Shown here piece by piece: positions 1 through 32,000 of a stretch of DNA of 32,000 nucleotides. Every line of letters starts with the position of its first letter. Within the stretch, counting starts at the first letter, position 1. Below the pieces are notes generated by a model. That model was not told the DNA's origin and made no database searches. It was given only the letters and a program-made list of their open reading frames with translations. This DNA comes from Sinorhizobium meliloti (GTDB taxonomy: Bacteria; Pseudomonadota; Alphaproteobacteria; Rhizobiales; Rhizobiaceae): positions 840,001-872,000 of the forward strand of contig NZ_JAGIOS010000001.1 in the NCBI RefSeq assembly GCF_017876815.1, read 5' to 3'. The position numbers and the translations under genes were made by a program.

Positions 1-150
1 CGGGAGGGGGCGGCGTTCCGGCCACTTCACGTCAACTTCGAGATGTGCGGTGCTGAACGGCCCGTCCGTACCGAGCCACTGCGCCTCGTAGCGGACCTCG
101 ATGGTAAGGCCCCGCCACACGATGGTGTGGGTTTCGATGGAGCGCTTCAT
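1..150 (-). CDS. hypothetical protein, N-terminal part only (gene runs off the left edge)
   Basis: ATG at 150-148 on the minus strand gives MKRSIETHTIVWRGLTIEVRYEAQWLGTDGPFSTAHLEVDVKWPERRPLP with no stop before position 1. Its ATG overlaps the stop of the upstream gene (ATGA, 147-150). No family recognised. Confidence 0.5.
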   Translation of the reverse strand, partial: MKRSIETHTIVWRGLTIEVRYEAQWLGTDGPFSTAHLEVDVKWPERRPLP

Positions 151-410
151 GAGAGCCCCCGAACGCTGGCTGTGACGCTGATAGCACGCTCCAGCCATGG
201 CCGTCCGGCAGTGTCGGATTCGCGTGCGCCCTCAACATGCGGGAGCAGACCTTCCAACGCGGAAAGCAGGGCCGGCGCACTATCGTAGAGGTGGCCGTGG
301 CACCGGACCCGCTCGCGCAGTTCACGATACTCTTCGGCGCCTCCGCGATCTTCGATGAACTGCCAGAGCGCAGCCACGAGGCTGATATCGGGTTCTATGA
401 CATTGTTCAT
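147..410 (-). CDS. hypothetical protein (87 aa)
   Basis: This is an internal start of the 147..722 track ORF: ATG at 410-408 (MNNVIEPDISLVAALWQFIEDRGG...), preceded by GGAAAGGA. The upstream part of the long ORF is Arg/Pro-rich and overlaps the better 443..676 gene in another frame. Stop is coupled to the next gene. Confidence 0.55.
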   Translation of the reverse strand: MNNVIEPDISLVAALWQFIEDRGGAEEYRELRERVRCHGHLYDSAPALLSALEGLLPHVEGARESDTAGRPWLERAISVTASVRGLS

Positions 411-442
411 GTTCGTTTCCTTTCCGAAAGTGGGAGGGGCGC

Positions 443-676
443 TTACGCGCCCGCTCCTTCGTTGTCGGCGGCTTTCGGGACCCGGAGGGTGATCCGGCCG
501 CCATTGACCGGGACCAGATCGAGCTGGAGGGTCAGGCCTTCGCCGTCCTCGTGACGCCAGGCGGCGCCGATGCGGGTCCAGAAGGATTTCTTGCCCTTCT
601 CGTCCACATGCCAGGCGATGTAGGCCGGGGCCTGATGCTCGCGGGACTTGCGGGTCTGCTTTTCGTTCTGTGTCAT
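443..676 (-). CDS. small basic hypothetical protein (77 aa), typical of integrative/conjugative element backbones; family not assigned
   Basis: ATG at 676-674 (MTQNEKQTRKSREHQAPAYIAWHVDEKGKKSFWTRIGAAWRHEDGEGLTLQLDLVPVNGGRITLR...) has AGGAG 7 nt upstream (revcomp of gctcctt at 682-688). Amino-acid composition is clean. I considered DUF736 but the sequence does not match what I remember of that family. Confidence 0.7.
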   Translation of the reverse strand: MTQNEKQTRKSREHQAPAYIAWHVDEKGKKSFWTRIGAAWRHEDGEGLTLQLDLVPVNGGRITLRVPKAADNEGAGA

Positions 677-993
677 GATTAAGCTCCTTTCGCTTGTGGT
701 TTTCCTCGACACGCCTCACCACGGAGCGGGCGGAAAAGCAGACGGTTCATGGCTGTCGCGCAGGAGGGGTATCACCCGCTTGGCAGGGAGCAATGCGACC
801 GAAAGAAGGGGAAACCCGCGCGGCACCCGAAGGGCCTGGCCTTGAAGCGGCTGCGCGCCCGATCAGGTTAGGGCGTTCCAGTCGAGGGAAATTCCTCAAG
901 CCGAACGGATGCTCTTATGACGATAGAAAAGCCGGGACACAGCCGCAACCCATGAGCACTCTCCCCGGCCACGCTTGAAAATGTGCAAAGAGA

Positions 994-1028
994 AAGGGCG
1001 CGCCCGGATGGATCGGAACGCGCCCCTT
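994..1028 (-). terminator. Candidate rho-independent terminator of the 3866->1048 operon
   Basis: GC-rich inverted repeat aagggcgcgc(994-1003)/gcgcccctt(1020-1028) gives a 9 bp stem with one bulge. It lies 20 nt past the stop at 1048 and is followed on the minus strand by tctctttgcacattttc. Confidence 0.4.
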
Positions 1029-1047
1029 AAAGTCAGGTATGACGGCG

Positions 1048-1239
1048 TTAGGCCGCGATCAGGTTGCCGGTCGCGACCAGAGCCGCCTCGTCGGTCAGGC
1101 CTGTCACGCCGGTCAGCGTGGCGATCTGCGTGAAGCCGTAAGTCGAGCCTGTGCCGTCGCGGTCGACGGAGACGGTCGTGTCAGAGCCAGACAGAGCCAG
1201 CTTGACCCGTTGCAACTGCCGATGCAGACGCAACCCCAT
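1048..1239 (-). CDS. small hypothetical peptide (63 aa), last ORF of the secreted-protein operon; C-terminus resembles type I secretion target regions
   Basis: ATG at 1239-1237 is preceded by AAAGGGG (revcomp of 1243-1249). The track ORF extends to 1266. Product is MGLRLHRQLQRVKLALSGSDTTVSVDRDGTGSTYGFTQIATLTGVTGLTDEAALVATGNLIAA. It sits between the DUF1566 gene stop (1289) and the terminator-like hairpin. Confidence 0.4.
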   Translation of the reverse strand: MGLRLHRQLQRVKLALSGSDTTVSVDRDGTGSTYGFTQIATLTGVTGLTDEAALVATGNLIAA

Positions 1240-1288
1240 ACCGCCCCTTTCAAGAACGCCCATCAAACATTCCAGGGATGGTCCTGGG

Positions 1289-2572
1289 CTAGTCGAAATT
1301 TCCCTTGCGTACGCAGCGGACTCTTAGATTGGTGGTCTTGGCGGAAGTGCTTTGCGTGCCCGTATTGAAACTCTGCTGTTGTGCATTAGCCGAGCTGGAT
1401 TCGGTCGAGGACCAGTATGTTCCCGTGGTGAACCCGCCGATGGCAGCCCGGTTGGTATACAGGCGGTTCAATTCGTCCCGCGACGGCAGATACCAGTCGC
1501 CATGGCCGTTGTTGGTCAGGTTCTCGCATAGCTGCATCGCCGGGTACTGGCTGAGTGTAGCATTATGCGCGATCCACGCCTGATCGGCCGCGCCATTCAT
1601 ATTGGAATCGGCGGCCGTATCTGCGCTGACGCTGCTCCACTGGATGGATGTGCTCTGGTCCGCCGCGGGCACATACAGCTTCGTTCCGGGAAGATTCGGA
1701 TGGTCGCCCGCATAGACCGTGCTGTCCGAGCATACGTTTCCGACACTGGCGCAGCCGGTCGGCGCGGTCTCGCTACTCGTGGCGGCGGGTTTGCGAATGC
1801 AGCGCAACAAAGTGGAGCCTGGACCATAGGACTTGATATTGGCGTCAAGTCCGTCGGGATCCTTGAAATACATCGTTAAAGCCCACGTAGAATCTACCTC
1901 CGCCGAAATCCAGTAATAGGCATACGGGTAGCCGGTGCGGTCTATATCCCCGATGAGCGTATGCGCATCGCGGATAAGCTGCATTTCATAGACCGAGGGC
2001 ATGTACCAGTCGCTGTAGCCGTGGACCGTGAGATCGCGGCAAAGCTTCGGCGCGTTGTGATTCTGAAAGCCCACGGCAGTGTCGGCGTCCGTATTGACGA
2101 TGGCGGCGGTATTGAAATGGCCGTCATAGCCGTTGGTCGTATACCCTATGTTTGTTGTCACGGTGTCGGAGCAATTGTCCCAGCATTCCCTGCTCGGGTC
2201 ACCGACGCATTTCAACCCATCCCAGGTGCGCCCGTGGTCGCAGCGCGTGGCGTAGAGCGGCTGGCCGTCGAGCGGAGAGTCGCCGATATAGACCGTGTCG
2301 TCAGCCGAGCAGACATTGCCGATCTGCGTGCAGTTGCCCGACGCCGAATCCGGGCAAGTCCATGCCGTCCCGTGGCAAAATTCTGCTCCGCAGGACGAAG
2401 CGCTGTTGTAGCGAATGGAGCCCTCCAGCGCGCCGTTGCATGTGCGGTTGTCGTAGCCGATCCTGATCGAGCCGCCCGTGAATCCGCCCGATGTTTCCTG
2501 CGCTTCCACCTGAGGCGGAAGAATAAATAACACGAACAAAACCGCCAGCGCGGCGGCACATCTTTTTGACAT
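1289..2572 (-). CDS. secreted protein with two DUF1566 (Lcl C-terminal-like) domains and an N-terminal Cys-bracketed module
   Basis: Start ATG at 2572-2570 (MSKRCAAALAVLFVLFILPPQVEAQE, signal peptide), with GGGGGA upstream and a 1-nt overlap (TAATG) with the upstream stop. There are two DUF1566-like units: ...LCRDLTVHGYSDWYMPSVYEMQLI...YYWISAE...LRCIRK and ...LCENLTNNGHGDWYLPSRDELNRLY...TYWSSTE...VRCVRK. Confidence 0.85.
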   Translation of the reverse strand: MSKRCAAALAVLFVLFILPPQVEAQETSGGFTGGSIRIGYDNRTCNGALEGSIRYNSASSCGAEFCHGTAWTCPDSASGNCTQIGNVCSADDTVYIGDSPLDGQPLYATRCDHGRTWDGLKCVGDPSRECWDNCSDTVTTNIGYTTNGYDGHFNTAAIVNTDADTAVGFQNHNAPKLCRDLTVHGYSDWYMPSVYEMQLIRDAHTLIGDIDRTGYPYAYYWISAEVDSTWALTMYFKDPDGLDANIKSYGPGSTLLRCIRKPAATSSETAPTGCASVGNVCSDSTVYAGDHPNLPGTKLYVPAADQSTSIQWSSVSADTAADSNMNGAADQAWIAHNATLSQYPAMQLCENLTNNGHGDWYLPSRDELNRLYTNRAAIGGFTTGTYWSSTESSSANAQQQSFNTGTQSTSAKTTNLRVRCVRKGNFD

Positions 2573-3564
2573 TAATTCCCCCAAGGCACCCAGTTGGATG
2601 TTCCGTCACAGACTTCGATTGAAGGATTGGCGGATGCGGAAGGCGTAATGACCACCTTGCCAGTGCTGCCCGTTCCCCCGGCACCGCCCGTTCCCGGCCC
2701 CCCGTTGGCTGCCGCCCCACCGCTTGTTGACCCGGTGCCGCCGTTGCTGCCGAGGATAACGGTATCACCATATCCGCCACCACCGCCGCCGCCGCCGCCG
2801 TCACCGCTCAGGCCGTTCCGGCCGTTCGTACTCGTTCCGCCGCCACCCGAACCGTCGGAGCCGCCGCCGCCGCCGCCGTAGGTACTATCGCCGCCATTGC
2901 CCGCACCATTATCCTTACCGGCACCGCCGCCGCCGCCGTAGGTACTGTTGCCACCGCCGCCCGAGCCGTCATCGGCGCTGCCGCCGCCGCCGCCATAGAC
3001 GCTGTTGCCTCCTGTGACACCGCCAGCAGTGCCCCCCGAAACGCCACCGCCTGCTCCACCGTTGACAAGCGCATTTGTCGCGCCGCCGCCGCCGACCCAG
3101 ACATCAAGTTGTTCGCCACCGGCAACGGTCACTGTCGCGCTGCCGTAGCCGCCGCCGCCGCCGCCGCTATTCCCATCCGCGCCGCCGCCGCCACCGCCGC
3201 CGCCTGCGACAAGCAGTGTTCCCACCGCCCGCTCAACTACACTGCCGCCGCCGCCGCCCGCGCCGCCCTCACGGCCACTGCTGCCGCCACCGCCGCCTGC
3301 GCCATAGGCCTCTATCGTGGCGGAGTCACACCCGGCAGGAACATTGTAAGTAAATGTGCCCCCCGTGGTGTATTCTGTGGGGGTGGTATTGCATGCTCCA
3401 CCGCCGCCATTGTAGCGGAGCGACCCTTCAAGGCTCGCGTCGCAGGACCGGTTATCATAGCCGATCTGGATAGAGCTTTCCGTGAAGCTAGCGGAAGTCT
3501 CCTGCGCGCGCGCAGGGGGCGCGATCAATAACGTCAGCGCGATGAGAAGGGCAGCACGCTTCAC
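2572..3564 (-). CDS. secreted glycine-rich protein (Gly_rich/PF12810-like pattern)
   Basis: GTG start at 3564-3562 overlaps the upstream stop (GTGA). Signal peptide is MKRAALLIALTLLIAPPARAQE. The motif GTFTYNVPAGCDSATIEAYGAGGGGG...GGGGGYGSATVTVAGGEQLDVWVGGGG is followed by long Gly/Ser/Asp/Asn repeats (xSxYGGGGG). The four other-frame ORFs here are low-complexity shadows. Confidence 0.8.
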   Translation of the reverse strand: MKRAALLIALTLLIAPPARAQETSASFTESSIQIGYDNRSCDASLEGSLRYNGGGGACNTTPTEYTTGGTFTYNVPAGCDSATIEAYGAGGGGGSSGREGGAGGGGGSVVERAVGTLLVAGGGGGGGGADGNSGGGGGGYGSATVTVAGGEQLDVWVGGGGATNALVNGGAGGGVSGGTAGGVTGGNSVYGGGGGSADDGSGGGGNSTYGGGGGAGKDNGAGNGGDSTYGGGGGGSDGSGGGGTSTNGRNGLSGDGGGGGGGGGYGDTVILGSNGGTGSTSGGAAANGGPGTGGAGGTGSTGKVVITPSASANPSIEVCDGTSNWVPWGN

Positions 3565-3866
3565 TCGGCTTTCGCTTTCTGCGCGATGTGTGCGTCAAAA
3601 CCGGGCGAGTCGTAGTCGGTAATCGAGCCGCCGTAAGATAGGCCCTTGCGAACATGCAGCCCGGTAGAGTCGAGACGGGCGACTTCCAGCCCGTCGATCA
3701 TGAAGCGGAAGGCTTTAACCTCTGCGTCTTCGACAATAATAACGGAATCGTTTTGTACCGCTGCTACGGTATTGATGTGCTCGTCGGCCGATAGGGCAGT
3801 GTACGGGCACAGCATCACCCAAGCCGAAATGCTTGTAATTGCTAATGCTGTAAGCGTGTACTTCAT
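3561..3866 (-). CDS. small secreted hypothetical protein (101 aa), first gene of the operon
   Basis: ATG at 3866-3864 with GAGGATGGGGA immediately upstream. Signal-peptide-like N-terminus is MKYTLTALAITSISAWVMLCPYTALSA. The stretch FRFMIDGLEVARLDSTGLHV loosely recalls the ...ERMRIDSSGNVGIG... repeat of phage tail-fibre proteins; this is a weak resemblance from memory. Confidence 0.7.
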   Translation of the reverse strand: MKYTLTALAITSISAWVMLCPYTALSADEHINTVAAVQNDSVIIVEDAEVKAFRFMIDGLEVARLDSTGLHVRKGLSYGGSITDYDSPGFDAHIAQKAKAE

Positions 3867-3946
3867 TCCCCATCCTCATAAAGGCTTTTTGGGCAAAATC
3901 GGCGAGTTTAATTGACCGTATTTGATACCTAATAATGCATAGGAAT

Positions 3947-3955
3947 ATTATATCA
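3947..3955 (-). promoter_or_regulatory. Candidate extended -10 element (TGATATAAT) for the 3866->1048 operon
   Basis: The minus strand reads tgatataat inside a conspicuously AT-rich 175-bp intergenic region, about 80 nt upstream of the ATG at 3866. No convincing -35 was seen. Confidence 0.3.
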
Positions 3956-4042
3956 TGCAGTCAGTAATGAAGCTAAATCTTCCTATTTTGTTATGTAAAT
4001 TCAGTGTGTTAAGGTATATAGAATGGCGAGAGGTCAGGGACT

Positions 4043-4258
4043 TTGGTTTTGAAAAGATCGCCAGAGGAAATCTCGGTCGAAATCGGGGGCTTGACCTACC
4101 ACGGCGCCTTTTGGACCGACAAAGATCTTGTCACGCTCCGCACGGCTTACGGCATAAAAACGAGAACACAGGGCGCTACGCCGGCCGATACAATTGCCCG
4201 GGAACTTCTCCGTGAACTGGTTCTGGAGCGGAAGGCGGACAGAACCATCTGGCTTTAG
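4043..4258 (+). CDS. small hypothetical protein (71 aa)
   Basis: TTG start with a weak RBS. Product ...ISVEIGGLTYHGAFWTDKDLVTLRTAYGIKTRTQGATPADTIARELLRELV... has protein-like composition and resembles small orphan proteins I recall only vaguely. It lies 114 bp upstream of the T4CP-like gene. Confidence 0.4.
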   Translation: MVLKRSPEEISVEIGGLTYHGAFWTDKDLVTLRTAYGIKTRTQGATPADTIARELLRELVLERKADRTIWL

Positions 4259-4372
4259 GCAGATAGTGAGCAACAGGTTCCAGAGCAGGCCGCGACCGCG
4301 CGGCAGGCCGGCACTGTGTGGCAGCGACACGAGGAATTGGCGAGGAGGGACAGCGGAAACCCGCTCTAAAAA

Positions 4373-5932
4373 ATGGCGTCGAACACGAACACGCGAGCAA
4401 CGGTAATGAACGCCTTTGTCAGTGAATTCACCCGCGACATCCCCCGCGGAATCACCACAAGATTCCTCAATCAGCAAAAGCAGCCGCAAGCCTGCTGGAT
4501 GCCGCTCGAAAGCATCCTGCGAAGCGCGGCCATGACCTACGATCCGCATAACCCCGGCGGCGCGCTGCTGGTCGGATGCTTGGGGGACAGATTGCTGGGC
4601 ATCAAAGACAATCGTCACGCCCTAATGGTCGCCGGTTCGCGCACTGGCAAATCCGTCAGTCTTGTGAACAATCTGCTGTTCTATAGAGGCAGCGTGCTGG
4701 CCCTTGATCCCAAGGGCGAGCTGGCCTCTCTTACAGCGGCCAGGCGCGCCGAACTGGGCCAGAAGATTTGTATTCTCGATCCCTTCGGAATCGTACCCGA
4801 GCGGCTCGCGCCCTATCGCGCCAGCTTCAACCCTCTCACCCTCCTCGATCAGGTGAACGACACGATCATAGAGGACGCGGGGCTGATTTCAGACGCTCTG
4901 GTCGTCGCGGGCGGCAAGGACCCGCATTGGGATGAAAGCGCCCAGAACTTGATCGAGGGGCTTCTCTTGCATGTTGCCACCGACCCGCAGTTTGAGAGGC
5001 GGCGCAATCTGATCACCGTGCGCCGTCTGATCAACAACGCTCTAGTGCCGGCGGGTGGTGACGACGATGCATTCGCACTCGAACTCGCCATGCTGAAGAA
5101 CGCGGCACGGCTGTCGCGCAACCAGAACACGGCAGACATTGGCGACGCCATCGAGGGGGCGGCCCGCGATTTCTACGAGCGTCCCGCGAACGAACGCGGG
5201 AGCGTTCTGTCGACCACACGTCGCCACACCAAGTTACTCGACTATCGCGCGATGCACCGCGTGCTGGCTGGTCACGACTTCAACCTGGCTGACCTCAAGA
5301 CCGCACCCAAGGGGATGACGATCTATCTGTGCCTCCCGGCCAACCGCATGAAGAAATGCAATCGCTGGCTGCGCCTGTTTATCAACCTGTTGCTCGATGC
5401 CATGGAACGCGAGAAGACCGAACCGGCCTGCCCGGTGCTGGTCTGCCTCGACGAGTTCCCGGTGCTCGGCCATATGCAGCAGCTTGAAGATGCGGCCGGG
5501 CAGATCGCGTCGTTTGGCGTCAAGCTATGGGTCGTGATCCAGGACTGGGGACAAGGCGTGTCGTTGTACAAGGACCGTTGGGAGACGTTCACTGGCAATG
5601 CGGGCATTCTCCAGTTCTTCGGGAACAACGACCTGATGACGACGGAGTACGTCTCGAAGCGCCTGGGCAAAACCATCGTCACGGTGACGCGGCAGAACGA
5701 AACCGCGCCCGAGCAGCGCGCATCCGGTGTTGATGGCCGGTCGGAATCGCAGGAGCAATATGACCTGCTCACCCCTGATGAGGTCAGCCGGCAATTCGCC
5801 CGCGATGACCGGCTGAAGCGCCAGCTCGTTATCTGGACGGGACATCACCCGATGGTCTTGCAGCGTATCGAGTATTTCGACAAGGCAAGCCCAGTCCACG
5901 GCATATTCGCCGGGAAGTACGGGGCTCCCTAG
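4373..5932 (+). CDS. VirD4/TraG-family type IV coupling protein homologue lacking the N-terminal transmembrane region
   Basis: Walker A is [12 protein letters not shown] (about aa 86-97) and Walker B is [13 protein letters not shown], followed by [11 protein letters not shown], as in T4SS-DNA_transf/TraG-D_C proteins. There is no hydrophobic segment in the 85 residues before Walker A. The stop TAG (5930-5932) lies inside the 64-bp repeat. Confidence 0.9.
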
Positions 5933-5987
5933 CCTTCCGCCTCACGCCGGGAAGATCCCTTCGACGAAGTCGGGGTTCTTTCCGGCG
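5924..5987. repeat. Direct repeat copy A (64-bp core, 61/64 identical to 10822-10885)
   Basis: gctccctagccttccgcctcacgccgggaagatcccttcgacgaagtcggggttctttccggcg aligns with copy B by eye. Weaker similarity extends over about 5867-6030. Confidence 0.85.
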
Positions 5988-6030
5988 GCTCGCCATGCTG
6001 GCGGTCGACCGCGCAAGCCTGGTGATCGGA
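5929..6030 (-). pseudogene. 3' remnant of an ankyrin-gene paralogue (no start codon)
   Basis: The minus-strand frame reads [33 protein letters not shown], bounded upstream by a TGA at 6033-6031. It parallels the C-terminus of the intact ankyrin protein (...[26 protein letters not shown]). Confidence 0.5.
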
Positions 6031-6413
6031 TCAAAACCGATCGTAGGGATTCGCAGAATCTCGCTGTCCTTCATCGCGCCGGAGACTTAACGCCGGTCTG
6101 GGTGCCGGACGAAATACATGGGTCAGCACTTTGCTTACAATTTTGCTTGAAATAGGTCATGGAGGGATCGACACCCGCATGGGTCGATAAGTCCTTCGAA
6201 GCCTTGGCCAAGCAGGGGGGCTCGGGGGTCGCGCTTGCTTGCAAAGATATGCTGGAGTCATTCGCGTATCTTGGCTCCGGCATCGCGCGCGCCGGCGTTC
6301 TCAGGCTCAGAAAAGCGCCGGAATTGCCAATCCTATGAGCGTGAACAGGCCACAAGAGAGACTTGCATAGCGATCGCCCGCGCCTCATCCCGGCGCCGAA
6401 TTAACCGACGGCC

Positions 6414-6749
6414 TCACTCGAAAATCGCGGCCACCTTCGCCAGCACTTCGTTGATGATTGCCACCGGCACCTTCTCCAGCTTCCGGCCATGCCCCGAACC
6501 GATATCGAGGGCGCGCGGCTGATCGCAGCGCACTACCCCCGTCGTCTGCGTTCCCGCGCCAACCAGCGAGACTGCAAACCCCGCGGTGCGGGCAAAATTG
6601 CCGCCCGTGATGATCGGCAGCACGATCGGCATCCGCGTCAGACGGTTAAACGGCCCCGGTGACACGACCAGCACCGGGCGCGTGCCTTGCTGCTTATGCC
6701 TGGAGGTGGGACCAAGCGAGATGAGGTAAATATCGCCACGCTCCATCAC
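6414..6749 (-). CDS. mazF: type II toxin, PemK/MazF-family mRNA interferase
   Basis: MMERGDIYLISLGPTSRHKQQGTRPVLVVSPGPFNRLTRMPIVLPIITGGNFARTAGFAVSL...GVVRCDQPRALD matches the MazF/ChpB pattern. The start overlaps the antitoxin stop (ATGA). Confidence 0.9.
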   Translation of the reverse strand: MMERGDIYLISLGPTSRHKQQGTRPVLVVSPGPFNRLTRMPIVLPIITGGNFARTAGFAVSLVGAGTQTTGVVRCDQPRALDIGSGHGRKLEKVPVAIINEVLAKVAAIFE

Positions 6750-7006
6750 AATAGCTCCTGGCCAGTGGTGGGCCTACCGGCCAGCCAGTCCCTATCCACC
6801 GCCGGACTCTCCGCTGAGGCATCGCATTGCGCCAACAGCTGCTCCAGCGTGTAACGCGGCCGCATCCGCGGTTCGATCACCAAACGGCCGTTGTCGACCA
6901 CCAGATCCACGGCCGACCCCGCAACAAGATGCAGCTGCTCAAGCAGTGGCCGCGGCACGGCCAGCATCACCGAGCCCCCCACCTTGCGCAAATTTGTCGT
7001 GTGCAT
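6746..7006 (-). CDS. mazE: type II antitoxin, AbrB/MazE/SpoVT-family
   Basis: MHTTNLRKVGGSVMLAVPRPLLEQLHLVAGSAVDLVVDNGRLVIEP is a SpoVT/AbrB swapped-hairpin motif. The gene lies immediately upstream of, and overlaps, the toxin gene. Confidence 0.85.
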   Translation of the reverse strand: MHTTNLRKVGGSVMLAVPRPLLEQLHLVAGSAVDLVVDNGRLVIEPRMRPRYTLEQLLAQCDASAESPAVDRDWLAGRPTTGQELL

Positions 7007-7018
7007 AAAACCCCCTAC

Positions 7019-7036
7019 GTTATATTTAAATATAAC
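7019..7036. promoter_or_regulatory. Perfect 18-bp palindrome, candidate mazEF operator
   Basis: gttatatttaaatataac lies 13 nt upstream of the mazE ATG (7006). Confidence 0.5.
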
Positions 7037-7413
7037 ACATCGGCTCCCGCTTATTCAACATCGCCGTCCTCCGCACCGACGGCGCGTCTGATATGTCTCG
7101 GGAGCGGGAGCGGCCGCCGAGGCGGGCCGCTCGCTTAGACGAAGAGCGGTGTGAAAGAGATAAAAAAAGAGAGCCAGTTAGGGGCAGGCACTTGTCATGA
7201 CGCCATTGGTGCCGCTTTGCGCCACCGCGACAAACAGACCATTGCCGTAGGGGTATTATATGCAGGCGCGGTCGGCTAAAGGCTGTCGTCTTGGCGTGGA
7301 GAATACGGAGGCATAAAACGCCCACCCGGCGGCTGAATCGTGAGATATTCAGGCATGGCATTCCGCTTCGACCTGATCATTTTCGAGAAATTCACTAGCC
7401 CCAAGGGTGCGGC

Positions 7414-10400
7414 TTACTCGCACCCCGTGCCGCTGTTGTAGATCGCATCAATCTCGGCGGCGGTCAGGACGCGGTTGTAAACGCGCACGTCATCGATCCT
7501 TCCATCAAACCAGCGCAGAATAGGATCGCGCACGCCCATATACATGTTGTGAGTGGCATCGGAATCGAAGGCGGCAGTCGGTTCCCAGAGTTCCGTATAA
7601 GCTACGGGCTGACCATTTATATACATGGCCGGAACATTGTTAAAATCGTCCTGATTGAATGTTACAGCCACATGGGTCCAAGTGTTCAGCGTAATAGCAG
7701 TATTCGTTGCCCACATACCAGCGGCGTCAACAACAGTGCTGGTATGATCTATGTAAAACATAAGGCTTCCGCCGCTGTCGACAAACTTCCATGTCCATCC
7801 GTCATTACTCTCGGCGCCTTTGTCCAGAATTCGGCCCTGATTGAAGTTGCCGTAACTCTCCGGATAAATCCACGCCGAGATCGTGCCCCCGCCTACAAAC
7901 AAATCATCCAGAGAGGCGCTGGAACCAAGATTGATATAATCGGACGAGCCGTTAAAGTTCAGCGCCGTGCCGACCTGTCCCGCGACCGTATCGGATGCCG
8001 CATCCATCCCGCCCTGCAGCGTGCCGGTATTGCCATTCCCGGAGGAGTCCGCCGCGCTCGTGCCGGTGGTTTCATTGAGCTTCCAATGAGCGACCAGGTC
8101 TGAAGAAGCGATGCAGGCGCAGGCGTCAGGGTTGCTCATGCCCTGCCACACGCCGCCGTCGCAATATTGCATCGTGCAGCTGTTGCTGTTGAACATCACG
8201 AAGCCTTCGGTGCGTGACGGGCTGGCGCAGCCGCCGGTGGGGCTGCCGGGGTTTACGGGGCCGGCGGCGTGCCAGTTGCTGCCGTCGCACCATTGCAGGA
8301 CGCGGCGGTCGGCGTTGTAGCGGATGGTGCCGGCGAGGCCGCTGGGGTTATTGCAGTAGCTGCGCGCGGAATATATATGGACGGCACCGACGAAGTTGGG
8401 ACCTATTTCCGTGTCACGGGGATCGCCTACAGCCAGTAAGCCGCCATCCAGCGCTATGCCTGTTGCATAGCTGTCGGTCGTGGCGGGCATAGATGACTCG
8501 ACGCTGTGCAGCAAGGCGCCGCTGGCGGTGTTGTAAATGAATGCGCGTCCGTTGCTGCTTGTCAGTTGATCGCCGAAAGCGCCGATAGCGGCAAACGGGC
8601 CCGAGATAGCGGATGAGTAGCCAAATTCGCTGCCAGTCCCGCTGCCGGGCTTGGTAAGGGTGGCTATGTTTGTTCCCGTGGCGGGGTTGAACGTATAGGC
8701 GACGCCGGCATGGGGGGTGCCGGCGGTGACAAGGGCGATATTATTCGCAATGCCCACTGTCTGCCCGAATTCATCGTTGGTAGAAGGCAAAGGGTTGTTC
8801 CATGTCGAGATCAGCGCACCGGTGGAAGCGTTGTATACATAGGCGCTGCCGGCATCGACGGTGCCGCCGGGATCGTCGCTGACGGCGCCGATGACGAGAT
8901 TGTTCCCTTCGAGCGCGAGGGAAGAACCGAACAGGTCGCCATTGCCCGGCGCCGGGTTGTCGATGGTTTGCGTCAGGGCGCCGGTGGTTGCGTTGAAAAC
9001 GTAAACTGTGCCCGCGTTGGTGGCGCCGGTATCGTTGTAAGGCGCGCCCACGGCGACAAGGTTCCCGTAGAGGGCGATCCCGCTGCCAAAAATATCATCG
9101 ACGGTGGGGGCGGGGTTGGCGAGTGTGGTGAGAAGGGCGCCGTTGGCGGCGTTGAAAATCCAGGCGCGCCCGGCCTGGTTGGCGCCGGTATCGTTGTCGG
9201 GCGCCCCGATCGCGATCCTGCCGCCCTGCATATCCATGGCCCAGCCGAAATTGGAGGTGGCGAAAGGTTGGGGTTCGGCAATGGCGTAAAGGGCGGCGCC
9301 GGTTGCTGAATCGCGGACCCAGACGTAACCGTTGTTGCTCTCGTTGAAATCCTCGCCGGCGGCGCGTATGGCGAGATAGGGCCCTTCCATAGCGAGGGTT
9401 TCGCCAAACAAGTCCCAGTCTGTCCCGGGTGACGGATTGTTCAGCTTGGTGAGTGTGGATTGGGTTGCCCAGTCATAGGACTGGCCGGTGTTGCAGCTGC
9501 CCACGGCGATGCGGTTGGTGGCGGTGAGGCCGGCGAGGATGACAATTGTTCCGTTGCCGGCGGCGGCACCGTACCAAGTGCCGGTTTCGATGCTGTGCAA
9601 TGTCCAGTTAAGACCGTCGGGAGAGGTCATGACGTTATTGCTGGATACCGTTTCATCGGCCAGAGCTACAAATTGACCGTCGGTATAATCGACATTGATC
9701 CAGGGGGATGCGCTGGACTGCGTTACCCAGGCTAGGCCATCGGTTGATGTTGAGATATTGTTGGGGCCGTTACTGGCGACAGCCACGAAGCGGTCGTTAC
9801 CGTAGGTGACGGATTGCCATTGCTTGGCGCCGATGGTGCCCACGGTCCAGTTGGCGCCGTCGGTGGAGGTCATGGATTGATTCGTGCCGGACGTGGTGAC
9901 GGCGACGAAGCGCCCGTTGCCATAGGCGACGTCGAACCATTGGTTGGCCTGCGCCGCCGCGTGGACAGTCCATGTGATGCCGTCGGCGGAGCGCGCCACG
10001 CGGTTGGTGCCGCTGCGCGCGACAGCCACGTAATAGCCACCGCCATAGGTCAGGCCCGCCCAGTTGTTGGCCTCCGGAATCGCCGTGGCATGCTGGGTCC
10101 AGTTCACGCCGTCGGGCGAAGTCATGACGACGGAGGAGTTGCTGGTGATGACAACGAACTGGTTGTTTGCAAAAATGATATCCATCCATTGCAAACTTGC
10201 GGGGGGGCTGGCGTTCGTCCAGCTGACGCCGTCGGTGGAATAACGGATGCGGTTGGAACCATTCTGCGCGACGAGGACGAATTTACCGGCGCCGTAAGCG
10301 ACGGCGGTGAATGTGTTCGCCGTGCCGATGGATACCGGGGTCCATGTGCCGGTGGTGCCGGTGCAGGTGGGAGCGGCGGCTTTGCGCAGGCCGATCCAGT

Positions 10401-10560
10401 TTGTGCCGTTGCAATATTCGACGGCGGCGTCGGTCAGGTCGTAGGTGAGGGTGCCGGCCTCGGCGGCGGGCGAAACGCAACTCGCCTGCGCTGCTCCCGC
10501 TGACGTAAGGGCGACGGCAAAAATCATTATCGAAATATAAAATCCAATGACCCGCATCAT
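7414..10560 (-). CDS. large secreted protein: Cys module, 7x Asp-box/BNR-like propeller, 7x FG-GAP-like propeller, 2x Cys module, LamG/ConA-like lectin domain
   Basis: Signal peptide is MMRVIGFYISIMIFAVALTSAGAAQA. There are seven ~40-aa repeats W..V.YG.G.FVAV...G.N....S.DG..WT (aa ~84-356). There are seven ~53-aa repeats NP.P...D.FG...A..G....IGAP..D.G...AG..Y.FN..TGAL (aa ~373-734). The C-terminus is LVAHWKLNETTGTSAADSSGNGNTGTL...ALNFNG...WTHVAVTF...DGRIDDVRVYNRVLTAAEI (Laminin_G_3 pattern). Confidence 0.9.
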   Translation of the reverse strand: MMRVIGFYISIMIFAVALTSAGAAQASCVSPAAEAGTLTYDLTDAAVEYCNGTNWIGLRKAAAPTCTGTTGTWTPVSIGTANTFTAVAYGAGKFVLVAQNGSNRIRYSTDGVSWTNASPPASLQWMDIIFANNQFVVITSNSSVVMTSPDGVNWTQHATAIPEANNWAGLTYGGGYYVAVARSGTNRVARSADGITWTVHAAAQANQWFDVAYGNGRFVAVTTSGTNQSMTSTDGANWTVGTIGAKQWQSVTYGNDRFVAVASNGPNNISTSTDGLAWVTQSSASPWINVDYTDGQFVALADETVSSNNVMTSPDGLNWTLHSIETGTWYGAAAGNGTIVILAGLTATNRIAVGSCNTGQSYDWATQSTLTKLNNPSPGTDWDLFGETLAMEGPYLAIRAAGEDFNESNNGYVWVRDSATGAALYAIAEPQPFATSNFGWAMDMQGGRIAIGAPDNDTGANQAGRAWIFNAANGALLTTLANPAPTVDDIFGSGIALYGNLVAVGAPYNDTGATNAGTVYVFNATTGALTQTIDNPAPGNGDLFGSSLALEGNNLVIGAVSDDPGGTVDAGSAYVYNASTGALISTWNNPLPSTNDEFGQTVGIANNIALVTAGTPHAGVAYTFNPATGTNIATLTKPGSGTGSEFGYSSAISGPFAAIGAFGDQLTSSNGRAFIYNTASGALLHSVESSMPATTDSYATGIALDGGLLAVGDPRDTEIGPNFVGAVHIYSARSYCNNPSGLAGTIRYNADRRVLQWCDGSNWHAAGPVNPGSPTGGCASPSRTEGFVMFNSNSCTMQYCDGGVWQGMSNPDACACIASSDLVAHWKLNETTGTSAADSSGNGNTGTLQGGMDAASDTVAGQVGTALNFNGSSDYINLGSSASLDDLFVGGGTISAWIYPESYGNFNQGRILDKGAESNDGWTWKFVDSGGSLMFYIDHTSTVVDAAGMWATNTAITLNTWTHVAVTFNQDDFNNVPAMYINGQPVAYTELWEPTAAFDSDATHNMYMGVRDPILRWFDGRIDDVRVYNRVLTAAEIDAIYNSGTGCE

Positions 10561-10734
10561 TCTGATTTTATACTACAATAATTAATCTATTATTTGAGCA
10601 AGGATGATGTCATTCAAACAAATTAATTCTCGCTGAACATGCATGGCCCTAAAGCAGAAGAATAAAGAGAAAATATCAATTATATCAATGGACTAAATTG
10701 CCCCTTCGAGACACTGATCTTATTCTTCCCTTAA

Positions 10735-10830
10735 TATCTGCCTTTTCGAGCCTCTTCGCGCGAAGTGTGTATGACCTATTTCGAGCCGTTTGACTGCCAA
10801 TGGTTCGGCCAGCAGTTCGCGGCTCCCTAG
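10735..10830 (+). pseudogene. 3' remnant of a T4CP-like gene paralogue
   Basis: The plus-strand frame after a TAA (10732-10734) reads YLPFRASSREVCMTYFEPFDCQWFGQQFAAP*. Its tail parallels the T4CP-like C-terminus (...[22 protein letters not shown]) and ends at the equivalent CTAG. Confidence 0.4.
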
Positions 10831-10885
10831 CCTTCCGCCTCGCGCCGGGAAGATCCCCTTGACGAAGTCGGGGTTCTTTCCGGCG
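10822..10885. repeat. Direct repeat copy B (64-bp core)
   Basis: gctccctagccttccgcctcgcgccgggaagatccccttgacgaagtcggggttctttccggcg is 61/64 identical to 5924-5987. Flanking similarity extends over about 10771-10945. Confidence 0.85.
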
Positions 10886-11222
10886 CCCCCCCGTACTGAC
10901 GGTCGAACAAATAGCGCCCCGTGACTGGATTATCGCCAAGCACGACCGCCAGCGTGGCGGCGGTCCGGCCGCGATGATCTCTGGCTGAAACATCGCATCT
11001 GCCGCTCGCGATCAACAGGCGCAGAACGGCGCCCGCGTTCCGTGCGGCGGCGATGTGGAGTGCCGTCATGCCCTGGCCGGACTCGGCGTAATTGACGTCG
11101 ATGTCCGGGTTTTTGAGAAAGCCGCGCACTCTGTCAGTGTCGCCAAGGCCCACGGCTTCCAGGAACTGGCGGTGTAGCCCGCTTCTTCGACGGTCCTCGG
11201 GAGAACCCGTTTCAGGCACCAT
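10827..11222 (-). CDS. ankyrin-repeat protein (131 aa)
   Basis: ...DIDVNYAESGQGMTALHIAAARNAGAVLRLLIASGRCDVSARDHRGRTAATLAV... shows two ANK-type repeats. Its ATG at 11222 overlaps the upstream ORF by 11 nt. Confidence 0.8.
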   Translation of the reverse strand: MVPETGSPEDRRRSGLHRQFLEAVGLGDTDRVRGFLKNPDIDVNYAESGQGMTALHIAAARNAGAVLRLLIASGRCDVSARDHRGRTAATLAVVLGDNPVTGRYLFDRQYGGAPERTPTSSRGSSRREAEG

Positions 11223-12066
11223 CGCCGTCCTGCTCCTTCGTGTAGTGCCAGATATTGTCCTTGATACGCGCCATGCGTCCTTCTTCAGGATCGTGGTCAG
11301 ATGTGAGCACTTTCATTTTCTCATGAGAGTAGCCCATAGGCGCAAAGCCGAAATCCCGCGACTTGACGAGTGTCATGTCGGCGGGGGCGCGATCCGGCAC
11401 GTCTGTCTGGTAACTCAGGACGATGTCGAGTGTTGTTTCTCTCGACACGTCTTCGCGTGCAAACAGGCAATGTTGCCCTCGTGAGCGGACCATCCATCCG
11501 GTGTAGCGGCGCTCGCTTCCGCCGTGGCGGCTCAGTATGCGCGCCAGGGCGTCCCGCTTTGTCGATTGCGGCGTGACGGGCAGGCTGTAGAGCTTTTCGG
11601 TCACGGCGAAAGTTCCGGCCTGCTCGTCCCCTATTGTCAGGAACGACAATTCCGTCCGGGGTCCGATCTTGCGGCTGCCGACAAAGGTCGCGGAGAGCGG
11701 CGGCCCGTTCTCTCCCGCTTCGCCGCCAAGACCGAAGTAATCCTGCAAGGCCCTAACCAGAATCGGCTCGGGAACAGTCGCCTCCATATCGGTTGCGGAC
11801 AGAAATTTCTTATCAATCAGATACCGGCATAGGGCATCGAGACGCTCCGGCGTGGGAGTCTGCGTCGCTGCCGCAAAACGCCTCAACGCTTCTGCCAGAG
11901 CCTTCCGCGGGTCGGCCTCGCGCGTCTCGTCATCTTCCAGAAAGCCGTCGTGCAGCGCATCGGCAACAGCATACCAGGACCGCTTGCGTCCGTTGACGCG
12001 CGTCGCCGAGCGGTACTCCAGAAGGGCCGCCCTGACTGTCCTCAATGCCGCGTCCGAAAACTCCAT
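11212..12066 (-). CDS. hypothetical protein (284 aa), coupled to the ankyrin gene
   Basis: Long ORF with balanced composition and an ATG start (MEFSDAALRTVRAALLEYRS...). The opposite-strand ORFs across it are short and Arg/Ser-rich. No domain recognised. Confidence 0.7.
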   Translation of the reverse strand: MEFSDAALRTVRAALLEYRSATRVNGRKRSWYAVADALHDGFLEDDETREADPRKALAEALRRFAAATQTPTPERLDALCRYLIDKKFLSATDMEATVPEPILVRALQDYFGLGGEAGENGPPLSATFVGSRKIGPRTELSFLTIGDEQAGTFAVTEKLYSLPVTPQSTKRDALARILSRHGGSERRYTGWMVRSRGQHCLFAREDVSRETTLDIVLSYQTDVPDRAPADMTLVKSRDFGFAPMGYSHEKMKVLTSDHDPEEGRMARIKDNIWHYTKEQDGDGA

Positions 12067-12173
12067 AATCTTCGTGCCTTGCGAGGAAAGCGCGAGGAAA
12101 CATCACGCTTTTCGATGCCAAATTCTCACGCGGAAAGGCTGTCAACAAGGCTTTTCTGGAAAGGCAGTCTACG

Positions 12174-12851
12174 ATGAGCACCATTCATCGAGCATTCGAG
12201 GGCGAACCCCGGACAGAGCTGGTGGAAATCGATGGCCAGGCGGTCATCACCGTCACAGCCGAGCATCAGTCACCCACGAAGTTGCAGGAAGCGGATGAGA
12301 AAGCCAGGGACTGGTCATGGGGCCTTATGGCTGGCAGTCTCTTTTACATCTTCAATGAACCCCAGCTTTCAGCAGGCCTGGGCGTCCTCTTCGGCGCAGC
12401 GCTGCTTGGCCGGATACCATTGCAGATGTTCTTCCGTGAAACTTCGCGGCAGGCCACGACAGTCCGCTTCACCGAGAGCAATTTCGAGATGATGAACGGC
12501 GAGGTATGGACGGCCTATGACCGCAACCATCCGCACCGGTTCATCCTCCTGGAGCATGACCAGACACGCGCCGAAAACGACGAGCTCGAATATCAGCGCC
12601 AGCGCGCTTCCCTGAATGGTCAGGCGAGAAGGATGCGCCGCTACTTCAGCGACTCCTGCATCGTCGCCTTCGAATATCTGGGCCAGCGCCTGGATATCGC
12701 CGAAGTGCAGGGCCGCAAGCGTGCTGCCGCCTTCGTAGCCCGCCTGACGCTTTGTGATGAGTACATGAACGGCCTTGCGAGCAGTCGCCGCCGCATACCG
12801 CTGACCCCCGCCGATGAATGGCGGGAACAGACCGGCGGGTTACCGCAATAA
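12174..12851 (+). CDS. hypothetical membrane protein (225 aa)
   Basis: ATG start, divergent from 11212..12066. Hydrophobic hairpin WSWGLMAGSLFYIFNEPQLSAGLGVLFGAALLGRIPLQMFF is followed by a charged soluble domain. No family recognised. Confidence 0.65.
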   Translation: MSTIHRAFEGEPRTELVEIDGQAVITVTAEHQSPTKLQEADEKARDWSWGLMAGSLFYIFNEPQLSAGLGVLFGAALLGRIPLQMFFRETSRQATTVRFTESNFEMMNGEVWTAYDRNHPHRFILLEHDQTRAENDELEYQRQRASLNGQARRMRRYFSDSCIVAFEYLGQRLDIAEVQGRKRAAAFVARLTLCDEYMNGLASSRRRIPLTPADEWREQTGGLPQ

Positions 12852-12873
12852 CAACCAATGAAAGGATACTGCC

Positions 12874-13104
12874 ATGTACAAAAACGACAACTGGGGCATC
12901 GAAATGTCGATCGCCGCCTCGAACCCGGACTATATATCGTCGCATCCCGCGGGCAGGGCAGTCAGCAGCGTAATGCACACGCACGGTTGGTATGGGTCAA
13001 ACCAGTCCGACGGGCCCCCCATTCCACCCAGGCCGGAGCACTCCGGCGCCGCGATGATTGTCTTCATCATCAATCTGTGCGTCCTGCTATTCCTCTTGAG
13101 CTGA
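12874..13104 (+). CDS. small tail-anchored hypothetical protein (76 aa)
   Basis: ATG is preceded by AAAGGA (8-nt spacing) and lies 22 nt after the previous stop. The C-terminal hydrophobic helix is AAMIVFIINLCVLLFLLS. Confidence 0.45.
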   Translation: MYKNDNWGIEMSIAASNPDYISSHPAGRAVSSVMHTHGWYGSNQSDGPPIPPRPEHSGAAMIVFIINLCVLLFLLS

Positions 13105-13145
13105 CCGTCATGGGCGCGATAGGCAAAGCAATGGGAAGCCGCCGC

Positions 13146-14060
13146 TCACGCGGCGGCCTCCTCGGATTGGCTGAAACCCGACAGATAGTCGGCAGCCCGC
13201 TGCGCGTGCGCGGCGGCGGCAAAGATCGCCCGCTTGTCGTCTTTCAGGACGGACAGCCAGTGGCCAATATAGGCGGCGTGGTCGTCCCGGTCTTCAAGGC
13301 GAAGCCCCAGGTCGGCACAGAGGAACGCAGCGCCCAGCTCGGCGACCAGTTCTTCACGGGCATAGCCGTCATCGCCGAACCGCTTGCGGCCGAGATCACG
13401 GTCAAGACGCGTGGCATGGCGGGTCCAGTGCGTGGCCTCATGGGCGAGGGTGGCGTAGTACGCCTGCGCGTCGCGGAAGGCCTCAAAACCGGGCATCTGG
13501 ATGTAGTCGAGAGCCGGGCTGTAGTAGGCGCAGTCGCCGCCATGGCGGATATCGGCGCGGGTCGCTCCGAAGAAGGTCTCGGCGTGGGCGATGCGCTCGT
13601 CGGGGTTCTGGATGTTGTCGGCCTGCGCGTGGAAGTGAGCCGGCAAGCCTTCGATCTGTTCGACATTGAAGACCGTGTAGGCCTTCAGGAACGGGATGAA
13701 ACGCTCGGCCTCGTCGCCGGTGGCCTCATCGGTCTCGGTGCGCCGCATCGTATCGGCATACACGACGGGAGAGCCCTTCTCGCCCTTGCGGACGTTGCCG
13801 CCCAGCTCGATGGCCTGCTTGAAGGTCATCCAGATCGGCGCGGCGTAGTGTCCCGTCATCGCCGATGCCCAGAGCGTCAGGACATTGATGCCGGCATAGG
13901 GCTGGCCGTTATGGCGCAGGGGCCGGGAGACATGGCCTGCGGCATGCGCAGCGTTCCAGGGCTGCGTCCAGGGTTTCACGCCTTGCTCAAGCGCTTCGAT
14001 GATCTGGTTGGTGATGCGGCTGTAGACATCCTGCCGCGGGGTTTCGTTGGTGGCCGACAT
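13146..14060 (-). CDS. ardC: ArdC-type antirestriction protein (N-terminal ssDNA-binding DUF1738 domain plus C-terminal HExxH metalloprotease)
   Basis: Start ATG at 14060 (MSATNETPRQDVYSRITNQIIEALEQGVKPWTQPW...) with AGGAG upstream. The motif LAHEATHWT is present. Length and layout are typical of ArdC. Confidence 0.9.
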   Translation of the reverse strand: MSATNETPRQDVYSRITNQIIEALEQGVKPWTQPWNAAHAAGHVSRPLRHNGQPYAGINVLTLWASAMTGHYAAPIWMTFKQAIELGGNVRKGEKGSPVVYADTMRRTETDEATGDEAERFIPFLKAYTVFNVEQIEGLPAHFHAQADNIQNPDERIAHAETFFGATRADIRHGGDCAYYSPALDYIQMPGFEAFRDAQAYYATLAHEATHWTRHATRLDRDLGRKRFGDDGYAREELVAELGAAFLCADLGLRLEDRDDHAAYIGHWLSVLKDDKRAIFAAAAHAQRAADYLSGFSQSEEAAA

Positions 14061-14345
14061 GACCTTGCTCCTTTGCGTTTGGGTTTTTCTCAAGACGCGG
14101 AGAAACAAGGCCGGGCGATTGAGCCGGCCGGTCAGGCCCTAACACGGTCCCGCCTCTACCCGGCGGGAGTGGTGCGGGCGGGGTTTGACCGGGCGGCGCG
14201 CCCGGCCGGAATTGAGCGTCAATGTTTGAGGAAACCCGCTGCAATGAGCATGGCGCCGGAAGCCGAACCGCACGGCACGGAAGAACGCAGACAGGAAGCG
14301 ACCATTGCCAAGGCAGTGCACGAGTAAATGGAAAGGGAGGTTGCT

Positions 14346-14822
14346 ATGAGAGACGAACTTTACCGCAGTCTCTTTCGATACGAGGCCATGACCGGCCAGT
14401 GCGACTGGGAAAACGAAGACGATCCAGGGCGAGAGGACCGCGACCGGGCATCTTATGACAAGGAGTATGGGCTATTGCTCCAGCCGGATGGACAGCGATA
14501 CACGTCGTATGCCCGGACGCTCCGCTTTCTGGTCGAGGTCTGCGGCCATGCTTACGACGAGTCTTTAGAGTCACTGGTCGAACACATTCAGGGCATGCCT
14601 GCCGGAGGATACCGCACCGACCTGGACGCGGACAAAGAGGCCCGCCAGATGAGGGCCGGCGGCGACAACATCATCGAGTCGCTGTTCCACCTGAAGGTCG
14701 GCCGCCTGATCGCCGGGGACGATGTCAGGGCGCTCGATTACAACTGGAGCGTCACACGGAAGTTGATGGCCCTGCCAGGGCTGCCTCGATTGCCCTATCC
14801 GAACTCCGTTCCAGCTGATTGA
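14346..14822 (+). CDS. hypothetical protein (158 aa)
   Basis: ATG at 14346 is preceded by AAGGGAGG; the track ORF begins at 14328. The product is acidic (MRDELYRSLFRYEAMTGQCDWENEDD...) and is followed by a hairpin. No family recognised. Confidence 0.6.
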   Translation: MRDELYRSLFRYEAMTGQCDWENEDDPGREDRDRASYDKEYGLLLQPDGQRYTSYARTLRFLVEVCGHAYDESLESLVEHIQGMPAGGYRTDLDADKEARQMRAGGDNIIESLFHLKVGRLIAGDDVRALDYNWSVTRKLMALPGLPRLPYPNSVPAD

Positions 14823-14830
14823 GAGGCGTG

Positions 14831-14853
14831 CTGCCCGGTAGTTTGCCGGGCAG
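14831..14853 (+). terminator. Candidate terminator hairpin after 14346..14822
   Basis: ctgcccgg-tagtttg-ccgggcag forms a perfect 8-bp stem 9 nt after the stop, followed by cgaaattt (only a weak T tract). Confidence 0.4.
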
Positions 14854-14859
14854 CGAAAT

Positions 14860-14881
14860 TTGCCACAAGCTTGCCACAAGC
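14860..14881. repeat. Tandem 11-bp repeat TTGCCACAAGC x2; related copies at 14939-14947 (inverted) and 15104-15111
   Basis: Read directly from the sequence. The copies flank the tRNA-Gly fragment and are candidate integrase/excisionase arm-type sites. Confidence 0.75.
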
Positions 14882-15008
14882 CCATGCGGGCCAGCGCGGA
14901 GAAGTAAGGATTTCTGCGGGCTCCAGCGGACTCACGATTTGTGGCAAAAATCGCTGTTTTGGGGTGAGTTCTGGAAACTGTGTGGAGCTAAGTATCTGAT
15001 CCCAAACA

Positions 15009-15057
15009 TGGAGCGGGTGAAGGGAATCGAACCCTCATAGCCAGCTTGGAAGGCTGG
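15009..15057 (-). pseudogene. 3' fragment of tRNA-Gly(UCC) (anticodon arm to CCA); att-site remnant
   Basis: The minus strand reads CCAGC-CTTCCAA-GCTGG-CTAT-GAGGG-TTCGATT-CCCTT-CACCCGC-T-CCA. The sequence 5' of it (gcccgcagaaacataggtgtttcag) cannot form the acceptor 5' strand or a D arm. It lies 24 nt from the integrase stop. Confidence 0.7.
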
Positions 15058-15081
15058 CTGAAACACCTATGTTTCTGCGGG

Positions 15082-16290
15082 CTACAGCGTATTTGACACA
15101 GATTTGCCACATGCTTTATCGGGGAGCAGGAGAAAGGCCAACTCCTCGGCCGATTTCTTGTGTTGTTCCTCACGTCCACGGATGAGATGTCCGTAGACAT
15201 TAAAGGTCACTTCGATCTTGGAATGGCCCATGGCCGTTTGAATGAACTTCAGATCGCGGCCGGTTTCGATCAGCTTCGACGCAAAGTAGTGACGTAACGC
15301 GTATGGGGTGTATTTGGGGACCACGACTTTTTTCCCGCGCCGCTTTACGGTTTTCATCAGCTTTGCCTCGCGCATGAGCGGGTCCCACGCCCCAACGCGT
15401 ATATTGGTCAGCGCCATGGGCGCTCCCGATGCCGTCGGGAATACGAGGTCTTTATCCGACGCTGGGCACTCCTTGCGCCAGGTCTTGAGCATTTCCAGTA
15501 CGATCGTGGGAAGGTAGAGCGTGCGTCGCCCTGCACGCGATTTAACCGGACCGATGTTGCCCGTTCGATCCGCCCGCTGCGTAATCTTGATGTGATCCTT
15601 GCTAACTTGGGCCCAGGCAAGACCGCGATACTCCGAAGGCCTCATACCAGTGAAGCCGGCTAGATAGATCATTGGTCTGTAGCGTGCCCAGCATTGAGCC
15701 ATAAAGTCGTTCTTGGCGGCAAGCCGGTCGGCAGCTGCGTAGATCGCACGCATCTCGTCGTCGGTCGGTATCTCGACTTCTGCTTCCTCGCTTTCATAGC
15801 GTCCGCCGCTGCGGATAGTGATGCCGGCGGCTGGATCGCTCTGGATTTTACCCTGCCGGTGCATCTCGATCATTACTGAATGAAAGGAAGAGAGTGTTCT
15901 GCGCGCAAGGTCTCGGGTCTTGTGGTCAAGGAGCCAATTCCGGAACGCCACGATGTCTGCCGGTTTCAGTTCATGTAGAGGCTTCGGCCACTCATATTCC
16001 TTCATGACGTTCGCACGGCGCTGGTATTCTTTATGCGTCTCCAGCTCGACCTTCTCGCGCCCGTCGCGACCAATCTTCTCGCAAATATCGAGCCATTTCT
16101 GGACGGCGTCAGCGACCGTAAGCTTGCCGCCAGTCGGATGCTGCATCGCGCCCAAATTCTCCGTGAAAGCGCGCGCCTCCTTCAATGTTTTGAAGGAGGC
16201 AAAAGCGCGACCGGATTTGGTTGATTTGCTGGAATACCGGACCTGATAGGTTATGCCGTTTTTACCAACACGTTTCCTTATATCTGCCAT
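15082..16290 (-). CDS. int: tyrosine-type site-specific integrase
   Basis: MADIRKRVGKNGITYQVRYSS... is an arm-binding-type N-terminus. Catalytic-region motifs are GMRPSEYRGL, YALRHYFAS and MGHSKIEVTFNVYGHL. The gene is adjacent to the tRNA fragment. Confidence 0.92.
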   Translation of the reverse strand: MADIRKRVGKNGITYQVRYSSKSTKSGRAFASFKTLKEARAFTENLGAMQHPTGGKLTVADAVQKWLDICEKIGRDGREKVELETHKEYQRRANVMKEYEWPKPLHELKPADIVAFRNWLLDHKTRDLARRTLSSFHSVMIEMHRQGKIQSDPAAGITIRSGGRYESEEAEVEIPTDDEMRAIYAAADRLAAKNDFMAQCWARYRPMIYLAGFTGMRPSEYRGLAWAQVSKDHIKITQRADRTGNIGPVKSRAGRRTLYLPTIVLEMLKTWRKECPASDKDLVFPTASGAPMALTNIRVGAWDPLMREAKLMKTVKRRGKKVVVPKYTPYALRHYFASKLIETGRDLKFIQTAMGHSKIEVTFNVYGHLIRGREEQHKKSAEELAFLLLPDKACGKSVSNTL

Positions 16291-16347
16291 GCAATATCTG
16301 TCTTTTTATTGTTATATGAAGTATAGAACAAAATAGGAACATTCAAG

Positions 16348-16590
16348 TCAAGCGTTTTTGTTAAAATCGTGCATCGCCTGTACGTGAAGGCGATTGTAAA
16401 TTTCGACCAGCGTTCCCTTCTCGATTTTCAGGGTCCCTTCGATAGGGTCTACGAAGAATGGCAGCTTGCGGTGGCCGTGGGCGTCGCGATCCGCAGCGCG
16501 CTTCATCTGGCGCTCGTTCAGCTCGACACCCATTTCGGCGAGTACCTGTCTCGCCTGCTCAAGCCCGATATAACACGGCGGCAGTTTCAT
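16348..16590 (-). CDS. small hypothetical protein (80 aa), possible DNA-binding/excision accessory protein
   Basis: ATG start, clean composition (MKLPPCYIGLEQARQVLAEMGVELNERQMKRAADRD...). Position directly upstream of int is the only functional hint. Confidence 0.5.
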   Translation of the reverse strand: MKLPPCYIGLEQARQVLAEMGVELNERQMKRAADRDAHGHRKLPFFVDPIEGTLKIEKGTLVEIYNRLHVQAMHDFNKNA

Positions 16591-16615
16591 CTCGTTGTCT
16601 CCCCCAGCCTCACCT

Positions 16616-16861
16616 TCAGAGGTTGTAATCGTCGGCCATCGACCGATAGCGGCCCTTCTTGTTTACTTTGGACACGACACGGCCCAGCTGGTCGCGGATG
16701 ACGACCCGATCTCCGAATTCATCTGTAGGATTGAGGTAGAGCGTCACGTTGCGCGAATGGCGCACACCGTATTCATCTTCAATTTGGCAAATGGCTTCAA
16801 AAATAGCTTGGCGCAAGTCGGCCATCGTGAGATCGCCGCGAACGCTAATCATAATCGACAC
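16616..16861 (-). CDS. hypothetical protein (81 aa; start uncertain)
   Basis: GTG at 16861, with alternative ATGs at 16852 and 16825. Product is ...MADLRQAIFEAICQIEDEYGVRHSRNVTLYLNPTDEFGDRVVIRDQLGRVV... An AT-rich region lies upstream. Confidence 0.5.
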   Translation of the reverse strand: MSIMISVRGDLTMADLRQAIFEAICQIEDEYGVRHSRNVTLYLNPTDEFGDRVVIRDQLGRVVSKVNKKGRYRSMADDYNL

Positions 16862-17125
16862 TTAAAAATCCATAACAATATCATCAAAATATATACTGTT
16901 ATTATAGCACGGATTTTTTCCGATCTTCAAATTCTGGTGTGATCAACGCCACGCTCTTCTCAAACTCGCGAACATCAATGCGCGGGCTTTCGATATGAAA
17001 GCTGAGGTTCGCGCCCTCTCCCCTCTTTCACTCCCGACCCCCGACATCGGTCCTTCTGCCGATGATCTGTGTGTGGGGCTCAAAGGCCCCGAATGCCGGG
17101 GCCGTGAGAATGAAAGAGAATTTCG

Positions 17126-17317
17126 ATGGCCCTTACCTACACCCTCCTGTATCTCCAGACCCGCTCTTTGTCCGAGCTTTACGTCCTGCGCGGCGCCCTG
17201 CAAAAGGCGCTTGCCGCTTGCCCACAAGGCTCGATCGAGAGCGCCGAAATCCTGCAAAGTCTCGACCATGTCCGCTGGTTGCTCGCCCTGCGCGCGCCGG
17301 GTTTCCGGCCTCGCTAA
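17126..17317 (+). CDS. small hypothetical protein (63 aa)
   Basis: MALTYTLLYLQTRSLSELYVLRGALQKALAACPQGSIESAEILQSLDHVRWLLALR resembles (from memory) small helical orphans frequent in rhizobial mobile elements. The competing overlapping ORFs are Arg/Pro/Ala-rich. Confidence 0.4.
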   Translation: MALTYTLLYLQTRSLSELYVLRGALQKALAACPQGSIESAEILQSLDHVRWLLALRAPGFRPR

Positions 17318-17399
17318 CGCGAGGAATCGGCGTGGAAACGGACTTAAACTGCCTGCTAAATAGCCCCCTCAAGGAAATTCGTTGGATGAGGAGTGAGGA

Positions 17400-17819
17400 A
17401 TGTCCAATTTCAAAGTTGAGGTGACGATGCCGGACTCTTTCCGTCGAATGATCGAGGATGGCTACGAAGTTATCCAATGGCAAAGGCCGACACATCCGGA
17501 AGTCGTTGCAGCATTTCAGGAAATGGTGAACCTGCTGGGTATGCTTTTCGCACTGAGATATTCGCCCGATCCGCATGACGGAATGTACTTCAGGGAGATG
17601 GATGACAACGCCGCCACGTTTGGCGGCGGCAGAACGCGGACTCCCGAATCGGAGGCCATTGGAAAAGGCTTCTTGGAGTTGCTCCGCGAGCTCACGGGGA
17701 CGCCCTTCTACCAGGGAATGATCGACAAAGACGTCCGCCGCGTTGACGAGCACCCGAACGCCGACCCCGGCGGCGGAATGCGCGGTCCTGATGATACAGA
17801 TGATGACGACCGGCTTTAG
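17400..17819 (+). CDS. hypothetical protein (139 aa)
   Basis: ATG is preceded by GAGGAGTGAGGA. Composition is balanced, with an acidic tail (...PDDTDDDDRL). Confidence 0.55.
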   Translation: MSNFKVEVTMPDSFRRMIEDGYEVIQWQRPTHPEVVAAFQEMVNLLGMLFALRYSPDPHDGMYFREMDDNAATFGGGRTRTPESEAIGKGFLELLRELTGTPFYQGMIDKDVRRVDEHPNADPGGGMRGPDDTDDDDRL

Positions 17820-18137
17820 GAGCCGGTCGCTATGAAACAACCAACCAGCCAGAGAGTGAGGACGGGAAGATGCGCGGGCGCGATGCCGGCCATCGCTGTG
17901 TGCTGTCTTGTCCGCCCTGCGCAAGCACGGGGGCGGACGGTAGCCTCTGCCCTTGCCTGCTGCTTTCTGACCTGGATGGCGACACGCCTGTGGGTGCAGC
18001 AGAACTGGAGGCCATCGAAGCCTATCTGATGCCACAAATCCTCCAGCTGCTGGAGAAAGTTGTCCCGCCCCTGGACTCGGAAGCGCCACATATTGCGGCA
18101 ACAAATAGAAGTGTTAGACCTGCTGAGGGGAAATGCC

Positions 18138-19750
18138 GTGAAGGCTTTGTCAAAGACCCTGCTTGACGGTACACCCCGACAGGATTTGCGCGCGGCGCTA
18201 TACCTTCGTGTTTCCACGGGGCGCCAAGCCGAAAACGACCTTTCCATACCCGATCAGAGGCGTCAGGCGACCGAGTTCTGCAAGGCGCGCGGCTGGGAGG
18301 TGGCTATCGAATTTGTCGATGCCGGATTGAGCGGCACCGACGAAAAGCGCGCCGAACTGCAAAGGCTTCTTGACCTTGCAACGAACGGCGATAGCCCTTT
18401 CGACGTGGTTGTCGTTCATTCCTTCAGCCGTTTCGCGCGCGACCACTTCGCGCTCGAAATGTTTGTCAGGAAGCTGCGAAAGCATGGCATTCGTCTGATC
18501 AGCATCACGCAGGACCTAGGCGATGATCCGATGAGCGTCATGGTCCGGCAGGTGTTTGCGTTGTTCGACGAGTATCAGTCGAAGGAGAACGCTAAACACG
18601 TCCTGCGTGCCATGAAAGAAAACGCGCGGCAGGGTTTCTGGAACGGCGCGGCGCGAAAACCAAGAAACGCCTGGCTATCGACCCCGTGGAAGCCGAAGTG
18701 ATCCGGCTTATGTTCCGGCTGCTCTCTGAGGGCGACGGAACGGGCGGACCACTCGGGGTCAAGGCGGCAACGTCGTGGCTCAACGAGCGCGGCCACCGCA
18801 CGCGCGGCGGCGCGCGCTGGGGTATCGGTCAGCTTCACAAGCTTTTGACGAGCCCGACATACAAGGGCGACTACCGCTTCAACCGCAAGGTCTGGAAGAC
18901 GAAGGAAGACAAGCCGGAAACCGAACAGGTCATGGTGCCCGTAGACCCGATCATCGAGCCCGCCGTGTTCGACGCGGTCCAGACCCGCCTGAAGGCGAGA
19001 AGCCCGAAGACCACGCCGCCGCGCGTGGTCACGGGGCCTATCCTTCTGACCGGTATTGCCACCTGCGCCAGCTGCGGCGGCGGGATGACCCTGCGTACCG
19101 GCAAGTCAGGCAGGTATCGCTATTACACCTGCGCGACCTGTGCCCAGCAGGGGAAGTCCGCCTGCAAGGGCCGGTCGATCCCGATGGACCGGCTCGACAC
19201 ACTCGTCACCGAACGGCTCGCGGAAACGCTCTTCACCGCTGACCGTGTGCGGGCGATCCTTGGCGGCCTTCTTGAACGGCAGGCGTCGCGATCCGAGGAT
19301 CACGCCCACCGCATGACCGCGCTGCAGAACAAGGTGGTCGACGCCGAAGGACGCTTGTCGCGCCTCTATCAGGCTATCGAAACCGGGGTAGCGGATTTTG
19401 CCGACCCCACGCTGAAAGACCGCGTCGCCGCGCTCAAGACCGAGCGTGATCAGGCAAAGGCCACCCTCGATCGGGCCTTTGCCGAGCTTCGTCCCGAAAC
19501 GCGGATCACCGAAGAAAAGATCGCGTCTTTTGCAAGCCTGATGCGGGAGAACGTCAAGAACGGACCAGTACCCTTCCGCCGCGCCTATCTGCGCGCCGTC
19601 ATCGACCAAGTCGAAGTCGATGACGCGGAAATCCGTATCCACGGGCGGCGCGACGTTTTGGAAAGGCTGGTGATGGGTGGCGGGGCGGCTCCGGCAGGAG
19701 TGCCCAGTTTTGTTCGCAAATGGCGCACCCGAAGAGATTCGAACTCCTGA
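18138..19750 (+). pseudogene. large serine recombinase, disrupted by a frameshift/internal deletion near 18640-18650
   Basis: GTG at 18138 has GAGGGGA upstream. The resolvase domain (ALYLRVSTGRQ...VVVHSFSRFARD...) runs in frame 1 to the stop at 18701. The recombinase domain, zinc ribbon and coiled coil (KKRLAIDPVEAEVIRLMF...CASCGGGM...YYTCATC...) continue in another frame (track ORF 18686..19750). About 10-13 residues expected between GFWNG and ERRGAKTKKRL appear to be missing. Confidence 0.8.
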
Positions 19751-19797
19751 CCCCCAGATTCGTAGTCTGGTGCTCTATCCAGCTGAGCTACGGGTGC
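19721..19797 (-). tRNA. tRNA-Arg (anticodon ACG)
   Basis: The minus strand folds as GCACCCG-TA-GCTC-AGCTGGATA-GAGC-A-CCAGA-CTACGAA-TCTGG-GGGTC-AGGAG-TTCGAAT-CTCTT-CGGGTGC-G-CCA, a complete 77-nt cloverleaf. Confidence 0.95.
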
Positions 19798-19916
19798 GTG
19801 CCTGGAAGCGGTGACCACCGCTTGCGTGGCGATCCTCTAAAGCGTCCTTTCGGCGATTGCAAGCGCCTTCGGGAAAAAATTTCATTTTTACGACGATGCC
19901 GGGAAGGGACGGAATC

Positions 19917-21437
19917 TCAGGAACGTCCCTTGGCGCGGAAGGCATCGAGCCGCACCGGGCGGTCCGGCAGTTCTATGCGAAACAGCGTGCCGGGAGTGGG
20001 CTTTTCGACAAGGGCGATCGTTCCGCCATGGGCGAGCACCAGTTCGCGGGCGATCGCCAGGCCCAGGCCCGTTCCGCCGGAGCGCGCCGAGCCGCGGAAG
20101 GCGGCGAAGAGATTTTCGCGTGCCTTGGCCGGCATGCCGGGGCCGGTGTCGTCGATCGAAATGGTCACCACGCTGCCGGTACGCACCGCGGAAACCGAGA
20201 TCCGCCGCTCGGAGCCATCCTCCGGCTTGTAATTGGCCAGCGCCTCGACCGCGTTGCGGCAGATATTGTGGACGACGCGGAACAACTGCTCGCTGTCCGC
20301 ATCGACCTCGATGTCATCGCGGACCTGTATCTCGAAATCGATACCGTCCTGGCGATCGACGGCGAGCAGTTCGGCCACGTCCTCGACCAGCGGCCGCAGC
20401 GCCAGGAAGCGCCGATGCGGCTCGGCCTCCGTCGTGCGGCCGTAGGAGAGGACTTCGCGCGTATAGCCGACGGCGCGGTCGATGGTCCGGAGCAATGTCG
20501 GTGCGAAGCGCTTGACCACGGGATCGTCGACATCGGCCAGGCGATCGGAAATGAGCTGTGCGGAGGACAGGATGTTGCGCATGTCGTGATTGATCTTGGA
20601 AACGGCAAGGCCGAGCTCGGCAAGGCTCTTCTGCTGCTTCAGGGTTCGCTGCAATTCGCGCTGCATACTCGCCAGATGCTGACCGGCGACCGCCAGTTCG
20701 TCCTTGCCTTCCGGCGGCACCAGCACGCGCTCGGGGCTCGACGGCTCGCCCGAAAATTCCTGCATGCTTTTGGTCAGCCGCCTGATCGGGAGGATCAGCA
20801 TGCGATTGATGGCGAGGAAGATCAGCGCCGCGGTGATCAGCGAGATGGCGATCGACAGGAGGAAGACGTTGCGCGAATAGACGAGCATGGCCGTGCGCAG
20901 CTTGGCGTCCTTCATCACCAGCTCGATCGTCGCATCGCCTTCGCCCAGCGGGCCATAGACGCGCACCACCCGGTTGCCGCCGAAGATGAGCGTGTCGAAG
21001 GCGTCCCGGATCGCGCCGAGAGCCGTGAAGTTGGCTATGTCGTATTCGCCGTCGATCGCGGGGGGCATGTCGACGCTGGCGATCATCCGGGAGGCATCCT
21101 TGCGGCGGATGACGATGGCCTTCGTCCCGGTCGCCATCAGCGTCTCGCGCTGCACGGCGCGGGGCAGCTCGACATTTTGAAGTCCGTCGACCACGACGGC
21201 CGCCGCCGCCACGGTGTTCAGGCGGTCCTGCAGCCAGCGAATGCGCATATTGGCGACGGAAGGCACGAAGATCAGCACTTCGGCCAACATCACGAAGGCG
21301 ACCGTCAGCAGCAGCAATTTGCCGGAAAGCCCGCCAAGAAAGCCGACCGCCGCTCGGGGTGCCGCACTCGCATTGGCCGGACGCGCGTCTTCTACCATAA
21401 AGATTCCCTGGATCACGATGACCAGACCTAAGGTCAT
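19917..21437 (-). CDS. membrane sensor histidine kinase (HAMP-HisKA-HATPase_c); no response regulator adjacent
   Basis: H-box is SKINHDMRNILSS, N-box VHNICRNAVEAL, G-boxes DDTGPGMP and GTGLGLAIARELV. There are two TM segments. The start could be 21437 or the ATG at 21398. Confidence 0.9.
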   Translation of the reverse strand: MTLGLVIVIQGIFMVEDARPANASAAPRAAVGFLGGLSGKLLLLTVAFVMLAEVLIFVPSVANMRIRWLQDRLNTVAAAAVVVDGLQNVELPRAVQRETLMATGTKAIVIRRKDASRMIASVDMPPAIDGEYDIANFTALGAIRDAFDTLIFGGNRVVRVYGPLGEGDATIELVMKDAKLRTAMLVYSRNVFLLSIAISLITAALIFLAINRMLILPIRRLTKSMQEFSGEPSSPERVLVPPEGKDELAVAGQHLASMQRELQRTLKQQKSLAELGLAVSKINHDMRNILSSAQLISDRLADVDDPVVKRFAPTLLRTIDRAVGYTREVLSYGRTTEAEPHRRFLALRPLVEDVAELLAVDRQDGIDFEIQVRDDIEVDADSEQLFRVVHNICRNAVEALANYKPEDGSERRISVSAVRTGSVVTISIDDTGPGMPAKARENLFAAFRGSARSGGTGLGLAIARELVLAHGGTIALVEKPTPGTLFRIELPDRPVRLDAFRAKGRS

Positions 21438-21467
21438 CGTGATCGATTCCTTTGTTTTGCCGCAACT

Positions 21468-21507
21468 CCGGACGGAAAACCGCTGCGCACTTTTCCTGGA
21501 ATTGCTC
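21468..21507. repeat. Intergenic repeat unit, inverted copy of 28643-28681
   Basis: ccggacggaaaaccgctgcgcacttttcctggaattgctc. Its reverse complement matches gagcatttccgggacaagcgtgtaacggttttcgtccgg at about 32 of 40 positions by eye. Confidence 0.6.
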
Positions 21508-21511
21508 TGGA

Positions 21512-22933
21512 TCAGCCGAAGTTCCGCAGGAACCGGATCGCGGTCCGCAGAAGGCGATTTCGCGCCATGGGGGAATAATAGGAGATCGCCGCCTGTTTTC
21601 CAATCTCCGAGAGCGTCGGATAGGGTGCGACATAAGTCTGGAAATGCCTGAGCGTCAGGCGGTTGGCGACGGCGAAGGCCCAGAGACCGATCATCTCTCC
21701 CGCTCCAGGGCCGGCAATGCCGGCGCCGAGAACCCGCCCGCGCCTGCCGACGACGATCTTGATCAGCCCTCGATCCAATCCGTCGGTGCGGGCGCGATCA
21801 CTCGCGGAAAAGTCCAGGCGAACGGTTCTTGCCCCCCGGGCGCTCTCCCGCGCGCGCTCCTCCGTCAGCCCCACTTGCGCCAGTTCGGGCGCGGTGAAGA
21901 TCACCTGCGGAACGATGGTCGTCCTTTCGCGCCCCGGCAGGCGGAAAAGGATCTGCTGCAGCACCAGCCGGGCGTGATAGCTCGCCTGATGCGTGAAGAG
22001 GCCGCCCGCCGCGTCTCCGACCGCATAGACGCGACGGTTGCTCGTTCTCAGGTCCGCCCCGACCTCTACGTGTTTCGGGCAATGGCGGATGCCGGCCGCA
22101 TCGAGGTCGAGCGATCCGTGATTGGGAGCACGACCGGCAGCCACCAGCAGGTCGCTCCCTTCGATCTCGAAAGGGCCGCTCTCGTTCTCGCAGATGAGCC
22201 GGATTCCCGTCTCCGTTTGCTCCGCCGAGCGGATCACCGTGCGCTCGTGCAGGAGCATGCCTTCCGCACGCAGCCCGTCGAGCACGATCGCCGCCAGCTC
22301 CGGGTCCTGACCGGAGAGAGCCGCGGCACTGTCCACGACCGTCACATCGGCGCCCAACCGCCGGTGAGCCCCGGCCATCTCGAGGCCGACCGCGCCTGCG
22401 CCGATGACGAGGAGATGGCGCGGCAAGCGTTTCAGGCCGAAGAGCGTTTCGTTGGTGAGGAACGGCGTCTCCGCAAGTCCGCGGATCGGGGGGATGGCCG
22501 GGGAGGAGCCGGTGGCGATCACGAAGCGGCGGGCGCGGATCATGCGGTCGCCGGCAGCGACCGTGCGGTCGTCTACGAAGCGGGCCGTTTCCTTGATCAC
22601 CTCGACGCCGAGGCTCGTGAAGCGCTCCGCGGAATCGTGCGGTGCAATGGCTTCGATCACGGATTGGATGCGTGCCGTCAGATGCTCATGGTCGACGATC
22701 GGTTCCGCCGAGGCAATGCCGAATTCCGCAGCCTTGCGGATCGCGTCCGCATGTTTGGCCGCTGCGATCAGAGCCTTTGACGGCACGCAGCCGTAATTCA
22801 GGCAATCGCCGCCCATCCGGCCGTGCTCGACCAGCACGACGGGCACGCCGAAAGCGGCCGCCCCGGCGGCCACGGAGAGCCCGGCGGCACCGCCGCCGAT
22901 CACGCAGATGTCGGGTGTCAGTATTTTCGCCAC
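21512..22933 (-). CDS. class I pyridine nucleotide-disulfide oxidoreductase (dihydrolipoamide dehydrogenase / mercuric reductase-like)
   Basis: FAD fold CVIGGGAAG, redox-active GGDCLNYGCVPSK and NAD fold LVIGAGAVGLE are present. The likely start is GTG at 22933 (GGAGGG 9 nt upstream) rather than the track start at 22963. Confidence 0.9.
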   Translation of the reverse strand: MAKILTPDICVIGGGAAGLSVAAGAAAFGVPVVLVEHGRMGGDCLNYGCVPSKALIAAAKHADAIRKAAEFGIASAEPIVDHEHLTARIQSVIEAIAPHDSAERFTSLGVEVIKETARFVDDRTVAAGDRMIRARRFVIATGSSPAIPPIRGLAETPFLTNETLFGLKRLPRHLLVIGAGAVGLEMAGAHRRLGADVTVVDSAAALSGQDPELAAIVLDGLRAEGMLLHERTVIRSAEQTETGIRLICENESGPFEIEGSDLLVAAGRAPNHGSLDLDAAGIRHCPKHVEVGADLRTSNRRVYAVGDAAGGLFTHQASYHARLVLQQILFRLPGRERTTIVPQVIFTAPELAQVGLTEERARESARGARTVRLDFSASDRARTDGLDRGLIKIVVGRRGRVLGAGIAGPGAGEMIGLWAFAVANRLTLRHFQTYVAPYPTLSEIGKQAAISYYSPMARNRLLRTAIRFLRNFG

Positions 22934-22955
22934 GCGGCTAGGCCCTCCGCCTCCG

Positions 22956-23756
22956 TCATGCACCTTTGCGGCGCGACTGTATTACCCTGAATGCCAGAGG
23001 CAATGCAGCAATCGATGCAAGGGCGACGAGCGCCAGCGAGATATCCCTGGTGGCGAAATCGGCAACGGTGAATTCACGGCCGCTTGCGGCAGCAAGAGCG
23101 ATCACGTCGCCGAGGCCGCGGCCGAGCCAGGTATAGGCGAGAGTGCCCGGAATAATGCCGATCAGCGTCGCGAGCGCATAGGTGCGCAGCTTCACCTCGA
23201 AGAAGGCGGGCGCGATGTTGATCAGGAAGAAAGGAAAGATCGGCGCGAGCCGCAGGATCAGGAGATAGAGGAAGGCGTTGTCCCGAAATCCATCGGCAAG
23301 GCGCTCCAGGACGCCGCCGGCACGGCGCCTCAGGATGTCGCTGAAGGCACCGCGCGCGGCGATGAACAGCAGGCAAGCCCCGAGTGTGGCGGCAAGAACC
23401 GTGATAGCCGCGCCGGCAAGGCAGCCGAAAAGGAAACCGGCGGAGATCGTCAGCACCGATGCCGCCGGTATGGAGAAGACCACCACCGCGACATAGATCG
23501 CGAAGAAGACGAGAGCCGAACTGACCGGATGGGCGGCGACATGGGCGGCGAGCGTCTCGCGCTGGTCGGCGAGCGCAGACAGCGAGACATAGTCCTGCAG
23601 GCCGTAGGCATAGCCCAGGACGCCGCCCGCAAGCAGAAGCGAAATCGGCAGGAAGCGCCAGGGAGAGCGATGCGGAACAGGCCGAAGGTCTCGCCGGCTC
23701 GACGAGGATTCGAGAGCCGGACCTTCTTCTGCCCCGTTGCTGATACCATGGCTCAT
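22956..23756 (-). CDS. TVP38/TMEM64 (DedA-related) family membrane protein
   Basis: Multi-TM protein with ...VFFAIYVAVVVFSIPAASVLTISAGFLFG...LRLAPIFPFFLINIAPA... It is co-directional with, and 22 nt upstream of, the oxidoreductase. Confidence 0.8.
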   Translation of the reverse strand: MSHGISNGAEEGPALESSSSRRDLRPVPHRSPWRFLPISLLLAGGVLGYAYGLQDYVSLSALADQRETLAAHVAAHPVSSALVFFAIYVAVVVFSIPAASVLTISAGFLFGCLAGAAITVLAATLGACLLFIAARGAFSDILRRRAGGVLERLADGFRDNAFLYLLILRLAPIFPFFLINIAPAFFEVKLRTYALATLIGIIPGTLAYTWLGRGLGDVIALAAASGREFTVADFATRDISLALVALASIAALPLAFRVIQSRRKGA

Positions 23757-23999
23757 GCGATCTGCCTTCGGTGAGATTCTGCCCCTGAATTAGAAGGAAT
23801 TCACCCCCCGAACCAATAACGAATCGTCGCGTCGACAAACGACGGCGTGACCGGGCCGCGGCGGCAAGTCACGCCGGCGTGAAAGTGCCGGCGGCGTCTC
23901 CCGAGGGAAGCTCATCTCGGAAGTGCCGCTCGCGGCGACCGGCAGATCACCGCGAGCGAAGCTGGAAATCGGACGACTGCAGCGCTGCAGCAGGCCCCC

Positions 24000-25997
24000 T
24001 CAGAACTCCTCCCAATCGTCGCGGGCGACCGCAGCGGAGCCGTTGCCGAATGCGCGCGCGACCGTGCCCATCATGCGGCGGGCGGGCGAGGCCACCGGCC
24101 GGCTCGCATCCTTTGCCGGCACGACCGTACGCACCGCCTCGCGCTCGACCTTGAAATAGGCGATGAGGTTGGCGAGATTGTCGGCCTCGGCAGACAGCTT
24201 GTGCGTGGCGGCATTCGCCTCCTCCACCATGGCGGCGTTGCGCTGGGTGACCTGATCCATCTGGTTGACGGCGGTGCTGACCTCCCCGAGGCCCGTGGAC
24301 TGCTCGCGTGCGGCCGTCGCGATCGAATGGATGTGATCGTTGATCTTGAGGACCCGCGTCTCGATCTGTCCGAGCGCCGCTCCCGTCGCCTGGACGAGCT
24401 TGACGCCGGTGGCCACCTCGCCGCCCGATTTTGAAATCAGCGACTTGATATCCTTGGCGGCGCTGGCTGCACGCTGGGCGAGCTCGCGGACCTCCTGCGC
24501 AACGACGGCAAAACCCTTGCCGGCATCACCGGCGCGCGCCGCCTCGACGCCGGCATTGAGGGCCAGCAGGTTCGTCTGGAAGGCGATCTCGTCGATGACG
24601 TTGGTGATCTGGCCGATCTCGCTCGATGCCTGTTCGATCCGGCCCATGGCATCGATGGCGTTGCGGACGACCGATGCCGACTCCGCTGCGCTGTCCTTCG
24701 CCTCCGTGACCATGACGGTCGCTTCCTGGGCCCGCTCCGTCGAATTGCGAACCGCGGCGGTTATCTCGTCGAGCGCCGCCGAGGTTTCCTCCAGAGCTGC
24801 GGCCTGCTGCTCTGTCCGCTTGGACAGATCGTCGGCGGCACTGCGCAACTCCGTAGAGTTCCCGTTGATCGAGTCCGTCGTCATGCGGACCTCGCGCAAG
24901 GTCTTCTGCAAGGTCTGCAAGGTATCGTTGACGTTCGTCTGCAACTCGGCGAAGGCGCCCTGGAACTGGCCCTTCATGCTTTGCGTGAGGTCGCCCGTCG
25001 CCAGGCTTGCGATGACCCTCCGGGTCTCGGCGATGCCCGTGTCGACACTGTTGACCAGTTCGTTGACGCTCGCCGCAAAGCGGTTCAGATCGTCGTTGTC
25101 GTAGTCCTTGCTGATGCGCCTGGTGAAATCCCCTGCCGCAGCCGCCGCGACGACCGTGGCGATGCTCGACTGCAGGTCCGCGCTCTTTTCGCGCAGGATC
25201 TCTTCCTGGGCGTTGAGCTCGCGCACGGCGAGGCTGTTCTGCTTGAAGACTTCGACCGCCGCCGCCATGTCGCCGATCTCGTCCTTGCGCCCGGCGAAGG
25301 GCACATCAACCGAGAGATCGCCGCCGGCAAGCAGCTTCATCTTGCCCGTCAGATCGAGAATCGGGCGGCTGAGGTGATTGGTCGCAATATAGAAGGCGGC
25401 ACCGATCCCGGCCAGCATGCCCAGGGCAGCGGTTGCAAGGACGATCAGCACGATCGAGCGCTTGTAGTCGGCCAGATCCGCGGTGATCGTCTGAAGCGAG
25501 GCAAGGTTCTCGTCGACGACCACGTCGATTTCAGCCTGGAACGCCTTGCGGTTGGCCCGGTTCGCTTCGTTGTTGCCCTGCTCGTTGGCAGCTTTCGGCG
25601 CAACCTGCGTGCCGAGGCGAGCCGTCTCGCTTCGGAACGTCTTGAATTCCTCCGCGCGTTCGACGAGGGTATCGAAGGCGGGCAGGACGTCGGCCGGCAC
25701 CAGCGGCCGCCACTCGGTGAGCAGCGCGTCGATCTTGTCGAGGTTCTTGAGAATTCCCTCGGCAAAAGGCTTTGCCTTCTCGACCGTTGGCGCCGCATAG
25801 ATGCCGCGCGCCTCCATCACCACCGCCGTTACCAGGCGATTGAGCCGCTCGCCCTTGAAAGCCCGGTCGGAGGCGTTCTGGTATTCACCGAGCCGTTGGT
25901 TGTACTCGCTCACGATCAGCAACGACATACCGGTGATCGCTATCGCCAGCAGACTCATGATGCCGACGATGAGGTTTATCTTTCCGCGAATTTTCAT
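24000..25997 (-). CDS. methyl-accepting chemotaxis protein
   Basis: N-terminal TM, second TM plus HAMP, and conserved signalling hairpin EIAFQTNLLALNAGVEAARAGDAGKGFAVVAQEVRELAQRAA. The C-terminus is ...DDWEEF (CheR/CheB-tether-like pentapeptide). Confidence 0.95.
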   Translation of the reverse strand: MKIRGKINLIVGIMSLLAIAITGMSLLIVSEYNQRLGEYQNASDRAFKGERLNRLVTAVVMEARGIYAAPTVEKAKPFAEGILKNLDKIDALLTEWRPLVPADVLPAFDTLVERAEEFKTFRSETARLGTQVAPKAANEQGNNEANRANRKAFQAEIDVVVDENLASLQTITADLADYKRSIVLIVLATAALGMLAGIGAAFYIATNHLSRPILDLTGKMKLLAGGDLSVDVPFAGRKDEIGDMAAAVEVFKQNSLAVRELNAQEEILREKSADLQSSIATVVAAAAAGDFTRRISKDYDNDDLNRFAASVNELVNSVDTGIAETRRVIASLATGDLTQSMKGQFQGAFAELQTNVNDTLQTLQKTLREVRMTTDSINGNSTELRSAADDLSKRTEQQAAALEETSAALDEITAAVRNSTERAQEATVMVTEAKDSAAESASVVRNAIDAMGRIEQASSEIGQITNVIDEIAFQTNLLALNAGVEAARAGDAGKGFAVVAQEVRELAQRAASAAKDIKSLISKSGGEVATGVKLVQATGAALGQIETRVLKINDHIHSIATAAREQSTGLGEVSTAVNQMDQVTQRNAAMVEEANAATHKLSAEADNLANLIAYFKVEREAVRTVVPAKDASRPVASPARRMMGTVARAFGNGSAAVARDDWEEF

Positions 25998-26167
25998 GTC
26001 CTGTCCCTGTCCCCAGCCGCATACTCGCCTAAAACGGGAAAGTAACTCACGGCTTACACGCTACTGAGCAAATGCTAAAATGCGCGTGGTTAACAAAGCA
26101 CCCATCGGGCCCACTCGATTTAAGGTGTCATACGGCGATTCATGAGCACGCCGCCGGTGCCCGGGAA

Positions 26168-26197
26168 TTGACTTTATCGGGTTTTTGTCCCTATAAG
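26168..26197 (+). promoter_or_regulatory. Candidate sigma-70 promoter of rpmH-rnpA-yidC
   Basis: TTGACT (26168-26173), 18 nt spacer, TATAAG (26192-26197), about 105 nt upstream of the rpmH ATG. Confidence 0.35.
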
Positions 26198-26304
26198 CCG
26201 CGCACGTCCGGTGGAGCCGCCCGTTGGCGGAGCCATGCCCGGCGCGTAAACGCTCTTGCATCATGCAAACCCAAGAAGGACCGCACACCGCGGTATTTAA
26301 ATAA

Positions 26305-26439
26305 ATGAAGCGTACCTACCAACCGTCCAAGCTTGTTCGCAAGCGCCGTCACGGCTTCCGTGCACGTATGTCCACCAAGGGTGGGCGCAAGGTCCTCACA
26401 GCCCGCCGGGCTCGTGGCCGCAAGCGTCTTTCGGCGTAA
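26305..26439 (+). CDS. rpmH: 50S ribosomal protein L34
   Basis: Not in the ORF track (44 aa). Translation is [44 protein letters not shown]. Confidence 0.95.
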
Positions 26440-26460
26440 GCCGGATCTGCCCGAAACCTT

Positions 26461-26859
26461 ATGTCCGGGCAAATGACGACAGATAAAGACAAGATGGCTG
26501 TCGGGCGGCTGAAAAGCCGTCCGCAGTTTTTGGCGGTCCGGGCTGGTGAAAGCCGCAGGGGCCCGCTATTTCTCCTCGAAGTTCTCGACCGGAACGATCC
26601 GGAGGGAGAAGCCCGCGTCGGCTTCACCGTTACCAAGAAACACGGCAATGCCGTCGAGCGAAACCGAATGCGCCGACGCCTCAAGGAAGCCGTGCGGCTT
26701 TCGGCCGGGTTTGCAATGAAACCCGGACACGACTATGTGATTGTCGCCCGGCGCGATCTCCTGAATGCCCCTTTCGACGCATTGACTCGGGCGCTTCGAG
26801 ATCGCATCGAAAACAAGCCGAAACAGAAGCGGCCACCGGCCGGTTCCAGGAAATCATGA
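26461..26859 (+). CDS. rnpA: ribonuclease P protein component
   Basis: ...[14 protein letters not shown]...[26 protein letters not shown]... follows rpmH. Its stop overlaps the yidC start. Confidence 0.9.
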
Positions 26860-28643
26860 TGGAAAACAACCGCAATTATTTCGTGGCGATCGCCCTTTCC
26901 GTGCTGATCCTCATCGCCTGGCAGTTCTTCTATGTCAGCCCGAAGATGGAGAAGGACCGCATTGCCGCGGAACAGGCGCAGCAGGCGCAACAGACCCAGC
27001 AACAGCCAGGCGCCCAGCCGGCTGCACCTGGACAGGCGCTGCCCGGCGGTGCGATCCCGAGCGCAGGCGAAAGCCGCGATCAGGCAATCGGCAAATCCGC
27101 CCGCGTCGCGATCGACACGCCGGCGCTTTCCGGCTCCATCAACCTGACCGGCGCACGCTTCGACGACCTGAAGCTCAAGGGCTACCGCGAAACCGTCGAC
27201 CCGAAGAGCCCGGTCATCACGCTCTTCAGCCCGGCGGAGACCGCTGACGGCTATTTCACGGAAATCGGCTATATCGGATCGGATGCGACCGGGTCGGTTC
27301 CGGGTCCGCAGACCACATGGACGCTTTCGGGCGGCGACAAGCTCACCCCCTCGACGCCGGTGACGCTGAGCTACACGAACGACAAGGGCATCACCTTTGC
27401 CCGGACCATCTCGGTTGACGACCGCTACATGTTCCAGGTGGTCGACAGCATCAAGAACGAGACCGCGGCGCCGGTTTCCCTGTCTTCCTACGGCCGCGTC
27501 ACGCGCTTCAACAAGCCGACGACTCCGAGCATCTACGTGCTCCACGAGGGCTTCGTCGGCGTCGCGGGAGAGCATGGCCTGCAGGAAGTCGGCTATTCCA
27601 AGGTCGAAGACGACGAGCCCGTCGAACCGGGTAAGTCGACCGGCGGGTGGCTGGGCATCACCGATAAATACTGGGCCGCGACGATCGTGCCGCCGCAGGC
27701 GACGCCCTTCGACATCCGCTTCTCGCATTTCGCCGACGGGCGCCCCCGTTACCAGAGCGACTACAAGAGCGATGCGGTTACGGTTGCCCCGGGCCAGTCC
27801 GTGGAGCTGAAGAACCTCGTCTTCGCCGGTGCCAAGGAAGTCCCGGTCGTCGACAATTACGAAGTGGCCTATTCGATCCCCAACTTCGACAAGCTGATCG
27901 ACTGGGGCTGGTTCTACTTCATCACCAAGCCGATGTTCAAAATGATGGATTTCTTCTTCCGTCTCTTCGGCAATTTCGGCATCGCGATCCTGATCACCAC
28001 GATCGTCGTCAAGCTCATCTTCTTCCCGCTCGCCAACAAGCAATACGCATCGATGGCGAACATGAAGAAGGTTCAGCCGAAGATGGAGGAACTGAAGAAG
28101 AAATTCGGCGACGACAGAATGGGGCTGCAGCAGGCGATGATGCAGCTCTACAAGGAAGAGAAGATCAACCCGCTGGCGGGCTGCTGGCCGATCCTCATCC
28201 AGATCCCGGTGTTCTTCGCGCTCTACAAGGTGATCTACGTCACCATCGAGATGCGGCATGCGCCCTTCTTCGGCTGGATTCAGGATCTCTCGGCCCCGGA
28301 TCCGACGACGATCATCAACCTCTTCGGTCTCCTGCCGTTCGAGGGGCCTGCCTTCCTTCATCTTGGCATCTGGCCGATCATCATGGGCGTCACCATGTTC
28401 CTGCAGATGCGCATGAACCCGACGCCGCCGGACCCGACCCAGGCGATGCTTTTCACCTGGATGCCGGTGGTCTTCACCTTCATGCTGGCGTCGTTCCCGG
28501 CCGGTCTCGTGATCTACTGGGCCTGGAACAACACGCTGTCGATCCTGCAGCAGGGCATCATCATGAAGCGTCAGGGCGTCAAGGTCGAACTCTTCGACAA
28601 TCTGAAGTCGCTCTTTTCGAAGAAACCGAAACCGGCGGAATAG
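26856..28643 (+). CDS. yidC: membrane protein insertase YidC
   Basis: 595 aa with an N-terminal TM, a large periplasmic domain, and the conserved C-terminal core ...[41 protein letters not shown]...[20 protein letters not shown]... Confidence 0.97.
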
Positions 28644-28903
28644 AGCATTTCCGGGACAAGCGTGTAACGGTTTTCGTCCGGAAGCGCGCAGTGAATGCTC
28701 TGGAGCGTTTCATTGAATCGGTGAAACGCTCCGATCGGCAGGTCCTCTCGCATGGAAGCCTCGGAGCGACGCGTTCCGGGGCTTTTCTTTTGGGTCCTAC
28801 TGCATGTTTCCTTTAATCCTATCCGATTAAAGGACAAAAACATGCAGCAGATCAAAGCGCTACAGCGACCTTTGCGCGTCTGATAAGACGCGCGGCGCTG
28901 TAG
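28643..28903. repeat. Mosaic of palindromic intergenic repeat units (RIME/REP-like) between yidC and engB
   Basis: Unit 28643-28681 is an inverted copy of 21468-21507. There is a perfect 11-bp stem ggagcgtttca/tgaaacgctcc (28702-28732). A long hairpin spans 28800-28847 (ctgcatgtttcctttaatc...gattaaagg..aaacatgcag). A nested hairpin spans 28860-28903 (ctacagcg..gcgcgtc tgataa gacgcgc..cgctgtag). Confidence 0.6.
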
Positions 28904-28994
28904 GGATCCGCCGCCGGTACCGGCAGACGCTCTAAAGCTTGACAAGCCACCCCAAAAGCCTGATGCCGACGAGGCAAAGAGGAAACGCCAGAAC

Positions 28995-29648
28995 ATGTCC
29001 GCGACGAACAAGCAGAATGCCGCAAGCGTCTTCGGCCGGCCGTGGATATTCATCCGCGGCGTGCCGTCGATGAAGTTCCTGCCACCTGAGGGACCGACGG
29101 AGATCGCCTTTGCCGGCCGCTCCAACGTGGGCAAGTCGTCGCTGATCAACGCACTCGTGGGCCATAAAGGCCTGGCGCGCACCTCGAACACGCCCGGCCG
29201 CACCCAGGAACTCAACTATTTCGTGCCGGACGGCTATTCCGGCGAGGCCGGCGACCTGCCGCCGATGGCGCTCGTCGACATGCCGGGCTACGGCTACGCA
29301 CAGGCTCCCAAGGAACAGGTCGACGCCTGGACGAAGCTGGTCTTCGACTATCTGCGCGGCCGCTCGACGCTGAAGCGCGTCTATGTGCTGATCGACGCGC
29401 GCCACGGCATCAAGAAGAACGACGAAGACGTGCTGGCACTCCTCGACAAGGCTGCGGTTTCCTACCAGATCGTGCTGACCAAGACGGACAAGATCAAGGC
29501 GGCCGGCGTACCGCGCCTCGTCGCGGAAACGCTCGAAAAGATCAAGAAGCGGCCGGCGGCCTTTCCGGAAGTGCTATCGACATCGTCGGAAAAGGGCGAA
29601 GGCATCGAGGACCTCCGCGCGGCGATCGAGCTCGCCGTGACGCGCTGA
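28995..29648 (+). CDS. engB: ribosome biogenesis GTP-binding protein EngB/YsxC/YihA
   Basis: G1 [17 protein letters not shown]3 DMPGYG and G4 LTKTDK are present. Confidence 0.95.
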
Positions 29649-29776
29649 GGCGCGAAACGGCGCCGCTGAAGGGCGAGCCCCCTCGTCTTCGGCCTCCGTC
29701 ACTACCCTGACATGAAAAGCGCTCTATCTCTGCTTCGCGGCGGCAGATTGTCTGCCCGAAGGATCAGGAGAGAGAC

Positions 29777-30316
29777 ATGTCCGATTTGATTGTCGTGGGA
29801 TTCGATTCGACGGATGAGGCCGACAAGGTCCTCTTGAAGCTCAACAGCCTGAGGAAGGAATATCTGATCGATCTGGAAGATGCGGTCGTCGTCGTGCGCG
29901 ACGCCGACGGCAAGGTGCATCTGAAGCAGAGCATGAATCTGACCACCGTCGGCGCCACGTCCGGCCTTCTTTCCGGCTCCCTCTGGGGCGGGCTCGTCGG
30001 GCTGCTCTTCCTTAATCCGCTCGCGGGTTTCGCCCTCGGCGGCGCTATCGGCGCCGGTGCGGGTGCGCTTTCCGGATCGCTCGTCGATTACGGCATCGAC
30101 GACGACTTCATCAAGTCGCTCGGCAACACCATCCCGAACAATTCCTCGGCGCTCTTCGTCCTGGTGCGCAAGGTGCAGCCGGAAAAGGTGCTGGCCGAAT
30201 TCTCCGGCCTGCGCGGCCGCGTGCTGAAGACGTCGCTCTCCCCGGAGCAGGAACAGAAGCTTCAGGCAGCCATTTCCGAGGCGCAGACGCCGTCGCCGCA
30301 GGCGGGGACATTCTGA
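29777..30316 (+). CDS. DUF1269-family membrane protein
   Basis: MSDLIVVGFDSTDEADKVLLKLNSLRKEYLIDLEDAVVVVRDADGKVHLKQ is followed by a Gly-rich TM region and a second alpha/beta half. Confidence 0.8.
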   Translation: MSDLIVVGFDSTDEADKVLLKLNSLRKEYLIDLEDAVVVVRDADGKVHLKQSMNLTTVGATSGLLSGSLWGGLVGLLFLNPLAGFALGGAIGAGAGALSGSLVDYGIDDDFIKSLGNTIPNNSSALFVLVRKVQPEKVLAEFSGLRGRVLKTSLSPEQEQKLQAAISEAQTPSPQAGTF

Positions 30317-30389
30317 TCGGTTGCTGAAGGCGATCGGCCCTCATCGCACAACGATCTTCTCGCCGGAGCCGGCGAGAAGACAGCCACGC

Positions 30390-30884
30390 TCAGGCCGTCT
30401 CCGGTACGAATGACAGGGCGAGCCCGTTGATGCAGTGCCGCTTGCCGGTCGGCGGCGGGCCGTCGTCGAAGATGTGGCCGAGATGACCGCCACAGCGGCG
30501 GCAGTGGCATTCGGTCCTCGTCACGAACAGGGTGTCGTCCTCGCGCGTGCCGATCGCGCCGGGAAGCGCCTGCCAGAAGCTCGGCCAGCCGGTACCGCTG
30601 TCGTATTTCGCGTCAGAGGAATAGACGGGCAACTCGCATCCCGCGCAGTGAAAGACGCCATTTCGCTTTTCGTTGTCGAGCGCGCTGCTGAACGGCGGCT
30701 CCGTGCCCTCCTCGCGCAAAACGCGATAGCGATCCTCGCCGAGCAGCGCCCGCCACTCCGCGTCGGTCCTGGTGATTTCAAAAGCTTCGCCGGCGACGGC
30801 GCGTACGGGCCATACCAGACCGCGCAGGGCGACCACCGCGGCCAGGGCCGCGCCCGCCATCAGCAAGTCGCGCCGGCTGATCAT
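30390..30884 (-). CDS. msrB: peptide-methionine (R)-S-oxide reductase MsrB with a twin-arginine signal peptide
   Basis: ATG at 30884 with GGAGG upstream. Tat motif is MISRRDLLMAGAALAAV. Catalytic and zinc motifs are CAGCELPVY, GTGWPSF and CHCRRCGGHLGHIFDDGPPPTGKRHCIN. Confidence 0.92.
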   Translation of the reverse strand: MISRRDLLMAGAALAAVVALRGLVWPVRAVAGEAFEITRTDAEWRALLGEDRYRVLREEGTEPPFSSALDNEKRNGVFHCAGCELPVYSSDAKYDSGTGWPSFWQALPGAIGTREDDTLFVTRTECHCRRCGGHLGHIFDDGPPPTGKRHCINGLALSFVPETA

Positions 30885-30991
30885 CGGAACCTCCATCGGG
30901 GCCTGATGTCGTAACTTATGCGGCCGCGGCACTCCTGCCAAAACAAGGTCGATCAAACCGGCGTGACTGAGTGGCCGCCGTGGAACCAGAC

Positions 30992-31705
30992 TTAGAAGGC
31001 GCGCGCCGTGCCTTGCGCGATGACCGCACCGGTGGGCGAGCCGGTCGCCGAGCCACCCTTGGGCTCGACACTGACGGAGAGCCTGGAGCCCGTGGCAATC
31101 TGGCTTCGCATTCCCGGCTCAAGCACGATTTCCCCCTCGCCGGACGGCGGCAGCACGCCGAGCGAGACCGGCGGATCGTCACCATTGATCAGCCAGAGTT
31201 CGAGCGATTTCTCCTCCATCTGTCCGGCGGCGGCCGGCGACAGTCTCAGGCGCCCTGTGGCCGGTTCGAAGTGCGTGACGAGGTTGATGGCGCTGCCATG
31301 CGCTTCGAGGCTCACAACGAGTGGCGTACCGCCTCGGCGATCGCTGAAAAGTCCTGCCAGCGCGCCTGCCATCACGACGACCGCCGAAAGCGATACGAGG
31401 GCTGCGCTGCGCCAGAGGGGAAGCGAGCCCCAGACACCGCGGGGGTCGTCTGCGCCCCGGCCCGCTTCGAAGACCGCGCGCTCGGAGGAGCGAAACCTGC
31501 GGCGCGGCGCGGCCGACTCATATTCGTCGCCGAAGGCCGCGAGATTGTTCTGCCAGCGGATGACCATGGCGGCGAAGTTGCGGTCCGTTGCCATGCGCGC
31601 CTCGGCCTTGCGGCGGTCATCGGCAGACAGCGCGCCGAGCACGTACTCTCCCGCGATCACCTCGTCGCGGCGGGAATCTCCGCTTTCGGGCTTCTGCGTC
31701 GTCAT
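30992..31705 (-). CDS. anti-sigma factor, RskA (anti-sigma-K) family
   Basis: Start at the ATG giving MTTQKPESGDSRRDEVIAGEYVLGALSADDRRKAEARMATDRNFAAMVIRWQNNLAAF. There is a single TM (LWRSAALVSLSAVVVMAGALAGLF) and a C-terminal RskA-like domain (...LELWLINGDDPPVSLGVL...VSVEPKGGS). The track ORF's 78-aa N-terminal extension is Arg-rich and unlikely to be real. Confidence 0.75.
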   Translation of the reverse strand: MTTQKPESGDSRRDEVIAGEYVLGALSADDRRKAEARMATDRNFAAMVIRWQNNLAAFGDEYESAAPRRRFRSSERAVFEAGRGADDPRGVWGSLPLWRSAALVSLSAVVVMAGALAGLFSDRRGGTPLVVSLEAHGSAINLVTHFEPATGRLRLSPAAAGQMEEKSLELWLINGDDPPVSLGVLPPSGEGEIVLEPGMRSQIATGSRLSVSVEPKGGSATGSPTGAVIAQGTARAF

Positions 31706-32000
31706 GGCTCCCTGCACTCTCTCAGCTTCAGAGGGCCGGCACGATTCCCTTCGATCTCTTCCAGGCAAGCTTCGATGCGCCTGCCCTCGGGACTGCGGCG
31801 GTCCTTTCCGGATCAATGCAGGATCAGTCAAATCGCCAGCGCCGTCAATCGGCTTGTCGGCCATGCCGCGCACGCCGCAAGCACTTCGGCACAGCCGAGC
31901 GACCGCCGTCACAATGGCTTTATGTTGCGTCCGGATCATTCCATCCGCCAGAGAGTTGCGCTAAACAGCAGCCGGTATTTTTCGAGGATCCGCCATGTCC

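Follow-up and report, generated by a model that had tools for sequence, protein, structure and literature searches.

A 38-residue cysteine-paired domain in exported proteins of Sinorhizobium meliloti and its likeness to phage tail-fibre modules

We found that a short Cys-bracketed segment recurring in three secreted proteins encoded by a 32,000-nucleotide stretch of Sinorhizobium meliloti DNA (the window) is an autonomous 38-residue protein domain, and this module is probably a disulfide-stapled connector or stalk unit of the phage-fibre type that displays binding domains. The domain itself, its size, conservation, distribution and payload set, the clustering and fusion of its genes and its split architecture were observed directly.

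A recurrent domain of exported bacterial proteins

All five copies that the first-pass annotation had read were present at the positions it gave, on the minus strand, as are all features described below. The module follows the pattern C-x2-P-x4-G-x3-[YF]-N-x6-Q-[YW]-C-[DN]-G-x2-W and has a fixed length of 38 residues. An HMM made from the four full window copies found 2-3 copies per homologue in 13 homologues (i-E down to 1e-16), at conserved positions within these proteins, and an alignment of 33 copies ran almost without gaps over 38 columns. Searching 1.84 billion representatives with the module profile gave 3360 proteins at E<=1e-3, 1194 at E<=1e-10 and 282 at E<=1e-30. Among 416 copies, C4, P7, C26 and W31 were 100% conserved, Y16, N17, Q24, Y25 and W31 were invariant or near-invariant, the length was exactly 38 aa in 389, and 381 had exactly two Cys. 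Hence, with 3360 matching representatives, the recurrence of one module in three proteins goes far beyond chance.

No match to the module at threshold was found in Pfam-A, NCBIfam or PDB sequences, and the annotation, too, had been unable to assign it to a named family; the module is fused to many payloads. The nearest named family was the phage family Mtd_N (Pfam), below threshold. The module is no orphan, as relatives that lack the Cys occur in phage tail fibres, besides the sub-threshold link to Mtd_N.

Three full copies lie in gene C (7414..10560; ORF, 1048 aa), whose product is 100% identical to S. meliloti EME01_05390 and consists of a signal peptide, module 1, propeller-like repeats, seven FG-GAP_2 repeats (Pfam, E 7.8e-39), modules 2 and 3 in tandem and Laminin_G_3 (Pfam, E 3.8e-23), with motif cores read at aa 28-55, 736-763 and 778-805. 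Copy C1 (aa 24-60; 10381..10491; 44.5 bits against the family profile) begins right behind the predicted signal-peptide cleavage site, between AQA and SC. Copy C2 (aa 732-770; 8251..8367; 60.9 bits), the first of the tandem pair, sits between the FG-GAP region and LamG, and copy C3 (aa 774-810; 8131..8241; 48.5 bits) is a three-Cys variant that homologues also carry at that position.

Carriers of the module are mainly Alphaproteobacteria, many of them Micavibrio, and Bdellovibrio-like bacteria. LamG was present in 44/69 proteins and Lcl_C in 20/69, along with FG-GAP, RCC1 and LVIVD propellers, in agreement with the payloads of the window (LamG, DUF1566/Lcl_C, glycine-rich and FG-GAP). Thus, the payloads, which had been called unrelated, are not random, since all are lectin-like or adhesion-type folds.

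Export of the three proteins, which the annotation had taken as a premise, is predicted by Sec-type signal peptides, seen by inspection in A, B and C and also in the neighbouring gene D. The first module Cys lies at most 90 residues from the start in 124/168 proteins; in these, a hydrophobic h-region precedes it in 112 and an AxA-like site stands just before it in 115. Modules were found just behind the signal peptide, between domains and at the very C-terminus, with one at the protein end in 54/168 proteins and at both ends in 44. P0153 consists of three modules only, and L058 and L060 of a signal peptide, leader and module only, which suggests that, besides linking domains, the module has its own function. 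We found no conserved partner or secretion gene beside the module genes in 40 loci. S. meliloti is not known to have a general type II secretion system for passage across the outer membrane.

Predicted fold, phage relatives and proposed role

The AlphaFold model of C2 is a three-stranded beta sheet (strands 14-17, 22-26 and 31-34; pLDDT 89.7). The module would thus be a three-stranded antiparallel sheet held by a single disulfide, C4-C26, between the two invariant cysteines 22 residues apart, and this bond would form after Sec export, in the oxidising periplasm. Exported bacterial copies have the cysteines and most phage copies examined lack them, which fits a structural disulfide; Cys-containing variants occur on some viral contigs, so the rule that Cys means exported is not absolute. 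Foldseek with the module model against the PDB gave a best E-value of 3.2. Fibronectin type I is likewise a disulfide-stabilised beta mini-domain of ~40 residues that forms beads between other domains, and it matched the module weakly (TM 0.56-0.67, E>3 in Foldseek, not significant); however, it has two disulfides and a 2+3-strand layout, is eukaryotic and shares no sequence similarity with the module.

The best structural matches of the module were phage fibre, glycine-rich and LamG proteins. Against viral models, the best Foldseek matches were cyanophage and pelagiphage Gly-rich, LamG, tail-fibre, tail-collar and Mtd_N-domain proteins (probability 0.9-1.0, TM 0.64-0.74, rmsd 1-2 A), with about 30 residues aligned at 30-42% identity and a best E-value of 0.037. 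Using the module consensus in tblastn, we found matches that were nearly all tail-fibre or virion genes, and the phage matches carry the motif without the Cys pair, e.g. GEAGAIVFDKNTLTLKYHDGTNW and GSIRFNTDSLQYEGYDGTNW. PHROG profiles matched a module-only protein at 8e-7, and phrog_13229 ('tail fiber protein') matched 6/100 isolated modules. Mtd_N gave weak matches in 10/100 modules and E<=1e-5 in 3/69 whole proteins. For the window's own copies, no single phage or Mtd_N comparison was statistically strong, and the Mtd_N threshold was not reached; hhalign against BPP-1 Mtd gave E 0.17, which is not significant, and Mtd was absent from the top 50 PDB Foldseek matches.

The phage fibre module (in tail fibres of Klebsiella phage K64-1/RaK2 and E. 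coli phage A4 and in virion proteins of cyanophages; PHROG 13229, 1325 and 5621) has the same size and the same predicted small beta-sheet fold as the bacterial one, and the two share the core G-x-[IL]-x-[FY]-[ND]-x6-[LM]-x-[YW]-x-[DN]-G-x2-W. Like the bacterial module, it stands N-terminal to or between receptor-binding domains (C-type-lectin-like, Gly-rich and LamG). Two features of the bacterial module, its invariant Cys pair and its invariant Pro, are missing from most phage versions examined. The bacterial module, unlike the phage version, occurs in Sec-exported cellular proteins, often at both protein ends or split. We infer that the likeness reflects homology as opposed to analogy. The module would then be an exported, disulfide-stapled relative of a hairpin module that lacks Cys and occurs in phage fibres, in their N-terminal and shaft parts, and in virion proteins; in bacterial proteins, it would be a rigid link or cap by which lectin-type binding domains are held and displayed, and probably also a fibre-type, oligomerising stalk element. 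Its scaffold role and its oligomerisation are likewise our inference; Lcl (PMC11162425) and Mtd (PMC10743442) set a precedent for trimers among such payloads.

Two exported adhesin systems are comparable. One is Lcl, the collagen-like adhesin of Legionella (PF07603, Lcl_C). This exported protein is trimeric, its DUF1566 heads bind glycans and are held out by a stalk together with a small N-terminal element, and DUF1566 may itself favour trimerisation (PMC11162425). Gene A of the window likewise encodes Lcl_C/DUF1566, in two domains, whereas in Lcl an amphipathic helix together with a collagen triple helix takes the place of the Cys module, and A scores 59.6 bits on the Lcl equivalog against a 500-bit cutoff. 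The mosaic adhesive trimer (MAT) fibres of Bdellovibrio are exported proteins built from phage-fibre parts, with a constant N-terminal element and swappable adhesive tips (TNF-like or Mtd-like C-type lectin) (Caulton et al. 2024, PMC10769870). They occur in predatory bacteria, where the module is found too, as it is in Micavibrio. MAT proteins share a conserved N-terminal domain of some 130 aa that is rich in beta structure, their trimeric shafts are long and beta-helical, and an S74 chaperone is frequent; A, B and C have none of these, and the MAT paper (PMC10769870) does not describe the 38-residue module.

The first-pass annotation had read the module itself as an anchoring, recognition or assembly handle. 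On this reading, it could be a very small domain of lectin-like or envelope-binding type by which the proteins attach to a partner or to a polymer of the cell surface, with avidity from multiple copies. We consider this unlikely, though it draws on several results: exported module-only proteins exist (P0153, L058 and L060), the aromatic and polar residues Y16, N17, Q24, Y25 and W31 resemble those of small sugar-binding modules, and the first copy stands at the mature N-terminus in 124/168 proteins. Moreover, the N-terminal beta-prism of Mtd is regarded as an attachment interface that presumably fastens the binding trimer to the tail fibre (PMC10743442), and the surface anchor of Lcl is a separate N-terminal element (PMC11162425). 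However, a 38-residue sheet needs conserved hydrophobic and aromatic residues for its core or an oligomer interface anyway, the 40 loci hold no conserved adjoining partner, and copies between domains or at the C-terminus, with inserts of up to about 870 aa, fit a scaffold better than a binding site.

The split copy in gene B

Gene A (1289..2584; ORF; Pfam Lcl_C 76.4 bits in two stretches) encodes a signal peptide, a leader with the motif QETS, a single module and two Lcl_C (DUF1566) domains; its start is likely the ATG at 2572-2570, which overlaps the stop codon of B (TAATG). The module copy (aa 45-80; 2345..2452; core at aa 49-75, CNGALEGSIRYNSASSCGAEFCHGTAW) is of a divergent LEG subtype with two additional Cys, and the canonical second half is present in the close relatives L056 and L046_346. 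The QETS leader (aa 29-48; 2441..2500) is an N-terminal extension of the LEG-subtype module; it is conserved in B, P0121, L046 genes 1 and 2 and L056-L060, and resembles an internal linker end, SIGIAYDSQAC, in Micavibrio. The near-identity of the leaders of A and B noted by the annotation is real, with 22 residues identical over 32 codons and 12/22 codon differences synonymous. On the general profile, the copies in C score 44-61 bits, that in A 10.9 bits and the halves in B ~0 each, so A and B represent a divergent subtype (LEG motif and QETS leader), which intermediates such as L046_346 (i-E 7e-12) tie to the main family.

Gene B (2572..3564; ORF, 330 aa; Pfam Gly_rich_2 26.1 bits) encodes a signal peptide, the QETS leader, a first module half, a Gly-rich domain and, at the extreme C-terminus, a second module half. 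The first half (aa 41-53, CDASLEGSLRYNG; 3406..3444; core at aa 41-52, CDASLEGSLRYN) supplies strand beta1, and the second (aa 312-330, ANPSIEVCDGTSNWVPWGN; 2575..2631; core CDGTSNW at aa 319-325), which ends the protein with WVPWGN, supplies strands beta2 and beta3. Between them lies the Gly-rich domain (about aa 58-308; 2641..3393), which contains Cys58 and Cys79 of its own, can be aligned with its counterparts in Micavibrio proteins and P0128, matches PHROG 863 and 356, both of the tail category, and resembles the Bxb1 tail tip (E 0.008) and a cyanophage Pam3 fibre (E 0.016) in Foldseek. AlphaFold placed in B the same three strands as in the intact module, at aa 49-52 (10-residue blocks with mean pLDDT 79 and 71), 315-319 and 325-327 (both about 72), in a model of moderate confidence (pLDDT 69.6) whose C-terminal half lacks alignment depth.

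Relatives, alignments and mini-proteins bear out the idea that the halves in B bracket an inserted domain. P0121 has an Lcl_C domain between its module halves, L046_952 has about 870 aa between them and ends in LDFCDGTQWQNWGQ, and in L059 the first half leads directly into a Gly-rich domain. The ending of B is common to L046_952 and to the unsplit mini-proteins L058 and L060, which end in IEYCDSSTWQIWGG and GWTNWGE, respectively. In the QETS-leader subtype, the loop between strands 1 and 2 would take up whole domains, and B would be a mini-protein of this subtype with a nested Gly-rich domain of phage-fibre type; a Cys41-Cys319 pair would close the entire payload into a loop. As in nested domains generally, a whole domain in B, P0121 and L046_952 lies in a loop of its parent and makes the parent discontinuous, but here the parent has just 38 residues, the inserts have 190 to 870 residues, and a conserved disulfide would close the base of the insert.

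It is improbable that the halves in B are decayed remnants of two complete modules flanking the Gly-rich domain, with no joint fold. Micavibrio homologues with a complete module before this domain, P0128 with a complete one after it, the near-zero score of each half alone and the moderate confidence of the model would agree with decay. However, exactly complementary halves recur around different inserts in three independent proteins (B, P0121 and L046_952), and L059 is a fourth case in that its first half runs straight into an insert; the ending W-x2-WG[NQGE] is common to unsplit mini-proteins of the same leader subtype; the spliced halves score 18.1 bits against a best of 9.7 in 1000 shuffles; and AlphaFold predicts the same three strands as for the intact module.

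Still less probable, and in our view very unlikely, is that the C-terminal half of one subunit completes the N-terminal half of another in a donor-strand-like manner, which would give disulfide-locked head-to-tail polymers or hetero-complexes of the operon proteins. The halves do stand at the extreme termini of B and L046_952, split and unsplit genes are adjacent in one operon, and relatives of the module occur in polymeric or trimeric phage fibres. In P0121, however, the second half is not terminal but leads into another domain, in keeping with simple nesting in cis, and the monomer model of B already forms three strands. Insertion in cis is also easy on geometric grounds, since the N- and C-termini of C-type-lectin-like and jelly-roll-type domains typically lie side by side.

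Copies and genes in the window

A six-frame scan of the window with the second-half pattern [FYW]C[DNH]G[TSG]x(1,2)W returned the four full copies only; the second half in B was missed because Val precedes its Cys. That chance or the composition of Cys/Gly/Asn-rich secreted proteins makes the similarity, as the shortness of the segments and the 10.9 bits of A could suggest, was ruled out by the homologue HMM, the representative-database search (3360 proteins, 282 at E<=1e-30) and the 416-copy conservation, and the fixed length, the four invariant positions, the conserved placement in homologues and the confident AlphaFold model speak against it too.

The annotation's idea of a functional set holds for these putative surface proteins, since module genes also occur together, and in some cases are fused, elsewhere: L046 has a three-gene cluster, Micavibrio has three tandem paralogues, and P0121 and P0128 are fusion proteins. 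These cases speak for a functional link between A and B, as do the overlapping stop and start codons throughout D-B-A. Its description of these genes as island cargo is plausible from an integrase, a tRNA-Arg, a TraG-like gene and MazEF, but no att repeat was found within the window. Gene D (3561..3866; ORF, 101 aa), which has a signal peptide and no family match in Pfam or NCBIfam, opens the D-B-A operon, and its stop codon overlaps the GTG start of B (GTGA). By consensus match only, a promoter-like site lies upstream of D (3985..4012) and a terminator-like hairpin directly 3' of the stop codon of A (1272..1287).

The module as a domain family

The five copies of the Cys-bracketed module read in the first-pass annotation were all recovered in translations of the window ORFs: one in the DUF1566 protein gene (A), one split copy in the Gly-rich protein gene (B) and three (C1, C2 and C3) in the 1048-aa protein gene (C). 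In a six-frame translation, the four full copies were the only matches to a strict second-half pattern; the second half in B was missed because Val precedes its Cys. We found that an HMM of the four complete window copies detects two to three copies in each of 13 C homologues (i-E 1e-9 to 1e-16) at constant sites, one right after the signal peptide and a tandem pair past the repeat region. A 38-column alignment of 33 module copies is virtually gap-free. Among 416 copies, 389 are exactly 38 residues long and 381 have exactly two cysteines; C4, P7, C26 and W31 are invariant, and G12, N17, Q24, Y25 and G28 are conserved at 81-92%. When 1.84 billion representative proteins were searched exhaustively with the profile, 3360 (counted as clusters at 50% identity) matched at E<=1e-3, 1194 of them at E<=1e-10 and 282 at E<=1e-30. 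Chance or compositional bias as the source of the module likeness is excluded by the HMM, the alignment and the profile search counts.

We defined the family as C-x2-P ... Q-[YW]-C-[DN]-G-x2-W, in which the Cys lie 22 apart and the length is fixed at 38. C1, C2 and C3 are canonical (44.5, 60.9 and 48.5 bits), and the A copy is a divergent subtype without the Pro (10.9 bits). The B halves are insignificant singly, and B fits the definition only after they are spliced (18.1 bits versus a maximum of 9.7 in 1000 shuffles). The A/B subtype reads C-x3-LEG-x2-RY, lacks the Pro and has a QETS leader in front. Two bridges connect it to the main family: a protein of another locus, L046_346, with an LEG-type first half and a canonical second half (i-E 7e-12), and the second modules of Micavibrio proteins. 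Recent duplication as the origin of the A/B leader was ruled out by 68% nucleotide identity with 12 synonymous codon differences.

Scans with Pfam-A and NCBIfam placed no model on the module of A, B or C at E<=1; module-only proteins and 100 isolated copies likewise had no match that reached threshold, and the module profile had only chance matches to PDB sequences, e.g. ULK1. That the module could not be assigned to a named family, as noted earlier, holds against Pfam-A and NCBIfam at threshold and against PDB sequences. We regard the module as a solid, new domain family in which one architectural feature is unusual; it unites thousands of proteins called 'hypothetical', 'LamG-like', 'DUF1566' or, wrongly, 'PE-PGRS' in a large family that carries no Pfam or NCBIfam name.

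Scanning GTDB with QYCDGT[NST]W gave 40 loci, mostly in Alphaproteobacteria (many Micavibrio, plus Rhodospirillaceae, Afifella, Roseovarius and Pseudolabrys), with further loci in Bdellovibrio, Bacteriovoracaceae and Oligoflexia and a few in Acidobacteriota and other phyla. The proposed co-occurrence of module genes was seen as two or more module ORFs at about 16 of the 40 loci; around these 40 loci we found no conserved neighbours such as secretion, Dsb or anchoring partners, the shared features being antisense shadow ORFs and UvrA only. Pfam payloads of 69 random family members were Laminin_G_3 (44), Lcl_C (20), FG-GAP_2 (5), RCC1 (4) and LVIVD (3), with pentraxin, C-type lectin and sialidase-N as well, and this matches the payload set of the window. 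Hence, the payloads, which had been called unrelated, do differ in fold but by Pfam are alike in kind, all being binding domains. The first Cys lies within 90 residues of the start in 124 of 168 proteins; 112 of these 124 have a hydrophobic h-region and 115 an AxA-like site right before the Cys. The protein ends within 6 residues of the module end in 54 of the 168, and 44 have a module at both ends.

On the chromosome of Micavibrio aeruginosavorus, three tandem module paralogues (6812-11181 of locus L061) share the order signal peptide, module, fibre-like linker, module and Gly-rich domain. The annotation of one paralogue, P0122, as 'PE-PGRS virulence associated protein' seems to be a misnomer that stems from its glycine richness. 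Three giant proteins (P0135, P0157 and P0229; 2878-3902 aa) hold 6-10 module-like copies, for example YNNTTKTMEFCDGTDWGALA and LRYNGGNIQYCNGSTWGSLV, at regular spacing (~470 aa in P0157). The first ORFs of L003, L005, L006 and L013 encode large module proteins that adjoin other module genes and end in a hydrophobic helix and a basic tail (e.g. LFGFIGGGLFMWILVQRPSRKS), which resembles a C-terminal sorting or anchor signal. By tblastn against plasmids, B had no match and C matched almost everywhere through its payload domains, the sole exception being a Rhizobium lusitanum LamG protein in which the match begins at the module pair.

Fold, probable phage-fibre relatives and possible role

AlphaFold, run on the 33-copy alignment in line with the annotation's proposal, predicted with confidence an antiparallel sheet of three strands (14-17, 22-26 and 31-34; pLDDT 89.7). 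Foldseek of this 38-residue model against the PDB returned nothing significant; the TSP4 N-terminus of phage CBA120, FnI modules and the HylP fibre were best, all at E>3, with a query too short to inform. Fibronectin type I has two disulfides (C1-C3 and C2-C4 of its cysteines) in about 45 residues, whereas the module has exactly two Cys in the 381 copies counted above and matches at Foldseek E>3. Against predicted viral structures, the best 50 Foldseek matches were essentially all phage or giant-virus structural proteins (probability 0.9-1.0, TM 0.64-0.74, rmsd 1-2 A over ~30 residues, 30-42% identity), including Gly-rich-domain, LamG, tail-fibre, tail-collar, S74 and Mtd_N-domain proteins.

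Similarly, tblastn of the module consensus against 50,697 phage genomes gave weak matches almost only in tail-fibre or virion genes. The motif occurs without cysteines as LPIGEAGAIVFDKNTLTLKYHDGTNWIEML in E. coli phage A4 and, almost unchanged, in Klebsiella phage K64-1, as RPAADIGTLIYNSEEEVVQLWSGTEWIDVGG in S-CAM4 and as ERGAAETGSIRFNTDSLQYEGYDGTNWGSLGG in Sf-FP1, so that the core motif common to the module and an unnamed phage tail-fibre hairpin module (PHROG 13229, 1325 and 5621) was read in four phage proteins. With PHROG profiles, which were built independently of this analysis, the module-only protein P0153 matched at 8e-7 and 2e-5, and 6 of 100 isolated modules matched phrog_13229, 'tail fiber protein'. 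The window's own copies had no PHROG match on the module; hence, it is the family profile, rather than each single window copy, that links the module to phage. Phage proteins on IMG/VR contigs have one-Cys and two-Cys module variants N- or C-terminally. Phage proteins of L047 and L051-L055 (IMG/VR) terminate in a longer-loop two-Cys variant, LPAC..EG....D..(about 14 aa)..HVLAYCDGTNWTVMGK*; the Cys-bracketed form is thus also present in viral contigs.

The closest named family is Mtd_N (PF18454; the N-terminal domain of Mtd, the Bordetella phage major tropism determinant), and the window copies lie below its Pfam cutoff, with no match at E<=1 in A, B or C (gathering cutoff 26.3 bits). Mtd_N was the only recurrent weak Pfam match, sub-threshold in 10 of 100 isolated modules (best E 1.5e-3), and it reached E<=1e-5 in 3 of 69 multi-copy family members through summed copies. 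With hhalign, a 100-copy profile aligned the expected segment of BPP-1 Mtd residues 1-60, not significantly (E 0.17). Mtd was absent from the best 50 PDB Foldseek matches of the module model, and a Marseillevirus protein annotated as Mtd_N-containing ranked fourth in the viral library (E 0.18, TM 0.64, rmsd 1.1 A, 28 columns). Each of these lines is modest and the lines agree, and we conclude that a hairpin module widespread in phage fibres is probably related to the module, which would be its exported form with a putative disulfide bracket; this would tie the family to phage tail-fibre architecture. New in the module are the invariant (putative) disulfide and the proline, the cellular exported context and the placement at each protein end.

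Sec-exported copies always have the Cys pair, which most of the phage copies seen lack. Since conservation of the two Cys is 100% in the 416 copies, export signals are present and both Cys are missing in most phage relatives, the pair probably forms a structural disulfide. Phage copies would fold in the reducing cytoplasm, and the absence of Cys there would fit such a bond in the exported copies.

We consider it rather likely that the module came from phage fibres and is a small, rigid beta unit stapled by a disulfide; it would cap and link binding domains in exported proteins and probably stacks or oligomerises, like its phage relatives. Oligomerisation is favoured because a 38-residue sheet by itself lacks a core and because Lcl, the Legionella collagen-like adhesin (PMC11162425), and Mtd (PMC2408619) are both trimers. 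The likeness of the payloads to phage parts points in the same direction as a phage-fibre origin: the Gly-rich domain of B matches the Bxb1 tail tip (Foldseek E 0.008), a cyanophage Pam3 fibre (E 0.016) and PHROGs of the tail category, DUF1566 has a C-type-lectin-like fold (PMC11162425), and the receptor-binding head of Mtd has a C-type lectin fold (PMC2408619). The main rival, in which the module itself serves as a handle for anchoring or for ligand binding, draws on the module-only proteins, on the N-terminal position of the module and on the Mtd prism, which is thought to be an attachment interface (PMC10743442); we regard it as doubtful.

The closest functional analogues of the module proteins are the mosaic adhesive trimer (MAT) fibres of Bdellovibrio (PMC10769870) and Lcl (PMC11162425). 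MAT fibres have a conserved N-terminal domain of ~130 aa, a beta-helical trimeric shaft and an optional S74 domain (PMC10769870). The comparison covers function, by published description (PMC10769870); Pfam scans of A, B and C turned up neither Peptidase_S74 nor a beta-helix family. A capping and linking module of phage-fibre origin would extend the MAT-derived idea that bacteria reuse phage receptor-binding hardware to Micavibrio and to free-living or symbiotic Alphaproteobacteria, e.g. S. meliloti.

Split modules and nested payloads

The reading that two module halves in B bracket an inserted Gly-rich domain is supported by complementary halves in homologues. Micavibrio B homologues have a complete module ahead of the Gly-rich domain, and P0128 has the order Gly-rich, module, Lcl_C, module. 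In P0121, the leader and the first half (CDSTLEGAMRYFDGTG) are followed by a complete Lcl_C, the second half (ALQYCNGTSWINTG) and a Gly-rich domain; two further module genes adjoin it. All three (L046, 4095-9530) interrupt a cytochrome oxidase (cox) operon, with COX1 on one side and a UbiA-family (CtaB-like) gene on the other: one combines LamG/Gly-rich/LamG and a split module, one Gly-rich and an intact module, and one Lcl_C, Gly-rich and a split module. Here L046_346 (346 aa) consists of leader, intact module and Gly-rich domain, and L046_952 (952 aa) carries leader and first half N-terminally, then LamG, Gly_rich_2 and LamG, and the second half (LDFCDGTQWQNWGQ*) at its extreme C-terminus.

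A leader-based metagenome scan added further cases. An A-like protein (L056) has leader, intact module and Lcl_C, and in a B-like protein (L059) the first half is followed directly by the Gly-rich domain, with the contig stopping before the C-terminus. L058 and L060 encode mini-proteins (open frames of 96 and 87 codons) with a signal peptide, a QETS-type leader and one intact module only, whose existence implies that the leader-plus-module unit may have a function of its own. They end in ...IEYCDSSTWQIWGG (L058) and ...GWTNWGE (L060), the same ending as that of B (...IEVCDGTSNWVPWGN*). Hence, from the B homologues and the mini-protein endings, B is a mini-protein of this type that holds a Gly-rich domain between its strands 1 and 2.

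In B, Cys58 and Cys79 are part of the insert, since they line up with a C...C pair native to the Gly-rich domain; this leaves Cys41 and Cys319 as the module pair. In the AlphaFold model of B (pLDDT 69.6, pTM 0.69), strands 49-52, 315-319 and 325-327 are the three module strands (local pLDDT ~70-80), so the model suggests that the halves reassemble into one module. That the halves are instead two decayed modules is unlikely, since three proteins, each with another insert, have complementary halves. The leader subtype with its stand-alone mini-proteins is also new, as is the split form, an extreme of domain nesting in which a 38-residue parent takes up to ~870 inserted residues and is closed presumably by one disulfide. 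The split reading predicts a testable Cys41-Cys319 bond in B, and the split module may serve as a natural scaffold for loop display.

A further and quite improbable proposal makes the module a self-complementing clasp: intact copies would cap or stack into short trimeric stalks, and split copies would lock a complete multi-domain payload into a disulfide-closed loop in cis or join subunits in trans, as in donor-strand exchange. If true, this would be an assembly principle not described before, by which Alphaproteobacteria and predators (Micavibrio, Bdellovibrio) build phage-fibre-derived lectin-head arrays for cell or prey recognition.

Window genes and their surroundings

All four genes lie on the minus strand. 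The 101-aa protein gene D (3561-3866; signal peptide, no family match) has a stop overlapping the GTG start of B (GTGA), with translational coupling to B, and the stop of B (2572-3564; 330 aa) overlaps the likely ATG of A (1289-2584; TAATG). With a promoter-like site at 4012-3985 on the start side and a terminator-like hairpin at 1287-1272 at the end (both minus), D, B and A make up one operon; C (7414-10560) lies apart. By inspection, all four proteins start with a classical Sec-type signal peptide. In C this requires the ATG at 10560: its database entry, P0001 (1037 aa), is 11 residues short of the ORF (window 10528-10560), and a normal signal peptide, with its charged n-region, is present in the longer form alone. 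The 1048-aa ORF is 100% identical to S. meliloti EME01_05390.

Payloads were above Pfam gathering cutoffs. A has two Lcl_C/DUF1566 domains (PF07603; 76.4 bits in two stretches, cutoff 34.9), and C, with its propeller-like repeats, has seven FG-GAP_2 stretches (132.1 bits) and Laminin_G_3 (82.8 bits). Gly_rich_2 in B (PF21722) scored 26.1 bits (cutoff 24.3) but over the first 48 profile positions only; the assignment is backed by alignment with Micavibrio Gly-rich proteins and by the Foldseek matches. A DGR acting on the DUF1566 domains of A was rejected, with no template/variable repeat pair in window 1-12000 and no reverse transcriptase by Pfam among the window ORFs. The D motif EVARLDSTGLHV may loosely resemble the '..RID..GNVGIG' strands of fibre proteins. 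D-B-A and C would be one candidate set of exported binding proteins in S. meliloti, with putative roles in attachment, biofilm and phage or predator interactions.

The genes had been described as island cargo. The surroundings fit an integrative element: a TraG/VirD4-type coupling protein (4373-5932; 519 aa), a MazF/MazE pair (6414-7006), a tyrosine integrase (15082-16290) and tRNA-Arg(ACG) (19721-19797) resemble what is left of an integrative or conjugative element, but no att repeat of the tRNA-Arg of at least 14 nt was found within the window. Five ORFs (284, 225, 489, 164 and 323 aa; 11212-14822 and 17133-18104) that adjoin an ankyrin-repeat protein (10827-11222; 131 aa) had no Pfam or PADLOC match, and PADLOC found nothing in the unannotated island ORFs. 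A 103-nt direct repeat (5906-6008 and 10804-10906, 85% identity) flanks a 4.9-kb segment with MazEF and gene C, which suggests that this segment may be a cassette bounded by a repeated element.
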